Shown here: positions 1 through 32,000 of the stretch, piece after piece
How the letters are laid out: each line of letters opens with the position of its first letter
How positions within the stretch are numbered: the first letter of the stretch is position 1
Assembly: GCF_001455205.1 (NCBI RefSeq)
Contig: NZ_CP013341.1
Location: forward strand, 2,369,303 to 2,401,302
Source: Nitrosomonas ureae
GTDB lineage: Bacteria > Pseudomonadota > Gammaproteobacteria > Burkholderiales > Nitrosomonadaceae
Length of the DNA stretch: 32,000 bases
Direction of reading: 5' to 3'
The notes under the pieces: generated by a model
The model's database searches: none
What the model was told of the DNA's origin: nothing
What the model saw: only the letters and a program-made list of their open reading frames with translations
Made by a program: the position numbers and the translations under genes

Positions 1-1
1 T

Positions 2-823
2 AAATCAAATACTTTTACCCTGGGGCCGCTTGAGGCAGGACCAGCGTGTTGTGATCCGCAACCAGCGATTCAGGTCAAAGATCTGTCTTTGTTGTATAAC
101 GGCAAGGCTGCCCTGGAGAAGGTGACGCTGGATATTTATCAAGGTTGTATTACTGCATTGATCGGGCCATCCGGCTGCGGGAAAACCAGTTTTCTTTCAG
201 CCATCAACCGCCTCACTGATCTGATCCCGGGCTGCAGTATCGCAGGAAAGATTCTAGTAAATAATCAGGATATACATCATCCTGATACGCATACGCAGAC
301 ATTGCGCCGCCAAGTTGGTATGGTGTTCCAGAAACCCACGCCTTTTCCACTTTCCATTCGCCGCAACCTTTCTTTGCCACTCAATGAACATGGTATCACT
401 CAAAAAACGGAAGTAGCGGCAATCATTGAGCAGGTGCTACGCGATGTGGGTTTATGGGATGAAGTTCATGATCGACTGGATGCCTCCGCGCTCAGCTTGT
501 CCGGCGGGCAGCAGCAACGACTTTGTATTGCACGCGCCTTGGCGTTGAAGCCGCAAATCTTATTGATGGACGAGCCCTGTAGCGCGCTCGATCCGATTGC
601 GTCCGGCGTCGTGGAAGATCTGATTTGTCGTCTGCGCGGTCGTTATACCATTGTCATCGTTACGCACAATCTGGCCCAGGCTAGGCGGATCGCTAATTAT
701 GCGGCTTTTTTCTGGATCAGCGGGCATGCCGGACAGCTGATCGAATTTGGCCGCTGCCGGCATATCTTTGAATCGCCCAGCCATGAACTGACAGCTGCGT
801 ATATCAATGGCGCAAGAGGATAA
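2..823 (+). CDS. pstB: Phosphate-type ABC transporter ATP-binding protein (PstB-like); 5' end at or before the window start
   Basis: Tracked ORF 89-823 stays open in the same frame back to nt 2 (..PAIQVKDLSLLYNGKAAL, a typical ABC N-terminus), with no ATG upstream in the window. Walker A GPSGCGKT, Q-loop VGMVFQKPTPFP, signature LSGGQQQR, Walker B LLMDEPCSALDP, H-loop VTHN. The NRLTDLIPG segment is PstB-like. Confidence 0.8.
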   Translation, partial: KSNTFTLGPLEAGPACCDPQPAIQVKDLSLLYNGKAALEKVTLDIYQGCITALIGPSGCGKTSFLSAINRLTDLIPGCSIAGKILVNNQDIHHPDTHTQTLRRQVGMVFQKPTPFPLSIRRNLSLPLNEHGITQKTEVAAIIEQVLRDVGLWDEVHDRLDASALSLSGGQQQRLCIARALALKPQILLMDEPCSALDPIASGVVEDLICRLRGRYTIVIVTHNLAQARRIANYAAFFWISGHAGQLIEFGRCRHIFESPSHELTAAYINGARG

Positions 824-869
824 ATTCATAAGAAATTGGAATAACTCCGTATCAGAAAAAAGGAGAAAT

Positions 870-3008
870 ATGAAACATCGCTGGTGGATACTGGCTCTGC
901 TTGGTGTGGTGATAATGTTATTTTTTGGTTTTGGCTTGGAGCGTTTTTTTACCCTGGAAATGCTCAAGGATCGGCATGAAGAATTACAACAGATCTATCA
1001 AGCAGAACCGTTTCTGGTGATCAGCATTTTCTCGGCAATCTATATTATGCTGGCTGCATTATCATTTCCCGGCGCAACAATAATGACATTGGCTGGCGGC
1101 GCCGTGTTCGGAATATGGATCGGGGTGCCGGTGGTATTGGTCTCGGCTACGATTGGTGCCACGCTGGCGTTCTGGATGGCACGTTATGTATTGCGCGATA
1201 CCGTGCAGCGCCGTTTCGGCGGGCATCTGGAAACAATCAATAAAGGTCTGGAACGGGATGGCGCATTCTATTTATTGTCGTTGCGCTTGGCGCCTATTTT
1301 TCCATTTTTTTTAATCAATTTATTGATGGGGTTGACCACGCTGCCCAGCATAACTTATTTCTGGGTCAGCCTGGTTGGAATGTTTGCTGGAACAGCCGTG
1401 TATGTTAACGCGGGCACGCAGCTGGCGGCAATCACGCAGATGTCGGATGTGATGTCGCCAGTACTGATTATTTCATTTACTGTACTGGCGTTGTTCCCCT
1501 GGCTGGCTCGTTGGACCGTCGAGCGGGTTAAAACCCGGCGGCTGTATGCGCGCTGGTCCAAACCCGCACATTTTGACAGAAATTTAATTGTGATCGGCGC
1601 TGGTGCCGCCGGATTGATGAGCGCATATATGGCCGCCGCTACGCGCGCCAAAGTAACGTTGATCGAAAGCCACAAGATGGGAGGCGATTGCTTGAATTAT
1701 GGCTGCGTTCCATCGAAGGCTTTGATTCGTACCGCGACTTTTTTGCAGCAAACAAAGAATGCCAGGTCATTGGGAATTCAACAGGTCGATGTGGATTATG
1801 ACTTTGCCGATGTGATGGCGCGTGTTCAGCGTGTGGTCAGGACCGTTGAACCGCATGATTCAATTGAACGCTACACGCGCCTGGGCGTTGAGGTATTGCA
1901 AGGCAAAGCAACCATCGTTTCACCGTGGTCGGTGGAGGTCAATGGGAAAACACTGACCACGCGTGCCATCGTCATTGCGACCGGTGCACGCCCGATTGTG
2001 CCGCAAATTCCCGGATTGGAAGCGGCACGCTATTACACTTCCGACACTATCTGGTCACTGACGCAGCGACCGCAACGTTTGATCGTATTGGGTGGCGGAC
2101 CGATTGGCTGCGAACTGGCGCAAACTTTTGCGCGTTTGGATTGCCGTGTAACGCAGATTGTCCGCAGCGATTTGTTGCCGCGTGAAGATACCGATGCGGT
2201 AGCGTTGATAGAAACCGCATTGCAAGCTGATGGCGTGAAGATACTGACGCACGCTGAAACACTACGCTGCGAAAAAGAGGGTGATGCCCAGTATTTAGTG
2301 GTGCGTAGTTCAGATGGCGAGGAAATGGAATTGCCGTTTGATGCGCTGCTATGTGCCGTCGGGCGAACAGCACGCACCGAGGGCTTCGGACTGGAAGAGC
2401 TTGGTGTTCCGGTATCTTTTCAGCACACCATTGAAACCAATGCCTGGCTGCAAACCCTCTACCCGAATATTTATGCGTGCGGTGATGTTGCCGGGCCGTA
2501 TCAATTTACCCATACGGCTGCTCATCAAGCGTGGTATGCATCGGTTAATGCATTATTTGGTGCCTTCAAGCGGCTCAAGGCCGATTATTCGGTGATTCCA
2601 TGGACAACTTTTACCGATCCTGAAGTCGCGCGTGTTGGATTATCGGAGAATGAAGCGAAACAGCGCGGTATCGCTTACGAAGTGACGCGTTTTAATCTGC
2701 AGGACCTGGATCGCGCAATCGCTGATGAAGCCGCGCATGGCTTTGTCAAAGTGCTGACCGTACCGGACAGGGATCGCATTCTCGGCGTCTGTATCGTTGG
2801 CGTTCACGCCAGCGATTTACTGGCGGAATTTGTCTTGGCGATGAAGCACGGTTTGGGTTTAAACAAAATTCTGGGCACCATCCACACCTATCCAACTTGG
2901 TCGGAAGCCAATAAATATGCGGCGGGGGAATGGAAGCGTCAGCATGTGCCGCAATGGCTGATGAAATGGGTGGAGAAGTATCATGCCAAACGGCGATTAA
3001 AGGGTTGA
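870..3008 (+). CDS. Bifunctional TVP38/TMEM64 (DedA/SNARE-associated-like) membrane domain fused to an FAD-dependent pyridine nucleotide-disulfide oxidoreductase
   Basis: ORF 807-3008. Preferred start is ATG 870 (MKHRWWILALLG), a few nt after AGGAG. The N-terminal ~230 aa is multi-helix hydrophobic. It is followed by the GAGAAG FAD fold, the redox-active disulfide motif GGDCLNYGCVPSK, a second GGGPIGCE NAD(P) fold and a C-terminal dimerisation region (HTYPTWSE). Confidence 0.85.
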   Translation: MKHRWWILALLGVVIMLFFGFGLERFFTLEMLKDRHEELQQIYQAEPFLVISIFSAIYIMLAALSFPGATIMTLAGGAVFGIWIGVPVVLVSATIGATLAFWMARYVLRDTVQRRFGGHLETINKGLERDGAFYLLSLRLAPIFPFFLINLLMGLTTLPSITYFWVSLVGMFAGTAVYVNAGTQLAAITQMSDVMSPVLIISFTVLALFPWLARWTVERVKTRRLYARWSKPAHFDRNLIVIGAGAAGLMSAYMAAATRAKVTLIESHKMGGDCLNYGCVPSKALIRTATFLQQTKNARSLGIQQVDVDYDFADVMARVQRVVRTVEPHDSIERYTRLGVEVLQGKATIVSPWSVEVNGKTLTTRAIVIATGARPIVPQIPGLEAARYYTSDTIWSLTQRPQRLIVLGGGPIGCELAQTFARLDCRVTQIVRSDLLPREDTDAVALIETALQADGVKILTHAETLRCEKEGDAQYLVVRSSDGEEMELPFDALLCAVGRTARTEGFGLEELGVPVSFQHTIETNAWLQTLYPNIYACGDVAGPYQFTHTAAHQAWYASVNALFGAFKRLKADYSVIPWTTFTDPEVARVGLSENEAKQRGIAYEVTRFNLQDLDRAIADEAAHGFVKVLTVPDRDRILGVCIVGVHASDLLAEFVLAMKHGLGLNKILGTIHTYPTWSEANKYAAGEWKRQHVPQWLMKWVEKYHAKRRLKG

Positions 3009-3195
3009 GAGGATTGATGTTGAGAAAAAGATATTGGTATATTGATTCCATCGTCGCCTTCTTTGATAGCTAGTTGCGCTTCGGGTATGTATTGGTCGGG
3101 ATCGAAGAGTATTAATTAATGTAAGCCTCCGGCTTATTCGCAGGTAATTTAACTTCTTTCATTACCTTCCGACAATCTAAGAATTTGTAAAGTAA

Positions 3196-3245
3196 TTGGT
3201 ATAAATTGTTTGAGTTGTTTGTCCTAGCTTGGTATATTTTGTTTG
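3196..3245 (+). promoter_or_regulatory. Two direct copies of TTGGTATAwwTTGTTTG, 33 bp apart, upstream of the PII-like gene (possible regulator sites)
   Basis: ttggtataaattgtttg at 3196-3212 and ttggtatattttgtttg at 3229-3245, about 70-120 nt upstream of ATG 3316. Function is inferred only. Confidence 0.3.
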
Positions 3246-3315
3246 TAATATTTGAGGCATATAGATTTGGAGTATTTCAGAAGTATATTTTTAAACTATC
3301 TTCACAAGGAAATAT

Positions 3316-3651
3316 ATGAAAAAAATAGAGGCAGTTGTTCTTGCATCCAGAGAAAAAAACATTTTAGATGCTTTGCAAAGATTAGGAATTGGTGGGCTGA
3401 CCGTAACCCCTGGAAAGGGTCGTGGGAAAGGGCCTAGAGACGTCCAGCCAGGGCTGGGTCGTTACATTGAACGATACAATGATGTTTTGACGTTTTTTAT
3501 TGTTGTTGAGGATTCTAAAGTAGACAAAGTAGTATCAGCAATTACAGAAGCATCTCATACGGGCAATTTAGGTGATGGCAAAATCTTCATCTCTACAATT
3601 GATGATGTTATTGATATCACAACCAAACAAAAAGGAGAGGCATACATCTAA
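3316..3651 (+). CDS. PII-like (GlnB superfamily) signal protein with an atypical T-loop
   Basis: 111 aa. MKKIEAVV start; beta-alpha-beta layout; B-loop-like HTGNLGDGKIFIS. RBS AAGGAA upstream. The T-loop region (GKGRGKGPRDVQPGLGRYIERYND) is longer than and unlike canonical GlnB/GlnK. Confidence 0.7.
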   Translation: MKKIEAVVLASREKNILDALQRLGIGGLTVTPGKGRGKGPRDVQPGLGRYIERYNDVLTFFIVVEDSKVDKVVSAITEASHTGNLGDGKIFISTIDDVIDITTKQKGEAYI

Positions 3652-3862
3652 GCTGGTATTGCCAAGTTAAATCTCACAAGGTGATCTATGCTTGAATTAT
3701 TTATACTAATTCCGACTTGATCAAACAGTTATCCGTTTTTTAGGTGTCTGTTAGTTTAGGTTTGAGATGAATTTTTTCGCCCAAATTAATAGTTTTTCAG
3801 ACAAATAGTAGAATTTTACTGTGACACAATCAGAAAATTTACAGCGCCGATAACGCCCATAT

Positions 3863-5260
3863 CTAAAGAGTAGCTACCGACAAATACTCTGGAATACTGG
3901 CCGTCCAATTAAGTTTTTGTTGTATTGCATTTACCAGGGCAGTGGAGTTGCTGATCTCGCCATGCACGACATAAATCTTTTCGGACATTTTCTGGAAGTG
4001 TCCAAGCCAAGCGAGTAAATCAGCTTGATCGGCATGCGCTGAGAGACCGCCGATGGTATGAATGGTTGCCCTGACTCGAACTTCCTGACCCAAAATATTA
4101 ACTTGTCTGGCGCCATCCACGAGTCGCCTGCCCAAGGTTCGCGCAGCTTGAAAGCCAGTAATCAGAATGCTGCATTCAGGTCGTCCCAGATTGTATTTGA
4201 GGTGGTGTTTGATACGCCCGGCATCACACATGCCACTGGCTGAAATGATGATGATGCCGCGTTTTATGTCATTGAGTTGCATCGATTCCTCAGTGTCTTG
4301 CACAAAATGTATCCGGGGCTTTCGTGCGCTATCGTTTATCCATTGCAATGCATTGGCGGATTCCTGATCGAGCAGGGAAAGGTGCTGCAGCGTGATTTCA
4401 GTGGCTGCCCGAGCCATCGGTGAATCCACATAAATTTCCATGTCTCCAAGCCTGCCTTGCCGATGGAGATCAACCAACAGAAACAGAATGTCCTGAGTGC
4501 GTCCCACCGTGAATGCCGGAATGATGACGTTGCCACCTTTTTGAATCAGGGTATCGTTAATTGCATGCACCAGTTCATCCAGTGTATCGCGCATATTGCG
4601 ATGCAGCCGGTTGCCGTAGGTGGATTCAATCAACAGAACATCGGTTTGCCGAATAATTGCAGGATCCCGCACGACCGGATGTCCGGGTTGTCCGAGATCG
4701 CCGGAAAATACAATTTTCTTCTGTCCTGCGGATTGTTTTATCCAAACCTCGATGATGGAAGAGCCAAGAATATGTCCGGCATCGCGAAAGCAACATCGTA
4801 TTGTGGGATGAGGGGTAATTTCGATATCGTAATCAATACGATGTAATTGCTTCAGCAGAGCTTCCGCTTGCGTCACTGTATAAAGCGGGGCGAGATCTTG
4901 TGGAAATCGACTACGGCGACGGGATTTATTGCGCCATTCGATTTCTTTCTCCTGAATATAGGCGCTATCCTTGAGCATGACATGGAGTAAATCGGCGGTC
5001 GCCGTAGTGCAGTATACCGGCCCTCGGAAGCCCCAGGCGCTTAACCGCGGCAATAATCCGGAATGATCGATATGAGCGTGAGTCAATAATACGAAGTCAA
5101 TTGTTTTAGGATCAAATTTAAAAGCGGTACGGTTCTTTCTGTCCGCTTCCCGTCCGCCTTGAAACATACCGCAATCGACCAGAAATTTTACTGTTCCTGT
5201 TTCAATGAGGTAACTGGAGCCGGTGACTTCTCCGGCTGCGCCTAAGAAAGTCAGTTGCAT
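3863..5260 (-). CDS. MBL-fold metallo-hydrolase of the beta-CASP RNA-metabolising type
   Basis: 465 aa. HAHIDHSG (HxHxDH) motif, DAGHILGS, and the beta-CASP/RMMBL-type C-terminus with GLSAHAD. Confidence 0.8.
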   Translation of the reverse strand: MQLTFLGAAGEVTGSSYLIETGTVKFLVDCGMFQGGREADRKNRTAFKFDPKTIDFVLLTHAHIDHSGLLPRLSAWGFRGPVYCTTATADLLHVMLKDSAYIQEKEIEWRNKSRRRSRFPQDLAPLYTVTQAEALLKQLHRIDYDIEITPHPTIRCCFRDAGHILGSSIIEVWIKQSAGQKKIVFSGDLGQPGHPVVRDPAIIRQTDVLLIESTYGNRLHRNMRDTLDELVHAINDTLIQKGGNVIIPAFTVGRTQDILFLLVDLHRQGRLGDMEIYVDSPMARAATEITLQHLSLLDQESANALQWINDSARKPRIHFVQDTEESMQLNDIKRGIIIISASGMCDAGRIKHHLKYNLGRPECSILITGFQAARTLGRRLVDGARQVNILGQEVRVRATIHTIGGLSAHADQADLLAWLGHFQKMSEKIYVVHGEISNSTALVNAIQQKLNWTASIPEYLSVATL

Positions 5261-5281
5261 GATATATATTTCATCGGTGGA

Positions 5282-6619
5282 TTAGAGTGTATCCAATATT
5301 TGCAGCGTGCCATTAACCAGTAAGTCCATTTCCTGTTCATTGATGATGTAAGGCGGCATGAAATAAATGGTTCTCCCCAATGGACGCAATAATAATTGTT
5401 GTTTCAACCCGGCTTGGAAACACGTTGCAGCAAAATCCGCCTCTTCTGTTTCAACTTCAAAAGCCCAAATCATGCCGCAATTGCGGAAGTTGATGACTTT
5501 GGGATGAGCTGCAAGTGCGGTTGCAATTTTATTGAGATACGCTGCCTTGATTTTATTGGCATCAATGATTTGATTCTGTTCAAAAATATCCAGCGTGGCT
5601 AAAGCTGCGCGACAGGCTAATGCATTGCCGCTATGCGAATGCGAATGTAGAAATGCATGGGCTATTTTGTCATCGTAAAAAGCTTGATAAATTGTATCGG
5701 TGGTCATGACGACCGAGAGCGGCAGATAACCGCCGCTCAGGCCCTTCGATAAGCATAGGAAGTCCGGAGCGATATCAGCCTGGTTGCAAGCAAACAGAGT
5801 GCCCGTTCGACCAAAACCGACCGCAATTTCGTCAGCAATCATATGTATCTGGTACTGATGGCATATTTCCCGCGCGCGCTGCAAATAAATCGGATGATAC
5901 ATGCCCATGCCGGTTGCGCCTTGAACCAGCGGTTCAAGAATGAGCGCGGCGATCTGTTCGTAGTTTTCCGCGACATGCTGCTCGAGAGCGGCGGCAGCGC
6001 GAATAGCGTAATCATGCGCAGATTCGCCAGGTTCTGCGTAGCGCCAGTCGGGGGTTGGAACGTGTGTGCACTGCCGCAGCAATGGCGCATAGGTTTGCTT
6101 GAAAATGGCGACATCGGTGACTGATAGTGCGCCCAAGGTTTCACCATGATAATCGTTTTGCAAACTGATAAAACGATTTTTCTGCGGCTGCCCGCACAAA
6201 AGCCAGTAGTGAAAGCTCATTTTCAATGCGATTTCAATTGCTGAAGCGCCGTCGCTGGCGTAGAAACAATGCCCGAGTGTGCCCGGCGCCATGTTTCTCA
6301 ACCGTTCCGATAGCGCTACAACCGGCTCATGGGTAAAGCCTGCCAGCATGACATGTTCTATTTTCTCGAGCTGATCACGAATCGCGGCATTGATATAAGC
6401 ATTGCTATGACCAAAGAGATTGACCCACCAAGAGCTGATTGCGTCCAAATAGCAATTGCCATCCGCATCATGAAGCCATACGCCTTTTCCGCTGGTCACT
6501 GGAATGAGCGGATAGGCTTCATGTTGTTTCATTTGCGTGCACGGATGCCATACAGTTTCAAGACTTCGCTGTTGCAGATGTGATGGAGCTATAGGCGTAT
6601 TGAGATTAGTTTTCGTCAT
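5282..6619 (-). CDS. bioA: Adenosylmethionine-8-amino-7-oxononanoate aminotransferase
   Basis: 445 aa. WHPCTQMK..PLIPV..GKGVWLHDADGNCYLDAISSWWVNLFGH N-terminus, DEIAVGFGRTG, and a class-III aminotransferase layout typical of BioA. Confidence 0.9.
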   Translation of the reverse strand: MTKTNLNTPIAPSHLQQRSLETVWHPCTQMKQHEAYPLIPVTSGKGVWLHDADGNCYLDAISSWWVNLFGHSNAYINAAIRDQLEKIEHVMLAGFTHEPVVALSERLRNMAPGTLGHCFYASDGASAIEIALKMSFHYWLLCGQPQKNRFISLQNDYHGETLGALSVTDVAIFKQTYAPLLRQCTHVPTPDWRYAEPGESAHDYAIRAAAALEQHVAENYEQIAALILEPLVQGATGMGMYHPIYLQRAREICHQYQIHMIADEIAVGFGRTGTLFACNQADIAPDFLCLSKGLSGGYLPLSVVMTTDTIYQAFYDDKIAHAFLHSHSHSGNALACRAALATLDIFEQNQIIDANKIKAAYLNKIATALAAHPKVINFRNCGMIWAFEVETEEADFAATCFQAGLKQQLLLRPLGRTIYFMPPYIINEQEMDLLVNGTLQILDTL

Positions 6620-6789
6620 ATAAATTTGTTAATCGAAGTGCGAAAATTCTTGGAGATTGTTGCTAACATTTTCAATGATAATCAATTGACCATTGTAGAC
6701 TATGAGGTGACATTTCTGAGTATTTTTGACCTTGTACAGGATCCTTGATACATTCAGGTTTTCCAATAAAATTCATTGTTTTCGCGGGT

Positions 6790-8124
6790 ATGGACTCAGA
6801 AATTAATACACCTTCATCCAATTTGCTGCCTGATAACGATGCGCAACGCATACTGCTGCACAATGAGGTGCATGCCCGTCCCAGTCAGCGCATCCAGTTA
6901 CCCGCCTTGGTGATCTATGTGGTTGTAATCAATGCGGGTATTACACGCGAACAGGAATGTGAACATTTGCGCCGCCTCCCCGGGCAACAGGCTCTAATGC
7001 CGGAGCAATTGCAAAATAATTTTTTACAATTGTACCTGCAAGATTATGTTTTAAGGTGGGAGCGTCATACGGAGTTTACACGCTATGCGTTATTACAACA
7101 CTTGCCTGAAAATGTCCAACTTGGTGCGATAGATCCTGAACTACTGGCTTATATTGCGTTACCGCAAGGATGGCTGGCCGGAATTCCTGGAAAAACCTTT
7201 GCGGCTATCAAATTGGCGATGATGGAGGATGAACTAAGTCAAGCGGACAAAACGCTTGAGCAAGCGCGTAACTGGTTTGGCGGTAATCGCGTGGTAGCGT
7301 CGCTGATGGGCAGAGAAGGATACTCGCTTGCAGTGACGGATTTCAGGCTGCGTCCAAGTGGTTTTGAGCGCATGCTGGTGATTATGTCGGCTGATGCATC
7401 CGAGACACGCGCCGGACGTGTTGCGCAGCGTCTGCTTGAAATTGAAACTTACCGATTAATGGCGCTAAAAGGATTACCGTTCGCTAAGCGCCTTATTCCC
7501 GAGTTAACCACTGCTGAACAGCAATTATCGGATATTACAGCGCAACTCGAGAATAAGGCCAGCTCTGACCAGGAGCTTCTCGATACGCTGATCTTTCTGG
7601 CTGCACGCATTGAGCGTGCCACGGTTGAACATGGCTATCGTTTTGCGGCGACACAAGCTTATAACAAACTGGTGATACAACGTATTAGCGAACTTAGAGA
7701 AAAAGCCATACCAGGTACTCCAACCATTGGGGAATTTATGCAACGACGGCTTTCTCCAGCGATAGCGACAGTGGATGCGACGGCACAACGTATGAGCTAT
7801 CTTTCCGCACGCGTATCACGAGCCAGTGCTTTGCTGCGCACGCGCGTTGATATCCAGACGGAAACCCAGAATCAACAGTTATTGGAAAAACTTACCCGTG
7901 GCCAGGAATTACAATTGCGCTTACAAAGTACAGTGGAAGGCTTATCGATTGCAGCGATTTCGTATTACGTCATCAGTCTGTTGTTGTATTTGGCGAAGGC
8001 AGGCAAAGCGGCCGGCTTGCCAATACAACCCGAGTTGCTGACCGGATTGATGATTCCTGTTGTCGTGTGGTTGGTCTGGCGTGCCACACGCCGCATTCAC
8101 GATAAATTTTTTAAGCTACCGTAG
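6790..8124 (+). CDS. DUF3422-like membrane-anchored protein
   Basis: ORF 6745-8124; the ATG at 6790 (MDSEINT) is the preferred start. LHNEVHARP motif near the N-terminus, a long helical middle and two C-terminal TM helices (LSIAAISYYVISLLLYLA; LMIPVVVWLVWRA). The family assignment is from memory of the HARP motif. Confidence 0.65.
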   Translation: MDSEINTPSSNLLPDNDAQRILLHNEVHARPSQRIQLPALVIYVVVINAGITREQECEHLRRLPGQQALMPEQLQNNFLQLYLQDYVLRWERHTEFTRYALLQHLPENVQLGAIDPELLAYIALPQGWLAGIPGKTFAAIKLAMMEDELSQADKTLEQARNWFGGNRVVASLMGREGYSLAVTDFRLRPSGFERMLVIMSADASETRAGRVAQRLLEIETYRLMALKGLPFAKRLIPELTTAEQQLSDITAQLENKASSDQELLDTLIFLAARIERATVEHGYRFAATQAYNKLVIQRISELREKAIPGTPTIGEFMQRRLSPAIATVDATAQRMSYLSARVSRASALLRTRVDIQTETQNQQLLEKLTRGQELQLRLQSTVEGLSIAAISYYVISLLLYLAKAGKAAGLPIQPELLTGLMIPVVVWLVWRATRRIHDKFFKLP

Positions 8125-8464
8125 ATAGCGTCGTCACAAGACATTCACCTAGAGAGCGATACCTCGGATTTGAATAGCGGTAAGGAAGGATGCTGAAGTT
8201 TTAGCATAGTGCGTGCCAATAGCGACGGCTTCTGAAAATAGGTGGTTGTATTCATACCGGGGGTACAAAAGCCCCAATCAATATGTAGCGGAAACAGAAA
8301 TATTGAAAAAAGTCGCTTAAGTGGGTTGTCCGCTTTTACTTGATGAGGTCATACTCATTTGATTTTTAGTTTATTTTTTATTTTTATAAGATGGATTCAA
8401 AAGGCTTGCTCTTGCTATATCCCATCCGGTAGCCTTCGTTTGTCACGTGTAGTCACAAATATAT

Positions 8465-8665
8465 TTATTCATTTGATGTTTCTTCTATAAACTCAATCTT
8501 ATAATTGTCTTGATTATCATCATTCACAACACCGTTAGCTTTAGCCTTATTCCAAGCATCTGTAATGTAGTCTTCTTTATTTAACATATCATCTGCCAGG
8601 CTCAGGGAGAATTGAGCTTTTACTTCTCCTGAAGATTTTTCAATAATCTGTACTTTTTTTAACAT
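8465..8665 (-). CDS. P-type small protein, paralog P3 (unassigned family)
   Basis: Tracked ORF 8465-8764. The internal ATG at 8665 (MLKKVQIIEKSSGE..) has a GGAAG RBS and aligns with paralogs P1 and P2: KxxIxxK .. KEDYxxxAWxxAxxxG[LV]V .. NYxxxF. Confidence 0.55.
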   Translation of the reverse strand: MLKKVQIIEKSSGEVKAQFSLSLADDMLNKEDYITDAWNKAKANGVVNDDNQDNYKIEFIEETSNE

Positions 8666-8717
8666 ACAAACACTTCCATAAATTGATATTCTGCTTACAA
8701 ATATCTCGAAATTAACA

Positions 8718-8869
8718 TCATAAAATCCCGTCGGGTACATTTTTTCCAGGTGGGGCACCTTCACGTATTAGATTTTCATAGGAAAGATCTTCCGGTGATA
8801 TTCTGTTAGGTGATGGTGGTTCCACACAAGGTGAATGATCATTTGGATTAATGTCAGTATTTTTTTCAT
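8718..8869 (-). CDS. A-type small acidic/proline-rich protein, paralog A3; the long frame needs a 1-nt shift in an A7 tract
   Basis: ATG 8869 lies 7 nt after GGAG and is followed by A7 (T-run 8860-8866 on the + strand). The zero frame gives 33 aa (stop 8768). With one extra A it reads MKKNTDINPNDHSPCVEPPSPNRISPEDLSYENLIREGAPPGKNVPDGIL (stop 8718). That product shares SPxxISxxDL[ST]xE..VPD with the 70-aa protein at 9611-9823. Confidence 0.3.
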
Positions 8870-8880
8870 AATCTTACTCC

Positions 8881-9174
8881 TTAATGTTCCGTGCCTGATG
8901 GAGGGCGGGGTGTTGAATTATTTCTTCCAGAGTCTTTGTTTATCTTTTCTGGTGGACTACTGGCATTTGAATCTTTCTTATCTATAGAATCTGTCTCGCA
9001 TGGATCTCCGCCATCTATTCTTTCATGATAATGACCGGATTCTAGTTTTTCGCATTTCTGCTTCTCATATAAACGATCTTTACTGTCATAGGATTGTGCT
9101 AAAACATGAGTTCCTGGAAACATAAATAAAGCAAAAACCAAGAAAATGATGGTTAAATCATTGACATAACGCAT
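8881..9174 (-). CDS. S-type small exported protein, paralog S3
   Basis: ATG 9174 (MRYVNDLTIIFLVFALFMFPGTHVLAQ|S) follows AGGAG. It has a signal-peptide-like N-terminus and a hydrophilic low-complexity mature part. It aligns with S1 (10282-10593). Confidence 0.6.
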   Translation of the reverse strand: MRYVNDLTIIFLVFALFMFPGTHVLAQSYDSKDRLYEKQKCEKLESGHYHERIDGGDPCETDSIDKKDSNASSPPEKINKDSGRNNSTPRPPSGTEH

Positions 9175-9292
9175 TTGAGCTCTCCTGAAAAGCAAAGATT
9201 GTCACTATGCAAAATTTCAATGGGAAGGTCTGTGCGAAAACCAACATTAGAAAATATAAACCGCTGAAGGGGGAAGTTAGAACAATGAATAA

Positions 9293-9499
9293 TTACCTGT
9301 CATATTGAGAGGTATTATCATCAACAAATTTCATAGAATAATTTGATCGATTGGATTCATCTACTAACCCGTTATCAACTGCATGATCCCAAGCTTCTGC
9401 GAAAAAATCTTCCTTTAAATCATTTTCAACCCGTTCAATTGGATATTCCGCAATTATTTGCTGTGATAATTTATCAGTAATTCTGATTTTATTAATTAT
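9293..9499 (-). pseudogene. P-type small protein, paralog P2; the initiator position is ATA (non-canonical start or inactivated copy)
   Basis: Not in the ORF track. The reverse strand reads (I)INKIRITDKLSQQIIAEYPIERVENDLKEDFFAEAWDHAVDNGLVDESNRSNYSMKFVDDNTSQYDR*. A GGAG lies 7 nt upstream of ATA 9499-9497, which aligns with the ATG of P1 and P3. The open frame has no ATG/GTG/TTG (upstream stop at 9518-9520). Confidence 0.45.
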
Positions 9500-9610
9500 A
9501 AAAAATCTCCACGCAGTTTAAGAAATGAATATTGGAAAATTTTTATAGCTGTGTATGGGCGTAACGTAACTCATCTAATAAAAAATAGCGGACGGAATTT
9601 CCGGTAGCAA

Positions 9611-9823
9611 TTATTCCACGGGATTATTTTTAATGTGACTCTCATCATCCGGAACAATCTTTTTTTGGAGCGCTTCTTCTGGTGTTAAATCTATCGTTGA
9701 GATGCCTGCTGGCGATTCCTCGTCGTCAGGATGCTCCTGTAATTCATCATAATCATTGTCGGAAAATTGCAAATTTTCGAATTTATACTTCTTTTTTAAT
9801 ATTGGAGGAGTGGACTGTGTCAT
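9611..9823 (-). CDS. A-type small acidic protein, paralog A2
   Basis: 70 aa, strongly acidic, no signal peptide (..DEESPAGISTIDLTPEEALQKKIVPDD..). AAGGA lies upstream. It sits immediately upstream of P2, in the same relative position as A3 to P3. Confidence 0.5.
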   Translation of the reverse strand: MTQSTPPILKKKYKFENLQFSDNDYDELQEHPDDEESPAGISTIDLTPEEALQKKIVPDDESHIKNNPVE

Positions 9824-9938
9824 AAATAACTATCCTTACATTAATAAATAGAATGGTAGAGAATCTGCGCTGTTTCCAATCTATAGGCAAACGATCGAGG
9901 GATTGGAAAAAAAACCAGGTGGAGCCGGTTTGTCATAG

Positions 9939-10187
9939 TTATTTTGATTCTGTAGGATCGATCTTTTCAGGGTCAATGTCCTCTTGAATTTCTACTCCGG
10001 CATCGTTCTTATCGTAATTTTGTTGATTAGTAACGCTATCTTTTTTAATGGGATGAATATCCTGCGCGGGTTTTGGTTTTAGCGAATCATCAACATTTTT
10101 CTGAATCTGAGATTCTTCCACGGCAAAGGCAGATACGCTAATAAATAAAAGCGCACGTATTAAACCATTAGCTAATAAATTAATCAT
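9939..10187 (-). CDS. Small exported hydrophilic protein (S2)
   Basis: 82 aa. Signal-peptide-like MINLLANGLIRALLFISVSAFA|VEE followed by a K/D/E/Q-rich low-complexity region; AAGGAA RBS. Confidence 0.5.
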   Translation of the reverse strand: MINLLANGLIRALLFISVSAFAVEESQIQKNVDDSLKPKPAQDIHPIKKDSVTNQQNYDKNDAGVEIQEDIDPEKIDPTESK

Positions 10188-10281
10188 GAGATGATTCCTT
10201 TGTTCTAAATAAATTCAAAATTCACTTGAAAAATATCTGCCTCTGCAATTTCGTTCTAATTACTAATCAAATGATAAGTAA

Positions 10282-10593
10282 TTAATAACCTGCTTCGGAG
10301 GGTACATCAGGATTGTGTAAGGGTGATTCAGAATTTTTTGCCGGCGGATGCACAATTCCATCCCCCCGTGGTACATTCTTGTCAAAATTTCCCTTGTTTT
10401 CTTCGGTTCTACCTCTTAAATCCGCATCTTCCTTTAGTTGATTAGTTCTGCCAGATTCAAATTTCCGAACATTTTGAGGTTCGTAAGTTTCTTTGCGATC
10501 AGTATCTGACTCTGACAATACATCAGTGCTTGGAAAAATGAATACCCCAAAAATTAGAACGAACCAAAATAGCTTGTTGTCATTATTCATCAT
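10282..10593 (-). CDS. S-type small exported protein, paralog S1
   Basis: ATG 10593 lies 5 nt after AAGGAG. MMNNDNKLFWFVLIFGVFIFPSTDVLSES.. aligns with S3 through the signal peptide and about 45 mature residues (..YEPQNVRKFESG vs ..YEKQKCEKLESG). Confidence 0.6.
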   Translation of the reverse strand: MMNNDNKLFWFVLIFGVFIFPSTDVLSESDTDRKETYEPQNVRKFESGRTNQLKEDADLRGRTEENKGNFDKNVPRGDGIVHPPAKNSESPLHNPDVPSEAGY

Positions 10594-10706
10594 CAATTCT
10601 CCTTATGAAAAATGAAATACCTTACTCGTGTTTATAATTAATTAAATCTGTCTTGGTGCGACCATAAACAGTAGAACCCTTCAAAATGAAGAGCCCTTTA
10701 AGAAGT

Positions 10707-10784
10707 CACTTTTTATGAGGTGGGGCTTTGCTTTTCTCTGAATCTTTTTTCTTGTCATTAGAACCAGCAGTAAATTTATTCATT
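10707..10784 (-). CDS. 25-aa lysine-rich peptide (MNKFTAGSNDKKKDSEKSKAPPHKK)
   Basis: ATG 10784 lies 6 nt after GGAG. It is too short for independent support. Confidence 0.25.
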
Positions 10785-11147
10785 TTTAACTCCTTGCATG
10801 ATGAAATGAAAGTTAAGAATAAATTTTATTAATGACACTTTCTGTGCGGCCTGTCACATAAAGAACTAAATTTCATGTCTTAGTCCGAGGATGAGTAATC
10901 TCAGATTCAGTAAGCGGCGGTGGAGTATCGAGGGGATCTTGTTTTGGTGGAACTTTCAGAGGCTGTTCAGGGAGCACGAATGGTGGAGGCGCAGGCGGTA
11001 TCGAAGATTCTGGATTAATTTGAGCAAGAAAATGATTCGAAATATACAAGTGCCTAGCCAGATATCCTCTAATTAGAAACTTTATTCTCGTTGAATGTTG
11101 TCGAAGGGGGATCGGCGCGTCTTCTCACACAATAAGAATAAGGCAAT

Positions 11148-11168
11148 AAAAAACCCGCCGAAGCGGGC
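11148..11168 (-). terminator. Rho-independent terminator downstream of the PRC-barrel gene
   Basis: The minus-strand RNA reads GCCCGC-UUCG-GCGGG followed by U6: a GC stem, a UUCG tetraloop and a U-tract, 46 nt after the stop at 11214. Confidence 0.8.
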
Positions 11169-11213
11169 TATATATTCCTTGTCATGCTCTGATTTAGAAG
11201 CGAGATCGTTTTA

Positions 11214-11621
11214 TTATCTCTTATCAGCGCCATAATAAGAATTTACAGTATGTTGCCACGAAGAATCAGCCATATTAGGCCAATGATCTTTATCGAATCC
11301 GGGAGCAGATTCTAGCTTTTCTTTATTAGCGTCCAGTGTAAAGCGTTTATTGGCGGTGTCCAATTTTAATGCACTCCATGGTACGGCAAAAAGTTTATCT
11401 CCCATTCCTAGAAAACCGCCGAATGAAAGTACTGCGTAACTTACTTCCCCCGTATTCATATCCAGCATGATCTCTTTGATATCACCCAAGTCTTCGTCCT
11501 GCAAATTATAAACATCATTGCCGAGCAGGGTGTTAGCTCCCATCAATTGGGGCCCTGGCCCACCAGAATTTGTATTTTTATACATACCTAATTCATCTTT
11601 ATCTATATAGCTCATATTCAT
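11214..11621 (-). CDS. PRC-barrel domain protein
   Basis: 135 aa. GEVSYAVLSFGGFLGMGDKLFAVPWSAL is a PRC-barrel signature. The second ATG at 11615 has better spacing to GGAG. Confidence 0.75.
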   Translation of the reverse strand: MNMSYIDKDELGMYKNTNSGGPGPQLMGANTLLGNDVYNLQDEDLGDIKEIMLDMNTGEVSYAVLSFGGFLGMGDKLFAVPWSALKLDTANKRFTLDANKEKLESAPGFDKDHWPNMADSSWQHTVNSYYGADKR

Positions 11622-11757
11622 CTCCGTTTAGTAATTGAATGAAACGGAATTATGAAGATAAAGAAAAAAACTATCTGTACGGCATCCCACAATATGTATA
11701 TGAAAGTGATAAAATCAGCCCCAGGGGGTAGAGGGGAAAATTTAATTATTCTCTGGA

Positions 11758-11943
11758 CTATCTAAAAACAAACTTCATTTCATAATCTGTTTCGTTTGTG
11801 GTTTCGACTAACCCTTCACTAACTGCATTGGCCCACGCTTTTGCGAAATAATCTTGTTTTGTAGAGCTATCTCTTAAATTAATTAAATACTGCGCTATGC
11901 AGTTGTGTGTTTCTTTTTCTAAAATTTGTATTTTTCTTTGCAT
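11758..11943 (-). CDS. P-type small protein, paralog P1
   Basis: ATG 11943 (MQRKIQILEKETHNCIAQYLINLRDSSTKQDYFAKAWANAVSEGLVETTNETDYEMKFVFR). It aligns with P2 and P3. Confidence 0.55.
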   Translation of the reverse strand: MQRKIQILEKETHNCIAQYLINLRDSSTKQDYFAKAWANAVSEGLVETTNETDYEMKFVFR

Positions 11944-12281
11944 AAGCAGTCTCTTCAAATTTTATTTATATAGTAGATTTGATGAATTTTCATAATGTAA
12001 CTCCTTCTCAACCAAAAAAAGATTCCACGATCTATTAGCAGCAATTTATACTCAGCTCGCAATCGAACAATGATAATGCACGAAGAGGAAATTTTGCATG
12101 AACGGCCAAGAAAGACTGAGTAAATTATGTTTCTGAATTGGGATGAGTAACAACTGCCTTCCAATAGTATTGGAATACTTTATTCAGAATAAGAAAATCT
12201 GTCTGCCAAGGCTTGAGTTTGTTTTCCTATTCTGATTTGCGCTAGATCGGTCAGCAATGGATTTCGGATGAGATTCTGGAT

Positions 12282-12794
12282 TTACGTTTTTTTAGAAGAA
12301 GCCTTATTTCTTGAATCTTTATGATCTTCTTTAAAGTGAATGACTTCTTTTGCCATTTCAGATCTATCAATTTCAGATTTTGTAAGCTTAGGAAACATGT
12401 TTTTTTCCTCTTCTTTAACATGGTGCTCAATATACTCACGCAATACAGTTACCTTTGCATCATAATGACTATCTTCAGCACTCATCGATTGAAGCTGGGA
12501 AATAAGTTCTTTTGCGCCAGCATGCTCCACATCTGCCTCGTCCATTAAATCATCGTCATCGATTGTTTCTCGTGCAGTGGGATAAACAATTGATTCTTCA
12601 GCTAAGGCATGTAAAGTCAATTCTTCGCAAATCTGCTTAACAATTTTTTCTTTTTTACTAGTGTTATTACTTTTATCTTTTAATTCTTCGAATTCATCAA
12701 ATAAATCCTTAACCTTAGCATGATCAGCTTTTAATAGCTTAATAATATCATCAGCTTCTGATTTACTTGAGTTTGTGTTTTTGTGTTGAGACAT
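12282..12794 (-). CDS. Hemerythrin-like (HHE cation-binding) domain protein
   Basis: ATG 12794 (MSQHK..). Spaced His/Glu helices: LLKADHAKVKDLFDEFE, LHALAEESIVYP, EHAGAKELISQL, EHHVKEEEKNMFP. Confidence 0.75.
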   Translation of the reverse strand: MSQHKNTNSSKSEADDIIKLLKADHAKVKDLFDEFEELKDKSNNTSKKEKIVKQICEELTLHALAEESIVYPTARETIDDDDLMDEADVEHAGAKELISQLQSMSAEDSHYDAKVTVLREYIEHHVKEEEKNMFPKLTKSEIDRSEMAKEVIHFKEDHKDSRNKASSKKT

Positions 12795-13057
12795 GATTTT
12801 ATTCCAATTGAAAGAAGGAATAATCATGATCTCTCTAAAGGAATATAAAGTCGGTGTGTTACCGCACTTTTAGAATAGTTCAAATTGCTCGGATTATAGA
12901 TAACTCAAGCAGAAGGATTGGAAGGATACGCCAGCGGGCGCTTTCAGGTTGAAGAATCGACGAGCAAGCCAAGAGACCCCAAAGTGTTGACGCCGGTCGA
13001 AAATTGACCAGGTAATCCACGTATTCTGCTTATTTCTTAAGCAGAGGTTAAGAAGAG

Positions 13058-13331
13058 GTGATTACCATGGTTATGTATGCAAAGATACGACGGATGTTTT
13101 ATCGTGAACATCTAACGATAAGCGAGATTCAACGCCGCACAAGTTTGTCACGGAGTACGATCAAGAAATGGTTAAGGGCATCCGGCGACAGTGCGGTCAA
13201 GTACTATAGGCTGAAGATTCCTGGCAAATTAACGCCATTTGAGCCCAAACTGTTGTTGGCATTGGAGGCTGACGTACATCGCCCCAAGAAAGACCGACGT
13301 ACTGCACTCATGTTGTTTGACGACATACAGT
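13058..13331 (+). pseudogene. IS21-family IstA transposase, N-terminal ~90-aa fragment
   Basis: YAKIRRMFYREHLTISEIQRRTSLSRSTIKKWL..KKDRRTALMLFDDIQ is the IstA HTH N-terminus. Similarity stops near 13331, where the sequence becomes the antisense of another IS gene. Confidence 0.7.
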
Positions 13332-13480
13332 GCCTCAGTACGCAGGTTCCGGACTTCATCCGAGGTTGCTTCACGAACAATATCTCCAGCCAATCGCTTC
13401 TTCCCAGCTTCCAGAAATCCCTTCGACCAGCGGTAATAGATATTCGTATTGATACCTTCTGGAGTTGGAGTTGCCCCCAT
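13332..13480 (-). pseudogene. IS3-like OrfA (HTH transposase) internal fragment, inverted
   Basis: GINTNIYYRWSKGFLEAGKKRLAGDIVREATSDEVRNLRTEAL resembles the IS3-family OrfA core. It is cut on both sides (about 13331 and 13480). Confidence 0.5.
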
Positions 13481-13519
13481 TGAACGGACACATTATGTTC
13501 TGTTTAAAGGAGAAGAAAT

Positions 13520-13840
13520 ATGACGCAAAACTACAAACCTGCTTACCCACCTGAGTTACGCCAACAGATGGTGGAATTGGTAGCATTAGGCAAATGCCCC
13601 AAGCAATTATCCAAGGAATTTGGCTGCCACTACACGTCGATACAAACCTGGTGCCGGGCAGCAGGTGTACCAATTAGATCAAACCAGGCAATTGCTTTGG
13701 CTGTAACATCGAGTGTTGCTTCCTTGAGTGCCAACGAACGGCAGGAGCTGCTGGAATTGCGTAAGAAGCTCAAGCGTGTGGAGATAGAGCGCGACATATT
13801 GGCAATGGCTACGGCCTGGTTTGCAAACAACAAAGATTGA
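13520..13840 (+). CDS. IS3-family transposase OrfA
   Basis: 106 aa. HTH (PKQLSKEFGCHYTSIQTWCR) plus the leucine-zipper-like tail ELRKKLKRVEIERDILAMATAWFA. It overlaps orfB. Confidence 0.8.
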   Translation: MTQNYKPAYPPELRQQMVELVALGKCPKQLSKEFGCHYTSIQTWCRAAGVPIRSNQAIALAVTSSVASLSANERQELLELRKKLKRVEIERDILAMATAWFANNKD

Positions 13841-14424
13841 CTGGGAAGGTGTACCAACTCATCAAGGCAAACCGGGCCCAATTTCCGGCTCGTGTTCTAT
13901 GCGAGACACTCGGTGTATCGCACAGCGGTTACTATGACTGGGCAAAACGCACACCCAGCCGACGGGCCATTACCAACTGTCGATTGATCGAGCAGATCAT
14001 GGCCATATACCGTACCAGCGATTGTACGTATGGCCGCCCCCGCATTACCGTTGAATTAGCCGATCGTGGAGTCAGGGTCAATCATAAGCGCGTAGGCAGA
14101 TTGATGCGTGAAGCTGGAATTAAAGGGGTGAGTCGCAGGCGAGGCTTTGTGATCACGACTCATCGGAATAAGCGTGACCGCCCTGCACCGGATTTAGTGC
14201 AACGCCATTTCAAGGCAACTAGCATCAACCAACTATGGGTTGCGGACATGACTTACATTCCTACCTGGGCAGGGTTCCTGTACCTGGCCGTGGTCATCGA
14301 TGTATTCAGCCGTAAGGTAGTGGGCTGGTCTTTCGGTGAAACCATGACAGCAAGCCTGGTGATCAGTGCGTTGAACATGGCGTTAATCACTCGTAAACCG
14401 GGCAAAGTGATTCACCATAGCGAT
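13837..14424 (+). pseudogene. IS3-family OrfB segment 1 (N-terminus to ..VIHHSD)
   Basis: ..YGRPRITVELADRGVRVNHKRVGRLMREAGI..QLWVADMTYIPT..LYLAVVIDVFSRKVVGW..HHSD. The frame is then broken by foreign DNA at 14425. Confidence 0.8.
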
Positions 14425-15100
14425 AGTAAGAATACTTGCACCAGATTTCAATAATGATTTGACTCAACCATTGAGTGAGCAATTATTGGAGCTCTGGTAC
14501 CGTAGGAGTTGCCAAGTTTCCTGACCCTCACTCAGATCGACCATCATATGTGTCATTCCTCGGATCTAAATGGGTATCGCGATATATCAACTGCATACAA
14601 AATTGCATTGAAATCGCTTGCACGACGATATTTGGAGTTACATGACGAAATTGCAGATTTGGATGTGATGATTTCCGTCATTGTTGATGAATTAGCCCCC
14701 GAACTGATTACAGGCAAAGCCATTGGATATGAATCTGCGGCACAGCTACTCATTACCATAGGAGACAATCCGGAACGCTTAAAGTCTGAAGCTAGCTTTG
14801 CGGCGTTGTGTGGTGTCAATCCAATTCCTGCCTCATCAGGCAAGGTCAATAGGCACAGGTTAAATCGTGGGGGTGATAGAGCGGCTAACAGCGCGCTGCA
14901 TATTATTGCTATAGGACGATTGCGGATAGACGCCAGAACTAAAGAGTATGTTGAAAAGCGTTTAACTCAGGGTCACACTAAACTTGAAGCACTTCGTTGC
15001 CTTAAACGTTATATCGCAAGAGAGGTATATTACACTTTGAGAAAGAGAAATAATTTAATCAATAGCGCACAAATTGCAGCTTGACATTTAGAAGGGCATC
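14425..15100 (+). mobile_element. IS110-family remnant inserted in IS3 orfB
   Basis: This 676-bp insert sits exactly between the codons HHSD and RGSQY of orfB. It carries only the C-terminal half of an IS110-type transposase. Confidence 0.65.
14590..15084 (+). pseudogene. IS110-family transposase, C-terminal domain only
   Basis: Within ORF 14509-15084: LARRYLELHDEIADLD..GYESAAQLLITIGDNPERLKSEASFAALCGVNPIPASSGKVNRHRLNRGGDRAANSALH..RCLKRYIAREVY. The N-terminal DEDD catalytic domain is absent. Confidence 0.75.
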
Positions 15101-15295
15101 CGCGGCAGCCAATACTGTGCACATGATTACCAGAATGTATTGCAACAATTTGGCATGATTGCTTCCATGAGTCGTAAGGGTGATTGCTATGATAATGCAC
15201 CGATGGAAAGCTTCTGGGGGATACTTAAAACCGAGCTGGTGCATCATAGAAGATTCAAAACACGGCAACAAGCCATCCAGGAGATTACCGAATAT
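15101..15295 (+). pseudogene. IS3-family OrfB segment 2
   Basis: RGSQYCAHDYQNVLQQFGMIASMSRKGDCYDNAPMESFWGILKTELVHH..QEITEY. It ends at the IS4 insertion. Confidence 0.8.
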
Positions 15296-15315
15296 CAGTA
15301 GTGTCCGGCAATTTA
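15287..15315. repeat. 9-bp target-site duplication (ACCGAATAT, 15287-15295) plus the left 20-bp IR of the IS4-family element (15296-15315)
   Basis: cagtagtgtccggcaattta is the exact reverse complement of 16597-16616. accgaatat recurs at 16617-16625. Confidence 0.9.
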
Positions 15316-16616
15316 GTTGAATAGATTCAGTTGGTTGTTGTTATGGTGAGTGATCATTTGCATCTCAGTATTTTTAAGTAATTGATCTAGGTTAGTTTTC
15401 TCGAAAAGAGTTAGGCTCAGGATTTGTAGGATTGTGTAAAGTGAAGTCTCGGTATTGAGTCGCTTTTTTACGATGGCAACCAAGACATAAACCGAGATGG
15501 CAATCCATATCTGTGTCTTGACTGCGTTTTCAGTGGTTCCGTAGAATTGCTTGATACGAAGATGTTGTTTGATCCACTTGAAGAATAGTTCGATCTGCCA
15601 GCGACAACGATAAAGCTGAGCGATGGTCAGTGCAGGTAAATCGAAGTTGTTGGTTAGAAATACCAGATGCTTGTCGTGTTCGGCATCATAGAACTTAATA
15701 CGTCGTAGGTGCTGCGGGTAATCCTTGCTGGCCTTCGTAGCGGTCAATGCAATGGTCTGATCGCATCGCAGTCCCGTGGATTTGTCCACTGAGTGAGAGT
15801 AGACACGGCGAAAAAGGAGACTGGATTTAGCGCGCGTTACAAAAAATGCTTGTGCTTGATGCATAGTGAACCAGCGAGCAAAGTCGGTAAAGCCCCGATC
15901 CATGATGTAAAAGCTGCCAGCTTCGGGGATCAGGAAATCGAGCACATTGACTTCGTGCATCTTGCCGTCGCTGATATGGATGAACGTTGGAATGTTGCCG
16001 CGTAGATCAAGCAGTGTATGCATCTTGACGGCAGCTTTGGTCTGACGAAAGCGCGCCCATGGAAAGACGCTCAAACACAGATCGATGGTCGTGGTATCGA
16101 GTGCATAGACTGTCTGTTCCAACTCCACCGCTAAGCTATCGCTGGAGTAAAGCTTTCTGGCGATCTGGATCAAGCTCATCGCGAAATCCATGTAGATGCG
16201 ACAATCGCGCTGCTCGTTGGCATCGGCCAACGTACTCTTGGCGATGTTGCCTCGTATGCCCAAGTGATAAAGCTTAGCTTGGTGAGCGCGCAGACAGGTT
16301 TCGATGTTGCGCAGACTCTCGCGGTAAGTCAGCTGCGCGAAAGCCATGCAAAGAAATTGATCGAGATGCGAAAGAGTCTTGGTGGGATATTTGGAAGGGT
16401 AACGCTGTACACAGCGGCGGAATGTGTGAAGGGGCAAGTAATCCATGAGTTGTGCGAATACCAATTTGCCTGAATGCATGATAAGAAGCCACGTAGGGAA
16501 ATCTCCAGTTTCGCAAAAAATTCACTTTCAAATCGGTGACACCCCCAAACATACCATTTCATTCTACAGATCAATCTGTTATACAATCATCTTGGGTAAA
16601 TTGCCGGACACTACTG
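15296..16616 (-). mobile_element. Intact IS4-family insertion sequence (1321 bp)
   Basis: Perfect 20-bp terminal IRs and a 9-bp TSD. Removing the element and one TSD copy restores the IS3 orfB frame (..QEITEYIEIFYNRQ..). Confidence 0.9.
15313..16479 (-). CDS. IS4-family DDE transposase (N-terminal DUF4372-like region)
   Basis: 388 aa. MHSGKLVFAQLMDYLPLHTFRRCV.., ALDTTTIDL, FYIMDRGFTDF and YRCRWQIELFFKWIKQHL are typical of the family. Confidence 0.9.
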   Translation of the reverse strand: MHSGKLVFAQLMDYLPLHTFRRCVQRYPSKYPTKTLSHLDQFLCMAFAQLTYRESLRNIETCLRAHQAKLYHLGIRGNIAKSTLADANEQRDCRIYMDFAMSLIQIARKLYSSDSLAVELEQTVYALDTTTIDLCLSVFPWARFRQTKAAVKMHTLLDLRGNIPTFIHISDGKMHEVNVLDFLIPEAGSFYIMDRGFTDFARWFTMHQAQAFFVTRAKSSLLFRRVYSHSVDKSTGLRCDQTIALTATKASKDYPQHLRRIKFYDAEHDKHLVFLTNNFDLPALTIAQLYRCRWQIELFFKWIKQHLRIKQFYGTTENAVKTQIWIAISVYVLVAIVKKRLNTETSLYTILQILSLTLFEKTNLDQLLKNTEMQMITHHNNNQLNLFN

Positions 16617-16625
16617 ACCGAATAT
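16597..16625. repeat. Right 20-bp IR of the IS4-family element (16597-16616) plus the second TSD copy (16617-16625)
   Basis: taaattgccggacactactg followed by accgaatat. Confidence 0.9.
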
Positions 16626-16727
16626 ATAGAAATATTCTATAACCGGCAGAGAAAACAGAAAAAGCTGGATTATTTTTCACCAGCACAATTTACGCAGCAA
16701 TACTATGCAAATTTGCTTGTTGCTTAA
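16617..16727 (+). pseudogene. IS3-family OrfB segment 3 (C-terminus)
   Basis: (TEY)IEIFYNRQRKQKKLDYFSPAQFTQQYYANLLVA* is a typical IS3 OrfB tail. Confidence 0.8.
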
Positions 16728-16758
16728 ACCGATGGACTCCATTTTTGACAGCACATAC

Positions 16759-16771
16759 ATGGACGCCCACT
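16759..16771. repeat. Subterminal IR of the IS110-family element (3' side)
   Basis: atggacgcccact is the reverse complement of 18159-18171. Confidence 0.7.
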
Positions 16772-17031
16772 TTCTGTCAAGCTTTCAGTCAATGATTTTG
16801 AGCAGGTAAAGATTGCTGCCATACATCCGGACTTTGTATGAGGCGCATTGCCCCTGCCCCTGATGGAATTTGCTGAGTAGCGCCTTATCACCTCAGCGTG
16901 CTCTATGCACTGTGTGCTGTTTAGGTTTAGCTACTCACGGTCTGACCAGTTTCGCCATCATTGTCATGATTGCCCGTGCAATCGGTTGAAATTTTTCTCC
17001 TTAAATCTGCTGCAGTGCTATCAATAAATTT

Positions 17032-18087
17032 CTATGCAACACCATAATCATGCTCGGCAGCAACTGATGTCGTAGCGCGATTATGGTGGAATGTTGTGCC
17101 TTGGGCGAGCAACGCCCAGATAATACGAGCATTTTTATTCGCTAGTGCAACAGCAGCGATATTCTTGTTGCGTCGAGCTATCAGTTTACGCAACCAGCTT
17201 TCTGGTTCTTCCTTATTTTCAGCAAAACGGATGACTGCTCTTGCTCCGTGAATCAGCAAAGTGCGCAGATAAGTGTCGCCACGTTTACTGATGCCGAGTA
17301 ATATCTGCTTGCCACCACTGGAGCACTGTTTTGGCACCAATCCAAACCATGCCGAAAGTTGCTTGCCGTTCTTGAACTCTGTGGCATTTCCAACTGTTGC
17401 AACAATGGCGCTCGCCGTAATCGGGCCAATACCGGGAATAGCTTCCAATCTTTGACTGGCTTCGTTCTCCTTGTGCCACAGCTTGATCTGCAATTCCAAC
17501 TCTTCTATTTGTCGACTTAGTTGTTTGAGATGATCATTCAACTGTTTCAGTAAATGACGCATTGATCCTGGTAAATCGTTTCCAGCATCTTCCAGAATAT
17601 CCGGCACCCGATTGATAATCGAACGGATCCCTTGTGGGATAACAATACCAAATTCAGAAAGCAGGCCGCGTATCTGATTTGCCTGTGCGGTTCTGGCTTT
17701 GACGAAACCTTGCCTGGCACGATGCACTGACAAAATGGCTTGTTGCTCAATATTCTTGATCGATACAAAACGCATGTTGGGTCGGCTTACCGCTTCGCAG
17801 ATCGCTTCCGCATCTGCCATATCATGCTTGTTGGTCTTGACGTAGGGTTTGACAAATTGGGGTGACATGAGCTTGACGGTGTGCCCAAATTCGCACAGCT
17901 TTCTCGCCCAATGGTGTGAACTACCGCAGGCTTCCATCCCAATCAGGCAAGGCTCCAGATTGGCAAAAAACTTTGACATCTCGCTACGGCGCAACTGCTT
18001 GCGCAGCAACGCCTTACCATACATATCCACGCCATGAATCTGAAATACTTCTTTTGCCAAATCAATGCCTATCGTTGTAATCTTCAT
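17032..18087 (-). CDS. IS110-family (DEDD) transposase/recombinase
   Basis: 351 aa. MKITTIGIDLAKEVFQIHGVD..CLIGMEACGSSHHWARKL..NKHDMADAEAICEA plus the C-terminal IPGIGPITASAIVATVGN..FGLVPKQCSSGGK..GISKRGDTYLR. GGAG lies 8 nt upstream. Confidence 0.9.
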   Translation of the reverse strand: MKITTIGIDLAKEVFQIHGVDMYGKALLRKQLRRSEMSKFFANLEPCLIGMEACGSSHHWARKLCEFGHTVKLMSPQFVKPYVKTNKHDMADAEAICEAVSRPNMRFVSIKNIEQQAILSVHRARQGFVKARTAQANQIRGLLSEFGIVIPQGIRSIINRVPDILEDAGNDLPGSMRHLLKQLNDHLKQLSRQIEELELQIKLWHKENEASQRLEAIPGIGPITASAIVATVGNATEFKNGKQLSAWFGLVPKQCSSGGKQILLGISKRGDTYLRTLLIHGARAVIRFAENKEEPESWLRKLIARRNKNIAAVALANKNARIIWALLAQGTTFHHNRATTSVAAEHDYGVA

Positions 18088-18158
18088 GTCGGACGCTCCT
18101 CTCTTATTTAGTGGGCTTTATTGCACTACTACTTTGGCACTTCGATGCCGTTTAGGGT

Positions 18159-18171
18159 AGTGGGCGTCCAT
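18159..18171. repeat. Subterminal IR of the IS110-family element (5' side)
   Basis: agtgggcgtccat. Confidence 0.7.
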
Positions 18172-18185
18172 TCCATTACCTCATA

Positions 18186-18510
18186 CTTGACCATGTCACT
18201 TTTTGTGCGGTTCATGTCGTCGCCTTTTTCGCCAGCAAATTGCAGGCAATAAAGGAAGTCAAAATTCAGCCGAAGTAAGCAAAGATGCAGTCGTGCCGGT
18301 ATCTGTAACCATCATTCATGAAGCCATCAGGAAATCGTATTTCGATGCGATTTGAAAATGTTAAATGGTCACAAGTAGCAACCTGTGTTTAAGCAAAGCA
18401 AACTGCGTTTGCTACGGCCACAAAGCGCAACGCTTGAATGTTGTTCCAGCTACCTGAATAGATGCTATTAATTGTTGTTGAATTGTTACTAACAAGCTTT
18501 AAGGATAAAT
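18186..18510 (+). pseudogene. Inovirus copy A: degenerate 3' remnant of the zot/pI gene
   Basis: Nucleotide similarity to 21690-21996 (copy B) and 29200-29524 (copy C), for example gatgcagtcgtgccggtatctg and ctgcgtttgctacgg.caaagcgcaacgcttgaat. In-frame stops are present (..NCVCYGHKAQRLNVVPAT*). Confidence 0.7.
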
Positions 18511-18514
18511 AGAA

Positions 18515-19030
18515 ATGAAATTGATAAATTCTGAATCCGTTGAACGAACTGATGAACTTGTTGGTATGGTTTGTTATTCCATGTTTAATCATCTGCAACG
18601 TTTGGCAAATTTGTATACGCCTGAATTTGATTTTGAAGCGGCTATAAAAATTCAGGAAAATCCATTCCAACTCCAGGCAGCAGCGTTTTTTCAAAATTTA
18701 CGCCTTGCCGCTCTGGAGAACAATTTTTGTACTTTGCTTTTGTATTGTTATTATGAGTCCCATGATTTTTATCAATTCAAGCGGTTAACACCATATCTGA
18801 CATCAAGGAATCACCTGCTTTGTAATAAGATACTTAATCCCTATCATGGTATTGAGGATGAAATCGTTCTGGATTTTTTTACTCGATTTGTTATTAAATT
18901 CAATAGAAATTTAAATTTTGAGCACTTCATTAAAGCCAAAGTAAATGTGGTTATGCGCACGTTTAAAATTCATGAAGAGCAGATCACGTGCCTGTTCCCA
19001 CAACGTCAGCCTTTAGCAACGCTTCATTAA
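18515..19030 (+). CDS. Hypothetical 171-aa protein in the post-zot slot of phage copy A
   Basis: ATG 18515 follows AAGGA right after the zot-remnant stop. No recognisable motif. Unrelated to the ORFs in the same slot in copies B and C. Confidence 0.5.
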   Translation: MKLINSESVERTDELVGMVCYSMFNHLQRLANLYTPEFDFEAAIKIQENPFQLQAAAFFQNLRLAALENNFCTLLLYCYYESHDFYQFKRLTPYLTSRNHLLCNKILNPYHGIEDEIVLDFFTRFVIKFNRNLNFEHFIKAKVNVVMRTFKIHEEQITCLFPQRQPLATLH

Positions 19031-19051
19031 CCCGCATCAAGCCCAACGGTT

Positions 19052-19099
19052 GCGCCGCCGACCGGCGCTTAGAGCATGCCGCTAAAAGCGGCATGCTCT
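19052..19099. repeat. Two adjacent perfect hairpins (6-bp and 12-bp stems)
   Basis: gcgccg-ccgac-cggcgc (19052-19068) and agagcatgccgc-taaaa-gcggcatgctct (19071-19099). They lie downstream of ORF 18515-19030. Neither strand has a U-tract. Confidence 0.4.
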
Positions 19100-19198
19100 A
19101 CGATTCCTGACTCAATTTACTTTTAATCTGAAAATACCCTTTTTGCCGAACGGGCTTATTAGATTGTAGATGAATCAACAACAATTCATCTAATCAAC

Positions 19199-19522
19199 TT
19201 AGTTGAATAGATTAGGATCAATTATTAATTTATTTATAACTTTCTTGACACCTTCAACTGAATGCGCAATATTGTGCACTTTTTCTTCTTCGGCTTTTGA
19301 TTTCACCGCCCCAGTAAGTACAACAATTCCGTTGTTATCTGTGTCAACTTTAATATGTAAAGAATCAATATCCTTTGCGACAAGTATTTTAGATTTTATT
19401 TGAGTAGTAATAGCCGAATCTTTAACAAACTCGCCAACACTCGAATTTTCCGCAGAAACTACTGCAGGAACAAAGAATATGCTTATTAAAAGCATACCAG
19501 TAATTAATTTTAAATTTTTCAT
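19199..19522 (-). CDS. BON-domain (OsmY-like) periplasmic protein
   Basis: 107 aa. Signal peptide MKNLKLITGMLLISIFFVPAVVSA, then DSAITTQIKSKIL..IKVDTDNNGIVVLTGAVKSKAEEEKVHNIAHSVEGVKKVINKL, a BON domain pattern. Confidence 0.8.
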   Translation of the reverse strand: MKNLKLITGMLLISIFFVPAVVSAENSSVGEFVKDSAITTQIKSKILVAKDIDSLHIKVDTDNNGIVVLTGAVKSKAEEEKVHNIAHSVEGVKKVINKLIIDPNLFN

Positions 19523-19599
19523 ACTACTTACCTCAGATAATTAAAATTAAAATATATAGTGAGTGTCAACCACTGTCTGTGCGCTTTCCAACTCAAGAC

Positions 19600-20227
19600 A
19601 TCTGCGTTTTTGTTAACAGAGCTTAAGAACCGCGGTATCAACCAGTGCAAAACTGGCTTACGACAAGCGCCAACGGCAACTGTCAAGCACGGTTGGCACG
19701 GAGATCACAGCTACCAATATGACAACCCCGGGCAGCTTAAAAAATCATTTCTCCGGATAGCAGCTTCCTAAATTACACCTACGATGCCGCACACCGATTG
19801 ACCGGTATTGCTGATAATCTCGGTAACCGCGTGCAGTATATGCTGGACAATATGGGCAATCGTACCCACGAGCAACGGTTTGATCCGCTTAATAATGTGA
19901 CGAAAACCCAGCAACGGGAATATGATGCGCAAGGTAACCTGAAACAAATCACCGATCCGTTGCTGCATACCACCGTTTATCAATTTGATGTACGCAACCG
20001 TCTGAAGCAAATCACCGATGCGGCCAGTGGCATAGCCGGTTAAACGCTGGATGTGCTGGATCAAATTACTCAAGCATCCGATCCGCGCGATATCGATACC
20101 GGGATACACTACCAATGGTTTTGGCGACGTCATGCAGGAAATATCTGCCGATCGCGGCACCATTGACTCCACTTACGATAGCGCCAGAAATCTCAAGACG
20201 GTGATTGATGCACGCGGCGGCAAACGT
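19600..20227 (+). pseudogene. Rhs/YD-repeat protein internal fragment, degenerate
   Basis: YD repeats spread over three frames: ..SYQYDNPGQLKK / IISPDSSFLNYTYDAAHRLTGIADNLGNRVQYMLDNMGNRT..REYDAQGNLKQITDP..YQFDVRNRLKQITD / ..GYTTNGFGDVMQEISADRGTIDSTYDSARNLKTVIDARGGKR. There is a stop at 20041 and frameshifts near 19739-19744 and 20100. Confidence 0.7.
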
Positions 20228-20880
20228 ACTGCTGTTTCATTGATTTGTGAATTATTGTCTATCTGCAATGATGCCGGGCAATGGATGTTTTGCACATCAG
20301 AAGCAGATCAAGTAGAAAGTCTAGTCGGTGGCAGGGTTGGCAATTATGAACTGCGCCACTCGCTTGAGCTTTTGATGTTGATCTACAGGGGTTGTGCAAA
20401 TCAAGTATGGGGCACTTCTTTCGACACTGGCGGCGTTTCCTATTCAATAATCAGTGATCGCAGATAAATGCAGAAGTACGCCTTCTAAACAAAACCACAG
20501 GCGCGGATATGGGAGAGGGCAAACTCAGAAAAAATTGAGAAGTAACTTCTCACCTCAGCCAATAGTACCGGTGACAGCAGAAAACTGGGATTCCAAAGCA
20601 TCACAGCTCAATGATGATCGCTTTGTTCCTGAACTCATCAATAAAGGTGAAAGTGTGCCTTCCGGAGTATCAACGCCGACACTCGATCAAAAGAAAGGGC
20701 TTGGCTTCGAATCAAAACCCACCAGAGATTCAAGCGAGGGCGCGAAGACCCAACCACGGAAATAGAAGCCGTTGACGCGGGTACCACCGATAATCCGGGG
20801 CGCGTCCTTATCAAGGAAACACAAACGACGATTAAGTACGACATACACAACAATCAAATCAGCAGCACCACCAGCTACAC
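20228..20880 (+). pseudogene. pIII-like adsorption protein remnant (copy B)
   Basis: TAVSLICELLSICND.. matches TAVSLVCELTDICNV.. of copy C. ..DWDSKASQLNDDRFVPELINKGESVPSG..LDQKKGLGFESKPTRDSS is also shared. It is split over at least three frames. Confidence 0.75.
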
Positions 20881-21035
20881 TCGCAAGCGCAAGGATACTT
20901 CAGCGCTATACCTTACTTTGCTTTGCAAACCTTAAACCTGGCAGGATTCGGGCAGGGCTTGGGCATCATCATGGGCGCAATTACATTTCGCATGACCTTC
21001 GTACTGCTGCCTAAACTGGGAGTGATACCGAAATG
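20881..21035 (+). pseudogene. pVI-like (DUF2523) C-terminal remnant (copy B)
   Basis: Matches copy C from 28398 (..QGYFSAIPYFALQTLNLAGFGQGLGIIMGAITFRMTFVLLPKLGVIPK). It is fused to the pIII remnant by the deletion. Confidence 0.75.
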
Positions 21036-21996
21036 GTCATCATACTGACGGCAACGCCTGGCTGCGGAAAAACTAATCACGCCGTATGGAGCCACATTAA
21101 ACCGGCGGTGGAAAATGAACGAATAGTTTACGTTTGCGGCATTCCGGATTTAAAGCTGATGCACATCAAATTATTAATTGCCAAGCTTAACACCTGGGCG
21201 GAACGCACACCCATAGACCCCATTGATCCCGAAGGTAAGCAAAAGCTCAACAATATAACCGAAGGCAGTCTCATTGTAGTGGATGAAGCCGCTTATCCGT
21301 GGCCGGCCATCGATCTGAAAGATCCTCCAGAGTACATCAAGTATCTTTCCCAGCATAGAAAGCACGGGCTTGATTTCCTGGTAATCACGCAATCGCCCAA
21401 GTTCGTGCATCCGTTCGTACTGGAAAACGCAGATAGGCATATTCACCTGAGCCAGGAATGGTCAGGTAATAAGCAATATGAATGGTCGGAATACTGCGAA
21501 CCCGAAACTGAAAACCAACCGGGCCAATGCAGTCAAGAAGCCGTACAAACTGGAAAAGAAAGCGTTCGAATTGTATTACTCAGCCAGCCTGCATGTAGAA
21601 AAACCGAAACGCGCGATTCCCAAAATGGTTTATGCGGCAATTTTCCTATTATTCGCAGCTCCGGCAATGGCCATGATCACTTATGGGCGCATTACTGACC
21701 GGTTAGCCGATCCGAATTGCAGAAAATAAAGAAACTGAAAAATTAGCCGAAGTAATCGAAACACAAAATGATGCAGTCGTGCCGGTATCTGCAACCCTCA
21801 CCAATCAACCCATCAGAGAATCACTTTCCATGTTATCTGAAAATGTTGACTGGTCACAGTTGCCGCTTGTGTTTCAAGCAAAGCTAACTGCGTTTGCTAC
21901 GGTCATAAAGCGCAACGCTTGAATATTGTTCCGGATACCTGCAATGCTGCCATTAATTATGGTTGGATTGTGACTAACAAGATTTAGAGGAAAACA
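21033..21996 (+). pseudogene. Zot/pI-like assembly ATPase, frameshifted (copy B)
   Basis: The first ~165 aa are nearly identical to copy C (GTPGCGKTNHAVW..LIVVDEAAYPW). A 2-nt gap relative to C near 21497 shifts the frame; ORF 21478-21729 carries the continuation. The 3' part is degenerate but ends ..NCVCYGHKAQRLNIVPDTCNAAINYGWIVTNKI*. Confidence 0.8.
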
Positions 21997-21997
21997 A

Positions 21998-22360
21998 ATG
22001 AAAACAGTAAATTATGAATATGGCATTTACAGTTTGAACCTAAGCCAATCCGAAATTATTATGCTCGCATCAGGCTATGTTCCTTACGTTGCTTTTGAAA
22101 CTGATCCGGAAATTCCTGATGATGAAACACTCTGGATTTACTATGATCCGAAAGAAAATGACATCATTCCACATATTTATCCTTTCCCGTGCCGAATTAT
22201 TTCTTATGTGAGCTTTCCGCATCAGACCATTCTCACGCTTAAGCCAGATGAATTTAATGCTGAGCTTATGGAAATGATAGAGGAATTTAAAACGAAAATG
22301 GAAAGGGCGGGTGAATGCGTGCATTCTAATGCATCACTGCCGCAGTACGCTTTAACGTAA
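21998..22360 (+). CDS. Hypothetical 120-aa acidic protein in the post-zot slot of phage copy B
   Basis: ATG 21998 follows AGAGGAAAA, 2 nt after the zot stop. No recognisable motif. Confidence 0.5.
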   Translation: MKTVNYEYGIYSLNLSQSEIIMLASGYVPYVAFETDPEIPDDETLWIYYDPKENDIIPHIYPFPCRIISYVSFPHQTILTLKPDEFNAELMEMIEEFKTKMERAGECVHSNASLPQYALT

Positions 22361-22520
22361 ATTACTTTTTTCCGCTATATGAAAGCTATTGATTTTATTT
22401 TTTATAAATTACTTCTGCCAACTTATATTTTATTTATTGTATTTCTGAGAAGTAATAATTTTATTTCGCCCAAACGCTTTCAGTGTTTACTATTCGATAT
22501 ACCCGAAAGAATGACAAAAC

Positions 22521-22616
22521 GCCTTTAAACCCCGACTAGTAGCAAATCTTGAAAGGGGGGCCTCGAGGTTTTGCCAAAGGCAAAACGTAGGGGTTCTCAA
22601 GTTTGCGTAAACGGGT
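22521..22616 (+). repeat. Conserved ~95-bp phage-end block, copy B (contains the imperfect hairpin 22548-22601)
   Basis: About 90% identical to 29825-29919. Similarity between the copies ends at about 22616 / 29919. Confidence 0.8.
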
Positions 22617-22706
22617 CTATTAACGGAACATTTTTTGCCGTGCCATACAAATTCATCTTCTGTTACCCTGATGACTTAAAATACTATGGTAATTTCAGTG
22701 ACAATA

Positions 22707-23498
22707 TTATTGGCTTATATTTGTCGAATTACGGGGTAGGTTATTATTTACTTTCCACTCTTCCAAATAATCATATAATGCACGGAATTCATTAGGCTTA
22801 TTTTCTCTAAGCTTGTAAAGCAGTGGATCAAGTAGCATCTTTTGATCTGCATACCAATGACCATTGTCAATAGCTCTTAATATTAATTTTAAACCATCCT
22901 CATAATTCTCTAAAGATATCTTTACTAGTCCTAAATTAAAGCGAAAAATTGAATTTTCTGGAAAGCGCTCTACTAAATCGGCAAAAATATTTTCAGCATT
23001 CTTCATATTGCTTGGTATACGAGAATTCATTAATGCCAATGCTTTTAAATTGAGTACATCTACAAAGTCTGGTCGATTAGCCAATAAAATATCAGACAAA
23101 TCAATTGCTTGTTGAATTCTGCTAAATCTAATTAATAAATGCGTGATATTTCTTAGTAGTTGCTCATTCCAATTATTGTTTGAAACTTCTTTAGTATACT
23201 GTAGAGCAAAATTACCTAATTTTTCGATTTGATTCATACTCATTAAATCTTTTAATGACTCCACAGGAGTATTCGTCGATAAAAGATCGATTAATGTTTC
23301 TGAAAGTAATATGTATGATTTTATGGATTCTTTTGTATCACGAAGCTCAAAAGTTGCTCCAAGAAGTTTGAAATTACTTAATGATTGAAGCACTCGCTTA
23401 ACTTCTTTGTGGAAAATTAAAAGACATACACTAAGTAAAAGTAGCCAAAAACCTGATTCTATAAGTTTTAATGTTATGATTTCTGACATATTTATCAT
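22707..23498 (-). CDS. Membrane-anchored helical-repeat (TPR-like) protein
   Basis: 263 aa. One N-terminal TM (GFWLLLLSVCLLIF). The C-terminal half has TPR-like repeats (..VDVLNLKALALMN.., AENIFADLVERFPENSIFRFNLGLVKISLENYEDGLKLILRAID). The gene is very AT-rich. Confidence 0.5.
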   Translation of the reverse strand: MINMSEIITLKLIESGFWLLLLSVCLLIFHKEVKRVLQSLSNFKLLGATFELRDTKESIKSYILLSETLIDLLSTNTPVESLKDLMSMNQIEKLGNFALQYTKEVSNNNWNEQLLRNITHLLIRFSRIQQAIDLSDILLANRPDFVDVLNLKALALMNSRIPSNMKNAENIFADLVERFPENSIFRFNLGLVKISLENYEDGLKLILRAIDNGHWYADQKMLLDPLLYKLRENKPNEFRALYDYLEEWKVNNNLPRNSTNISQ

Positions 23499-23615
23499 TT
23501 CAATGTAAGGCTAAAGTCTATCATATTGCCTATGTTTCCTTGTTTTTCAATTTTAACTAAACGGTTAATATTTTTTTCTTTCTGCCGCTAGGCTGCAGAT
23601 TATCTCTTTAATTTT

Positions 23616-23849
23616 ATGTCAACTTATACAAAACTTAATAATCTGTATTGGAGAATCCGCTATATGCGTAATAAATCAGAGAAAAGGAAATTTTATAGAT
23701 ATGTATTTAAGGAAAAAAAACGCCTGATTGAGTTAGGCGTTGATAAAGAAGAATTACGTTTGCTTTGTAGATCGCTTAGTAACACGCTAAATTTAAACGC
23801 CGAGAGAAGGCTCTCACAATACCGAAAAGACAATTTTGTAAGTAATTGA
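23616..23849 (+). CDS. 77-aa highly basic helical protein
   Basis: K/R-rich (..RYMRNKSEKRKFYRYVFKEKKRLIELG..). It is convergent with the repressor gene, 18 bp apart. No clear RBS. Confidence 0.35.
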   Translation: MSTYTKLNNLYWRIRYMRNKSEKRKFYRYVFKEKKRLIELGVDKEELRLLCRSLSNTLNLNAERRLSQYRKDNFVSN

Positions 23850-23867
23850 TTATTATATATATTAAAT

Positions 23868-24239
23868 TTAGTATTTTACACAATACAAATTGTTTACGTG
23901 TCCACTGAGCAATTGTCCAGCATGAGTAGGGGTTGAAGTCATTGAACTAAACGTAAAAATAAAAGCAGCGGTCACAATAGATGCTGCTCTATTAAAGCAA
24001 CTTTTGAAAATTTTTATTCTTTCCTCGTCTTTTTCTGTCACTAGGTTACTTGCAGCAATTACTTCTAGCCTATCAACTTCGATAAAATCTGCTAGTTTGA
24101 TGCAAACCGCGTCCGGTAATCCTTTTTTCCCTGCTTTAACGGCTCTAAGCCCACTATCATATTGACCGAGGTATTCAGCTAATTTAACTTGAGTGCCTGC
24201 CTTTTGTTCGCCTAACTCAATATATTTTTTCATATCCAT
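23868..24239 (-). CDS. Phage HTH repressor (Cro/CI/YdaS-like) with a hydrophobic C-terminal segment
   Basis: 123 aa. HTH GTQVKLAEYLGQYDSGLRAVKAGKKGLP..CIKLADFI. It is divergent from the replication module. The C-terminal AASIVTAAFIFTFSSMTS looks like a TM or signal-anchor segment. Confidence 0.65.
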   Translation of the reverse strand: MDMKKYIELGEQKAGTQVKLAEYLGQYDSGLRAVKAGKKGLPDAVCIKLADFIEVDRLEVIAASNLVTEKDEERIKIFKSCFNRAASIVTAAFIFTFSSMTSTPTHAGQLLSGHVNNLYCVKY

Positions 24240-24292
24240 AGTATAAATGTCCTGTTGAAAGACAAAATTTTGTACGATAACGTGCCGTATAG

Positions 24293-24337
24293 ATAAATAT
24301 TTGTCGGATTAAATATTGTCTGGATAAATATTACTTC
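24293..24337. promoter_or_regulatory. Three tandem 14-16-bp iterons in the repressor/rep divergent intergenic region (candidate operators)
   Basis: ataaatatttgtcgg (24293-24307), attaaatattgtctgg (24308-24323), ataaatattacttc (24324-24337). Each contains the palindromic core AATATT. Confidence 0.45.
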
Positions 24338-24368
24338 TCAATTTTCCTTAAGTCAAGCAGGGGTATTC

Positions 24369-24683
24369 ATGAGAAACGTTAAAAATAGCTATTTCCGCGC
24401 AATCCTAGAAGTAACCAACAATGGAACACTTCCCGAATATTCCGACTTGTGGCGCTCGTACCATCCAACAGCATTAATGCTGGATAGCGATTATTGTTTA
24501 TTTACTGAACCTGGACGGTTTGAGCCGACGACTTCGGAGGAGGCGATAACCGGCCAGGACTCCCAAAAAATACTTTACGTTCCAGTTACACGTAAAGTTA
24601 GTCCACGAACATGGACAAAAGCGACAAATCGGACAGGTAAAGTTAGTTCAAAAATCCGGACAATCTCCGAAAACCTGCACTAA
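24369..24683 (+). CDS. Hypothetical 104-aa phage protein (first gene of the rightward operon)
   Basis: ORF with an ATG after GCAGGGG. No motif recognised. The position corresponds to small regulatory or excision-type genes in other inoviruses (by position only). Confidence 0.45.
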   Translation: MRNVKNSYFRAILEVTNNGTLPEYSDLWRSYHPTALMLDSDYCLFTEPGRFEPTTSEEAITGQDSQKILYVPVTRKVSPRTWTKATNRTGKVSSKIRTISENLH

Positions 24684-24697
24684 GGAATCCTCCTAAA

Positions 24698-25709
24698 ATG
24701 ATGAATCTGATTCCTGTGTTTGTCGACTATCTGACCATCCGTCAAGTGCATGACGGCGGCAAGCTGCCAGTTATTAACGGGGGCAGAGTGCTGAGAATAG
24801 ATTCCGATGGTGAGATTGAATACGCCGTGGACACTCGGCAAGGTTTGGAAGGTAGTTTTGATAGTCGGGTGGAAGTGCGTTGCGATGGTCATCAGGTCGA
24901 ATTCTCCGGCAATATATCCCGCTATGGGCGACAAGATAATTTATTTGGTTTCACTTTTGCCGACAGCATCGAGCGGATCAATGATCTGCTCAAAAGTTTA
25001 GGATTGCCACCTTTTACCGCTGGCAAATTGTATAAGTTCGCTGATTCGGGCTGGACGTGGACAGGTGCCAGAGTCAGCCGGATAGACATAACCTGTAATT
25101 ATGTCACCGGCTCCATGATCGACTCCGAAGCATTACTCCGCAATATGGCAGGTCACCACATTGGCCGACAAAAGGGCTCATTATCCGTCAATGGCGCTAC
25201 CGTTGAATATGGACGAGGTTCCAAATACGTTTACGGCAAACTCTACTGCAAAACCACTGAACTAAAAAAACACCGCTCTAAAAAAATCAGGCCAGCATGT
25301 TACCGATGAAGTCATCGACTTCTGCCAACACTTAGGCGTAATACGAGAAGAGTTTACTCTGAAATCACGCTTTCTTCTACAAAATGGCTTGGCCTATCTA
25401 GGGGCTATCACTGATGCATTATTAATCGAGGTTTATATGAACAGAACCCAATTACAACGACTGGAAAACGTCAAATACGAAAATTTCAATGATCTGCCGC
25501 CATGGTTGCGAGCAACTTACGTGAGCTGGAAATATGGTTATCCGATTGATCTTAAACGTTCTGCTTTTTATAACCACAGAAAAGCTTTACTTGCTTACGG
25601 CATTGATATCTCCATCCCCAACAACGTGCAAACCATGCCAATCAAAGTAAAAACAATCGAACTGGCTGCGTTCACCGCGCCTGATTGGTACATCAAGAAA
25701 TACGCATAA
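24698..25709 (+). pseudogene. Filamentous-phage gene II/X-type (Phage_CRI-like) rolling-circle replication initiator, split by a +1 frame change in an A7 tract
   Basis: ORF 24698-25309 (VFVDYLTIRQVHDGGKLPVINGGRVLRIDSDGEIEY..SRIDITCNY..) continues in frame 0 from 25266 to 25709 (..SGQHVTDEVIDFCQHLGVIREEFTLKSRF..). The frames switch within 25264-25286, which holds two A7 runs. The joined length of about 335 aa fits the family. Confidence 0.75.
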
Positions 25710-25784
25710 AGTTTTTTTATTACGCTCTGAACTCAATAACCGCCGGTTCAGGCAAAGCGTTAACAGGTGGTGTAAGGGGTTGTC

Positions 25785-26081
25785 ATGTTAGAAAAAGTCA
25801 AAGTAACCGGTATCACCTTCTTTAAAGATACCATCGACGGCAAGCAAATCGATTCAGGTGCGGCATTTGTTGAAGAGCATCTGAATTTCCAAACGGGAAG
25901 GGCGAAAGGAACAGCTACGCAAAAATATCCTCTGGGCGATGCCGGTAAAGCGCAAGCGTTAATGCATCTGGAATTTCCGCTGATGTGTGAAGTTGAATTC
26001 GTGCGCGTCACCAATGGCAACGTATCCAAGAACATCATCAACTCAATTAAGCCATTGCAACAAGCCAAACCTGCCGCGTGA
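25785..26081 (+). CDS. Putative ssDNA-binding protein (gV-like), assigned by position only
   Basis: 98 aa, directly downstream of rep, AAGGGG RBS. No sequence motif recognised. Confidence 0.35.
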   Translation: MLEKVKVTGITFFKDTIDGKQIDSGAAFVEEHLNFQTGRAKGTATQKYPLGDAGKAQALMHLEFPLMCEVEFVRVTNGNVSKNIINSIKPLQQAKPAA

Positions 26082-26157
26082 TTCCAGCCTATACGCGCAA
26101 CGAAAGGGCGCGTATGGGGTGCAATCCCGCACCGTTTAACTTTAGGAGTAATTCATT

Positions 26158-26520
26158 ATGTTGAAAGCTTTAAAAACCAGCTGCAACAAAACAAAAGATG
26201 TCGTGATGACTATCGGTTCCAAAGTAGCCCAAAGAATCAAGCGTGAATGTCACACTTTCATGCATAAATTGAGCAAACTATCAAAAGCTTGCAATCAAGC
26301 TTCTCAAAAGGCGATTGAAGGCGAATATCTCGGCAAAGGTGGCCTGATCGTCGCTGGAAGTGCCTCTCTCACCTTCGCCGGTAATGCACTCGCAGCAGTA
26401 CCGGAAGGCGTTACCACCGCCATCACATCAGCCGCCACCGATGTGGCAACCGTGGGCGCTGCCGTGATACTGGTTCATATCGGTATTAAAGTCTGGCGTT
26501 GGATTAGAAGCGCATTCTAA
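26158..26520 (+). CDS. Major coat protein precursor (gVIII-like) with an unusually long N-terminal extension
   Basis: The C-terminal ~62 aa form a signal-like LIVAGSASLTFAGNALA|AVPEGVTTAITSAATDVATVGAAVILVHIGIKVWRWIRSAF. The mature ~42 aa have an acidic N-terminus, a hydrophobic core and a basic tail. AGGAG RBS at the first ATG. Confidence 0.65.
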   Translation: MLKALKTSCNKTKDVVMTIGSKVAQRIKRECHTFMHKLSKLSKACNQASQKAIEGEYLGKGGLIVAGSASLTFAGNALAAVPEGVTTAITSAATDVATVGAAVILVHIGIKVWRWIRSAF

Positions 26521-26530
26521 TCTGACTCAC

Positions 26531-26552
26531 AAGGGGGCGCTTCGCCCCCTTT
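26531..26552 (+). terminator. GC-rich hairpin after the coat gene (probable partial terminator)
   Basis: aaGGGGGCgcttcGCCCCCttt, 11 nt after the stop. There are only 3 T residues, so it is probably leaky. Confidence 0.5.
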
Positions 26553-26573
26553 AACACCTCCGGACTTCAAATT

Positions 26574-26888
26574 ATGGGCTACAAATACCAAACGGTTTGC
26601 CATGACACGCTCTATGACTTCCATGTCGCATTTGCTCAAAGTTGCCACGCATCAGGATCAGGTCAATTGGGTGCCATCTATCTTTCCTGTACTGCTGATT
26701 CAGGTGGTTATGTAGTCATGCAATCCTATAATGCTTCAAACGGCACTCCAGGTACAGCATGGAATTACACGCCGCAAGCCATACCATGCGAAGTCTCTCT
26801 CACCAACCAAACCGGCTTCATGTGGGAACTGGCATTGATCCTGATTGCTGGCTTCTCCATTCGGGCAATCATCAAGGCATTTCAATAA
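26574..26888 (+). CDS. Phage membrane/minor virion protein candidate (104 aa, C-terminal TM)
   Basis: Cys-rich N-terminal part. C-terminal MWELALILIAGFSIRAIIKAFQ is a TM with a basic tail. The stop overlaps the next ATG (TAATG). Confidence 0.45.
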   Translation: MGYKYQTVCHDTLYDFHVAFAQSCHASGSGQLGAIYLSCTADSGGYVVMQSYNASNGTPGTAWNYTPQAIPCEVSLTNQTGFMWELALILIAGFSIRAIIKAFQ

Positions 26889-26965
26889 TGGAAATTTGGC
26901 TCTATGACTTCTTCTATCTACTCGCTTTCATGGGTGCGCTATGGCTAATTTTCACCGCTTACTAA
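26888..26965 (+). CDS. 25-aa hydrophobic peptide (gVII/gIX-like minor coat candidate)
   Basis: MEIWLYDFFYLLAFMGALWLIFTAY. It is translationally coupled to the upstream gene and overlaps the pIII start. Confidence 0.4.
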   Translation: MEIWLYDFFYLLAFMGALWLIFTAY

Positions 26966-28260
26966 CAACAATTTTTTTCAGTTTATTTTTTTGTTCTCCG
27001 GCTTTCTCGCAATCCGCACCGGTCGGCGCCATCGACCTGGCCGGATGGATCAAAGGCGCTGACGGTGCCTATACTAAAGCATTCGGCGAATCGGCAAGAG
27101 TAACGCTCTCAAGTCCACCCGGCGGCATATCAACCACCTCAACAGCACTGATCAACACACCAAAAGGCATTCAAGCAATGGATATTGTCAAAACCGCTGC
27201 TGTGGATGTCGGCAGGGTGGGCGCATCCGTCGCAACTTTAGCCAAGCGGGTTGGACCCGTCGGCATGACATTAACCGCAGTTTCCCTGGTATGTGAATTA
27301 ACAGACATTTGCAATGTTGACGGGGTTTTCAATAAATTTACTTCGTTAACTGGTGGCGATGCTATTGAAACACATGTCGGCTGGTGTGTCAGCAATGGAA
27401 GTCAAATACCTTGTTATCCTGATAAAGATTTAAGGTCTGTGGTTCAGGCCGCTAATGCCTGTTTTTCCGCCAATCCATCGAACTGCGAATATGGAGACAC
27501 TGAGCCAAGATATACAGGCGGTACGCTCGTAGGTGCAAATTATCGTTTAAGATTTAAATCTGACGGATCATATACCTCTCCTATACCTGCAACATTCATG
27601 GAAACTTATACGCCGCCAGCTGCAACCTCTGCACCTGCCACAACATCGGATTGGGATTCCAAAGCAGCTTTGCTCAATGATGACCGCTTCATCCCTGAAC
27701 TCATCAACAAAGGTGAAAGCGTGCCCTCCGGAGCTCCAACTCTGACACCAGACCAGAAAAAAGGACTCGGCCTCGAATCAAAACCCACCAGAGATTCAAG
27801 CGGCAATGTAACAGGGCGCGAAGACACCACCACGGAAATAGAGGCCGTTGACGCGGGTACCACAGACAATCCGGGGCGCGTCATTATCAAGGAAACACAA
27901 ACGACGATTAAGTACGACATCAACAACAACCAAATCAACACCACCACCAACACCCGCTACAGCAGCCAGCCGCAACCGGACAAACCGCAGCAGAACTTTG
28001 AAATCAAGTTCGATGAAGTGCCACCGGCAGAACTGCAAACACACAATGTTCAAGCCACATTAACCGGCAATAGCTGGGGGGAGGAGGGAACCTGTCCGCC
28101 GGATATCCCTATCGACATTTCCTATTACCCGATGAATCTGGTCATTCCAACAGCGCCAGTCTGCGATACCGCAGAAAAGATCAATCCACTCGTTTTATTA
28201 CTCGCATCGATTGCCGGTGTGTATATCGTCTCCGGCGTTCGCAGCACGGAGGTTAAATAA
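26941..28260 (+). CDS. pIII-like adsorption/minor coat protein
   Basis: 439 aa. Signal peptide MANFHRLLTTIFFSLFFCSPAFS|Q, low-complexity T/P/N linkers, C-terminal membrane anchor LVLLLASIAGVYIVSGV. The position upstream of pVI-pI fits. Confidence 0.7.
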   Translation: MANFHRLLTTIFFSLFFCSPAFSQSAPVGAIDLAGWIKGADGAYTKAFGESARVTLSSPPGGISTTSTALINTPKGIQAMDIVKTAAVDVGRVGASVATLAKRVGPVGMTLTAVSLVCELTDICNVDGVFNKFTSLTGGDAIETHVGWCVSNGSQIPCYPDKDLRSVVQAANACFSANPSNCEYGDTEPRYTGGTLVGANYRLRFKSDGSYTSPIPATFMETYTPPAATSAPATTSDWDSKAALLNDDRFIPELINKGESVPSGAPTLTPDQKKGLGLESKPTRDSSGNVTGREDTTTEIEAVDAGTTDNPGRVIIKETQTTIKYDINNNQINTTTNTRYSSQPQPDKPQQNFEIKFDEVPPAELQTHNVQATLTGNSWGEEGTCPPDIPIDISYYPMNLVIPTAPVCDTAEKINPLVLLLASIAGVYIVSGVRSTEVK

Positions 28261-28553
28261 TGTTCAATTTACTGATCATACCGCTCTGCGCTTTCCTGAC
28301 ATCGAGCATCGGCTTTCTGGCAGTTCGCGCCTTGTCGGGTCTAGGTATTGGCGTTTTGAGCTTCACCGCCATCAATGTGGCGCTCGATGCGCTGTTCTCG
28401 CAAGCGCAAGGATACTTTAGCGCTATACCTTACTTTGCTTTGCAAACCTTAAACCTTGCCGGATTTGGCCAGGGCTTGGGCATCATCATGGGCGCAATCA
28501 CATTCCGCATGACTTTCGTACTGTTGCCTAAACTGGGAGTGATACCAAAATGA
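28260..28553 (+). CDS. pVI-like minor coat protein (DUF2523-type)
   Basis: 97 aa with three hydrophobic helices. ATG overlaps the pIII stop (TAATG), and its stop overlaps the zot ATG (ATGA). Confidence 0.7.
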   Translation: MFNLLIIPLCAFLTSSIGFLAVRALSGLGIGVLSFTAINVALDALFSQAQGYFSAIPYFALQTLNLAGFGQGLGIIMGAITFRMTFVLLPKLGVIPK

Positions 28554-29524
28554 TCATCATACTGACGGCAACGCCTGGCTGCGGAAAAACCAATCACGCC
28601 GTATGGAGCCACATTAAACCGGCGGTTGAAAATGAACGAATCGTCTATGTTTGCGGCATTCCGGATTTAAAGCTGATGCACATCAAGCTATCGATAGCCA
28701 AGCTTAACACCTGGGCAGAACGCACACCGATAGATGAAACTGAACCGGAAGGAAAGCAAAAGCTTAACAACATAACCGAAGGCAGTCTCATTGTTGTGGA
28801 TGAAGCCGCTTATCCGTGGCCGGCCATCGATCTGAAAGACCCTCCGGAATACATCAAATATCTTTCCCAACATAGAAAGCACGGGCTTGATTTCCTGGTG
28901 ATCACGCAATCGCCCAAGTTCGTGCATCCGTTCGTACTGGAAAACGCAGATAGGCATATTCACCTGAGCCAGGAATGGTCTGGTAATAAACAATATGAAT
29001 GGTCGGAATACTGCGCTAACCCGAAACTCAAAACCAATCGTCAAAATGCAGTCAAGAAGCCGTACAAACTGGAAAAGAAAGCATTTGAATTGTATTACTC
29101 AGCCAGCCTGCATGTAGAAAAACCAAAACGAGCAATTCCTAAAATGGTTTATGCAGCAATATTCCTATTATTCGCAGTTCCGGCAATGGCAATGATCACT
29201 TATGGGCGCATTACTGACCGTCTAGCCGATCCGATGCAAGAAATTGCCTCAAATGAAGAGGAAAAAACCAACAAATCGGAGCAGGGCGACGATATGCCAC
29301 CAGGAAGCGTTATTCCGGTAACTCAGCCTGTCATTGCATTGCCAAGTACAAAAGAATCGCTTTCAATGCTATCTGACGCGGTCGACTGGTCGCAGGTTGC
29401 CGCGTGCGTTTCCAGCAAATCGAATTGCATCTGTTATGGCCATCAGGCGCAACGATTGAATATTGTTCCGGATACTTGTAATGCGGCTATTAATTACGGG
29501 TGGATTGCCACAAATAAACTTTAG
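28550..29524 (+). CDS. Zot/pI-like phage assembly ATPase
   Basis: 324 aa. Walker A TATPGCGKT, Walker B LIVVDEA, mid-protein TM (MVYAAIFLLFAVPAMAMI), Cys-containing C-terminal domain. Confidence 0.9.
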   Translation: MIIILTATPGCGKTNHAVWSHIKPAVENERIVYVCGIPDLKLMHIKLSIAKLNTWAERTPIDETEPEGKQKLNNITEGSLIVVDEAAYPWPAIDLKDPPEYIKYLSQHRKHGLDFLVITQSPKFVHPFVLENADRHIHLSQEWSGNKQYEWSEYCANPKLKTNRQNAVKKPYKLEKKAFELYYSASLHVEKPKRAIPKMVYAAIFLLFAVPAMAMITYGRITDRLADPMQEIASNEEEKTNKSEQGDDMPPGSVIPVTQPVIALPSTKESLSMLSDAVDWSQVAACVSSKSNCICYGHQAQRLNIVPDTCNAAINYGWIATNKL

Positions 29525-29594
29525 AGGAGGGATATTAATACCGTTATTAAGTTAATAAGATTTAAAACTAAATTATTTTTTGGGAAGGGCAATT

Positions 29595-29810
29595 ATGAAA
29601 GCTGCGATTTTAATCCGGAGTAAACTAAATGATCAATTTGTCGCTTGTTATCCTTACTCAACTATTCCAGAAAAGGAAAGAAGTACCGTACATAACGATT
29701 TTAATTTCTGTTGGGAAATAGCTTTAAACAATAAGCTTGTGAAAGCTGGAACTGAGGAGCAACATTATTTTTCTTTTGTTGATCTGGATGATCCGAACTA
29801 TAAAAATTAA
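29595..29810 (+). CDS. Hypothetical 71-aa protein in the post-zot slot of phage copy C
   Basis: Tracked ORF 29580-29810; ATG at 29595 (MKAAILIRSKL..). Unrelated to the slot ORFs of copies A and B. Confidence 0.4.
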   Translation: MKAAILIRSKLNDQFVACYPYSTIPEKERSTVHNDFNFCWEIALNNKLVKAGTEEQHYFSFVDLDDPNYKN

Positions 29811-29824
29811 TCAAAAAATAAAAA

Positions 29825-29919
29825 GCCTTTAAACCCTGACTAGTAGCAAATCTTGAAAGGAGGCTCCGAGGCTTTGCCAAAGGCAAAATGTAGGAGTTCT
29901 CAAGTTTGCGTAAACGGGT
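29825..29919 (+). repeat. Conserved ~95-bp phage-end block, copy C (hairpin 29852-29904)
   Basis: gcctttaaaccctgactagtagcaaatcttgaaaggaggctccgaggctttgccaaaggcaaaatgtaggagttctcaagtttgcgtaaacgggt matches 22521-22616. Confidence 0.8.
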
Positions 29920-30198
29920 ATGTTCCTGTTTTTTGTTTTGCCAAACCACGAACCCTTTTCTTCCCTCTCCAATACCAAGCATCTCATAAATGGTTGCCGA
30001 CGATTACGAAGGATATACACCCTAAAATAGGCATTCTGTTTAATCCTAAATGTAAAGATTTATCTTGACTTACTCATTCTTTAAAATAATTTAAATTACA
30101 AGATACAATTACCAAAATAATAATTAATTATGATTCGTGCCATTAGAATTAGAACTGATACTAGAAGTGGCCTCACTTGATTGGACTAATATATCTTA

Positions 30199-31605
30199 AT
30201 GAAACCCGCTATAGCGCATGTTAGTGAATTTATTTTTAAATTGGTAAATTCTATTCCGTGGCTTTTCCCTAATTGGCTAACTGAACGTGCAAGTTATTAT
30301 TCTAGCGATGAATTTAAAAAACATGAAAATGATAATAATTTAATTTTAACTGGAAGTTTTTTGGAGGGTGATTTTTCTTGGAAAGCGGTTGGAGTTGTTA
30401 TTCGTATCGATCATCAAGAACTGGAATTGATTCATAAGTGGATGAAAAGAAAAACTCCTGCAGGGAGCTACGATCCGAAGAGAGATTCTGATAGTTTTTC
30501 AACTAAATACACTGACTTAGGTCGGCATCGTTCACTTGGATGGATTTCATTTGGAAATGCTAAATTTTTCCAAAACCTTGCAATAATTGAATCGATCGAA
30601 ACAATATGTAAATCTTGTTATATTACATTCGATCGATTGCCGAATGGATTCACATATTTGTCTTTATATTTTTTATTATCAAGTGAGGCTACGTCACGAA
30701 TCCATAATACAAATCTTCGCGATGTTGAATCATATTTTTATTTTCAATCTTTCAATCCTTTTTCTAAGCATTTTAAAGTTCTTATACTTAATAGAAGAAA
30801 TCAAGTAATTAAAGAACATATAAAAGAAATATTAAATACCATTTTTAACGATGTCAGATTAGCTACAATTTCTATTCTCAATACATGGAATATTAAAAAA
30901 GATCTAGATGAAATAATTACAGTTGCTGATTTTTACCGTGATTCTGACGCGCCATATTTTAAGTCATTTGATGATCAAAAAGATCAAAATGTAGATATTA
31001 TTGATTCTAGGTCAAACTTTGTATTATTTGATAGAAATGACCACTTTTACGATGCAAAAATTTGTAATGATTCTAGTGAAAGCTATTGTGAAGTTCAAAA
31101 TGATGAGGATATTGATGTAGATGTTTTTTTTATAAAAAGCCAATTGAAAGAAACTTTCGACAAATGGGATGATTTTCCAAATTGTGGATTGACTATTTCG
31201 GATTCACATTTATTTTTATCTTTACTCCTGGATTGCCATAAGCAATATAAAAAAATAGCTGAAAACGCGAATTCTGCAATACTTCAATATGATGATGATC
31301 TTGAAGTTAGATATAAAGTTTTGTTTAATTCATTAATAAAGCTTGATGCTCTGGATGAGAATATTATTGCCGTGGAGAAATATATAAGTTTTGGATGTAT
31401 TCGTAAATATCAAGCAAGAGTCGAGATGATAATTGAGCATCAAAAAAAGATAGTGCAAGAGCTTAGATCATCTATTGATAAACGTTGTAAAAGCGGAGCT
31501 GCTGAATTACAAATAAAAAGCATTAAATTTCATCGCTGCTACTCCCGATTATTTACAATTCTTATTTTTATACAAATATTTTTAGCAGCTTTTGCTATTC
31601 TCTAA
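30199..31605 (+). CDS. 468-aa orphan protein with a C-terminal TM tail anchor
   Basis: Long uninterrupted ORF in ~30% GC DNA. No motif recognised. C-terminal RLFTILIFIQIFLAAFAIL. Confidence 0.55.
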   Translation: MKPAIAHVSEFIFKLVNSIPWLFPNWLTERASYYSSDEFKKHENDNNLILTGSFLEGDFSWKAVGVVIRIDHQELELIHKWMKRKTPAGSYDPKRDSDSFSTKYTDLGRHRSLGWISFGNAKFFQNLAIIESIETICKSCYITFDRLPNGFTYLSLYFLLSSEATSRIHNTNLRDVESYFYFQSFNPFSKHFKVLILNRRNQVIKEHIKEILNTIFNDVRLATISILNTWNIKKDLDEIITVADFYRDSDAPYFKSFDDQKDQNVDIIDSRSNFVLFDRNDHFYDAKICNDSSESYCEVQNDEDIDVDVFFIKSQLKETFDKWDDFPNCGLTISDSHLFLSLLLDCHKQYKKIAENANSAILQYDDDLEVRYKVLFNSLIKLDALDENIIAVEKYISFGCIRKYQARVEMIIEHQKKIVQELRSSIDKRCKSGAAELQIKSIKFHRCYSRLFTILIFIQIFLAAFAIL

Positions 31606-31754
31606 AGTAAAAGAAGACTTTTGCTCCTTTAAGAAATCATTTATAACTACCATTGAATTGAAATACGATTACTTAAGAAATAAATTTATAAGCTTTTAAA
31701 AGTAAAAATCAAAGTGCCGAAATTACATAACCTTCTCATATAAAATTATCAGGC

Positions 31755-32000
31755 ATGCCAGAATTCGAAAAATTATTAAAAAACTCGAAACTCTAACCAA
31801 CAGCGTAAACACAACGTGCATCGAATTTACAAATCTTCTGATCGAGCTAGGATTCCAAATTGAAAACTGCGGCAGTGCAGGCCATAAGATCGCAAGACAC
31901 CCAGCCGTATCTTTAATTGAGTATCCTAACTATAATTGTGGTCATAACAAAGGTGAAACTGTTAAACGTCCGTATATAAAGAAGCTATACAAATTTGTGA
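31755..32000 (+). pseudogene. HicA-like toxin (partial at window end); the frame breaks at an A6 tract
   Basis: Frame 2 reads ..KKLETLTNSVNTTCIEFTNLLIELGFQIENCGSAGHKIARHP..CGHNKGETVKRPYIKKLYKFV, resembling the long HicA subfamily (GF..GS..H..HP..KG.VK). It has no canonical start. ATG 31755 (MPEFEKLLK) joins this frame if the A6 run at 31778-31783 were A7. Confidence 0.4.

Follow-up and report, generated by a model that had tools for sequence, protein, structure and literature searches.

A candidate island of small stress/dormancy proteins, specific to Nitrosomonas, in Nitrosomonas ureae

Introduction

What could be the role of a run of very small genes, repeated in the same order within an AT-rich segment of the Nitrosomonas ureae chromosome and resembling no family that could be named? 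This question is raised by a stretch of 32,000 nucleotides of contig NZ_CP013341.1 (positions 2,369,303 to 2,401,302), here called the window, to which all coordinates below refer. An earlier note on this stretch described a duplicated three-gene module encoding an exported protein (S), an acidic protein (A) and a protein of about 65 residues (P). It proposed either an exported effector with its immunity protein or chaperone, or a stress/hydrophilin module. Ammonia oxidisers survive long starvation and drying by mechanisms that are little understood.

The island and its surroundings

Over the region compared, the window is 100% identical to the N. ureae assembly GCA_900105875.1. The AT-rich island noticed earlier is confirmed by base composition, the GC content being 0.35-0.39 at about 8000-13000, while that of the flanks is 0.45-0.50 (about 0.48). 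The island is adjoined by IS elements and by remnants of filamentous phage, and S1 is interrupted by an IS in one strain. All the features described below lie on the minus strand, except where stated.

The upstream end of the island is occupied by a gene encoding a hemerythrin (HHE) domain protein (12282-12827; Pfam PF01814, 3e-18), for which RefSeq probably takes the ATG at 12794 as start. By its score against the NCBIfam PA2171 family (71 bits for a cutoff of 190), this protein is a relative and not a member of that family. Downstream of the P1 gene (see below) lies a gene for a PRC-barrel domain protein of 133 aa (11214-11615; Pfam PF05239, 9e-17), with a terminator-like hairpin and T-run at its 3' side (11152-11169). 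Two short ORFs precede S1. One of them, a proline-rich ORF of 58 codons (10873-11049), is probably a degenerate remnant: a stop codon interrupts it in four further assemblies of N. ureae, and only a remnant is found in N. supralitoralis (locus L025). The other encodes a basic peptide of 25 aa (MNKFTAGSNDKKKDSEKSKAPPHKK; 10706-10783) and has the ribosome-binding site AAGGAG; it is kept among strains and in a relative of about 80% identity (L017), and is disrupted in N. supralitoralis.

The short spacers described earlier are not borne out for most of the genes. Those of S1, S2, A2, P2 and S3 reach about 95-118 nt, and hairpins follow both the PRC-barrel gene and S2 (the latter also terminator-like, with a T-run, at 9912-9931); S3-A3-P3 alone are tightly packed. 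No shared promoter signal emerged beyond AT-richness: a sigma-70-like scan stayed at chance level, and a gapped-dyad count in search of a common motif in 53 island-gene upstream regions was no better than with shuffled sequence.

The products of ATY38_10855 to ATY38_10890 are absent from the supplementary tables of the log-phase proteome of N. ureae Nm10, where the neighbouring ATY38_10850 is present (Zorz et al. 2018, PMC5960693). Proteins that are tiny, or made only under stress, would be expected to be missing there, yet their absence is no positive evidence. A literature search on hemerythrin and PRC-barrel proteins in Nitrosomonas returned no relevant result.

The S family

S1 (10282-10593) and S2 (9939-10187), the latter acidic, are small and predicted to be exported; S3 (8881-9174) is a divergent paralog with two conserved Cys, whose orthologs are P0128 and P0129. 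The family comprises 26 homolog clusters, the named ones all from Nitrosomonas. In its alignment, the N-terminus is variable, always hydrophobic, and ends with V/A-x-S/A just before E/Q-S; the S proteins are putatively exported, with cleavage predicted after VLS, AFA and VLA in S1-S3. The family core of about 50 residues, ETYExQxVxKxESGR..QLKxDADLRGRTEENKGNFDxNVPRGDG..PPAK, which S1 possesses, is near-invariant over about 20 clusters. This conservation, which includes the RGD tripeptide, points to specific binding more than to generic shielding.

The likeness of S1 and S3 proposed earlier is supported by BLASTP (E=4e-11, 35% identity over 57 residues), although the signal peptide accounts for most of this likeness, a comparison limited to the mature parts giving a shuffle p of 0.09. 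Both mature proteins have YExQxxxKxESG at equal offset, and on sequence grounds S1 and S3 are true paralogs. The grouping of S2 with them had gone further than pairwise comparison does, as S2 has no detectable pairwise similarity to S1 or S3. Other genomes encode proteins in which the N-terminal or the C-terminal segment of S2 is joined to the S1 core: P0130, from N. supralitoralis, consists of an S1 core with an S2 C-terminus, and P0148-P0150 consist of an S2-type N-terminus with an S1 core.

The mature parts of S1 (8.1% Gly, GRAVY -1.61) and S3 (7.1% Gly, GRAVY -1.81) have the composition, in glycine and hydrophilicity, of hydrophilins, a class for which Garay-Arroyo and colleagues reportedly set in 2000 a glycine content above 6% and a hydrophilicity index above 1. 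With 1.7% Gly, S2 is below this glycine limit. The AF2 model of S1, which is of low confidence, has a helix at residues 4-21 and disorder past this signal helix (pLDDT 58 for the mature part); the mature S protein is predicted to be disordered.

The A family

A2 (9611-9823) encodes an acidic, proline-rich protein of 70 aa with a net charge of -10. A3 (8718-8870) is an A-family frame that has no start codon in this strain, its first codon being TAT here versus TTG in three other strains (L001, L002 and L006). The gene model proposed earlier (8869-8718, 152 nt) mixed two frames, with its ATG in one and its body in the other: from the ATG at 8869 runs an alternative-frame ORF that stops after 33 codons (8768-8869). 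Between strains, nine nucleotide differences in A3 result in eight amino-acid changes, and there is no visible constraint on A3 within N. ureae.

The likeness of A2 and A3 is indirect. BLASTP gives no match between them and a Smith-Waterman comparison gives a shuffle p of 0.003, but an ORF of another Nitrosomonas genome (L021:3-332) matches A2 at 3.5e-9 and A3 at 1.2e-4. Since this intermediate links both, the A family is real; A2 is tied to it through the same ORF and through L025:1971-2189.

The P family

The relationship noted earlier between P2 (9293-9512) and P3 (8465-8665) holds (BLASTP E=2e-13), and from sequence both are true paralogs. This inventory was incomplete, however. It had overlooked P1 (11758-11943; 61 aa; BLASTP versus P3, 2e-13), identical to the N. 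ureae hypothetical protein P0001, and a weak fourth P-like ORF located in another AT-rich island (29595-29810, plus strand; hmmsearch with the P profile, E=2e-5). P3 is intact (66 aa), whereas the 5' end of P2 carries an inactivating change in this strain. The earlier model of P2 (9499-9293) starts at ATA; the true GTG start (9512-9510) is out of frame with the body owing to an extra T, a T6 run replacing the T5 of intact strains. P2 is intact in L006 and L018-L020, and a separate 1-nt deletion affects it in L001 and L002, so that its decay proceeded through two independent mutations.

An exhaustive profile search brought the family to 102 representatives of about 60-70 aa, which are diverged but keep W38 and Y55 and have a mean net charge of -6. 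The AF2 model of P3 (pLDDT 82) has a predicted beta-beta-alpha-alpha-beta fold. Foldseek found nothing significant for it in the PDB (best E=0.55) and, in BFVD, only weak hits to unnamed small phage proteins (best E 0.02). A phage or plasmid origin of P was considered and rejected: PHROGs gave no match, tblastn against phage and plasmid collections gave none, and the sole match in IMG/VR, which falls within a tape-measure protein, is a false positive.

In six of about 13 P loci, P is immediately preceded by an acidic proline-rich ORF. Because of this frequent position, P may bind or act with the product of that ORF, and an interaction between A and P can be supposed. P also adjoins DNA-repair genes, an observation that could point to a different role.

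Family status, selection and gene order in other genomes

The earlier statement that S, A and P belong to no known family was upheld by profile searches, none of the three having a match above noise in Pfam, NCBIfam, PHROGs, PADLOC or the PDB sequences. The lack of a PADLOC match also led to rejection of a defence system. Every named homolog is from Nitrosomonas. As judged from these comparisons, the locus defines three uncharacterised families of small proteins which, as far as named sequences show, are restricted to Nitrosomonas. The earlier note had set down a lack of purifying selection as a reason to abandon its proposal. This did not materialise: relative to the genome of about 80% identity, dN/dS is 0.23 for S1, 0.15 for S2, 0.44 for A2, 0.15 for S3 and 0.23 for P3, values that place these five genes under purifying selection.

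The S-A-P order is present in seven N. ureae assemblies. The order PRC-S-A-P is found in N. supralitoralis, and Nitrosomonas sp. Nm166 (L010) has PRC-S-S-P-S; altogether, a PRC-barrel gene precedes S/A/P genes in three Nitrosomonas species, these two included. In the relative of about 80% identity the order is S1-S2-A2-S3-P'-P3. A-S occurs without P in two loci (L021 and L028), P occurs without S or A at several loci and S without P at others, and P copies are gained or lost between close relatives. The S-A-P order is repeated in the window, as proposed earlier, and in this strain one member of each unit, P2 and A3, has lost its start codon. A check of co-occurrence in other genomes speaks for the unit in N. 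supralitoralis and against it where P or S stands without the other. These separate occurrences and the rearranged order in the relative of about 80% identity argue against a dedicated three-part system.

The neighbours of the homologs recur. A KGG gene adjoins S or P homologs in independent genomes, and DUF6496 and DUF1264 genes adjoin them at one locus. Hemerythrin, DUF6496, Ku and LigD genes are near S/P homologs at one locus, and Ku and LigD again elsewhere. Genes for CsbD, DUF883, DUF2383, ChaB, DUF308, SMBP and a catalase-like protein likewise neighbour S or P homologs.

Discussion

The reading to which we give a probability of about one half is that of a Nitrosomonas-specific island of small stress/dormancy proteins. 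It corresponds to the second option of the earlier note, the stress/hydrophilin module, which fits best in view of the GRAVY and Gly values of S1 and S3 and of the stress-gene neighbours of the homologs. We infer the functions of S, A and P, the stress role being drawn from the gene neighbourhoods of the homologs. The locus would go back to a three-gene cassette that was duplicated in tandem long ago, downstream of the hemerythrin, P1 and PRC-barrel genes. Sec-type signal peptides with V/A-x-S/A motifs would deliver to the periplasm strongly hydrophilic, disordered S proteins of about 70 residues, which may serve as hydrophilin/LEA-like protectants or as binding partners in starvation, drying or osmotic stress. 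The A proteins would be cytoplasmic, acidic, proline-rich and probably disordered, and the P proteins small acidic folded domains that may bind or act with the acidic proline-rich product encoded upstream. Most of the genes would be separate transcription units rather than parts of one machine. Redundancy seems to have been eroding since the duplication, P2 and A3 being without start codons, and the working set would be S1, S2, S3, A2, P1 and P3.

Several known systems offer partial likenesses. Like hydrophilins and LEA-like proteins (KGG-repeat YciG/GsiB, CsbD), S proteins are small, strongly hydrophilic, rich in Gly and charged residues and predicted to be disordered; S1 and S3 share their composition, and homologs lie beside KGG and CsbD genes. 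However, S proteins have no sequence relationship to them, carry putative signal peptides that would direct them to the periplasm and have a core that is over-conserved for a protein defined by composition only, while S2 is Gly-poor. Enterobacteria have small periplasmic or membrane proteins of the RpoS/general stress response, namely OsmY, the YhcN/BhsA family and ElaB/YqjD. These are likewise small exported or envelope proteins, clustered with stress genes and often lineage-specific, but not homologous to S; a DUF883 (ElaB-type) gene adjoins an S homolog, and no common promoter motif was found here. The link with PRC-barrel (PF05239) stress proteins is positional only, S, A and P not being PRC-barrel proteins. 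The iterated arrangement, in which small cytoplasmic components come after one predicted to be exported, recalls effector-immunity or toxin-antitoxin systems; here, in contrast, no toxin, immunity or antitoxin domain was detected, the components occur independently and the supposed immunity genes are being lost.

The repair genes beside P suggest an alternative that we consider unlikely, in which P is a small acidic regulator or a DNA/protein mimic of the DNA-damage/repair response, S and A being mere co-residents without functional link to it. P homologs are found inside a gene string running from a UmuC-like (IMS) gene to P-SRAP, beside an SRAP fragment, beside genes for a LexA-like S24 peptidase and a Cho-type nuclease, and upstream of Ku-LigD; the family is strongly acidic, and at repair-gene loci P occurs without S or A. 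However, the PDB search matched the structure of P to none of the known DNA mimics or regulators, the P and LexA/Cho genes are convergent and form no operon, and in the window and in N. supralitoralis P follows S and A. Ku-LigD also belongs to stationary-phase/general stress gene sets, so that this evidence overlaps with that for a stress island. An S-A-P order repeated in the window and in N. supralitoralis, a putative signal peptide on S and none on A and P, and the packing of S3-A3-P3 would suit the first proposal of the earlier note, a dedicated system with an exported S effector and cytoplasmic A and P as immunity proteins or chaperones. This is very doubtful: neither a toxin nor an enzyme domain was found in S, whose mature part is predicted to be disordered, PADLOC detects nothing, no secretion apparatus is nearby, terminator-like hairpins part the genes, S and P are independent of each other at many loci and their order is altered in the relative of about 80% identity. 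Furthermore, P2 and A3 were lost while their S partners stayed intact, the opposite of the pattern of an essential immunity gene.

It is just as doubtful that the locus is a horizontally acquired, AT-rich and largely silent island of lineage-specific orphan ORFs drifting toward loss. The low GC content, the adjoining IS and filamentous-phage remnants, the IS in S1, the inactivated P2 and A3, the degenerate 58-codon ORF and the absence from the log-phase proteome tables all agree with it. Against this stand the dN/dS of 0.15-0.23 for S1, S2, S3 and P3, the near-invariant S core, the two residues retained by 102 diverged P representatives and the PRC-S-A-P order kept between species; phage and plasmid collections yielded no relatives. 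A cassette array of an integron, or an attC cluster without integrase (CALIN), would account for small ORFs in one orientation with spacers of about 100 nt and for P copies gained or lost between close relatives, and a chromosomal integron has reportedly been found in N. europaea. This candidate was nevertheless rejected as extremely improbable: no attC-like site, repeated or inverted, is common to the spacers, Rfam gives no match at the gathering threshold or at a relaxed E-value, and no intI or other integrase-type gene, IS transposases apart, was seen among the larger ORFs of the window.

A bolder proposal, which we hold to be quite unlikely, is that S-A-P forms a previously unknown functional unit of ammonia-oxidising Nitrosomonas, in which an exported disordered S is coupled, in its production or activity, to a cytoplasmic pair, the acidic proline-rich A and the folded P. 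S, with its core ...DADLRGRTEENKGNFDxxVPRGDG..PPAK, would then be a specific periplasmic ligand, signal or protectant, and the P fold a new small-domain family. In a variant of this proposal, the polyproline-rich A/R ORFs, with their APPG/PPE motifs, would be EF-P-dependent translational gates for the downstream P.

Under the preferred reading, that of an island of stress/dormancy proteins, S, A and P are candidate factors of dormancy or envelope protection in a key genus of the nitrogen cycle. The locus also illustrates clearly how the redundancy of a duplicated small-gene cassette disappears by complementary loss. S, A and P are repeatedly found among general-stress and NHEJ genes. In practice they make up a list of targets for study by transcriptomics, proteomics and biochemistry.

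Gene Models and Coding Constraint

The island encodes lineage-specific small proteins of three uncharacterised families, namely putatively exported proteins (S), acidic proline-rich proteins (A) and proteins of about 65 aa with a predicted fold (P). Downstream of a PRC-barrel gene, their genes form an S-A-P cassette that was duplicated long ago and in which, in the window strain, P2 and A3 have decayed in complementary fashion. The feature is real, but only partly as the earlier note described it. The minus-strand ORFs S1 (10282-10593), S2 (9939-10187), A2 (9611-9823), S3 (8881-9174) and P3 (8465-8665) are present as proposed. The dN/dS ratios (Nei-Gojobori, window versus a relative of about 80% identity, Logan contig L017) are 0.23 for S1, 0.15 for S2, 0.44 for A2, 0.15 for S3 and 0.23 for P3. 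All five code for proteins kept under purifying selection, which constrains A2 least.

Two other gene models have to be abandoned. The ORF proposed for P2 (9499-9293, minus strand) opens at ATA. A T6 run, where intact alleles have T5, shifts the GTG start (9512-9510) out of frame. Two other strains carry a separate 1-nt deletion within the gene, and four assemblies encode an intact P2 of 72 aa. In the same way, the "A3" model (8869-8718, 152 nt) joined the ATG of one frame to an A-family body located in another. The first codon of the A-family frame (8718-8870) is TAT in the window strain and TTG in three other strains (L001, L002 and L006). The ATG opens a 33-codon ORF in the alternative frame (MKKILTLIQMIIHLVWNHHHLTEYHRKIFPMKI; 8768-8869, minus strand), and a start-codon switch has occurred, the AAGGAG ribosome-binding site upstream of A3 now serving this ORF in this strain. 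Constraint on A3 is relaxed within N. ureae, where eight amino-acid changes result from nine nucleotide differences.

The similarity claimed between P2 and P3 holds (2e-13), and a third copy, P1 (11758-11943, minus strand), matches P3 equally (2e-13). The paralogy of S1 and S3 is significant (BLASTP 4e-11); the signal comes mostly from the signal peptide and a short motif at equal offset from the predicted cleavage site, and a shuffle test restricted to the mature parts returns p = 0.09. A2 and A3, also proposed as kin, have no BLASTP match, and shuffled Smith-Waterman comparison gives only p = 0.003. An ORF preceding an S homolog in a further Nitrosomonas genome (L021:3-332, ...KHPDDEGPPEDIPYEEVIPEDAPPRKDVPDEF...) bridges them. 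As this ORF matches both A2 (3.5e-9) and A3 (1.2e-4), the A family is real.

Genomic Context and Evolution of the Cassette

The island spans about 8.3-12.9 kb (GC 0.35-0.39), between core genes (DUF3422, aminotransferase, beta-CASP hydrolase, P-II) on one side and, on the other, a mobile-element-rich stretch with IS110, IS3 and IS4-type transposases and Zot/Phage_CRI filamentous-phage remnants. IS elements and fragments (13058-18087; HTH_21/rve, IS110 family Transposase_20, DUF4372 with DDE_Tnp_1) adjoin it, and S1 is interrupted by an IS in strain L001. A filamentous (inovirus-type) prophage, either a copy or what remains of one, is represented by ORFs at 21033-21698 and 24698-25309 (plus strand) whose domains are Zot-like and Phage_CRI (G2P replication protein). 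A reading of the locus as an integron array was rejected.

An identical P3 protein is encoded in six NCBI assemblies, all from N. ureae; the 4.7-kb region shares 100% identity with GCA_900105875.1 and 95.6-99.6% with the others. In strain Nm10, the genes from ATY38_10855 (P3) through ATY38_10890 (hemerythrin) are annotated as encoding hypothetical proteins, except the PRC-barrel and hemerythrin genes. The hemerythrin-domain protein (12282-12827, minus strand) has a relationship to the NCBIfam model 'PA2171 family ribosome-binding persister protein' but scores 71 bits, short of the 190 cutoff, and so falls outside that family.

Evidence on S-A-P as a module points both ways. N. supralitoralis (L025) carries, in a single orientation, a PRC-barrel gene, an S gene (S1+S2 fusion), an A2-type A gene and a P3-type P gene. 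The window, whose PRC-barrel gene lies at 11214-11615 (minus strand), therefore looks like PRC-[S1-S2-A2-P2]-[S3-A3-P3]. P2 and A3 are functionally lost, which leaves an effective A2-type/P3-type pair matching that of N. supralitoralis. Elsewhere the unit is not fixed. L017 has the order S1-S2-A2-S3-P'-P3, lacking P2 and with a P of another subfamily at the A3 position, and Nitrosomonas sp. Nm166 has PRC-S-S-P-S. Furthermore, A and S occur without P in two loci (L021 and L028), and P is on its own, lacking both S and A, in at least five contexts. The only nucleotide similarity between units is that of P1 and P2 (94 nt at 70% identity), so the duplications are old; the P copies fall in distinct subfamilies. 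Terminator-like hairpins after the PRC-barrel gene and after S2, together with spacers of about 100 nt except within S3-A3-P3, indicate that most genes are separate transcription units.

The Small Protein Families

P has no match in Pfam, NCBIfam, PHROGs, PADLOC or PDB sequences. Exhaustive searching of 1.84 billion representatives with a P profile yields 102 proteins (E<=1e-3), nearly all of 55-85 aa. The family is acidic (mean net charge -6), and its named members all belong to Nitrosomonas (N. ureae, N. supralitoralis, sp. Nm166). Trp and Tyr are invariant in the consensus, M..KVQIIEK.S...IAEY.I.L.......DYF.EAW..AV..GLV....R..Y.I. AlphaFold2 confidently predicts a beta-beta-alpha-alpha-beta fold (pLDDT 82); the model has no significant structural neighbour in PDB and only weak matches in BFVD, to unnamed small phage proteins. 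A weak fourth P-like ORF (MKAAILIRSKLNDQFVACYPYS...FNFCWEIALNNKLV...YFSFVD; P profile E=2e-5) lies in a separate AT-rich island (29595-29810, plus strand).

The S family comprises 26 clusters, the named ones again from Nitrosomonas only. The N-terminus is variable yet always hydrophobic, ending V/A-x-S/A, and conservation is striking in the mature region (ETYEKQKVQKLE..GRYQQLKKDADLRGRTEENKGNFDxxVPRGDGV.YPPAK). Despite this conservation, the part beyond the signal helix is predicted to be disordered (AF2, pLDDT 58). Mature S1 and S3 have hydrophilin composition, while S2 falls short in glycine. S3, a divergent paralog, has two conserved cysteines as well as a stretch rich in His and Cys (ESGHYHERIDGGDPCE), a possible metal-binding site. 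S2, which has no pairwise similarity to S1 or S3, belongs to the same module pool. In three homologs (P0148-P0150) the S1 core follows an S2-type N-terminus (..SQTQNKVDD..), and in the N. supralitoralis protein (L025:1260-1640) it precedes the S2 C-terminus; through such fusions, domains are shuffled in the family.

Across loci, P genes are repeatedly preceded, immediately upstream, by a small acidic, proline-rich ORF. Three of these are A2, A3 and the L025 A gene; the others belong to a 61-aa family or to an unrelated "PDYIPP...IPPEQEPP...RDPEIPVP" family. This latter, proline/glutamate-rich and of 63-75 aa (L008:363-587, L013:5473-5700, L023:3408-3599), lies directly upstream of P genes or an S gene, and its motif (..PDYIPP..P.P..IPPEQEPP...RIP..RDPEIPVP) is kept between species (E about 1e-20). 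Its abundant PP motifs would require EF-P. A 58-codon proline-rich ORF (10873-11049, minus strand) is open only in the window strain and one other; four other N. ureae assemblies have a stop codon inside it, which makes it a probable relic of a small proline-rich gene. A highly basic 25-aa ORF (MNKFTAGSNDKKKDSEKSKAPPHKK; 10706-10783, minus strand), with a strong AAGGAG ribosome-binding site and a 3' hairpin, is conserved among N. ureae strains and also in L017; N. supralitoralis has a disrupted version.

Neighbourhoods and Possible Functions

Within a few kb of S or P homologs in independent Nitrosomonas genomes are found KGG-repeat and PRC-barrel proteins, DUF6496, DUF1264, CsbD, DUF883 (ElaB/YqjD type), DUF2383, ChaB, DUF308 (HdeD type), SMBP and catalase-like proteins. 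One locus combines hemerythrin, DUF6496, Ku and LigD, and another Ku and LigD. Such families typically belong to bacterial general-stress and stationary-phase regulons. The SMBP homolog (small metal-binding protein, PF16785; L027:9146-9484, minus strand) lies near an S-family gene with CsbD and a catalase-like gene.

From composition, predicted disorder and these neighbourhoods, the best-supported role would be protection during stress or dormancy, with S exported and hydrophilin-like and A and P as small cytoplasmic partners; we give this reading a probability of about 0.5. A DNA-damage-linked role of P, which appears unlikely, would fit homologs located within or beside DNA-damage and repair genes: a UmuC-like IMS ... 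P-SRAP string (L013:3909-6930), a P-Ku-LigD arrangement (L015:6001-10526) and a P gene beside a Cho-type nuclease and an S24 (LexA-like) peptidase (L007:6001-8245).

The effector/immunity system raised in the earlier note, with S as effector, is rather improbable. Equally doubtful is a silent, decaying island. A shared promoter motif was sought and not found, and the log-phase proteome tables examined for N. ureae Nm10 list the adjacent DUF3422 protein and none of the S, A and P proteins (PMC5960693). The S, A and P families are new, but the kind of locus, an island of small stress proteins, is already familiar.

Follow-up and report, generated by a model that had tools for sequence, protein, structure and literature searches.

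Four small proteins encoded in a 32,000-nucleotide stretch of the Nitrosomonas ureae genome (the window) belong, as judged from their sequences, to an undescribed and uncurated family of acidic proteins of about 60 residues. We refer to these proteins as P1 to P4 and to the family as the P family.

The P family in N. ureae and beyond

P1, P2 and P3 are encoded in a low-GC islet and P4 lies in a different part of the window. The relevant features are:

8150-13000, all genes on the minus strand: low-GC islet, 35-39% GC versus about 48% in the flanks
8465-8665, minus strand: P3, 66 aa, intact family member (family HMM 86 bits)
8881-9174, minus strand: Sec104b, small exported protein with a signal peptide and a disordered tail, upstream of P3
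9293-9499, minus strand: P2, 68 codons counted from ATA (family HMM 91 bits)
9500-9512, minus strand: GTG (9512-9510) and T-run (9505-9500) upstream of P2, from the sequence and a six-locus alignment
10282-10593, minus strand: Sec104a, small exported protein, three genes upstream of P2
11214-11621, minus strand: PRC-barrel protein (Pfam PF05239, E = 9e-17), directly downstream of P1
11758-11943, minus strand: P1, 61 aa with an ATG start, intact family member (family HMM 80 bits)
12282-12827, minus strand: hemerythrin-like protein (Pfam PF01814, E = 3e-18), upstream of P1
29595-29810, plus strand: P4, 71 aa, diverged, aligning over its full length to the family HMM

P1, P2 and P3 share the core AW..A...G[LV]V and are 34-41% identical (P1/P2 41%, P1/P3 34%). 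Their pairwise Smith-Waterman scores of 110-132 compare with averages of 23-27 for shuffled sequences (sd about 5; highest shuffle score at most 59), which corresponds to z = 18-23. Thus, the proposal of the first-pass annotation that the three form one protein family is borne out, but the alignment is not gap-free as it had claimed: the loop that precedes the helix is longer by one residue in P3. The ATG of P3 does lie inside a longer listed ORF (8465-8764), as described there. The P1 frame is open upstream of its ATG back to a TTG at 11958. Comparison with the public annotation GCA_900105875.1 (contig FNLN01000041.1, matching the window) only partly agrees with the expectation that automated annotation would miss the family. 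P2 is uncalled there, but P1 (61 aa) and P3 (66 aa) are called, the former as the identical protein P0001.

P4 lies outside the region covered by the first-pass annotation and is more diverged than P1-P3. Its match to the family HMM reaches 22-24 bits (E = 3e-6 when all ORFs of the window and the loci are searched), and its core has CW in place of AW. Its start is located at the edge of a stretch of 30% GC, 71 bases past the stop of a Zot-like gene; that gene belongs to an inovirus prophage remnant with matches to Zot, coat B and CRI.

A library-wide profile search, of the kind the first-pass annotation had suggested, returned 87 representative clusters with E-values up to 1e-3, 20 of them at or below 1e-10. 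Apart from three repeat-protein matches, the members are 42-109 aa long. A profile of the alphaproteobacterial and 'EAWRCAV' branch added 54 further clusters, all with the source name 'hypothetical protein' bar one evidently misassigned JGI name. The family is found in Nitrosomonas, Mesorhizobium and other bacteria, and its members have a median pI of 4.55 and a median net charge of -5. No relative of any of 84 members was detected in Pfam, even at E <= 10; likewise, NCBIfam, PHROGs and PADLOC gave no match and the PDB sequence search no relative.

Predicted fold and conserved residues

The AlphaFold2 model of P1 (mean pLDDT 88.4) contains strands at residues 2-9, 15-22 and 54-59 and helices at residues 29-42 and 48-53. 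The fold is predicted with confidence: a beta-hairpin leads into an amphipathic helix, after which come a short helix and the third strand. It agrees with the strand-strand-helix-strand pattern guessed from the sequence, the short helix preceding the last strand. The suggested Foldseek comparison gave no significant match to a known structure: the best E-value was 0.36 against the PDB and 0.013 against BFVD, where only unnamed small phage proteins were matched.

The top PDB matches were HORMA-domain proteins (P. aeruginosa HORMA2, 6p8o; Mad2/Rev7), which we rejected as chance sub-structure matches (E = 0.36-2). Only a hairpin-plus-helix sub-structure was aligned (TM normalised to the target 0.12-0.26). 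Moreover, a HORMA domain is more than twice as large as the P protein, which has no safety-belt region. The HicB-like/UPF0150 antitoxin N-domain and the IF3 N-terminal domain have layouts similar to P, with short strands and then an 'EEA..A' type helix. These candidates were also rejected: neither was matched in Pfam by any of the 84 members at E <= 10, neither is among the top 50 Foldseek PDB matches, and a HicA partner gene was not found near the P genes.

Within the family, W37 is invariant and I7, A36, A40, V46 and Y54 are more than 90% conserved; these residues line the buried side of the helix and strands. Conservation of polar residues is confined to E9, S/T12, D31, D43 and R/K51, which are located in turns, helix caps or helix ends. 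A purely structural or chaperone-like protein would likewise be expected to combine a conserved core and a variable acidic surface. Since conservation falls largely on core residues, the family carries no catalytic signature. Because the proteins are, in addition, too small for an active site, stoichiometric binding is their most likely mode of action.

Copy number and decay

The three diverged copies had been interpreted as selection for multiplicity, which our data do not support. Each copy is closer to a protein of another genome (P1-P0007 61%, P2-P0010 49%, P3-P0006 71%) than to its neighbours in the window, indicating that P1-P3 are old paralogs and not a maintained recent amplification. 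Moreover, P2 has a start defect, decay is common among relatives (locus L001 has a truncated copy, P0101 of L017 is frameshifted and L023 has a copy with an in-frame stop), and most lineages have one copy. Genomes with several copies are nevertheless found repeatedly in the Nitrosomonas-type branch: P0006, P0014, P0096 and one truncated copy belong to N. supralitoralis, and L019 and L022 contain two copies each. Elsewhere, the Methylococcaceae, high-GC and Mesorhizobium loci examined have a single copy per locus. Multiplicity is therefore a habit of particular lineages, with an accessory gene that turns over fast, and not demonstrated selection.

The P2 gene has ATA at the position of the family's Met1 ATG, and its stop-to-stop frame (9293-9517) contains no in-frame ATG, GTG or TTG. 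The only GTG upstream is put out of frame by a run of six Ts in the window, L004 and L008. In three metagenome relatives (L005-L007) the run has five Ts, which results in an in-frame GTG-E-I-F extension (protein P0002). P2 may thus be either a pseudogene or translated weakly from ATA/ATT behind GGAG.

Such lesions in P2 and in the three loci with damaged copies, together with the block of insertion sequence remains next to the islet, are what would be expected if the P ORFs were functionless in this strain, i.e. the decaying, pseudogenised cargo of an old island. Close relatives also differ by nonsynonymous changes only, although the count for P2 and P3 (six nonsynonymous, no synonymous) is not significant; it is compatible with relaxed constraint. 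We consider this explanation highly improbable, as P1, P3 and P4 all have undamaged frames and plausible ribosome-binding sites, and the family has been conserved across Beta- and Alphaproteobacteria and has a confidently predicted fold. Over the longer comparison of P3 with P0006 of N. supralitoralis dN/dS is 0.20, and on such substitution patterns the family is under purifying selection.

Genomic contexts and possible roles

P genes are part of the flexible genome and occur in stress-type clusters, prophage cargo and defence or integrase islands; L014 and L033 place P in integrase, WYL and restriction-modification islands. The islet in the window, with its hemerythrin, PRC-barrel and small exported proteins, is of the stress type and is flanked by a DUF3422 gene on one side and a block of IS fragments on the other (Pfam). 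Its hemerythrin-like protein reaches 71 bits against the NCBIfam PA2171 family, which is sub-threshold (cutoff 190), and a BON-domain gene lies about 7 kb from the islet P genes. PRC-barrel genes are recurrent neighbours, in the window, in L019 (where two P copies follow) and on the Mesorhizobium plasmid pMLb. A P copy lies near DUF6496 and DUF1264 in L001, and P0101 near DUF1328 and a hemerythrin gene in L017. On Mesorhizobium plasmids, P genes neighbour DUF892, KTSC, LigD and Ku. On pMLb, an entericidin ORF and P are 2 nt apart, near a PRC-barrel gene, CorA, a cold-shock protein and DNA ligase. A perfect EcfG-type motif (GGAAC-N15-CGTT) is located 180 nt upstream of this pair, and pMLb has four such motifs in 10 kb versus 0.34 expected; the motif is upstream in only one of three Mesorhizobium arrangements and is irrelevant to Betaproteobacteria. 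The pMLb PRC-barrel gene mlr9581, presumably the one next to P, is strongly heat-shock induced (PMC3989490). Among about 17 independent loci there is no neighbour common to all, which leaves guilt by association weak. A search for LexA boxes in the window and the umuD/umuC-linked loci found none.

P proteins fall into the size class of general-stress and stationary-phase small proteins (entericidin EcnA/B, PRC-barrel, BON/OsmY, DUF892, CsbD/KGG/DUF3606-type). They also share clusters with hemerythrin, PRC-barrel, entericidin, Ku/LigD, DUF1264 and DUF1328 genes, and the EcfG-type motif upstream of the pMLb pair adds to this likeness. However, P has no sequence or fold relation to those families, and about half of its contexts are prophage or defence-island cargo.

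The entericidin genes raise the possibility that P is the cytoplasmic antidote or escort of a co-encoded small exported protein (an entericidin-type lipoprotein or a Sec protein of about 100 aa), which it would hold or neutralise, copy number then reflecting the number of cognate pairs. Besides the 2-nt spacing on pMLb, the stop of the entericidin-family lipoprotein gene overlaps the P start (ATGA) in L025. Weakly inter-related signal-peptide proteins also adjoin Nitrosomonas-type P genes that are only about 35-45% identical. In the window, Sec104b precedes P3 and its paralog Sec104a (BLASTP E = 4e-11) lies upstream of P2; other arrangements are Sec102-TM101-P0008 (L022), Sec103-P0093 (L043) and P-Sec91 (L019). 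We nevertheless regard this as unlikely. Exported and membrane proteins are so common that such neighbours are close to chance expectation, the Sec proteins resemble each other weakly and in part through their signal peptides and composition, and the mature Sec proteins appear disordered and hydrophilic rather than toxin-like. P1, P4, P0096 and deeper-branch members have no such neighbour, and in several related loci a strong terminator separates P from the Sec or entericidin-like gene.

Alternatively, P could be an orphan immunity or antitoxin-type protein, the copies forming a poly-immunity set with one for each incoming or resident toxin. This would account for the occurrence of several diverged paralogs in variable islands. 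Like the colicin E3 immunity protein (3eip), P proteins are small and acidic with a beta-sheet and one helix, and their diverged paralogs cluster in variable regions. P0098 fuses the P domain to a Cys-rich domain that also occurs alone as a 'cytoplasmic protein' family, on a Priestia plasmid within a series of small hypothetical genes that share one strand, beside a CPCC Cys-rich protein. In L033, the P gene sits in a run of small genes ending with a Cys_rich_CWC protein. Toxin-antitoxin or defence genes are near P in L014, L027 and L033. We consider this unlikely, given that neither an adjacent toxin gene nor a toxin-domain remnant was found in the window or any locus examined, that Pfam immunity families and PADLOC models were all unmatched, and that the Mesorhizobium stress-cluster contexts do not fit. 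The best immunity match, 3eip, ranked second among the PDB Foldseek matches, is not significant (E = 0.47, TM 0.39, 10% identity).

The phage proteins p56 and Ugi are small, acidic DNA-mimic inhibitors, and inhibitors of the kind of phi29 p56 resemble P in their strands-plus-helix layout, which is a lead rather than a test. P could similarly be a prophage-borne accessory or anti-defence protein, e.g. a nucleic-acid mimic inhibiting a host DNA-binding, repair or defence protein. Its acidity and its nearest Foldseek neighbours, which are all weak and are unnamed small phage proteins, would agree with this, as would P4 adjoining an inovirus remnant. In three related loci P is prophage early-region cargo beside umuC/umuD-like and SRAP genes: the lambdoid prophage L012 has a umuC-like gene, two Pro-rich ORFs, P0096 and SRAP, and in L022 and L020 P lies between a umuD-like gene and SRAP or phage recombination genes. 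Yet phage genome collections lack P: a tblastn search with two diverse members gave no relative among 50,697 phage genomes, two IMG/VR motif scans no match and PHROGs no match. As known DNA mimics are not among the Foldseek matches and many members reside in non-phage chromosomal or plasmid stress clusters, we think this reading very unlikely.

We tentatively favour, as quite possible, the reading that P proteins are stand-alone, non-enzymatic binding modules carried as stress or accessory cargo; a cytoplasmic location, stress-linked expression and a binding mechanism are what we infer for them. P1-P4 would be cytoplasmic mini-proteins carried by the flexible genome. Each may bind another macromolecule stoichiometrically through the conserved acidic surface, in the role of inhibitor, adaptor or antidote, probably when cells are stressed or in stationary phase. 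The result is a modestly interesting new domain family rather than a new system.

Sequence and genomic setting of P1–P3

The first-pass annotation had described the small open reading frames P1–P3 as homologs that align without gaps. The homology holds against shuffled controls: Smith-Waterman scores of 110–132 compare with shuffle means of 23–27 (sd about 5, maximum 59), that is z = 18–23, and judged by these sequence scores the resemblance is far above chance. In the MAFFT alignment, identity was 41% between P1 and P2 and 34% between P1 and P3, with 14 invariant columns including AW..A...G.V. The gap-free alignment proved slightly wrong, as P3 carries one 1-residue insertion. P3 is indeed hidden within a longer ORF, in which its ATG lies.

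11758–11943, minus strand: P1, with an ATG start and a frame open back to a TTG at 11958
9293–9499, minus strand: P2, in a stop-to-stop frame (9293–9517) without in-frame ATG, GTG or TTG
8465–8665, minus strand: P3, starting at an ATG inside the mechanical ORF 8465–8764

The three genes are located in an islet at about 8150–13000 with 35–39% GC, compared to about 48% in the flanks. It is bordered by a DUF3422 gene on one side and by a block of IS fragments (IS21-like, rve, IS110, DDE_Tnp_1) on the other. The islet genes all share the minus strand and run in the order hemerythrin-like, P1, PRC-barrel, Pro-rich ORF, 25-aa Lys-rich ORF, Sec104a, 82-aa secreted protein, acidic 70-aa protein, P2, Sec104b and P3. 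No tRNA genes or Rfam elements were found in the islet. The window matches contig FNLN01000041.1 of GCA_900105875.1, and a proteomics paper (PMC5960693) assigns FNLN01000000 to Nitrosomonas ureae.

12282–12827, minus strand: hemerythrin-like gene, first in the islet order
11214–11621, minus strand: PRC-barrel gene, with a strong terminator after it
10873–11049, minus strand: Pro-rich ORF with a TTG start only, unannotated in the public record
10706–10783, minus strand: Lys-rich ORF of 25 codons (MNKFTAGSNDKKKDSEKSKAPPHKK), with a good AGGAG ribosome-binding site and a hairpin after it
10282–10593, minus strand: Sec104a, a secreted small protein
8881–9174, minus strand: Sec104b, a secreted small protein
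13058–18087: IS graveyard with IS21-like N-terminal and HTH_21/rve fragments, two IS110-family transposases (one truncated) and a DUF4372/DDE_Tnp_1 transposase
19199–19522, minus strand: BON-domain (OsmY-like) gene, another stress-type gene, between the IS block and the inovirus remnants
21033–21698: inovirus remnant with a truncated Zot-like gene
24369–29524: inovirus remnant with a CRI-type replication protein, coat B, a 439-aa candidate adsorption protein and a full Zot-like gene

The hemerythrin-like protein scored 71 bits, below the cutoff of 190, against the NCBIfam family 'PA2171 family ribosome-binding persister protein'; PA2171 itself has been reported to bind ribosomes and FtsZ (PMC13041383). 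The Lys-rich ORF may be a gene for a small basic peptide. Sec104a and Sec104b are paralogs of each other (E = 4e-11), and at three loci elsewhere (L019 1662–1937, L022 3834–4142, L043 3879–4190) P genes adjoin genes for signal-peptide proteins that have disordered tails and are weakly related to them.

Members, fold and conserved residues of the P family

A word-indexed search recovered only six close clusters, one of them from Nitrosomonas supralitoralis and four from Logan run assemblies, and a motif scan of genome contigs, with too narrow a pattern, returned N. supralitoralis alone. The broad search with an HMM of the three copies, which the first-pass annotation had proposed, was performed with exhaustive HMMER against 1.84 billion representatives and resulted in 87 proteins at E ≤ 1e-3, 20 of which reached E ≤ 1e-10. 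Nearly all of these matches are 42–109 aa long; three long repeat proteins among them were discarded as spurious. A second profile, seeded with a weak tblastn match on Mesorhizobium plasmids (43.5 bits to the family HMM), added 54 clusters, found in Mesorhizobium, in a Methylococcaceae MAG and in many metagenomes. The names given by the sources read "hypothetical protein" only, save for an evidently misassigned JGI name on P0045.

The family consensus is M..KVQIIEK.SG.IIAEYPI.L(variable loop)EDYFDEAWENAVDEGLVDE.NR.NY.IEIVE. Membership was defined by a full-length HMM match with W37, A36, A40, I7 and Y54 and the hairpin-helix-strand layout, all of which are found in P1 (80 bits), P2 (91 bits) and P3 (86 bits). 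In the Mesorhizobium protein WP_063170821.1 (43.5 bits), F replaces W37. An HMM scan of all window ORFs detected a further copy:

29595–29810, plus strand: P4, a diverged fourth member of 71 aa with CW for AW

P4 (MKAAILIRSKLNDQFVACYPY...FNFCWEIALNNKLVKAG...YFSFVD) scores 22–24 bits across its full length, and C replaces A36. It starts 71 bases past the stop of the Zot-like gene in the inovirus prophage remnant, at the point where the GC content drops to 30%.

The earlier worry that the family might reduce to a known domain of trivial function was not borne out, as no significant HMM or fold match to a known domain was found in Pfam, NCBIfam, PHROGs, PADLOC or PDB. P1–P3 matched nothing in Pfam and NCBIfam better than E = 0.06, and in a Pfam scan of all 84 aligned members at E ≤ 10 no family was matched by more than three of them. 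PHROGs and PADLOC gave isolated matches only (E > 1e-3), and the best match of the family profile to PDB sequences had E = 0.09. The strand-strand-helix-strand pattern guessed from the sequences agrees with the AlphaFold2 model from an 8-sequence alignment (mean pLDDT 88.4), which predicts strands at 2–9, 15–22 and 54–59 and helices at 29–42 and 48–53. A Foldseek search with this model found nothing significant in the PDB (best matches: HORMA2 fragment, E = 0.36; colicin E3 immunity protein, E = 0.47) and weak matches only in BFVD (E ≥ 0.013), all of them unnamed small phage proteins. A likeness to the IF3 N-domain or to HicB-like proteins, which we had presumed as a lead, was rejected, with no Pfam match at E ≤ 10 in the 84 members and no place among the top Foldseek PDB matches. 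The P family is thus outside every curated family and known fold class that could be tested.

Column statistics over the 84 members showed W37 to be invariant and A36, A40, I7, Y54 and V46 to be conserved at 90% or more. Y32, F33 and V41 join these residues in the hydrophobic core, which is made of a helix stripe (i, i+1, i+4, i+5, i+8, i+9) and inward strand positions. Conserved polar residues are limited to E9, S/T12, D31, D43 and R/K51, placed in the hairpin turn, the N-terminal cap and C-terminal end of the main helix, and the second short helix. Nothing among the conserved positions of the 84 members resembles a catalytic site, and neither Cys nor His is conserved. Signal peptides and membrane segments are absent throughout the family. 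Most members are acidic on the solvent-exposed side of the helix and in the loop after it; the median pI is 4.55 and the median net charge -5. From these features we infer that the P protein is a cytoplasmic, non-enzymatic module that acts via binding.

Acidic Pro-rich ORFs with IPPE/PxP repeats neighbour P genes in the window and at L012, L017 and L001. Binding of Pro-rich peptides by the P domain was weighed and dropped; a Pro-rich tail (C-terminal LTNPPNQxPLPNP) occurs in a single P sub-lineage, one of the 84 members. Outside the window, the acidic Pro-rich ORFs are located at L012 7473–7700, 7771–7956 and 5707–5835, L017 136–327 and L001 10356–10478.

Gene neighbourhoods and regulatory sequences

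We surveyed the context of P genes at about 17 independent loci beyond the window, and no neighbour was common to all of them. Several contexts are of the stress type: L019 holds a PRC-barrel gene, two P copies and a gene for a 91-aa secreted protein, L001 holds DUF6496 and DUF1264, and L017 holds DUF1328, hemerythrin and Crp genes. On Mesorhizobium plasmids the stop of an entericidin-family lipoprotein gene overlaps the P start, with DUF892, KTSC, LigD and Ku genes nearby. In pMLb of Mesorhizobium japonicum (L026) this lipoprotein ORF (4858–4998) is unannotated and lies directly upstream of the P homolog, and the pair is located beside PRC-barrel, CorA, cold-shock and ligase genes. PRC-barrel adjacency is seen in two distant lineages, the Nitrosomonas type (window, L019) and Mesorhizobium pMLb. 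The PRC-barrel gene mlr9581 of pMLb is among the most heat-induced M. loti genes (PMC3989490) and may be the one beside the P homolog; the P homolog itself was not identifiable in the tables of that study. The chromosomal Mesorhizobium P gene has an HWE-type kinase and BA14K in its context. At L027 the P gene adjoins an Xre-MbcA antitoxin, and at L030 it lies between ligA and an MtlR-like gene.

These contexts bear on the possibility that P is an antidote to, or an escort for, small exported proteins encoded together with it. The entericidin-P pair is translationally coupled and Sec-P adjacency recurs, which may be a conserved two-gene linkage; however, exported proteins are common in the background and many P genes lack such neighbours, and we consider this reading unlikely. 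Its stronger form, a new antidote or escort fold paired with entericidin-type proteins in Mesorhizobium and with Sec proteins of about 100 residues in Nitrosomonas, appears quite improbable. If true, it would define a new cassette of two genes, serving in envelope stress or as toxin and antidote, that prophages and islands spread; each diverged copy in a genome would then have its own exported protein as cognate partner.

Other P genes are found among mobile elements. The early region of a lambdoid prophage (L012) has the order umuC-like, Pro75 and Pro61 (two Pro-rich ORFs), P0096, SRAP. L020 carries an umuD-like gene, TM104, P and then phage recombination genes, and L022 an umuD-like gene with Sec102, TM101, P0008 and SRAP further downstream. 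Such prophage-like settings were confined to three metagenome or genome loci. The acidic character of P and its place as prophage cargo beside umuDC and SRAP genes would fit an anti-defence protein or DNA mimic, but P was not found in the phage databases and no structure matches it, and this role is very unlikely. A phage origin was rejected on the same searches: tblastn with two diverse members found no match in the 50,697 phage records of INPHARED, and two motif scans of IMG/VR gave no confirmed match. Given this absence, we regard P as cargo carried in the flexible regions of bacterial genomes and not as a genuine phage gene.

Defence-type surroundings occur at L014 (integrases, WYL, restriction-modification genes) and L033 (NmeDI/T5orf172, WYL, DUF4411/M78). 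The L014 member P0098 (8001–8513) is a fusion of the P domain to a Cys-rich C-terminal domain (CGCFGC...CPHC). This domain also stands alone as a widespread 'cytoplasmic protein' family in Bacillus, Priestia and Mycobacterium plasmids, without a match in Pfam, NCBIfam or PDB; the single-sequence AlphaFold2 model of P0098 reached a pLDDT of 37. Paralog arrays, the P0098 fusion and Cys-rich small-gene arrays could be taken to mark P as orphan immunity proteins. Against this, among scanned or Pfam-annotated neighbours in the window and the roughly 17 loci no toxin domain adjoins a P gene. Arrays of diverged paralogs in variable loci are present, yet they are not specific to immunity proteins, and we regard an immunity function as decidedly unlikely.

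Regulatory sequences were analyzed in the window and at the other loci. In pMLb an EcfG-type motif (GGAAC-N15-CGTT) is located 180 nt upstream of the entericidin-P pair; the promoter criterion, GGAAC-N16/17-CGTT, is alphaproteobacterial and does not apply to the Nitrosomonas window. Four EcfG-type motifs occur in 10 kb of pMLb, compared to 0.34 expected, and none is found upstream of the L025 pair or of the chromosomal copy in L036. No LexA box (CTGT-N8-ACAG) was present in the window or in L012, L020 and L022, the loci with umuC/umuD-like and SRAP genes next to P, and SOS regulation of P was rejected on this basis. Inspection by eye and k-mer and dyad counting found no promoter common to the islet genes, and a sigma-70 scan showed no enrichment (15 sites, 18 expected).

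In related Nitrosomonas-type loci almost every small gene is followed by a terminator-like hairpin, CCCGC-N4-GCGGG-T5-6-ATTGCC, with compensatory stem changes between copies. Sites of this type are found at 11149–11167 (minus strand) in the window and in L019, L020, L022, L043, L012, L017 and L021. An integron-cassette origin was considered and rejected, as the intergenic hairpins are, by eye, ordinary terminator-like stems with T-runs and not attC-like. A box, GTGAGTT-ATCGAAC(A/C)G, follows 20–25 nt past the hairpin and 45–65 nt upstream of P, Pro-rich and PRC-barrel genes:

L012: position 7704
L017: positions 72 and 400
L019: positions 245, 793 and 1250
L020: position 3821
L022: position 4773

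In four of these loci (L012, L017, L020, L022) a TTAGA lies about 17 nt after the box, which by its sequence looks like an ECF-sigma-type promoter. No intact copy of the box exists in the window.

Copy number, decay and significance of the P family

P2 has an ATA exactly where the family has Met1. Comparison of this start region (9497–9512, minus strand) with L004–L008 showed a GTG four codons upstream of the ATA, followed by a T-run. In three metagenome relatives the run is T5 and the GTG is in frame, so that the protein called there begins MEIF-IINK... (P0002). With T6, as in the window, the public N. ureae contig and L008, the sequence reads GTG-GAG-ATT-TTT-TAT-AAT-TAA and the GTG is out of frame. 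By standard criteria, as read from the sequence, P2 is defective in the N. ureae window strain; weak non-canonical initiation is conceivable because a GGAG lies 6–7 nt before the ATA. The T5 allele also carries the change G44K, and Gly predominates at this position in the family (68%). Differences between close relatives, four in P2 and two in P3, are all nonsynonymous, which is not significant and does not suggest strong recent constraint.

Decayed copies are frequent elsewhere: one in L001 (12455–12679) is truncated and lacks the N-terminal hairpin, one in L017 (about 465–726, P0101) has a poly-A frameshift and one in L023 (6001–6183) an in-frame stop. That the P ORFs are non-functional remnants is most improbable; dN/dS was 0.20 between P3 and its N. 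supralitoralis counterpart.

Selection for multiplicity, as proposed earlier for the three copies, was not supported. The P1–P3 duplications are ancient, because each copy is nearer to proteins of other genomes than to its window paralogs. Copy counts are 3+1 in the window, two each in L019 and L022 and at least four in N. supralitoralis, and loci beyond the Nitrosomonas-type branch have a single copy each. Given ancient duplications, frequent decay and single copies elsewhere, multiplicity is therefore a lineage-specific habit with rapid turnover, and no evidence of copy-number selection.

The best view, which we hold tentatively, is that P proteins would form a new stand-alone acidic mini-protein family carried as stress or accessory cargo and acting as stoichiometric binders. 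In function the family is closest to a heterogeneous class, the small conserved proteins of stress clusters and mobile-element cargo. The P2 locus combines start-codon loss with a homopolymer-length polymorphism and is handled inconsistently by automated annotation. With about 90 clusters at 50% identity and a confident predicted fold, P is a clean domain family of small proteins that is still uncurated. It is a candidate new domain, well suited to a domain-of-unknown-function entry and a sensible target for partner finding, and not a new mechanism. P recurs in prophage cargo and in poorly understood stress-induced small-gene clusters with PRC-barrel, hemerythrin-like and entericidin genes, and a partner or phenotype for it would help to decode such clusters in nitrifiers and rhizobia.

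Follow-up and report, generated by a model that had tools for sequence, protein, structure and literature searches.

The site directly downstream of zot in a lineage of Nitrosomonas filamentous phages is very likely an accessory-gene hotspot, or phage hypervariable region. The 32,000-nt stretch of the Nitrosomonas ureae chromosome analysed here (the window) contains three inovirus prophage copies, of which C is near-complete and A and B are degraded, and the zot 3' end of each is followed by a different gene. Judged on their sequences, these genes (ORFs A, B and C) are genuine, lineage-restricted protein genes with no relation to one another. The slot would extend from the zot stop codon to a conserved structured non-coding element, a 65-nt hairpin in copies B and C and a GC-rich double hairpin in copy A and most relatives. 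Its flanks and a survey of relatives support the preliminary description of this position as a moron slot, i.e. a bounded, hypervariable accessory slot placed directly after zot.

Prophage copies in the window

Copy C, at about 23.6-29.9 kb, has the full inovirus gene order: repressor, gII, single-strand binding protein, coat protein, pIII-like protein, pVI and zot. The gII gene corresponds to Phage_CRI plus G2P_X_C, and homologues of pVI match DUF2523. Compared with two relatives, L013 and L001 (loci recovered in the survey are referred to by such numbers), one additional A in the A-run at about 25279-25286 splits gII into two frames (24698-25309 and 25389-25709); this may reflect a true frameshift, a site prone to slippage or a mistake in sequencing. 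Copy B begins within pIII, and copy A amounts to about 250 nt of the zot 3' end beside an IS110-family transposase (17032-18087, reverse strand). Three zot 3' ends are indeed present, as expected from the initial count of three phage copies, but A and B are relics and even C has a frameshifted replication gene.

The loci recovered with the zot protein query all belong to Nitrosomonas genomes, MAGs or viral contigs, and a blastn comparison of copy C with INPHARED phages gave no match. The truncated pIII of copy B adjoins an RHS-repeat fragment (19798-20172; Pfam 5e-12). Between copies A and B lies a BON-domain gene (19199-19522, reverse strand), an orthologue of which is found directly 5' of an ORF C relic at locus L038.

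The zot flank and the left border of the slot

The only intact zot in the window is that of copy C (28550-29524, forward strand), the left flank of its slot. Its product belongs to the Zot/pI family of assembly ATPases, with matches to Pfam PF05707 (1e-18; 67.9 bits against a gathering cut-off of 20.3) and to the PHROG Zot-like family (4e-53). In copy B zot is a pseudogene (21033-21987, forward strand; stop codon 21985-21987), broken into split ORFs by at least two frame changes and sharing 93-100% identity with copy C in its 5' part and 75-85% in its 3' part. Copy A retains a 3' remnant, defined by alignment and tblastn (18250-18502, forward strand; stop codon 18500-18502), with a 1-nt deletion and in-frame stops. 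Repeat search and alignment agree that the zot 3' end is kept in all three copies (18374-18506, 21859-21991 and 29396-29528), with 75-80% identity when copy B is taken as the reference. The tail motif "aacaag" previously assigned to all copies does not hold for copy C, the actual tail of which is aaataaactttag.

The left border of the slot is the zot stop codon, often with an overlapping ribosome-binding site. Between copy C and locus L011, for example, identity is at least 90% through zot to about position 29460 and then falls below 50%. In copy B, the GAGGA ribosome-binding site of ORF B overlaps and follows the zot stop, and the ATG is located 10 nt past the stop. The copy C junction (29525-29594, forward strand) contains a vestigial ribosome-binding site, GAGGAGGG, which overlaps the zot stop and has no ORF start behind it; the same type of junction, TA[AG]AGGAG, precedes unrelated ORFs in relatives. 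Among 40 unique junctions, 17 have an unrelated forward ORF beginning 5-14 nt past the zot stop, and in 15 of these 17 an AGG, GAGG or GGAG motif lies at or overlaps the stop, while the motif is mostly absent from junctions with reverse-strand cargo. This arrangement suggests that forward cargo genes dock on the ribosome-binding site overlapping the zot stop, and would be translated along with the morphogenesis operon. A consensus scan found no sigma-70-like promoter upstream of ORF B or in the zot 3' end of the decayed copy B.

Two further observations concern this flank. A metagenome protein of 149 aa (P0033) consists of the zot C-terminal motif fused to an ORF B homologue reduced to its C-terminal half, and looks like a deletion spanning the zot-cargo junction. 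The phage right end reads '...CACCC' (window 30010-30021; L039 6400-6420; L010 7490-7510), and in two other genomes this end joins a short zot 3' remnant starting at about zot residue 297-303, which may hint that the zot 3' end of a resident copy is where new phage copies insert.

Cargo genes of the three copies

The three ORFs were confirmed at the positions originally given, all on the forward strand: ORF A (171 aa, ALQ51688.1) at 18515-19030 in copy A, ORF B (120 aa, acidic with a pI of 4.4, ALQ51694.1) at 21998-22360 in copy B, and ORF C (71 aa, ALQ51704.1) at 29595-29810 in copy C. All are annotated in GenBank as hypothetical proteins. Their homologues come from Nitrosomonas throughout, with 17 for ORF A (52-100% identity) and six for ORF C (72-93% identity); those of ORF B share 62-87% identity, and just 11 representatives of this family turned up in a set of 1.84 billion clustered proteins. 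The dN/dS ratio is 0.09 for ORF A (a single unsaturated pair, L028 vs L032), 0.11-0.27 for ORF B, and 0.22-0.35 for ORF C against the window copy, with some C pairs reaching 0.97. Codon comparisons thus indicate that families A and B are under purifying selection, and family C less clearly so.

These data bear on whether the slot is an ordinary non-coding spacer in which ORFs A, B and C are chance open frames. The region is AT-rich, in some relatives the first 550 nt or so past zot contain no long ORF, and none of the three ORFs has a known domain, all of which would suit a spacer. Nevertheless, this explanation is almost certainly wrong: homologues share 52-93% amino-acid identity, synonymous changes exceed non-synonymous ones in the window and close pairs, the start codon and ribosome-binding site are conserved, and the calculated probability of a 120-codon open frame arising by chance at the local base composition is about 3e-4. 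With conserved homologues for all three ORFs and dN/dS of 0.09-0.35 in the window and close pairs, the concern raised in the preliminary description that the ORFs might be spurious is refuted.

The initial observation that the three ORFs share no similarity also stands. Profile-profile comparison with hhalign gave probabilities of 0.6-0.9% among ORFs A, B and C, and nucleotide identity between the cassettes is below 35%, against 75-88% for the flanks. The predicted folds of A and B differ as well, ORF B being modelled as a beta-barrel plus helices (AF2, pLDDT 70) and ORF A as all-helical (pLDDT 65). Since hhalign probabilities stay under 1% and the predicted folds of A and B differ, the three proteins are considered unrelated. 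Under strict diversifying selection, A, B and C could instead be very fast-evolving homologues descended from one post-zot ancestor, with which their shared position and comparable small size would agree. That reading is scarcely more credible than the spacer, given the hhalign values below 1%, the beta-barrel plus helices of B as opposed to the all-helical A, conservative evolution within each family, and the existence of other alleles that are clearly unrelated (RES, HicAB, AAA ATPase), some of them on the opposite strand. Diversifying selection, proposed earlier for this position, is not shown: A and B evolve under purifying selection, dN/dS in C ranges from 0.22 to 0.97, and the variation consists of whole-gene replacement.

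The copy B cassette does contain ORF B, but not ORF B alone as first described. Between it and the conserved block is a second cassette gene of 49 codons (22379-22528, forward strand), the 3' end of which enters the block. It encodes a predicted single-pass membrane protein with one hydrophobic helix, falls below the usual ORF size cut-off, and is conserved, with pN/pS of about 0.4. Homologues occur in L018, L019, L020 and L009, in the last of which it is the sole gene, directly after zot.

Variable content at a fixed position in relatives

The proposed survey of related phages for further alleles in this slot was fruitful. A total of 59 related zot ends, pooled from loci recovered with zot or cargo queries, fell into 27 clusters of downstream sequence representing about 20 gene families. 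In the three window copies and at the 59 related zot ends alike, the variable segment occupies a fixed position directly 3' of zot, and non-homologous cargo lies between conserved flanks with sharp identity breakpoints. Since about 20 alleles circulate, the presence of three of them side by side in one genome, to which the preliminary description attached much importance, carries little weight.

Each family from the window keeps to this position. ORF B homologues immediately follow zot, or what remains of its 3' end, at every locus examined, and those of ORF C lie, at all loci examined, between the block and a preceding zot or zot remnant. ORF A homologues in L025-L027 lie directly 3' of an intact zot; shorter relatives of 164 aa occur where zot has been lost, and L032-L034 among them still have the right-border element typical of copy A (type 2, see below) after the cargo. 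Cargo is not obligatory, since L014 and L001 have no long ORF in about 550 nt after zot.

Toxin-antitoxin and anti-phage alleles (RES, HicA/HicB-like, AriAB-like and AbiGi) were found among the relatives, in line with the earlier expectation that such slots carry toxin or defence genes. Inside the slot are a RES-domain protein (4e-14), HicA (9e-18) with a HicB-like partner, and, in N. supralitoralis, a 537-aa AriAB/PARIS-like ATPase (2e-25) flanked by an ORF B homologue and the block. AbiGi (4e-14) in L035 lies just past the block, outside the slot proper. Cargo remains intact beside zot fragments in window copies A and B and in L016-L022, L038 and L039; this retention in relics is partly a matter of ascertainment, because the loci were found by zot or cargo queries.

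It might be supposed that the cargo genes are non-orthologous replacements for one needed phage function, e.g. a secretin adaptor or a late regulator. The ribosome-binding site overlapping the zot stop couples the gene tightly to zot, and in Ff phages gene I is followed by gene IV, the secretin gene, in the corresponding position. However, the alleles include toxins, defence ATPases and reverse-strand genes, some phages have just a 49-aa ORF or no ORF here, the GC content of the cargo is foreign, and cargo is intact in relics no longer able to assemble. A shared needed function is therefore improbable.

Right border elements

The conserved block was reported to resume after the cargo in copies B and C, and this was borne out: the two type-1 blocks (22516-22621 in copy B and 29820-29924 in copy C, both forward strand) are 87-93% identical, the latter, which forms the right border of copy C, comprising repeat families D6 and D8. 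Their core (22542-22606 and 29846-29909) is a 65-nt imperfect hairpin of 24 pairs, 11 of them with compensatory changes, which is kept in 11 phage copies. Folded as single-stranded DNA, the copy B block has a free energy of -17.4 kcal/mol (z = -3.6). The cassette was thus rightly described as bounded in B and C, but not in these copies only, as copy A is bounded too, by a different element. This type-2 element (about 19044-19160, forward strand; blastn and alignment) comprises two GC-rich hairpins and a conserved tail of about 60 nt, and blastn matches to it follow the cargo in more than 40 related loci. Its stems covary, the second being CCCC/GGGG or CCGC/GCGG, and it is missing from copies B and C. 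An Rfam scan of the whole window gave no family match, both structured elements included.

Relics end just past the structured elements, beside host genes (L016, L038), which places these elements near the prophage right end. They may be a packaging signal, the complementary-strand origin or part of attP. Integron-like site-specific exchange of cassettes via the hairpin was considered and rejected, since each phage has a single hairpin instead of one for every cassette.

The location near the prophage end bears on another possible main source of the cargo diversity, the pick-up of adjacent DNA by imprecise excision at that end, which has been proposed for ctxAB. In keeping with it, the slot adjoins the right end, relics stop just past the structured element beside host genes (L016, L038), and cassette GC (0.30-0.35, against 0.46 for zot) is foreign. 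This route is nonetheless unlikely to be the main one: the cargo lies inside the conserved structured element and not outside it, A, B and C are unlike ordinary Nitrosomonas chromosomal genes, and one cargo family is found on diverged zot backbones while the cargo differs between backbones that are nearly identical.

Whole-gene replacement with sharp breakpoints at the conserved flanks is the signature of recombination or horizontal transfer. For the hotspot, the mosaic identity profiles suggest that whole genes are exchanged, with homologous recombination as the most probable route, acting through the conserved flanks that co-resident or co-infecting relatives share.

Beyond the block there is a second variable stretch of low GC content (0.30), located in copy B between the block and a conserved 77-aa gene (22622-23615). 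It includes a gene for a 263-aa TPR protein (22707-23498, reverse strand; GC 0.30), and the corresponding stretch after the copy C block contains a gene for a 468-aa protein (30199-31605, forward strand; GC 0.30) with no family matches. Other genes occupy this stretch in relatives, e.g. that for AbiGi in L035.

Integration by XerCD at dif found no support. No dif-like site was detected in the window, where a scan allowing up to 3 mismatches did not find the N. europaea-type dif, the 77-aa flank gene gave no XafT or DUF3653 match, and no attachment-site direct repeats surround the L004 prophage.

Possible functions of the cargo proteins

Domain scans of ORFs A, B and C against Pfam, PHROGs, PADLOC and NCBIfam gave no match, and sequence-profile searches against the PDB yielded nothing meaningful. 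None of the three is recognisable as a toxin-antitoxin or anti-phage system, and a literature search on the three protein accessions found no paper. A Foldseek search with ORF A produced no match (best E 1.1).

The model of ORF B (pLDDT 70, built from a 6-sequence alignment) resembles PDB entry 3iuw (E 2e-3; TM 0.70 by target and 0.48 by query) and many models of phage ASCH/DUF3850 proteins (Foldseek probability about 1.0; E 8e-4 to 1e-2; TM at most 0.70 by target length and 0.45-0.5 by query length). ORF B may tentatively be assigned an ASCH/PUA-like barrel fold; no ASCH or DUF3850 match appeared at the sequence level in Pfam, NCBIfam or PHROG, and on this account, together with moderate model confidence, the similarity is taken as a lead only. 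Two other candidates for ORF B were rejected. The canonical c-di-GMP motifs of PilZ domains are RxxxR and (D/N)xSxxG; both are absent from ORF B, and its fold matches to PilZ are weak (probability 0.6-0.84, TM 0.42-0.5). A type II toxin-antitoxin pair formed by ORF B and the 49-aa ORF was discarded as neither has a domain match and the genes occur apart, L009 carrying the 49-aa ORF without ORF B, and L006 and L023 carrying ORF B without the 49-aa ORF.

As toxin and defence genes occur in the same position in relatives, the best guess is that A, B or C, taken individually, has a putative role in conflict between mobile elements, such as superinfection exclusion, abortive infection, defence or counter-defence; the chances of this fall somewhat short of even. 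A more specific reading, which is doubtful, would regard A, B, C and the 49-aa ORF as new phage-conflict effectors kept under selection after prophage decay, acting as superinfection-exclusion, anti-defence or minimal defence proteins. ORF B would then be a small acidic protein of the PUA/ASCH-like kind that binds nucleic acid or a partner protein from host or phage. If this were so, the Nitrosomonas inovirus slot would be a compact reservoir of new conflict genes in ammonia oxidisers.

Comparison with other inoviruses

The classic case of cargo in this position is reportedly that of Waldor and Mekalanos (1996), with ctxAB following zot in CTXphi. Like the Nitrosomonas cargo, ctxAB lies immediately after zot at the prophage right end and has an atypical base composition; its absence from related pre-CTX phages may be compared with the variability of the Nitrosomonas cargo. 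The product of ctxAB is a secreted toxin of known function directed at the host, whereas ORFs A, B and C are predicted small cytoplasmic proteins with no evident signal peptide. The location of ctxAB after zot is also noted in a recent study of Vibrio inoviruses (PMC12715192).

That study described hypervariable regions (pHVRs) with a mean length of 1.9 kb between zot and xafT in Vibrio CTX-I inoviruses; these regions encode PARIS, OLD, Abi and RM systems and persist where the prophage has decayed to a relic (PMC12715192, 2025). The Nitrosomonas slot shares with them the position directly 3' of zot, non-homologous content among syntenic relatives, systems of the PARIS, OLD, Abi or TA type, retention in relics and tandem prophage arrays. 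The two differ in the far flank, which is xafT with XerCD integration at dif in CTX-I and a 77-aa gene with no xafT or dif-like site detected in Nitrosomonas; the xafT/DUF3653 flank and XerCD integration at a dif-like attP that define the CTX-I subtype were accordingly not found at the Nitrosomonas slot. Unlike in CTX-I, a conserved structured DNA element divides the variable region in two, and the host is a betaproteobacterial ammonia oxidiser.

Filamentous Vibrio prophages were reported to have one accessory hotspot each, for which homologous recombination between identical flanks was proposed (PMC11630473, 2024). Common features are a single variable locus near the prophage border and a content of mostly unannotated genes with some TA, PARIS or RM systems, whereas the Vibrio filamentous and tailless elements belong to another phage lineage and host, and their flanking core genes vary between phage clusters (PMC11630473). 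Pseudomonas Pf prophages have 1-10 accessory moron ORFs at their borders (PMC7549136), and a global inovirus survey listed Nitrosomonas among the hosts and found TA and superinfection-exclusion genes in inoviruses (Roux et al. 2019; PMC6813254). In these systems, as here, accessory ORFs lie at the border, TA genes are common and about half of the ORFs have no predictable function; Pf phages, however, have their own integrase, and their cargo is beside int or orf89, not beside zot as in Nitrosomonas.

The hotspot phenomenon has therefore already been published for other inoviruses (PMC12715192, PMC11630473), and Nitrosomonas is a new example of it. No new principle is revealed; the inovirus hypervariable region after zot is extended from Vibrio and Pseudomonas to phages of ammonia-oxidising Nitrosomonas, bacteria of agricultural and environmental importance whose phages have barely been studied. 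This analysis places the cassette borders precisely and identifies two alternative structured elements at the right border, as well as a ribosome-binding site at the zot stop on which cargo would dock. It is useful chiefly for its catalogue of about 20 cargo families, most without known function, as reasonable candidates for new defence, anti-defence or exclusion genes.

Other features of the window

A cluster of insertion sequences at 13-18 kb comprises one IS3-type, two IS110-type and one DDE_Tnp_1-type element. Within it, at about 16000-17000, GC skew flips from positive to negative, which may indicate the replication terminus or no more than foreign DNA. Upstream of the cluster is a low-GC island (0.35-0.39) at 8000-13000, in which a hemerythrin-domain gene is located at 12282-12827 on the reverse strand.
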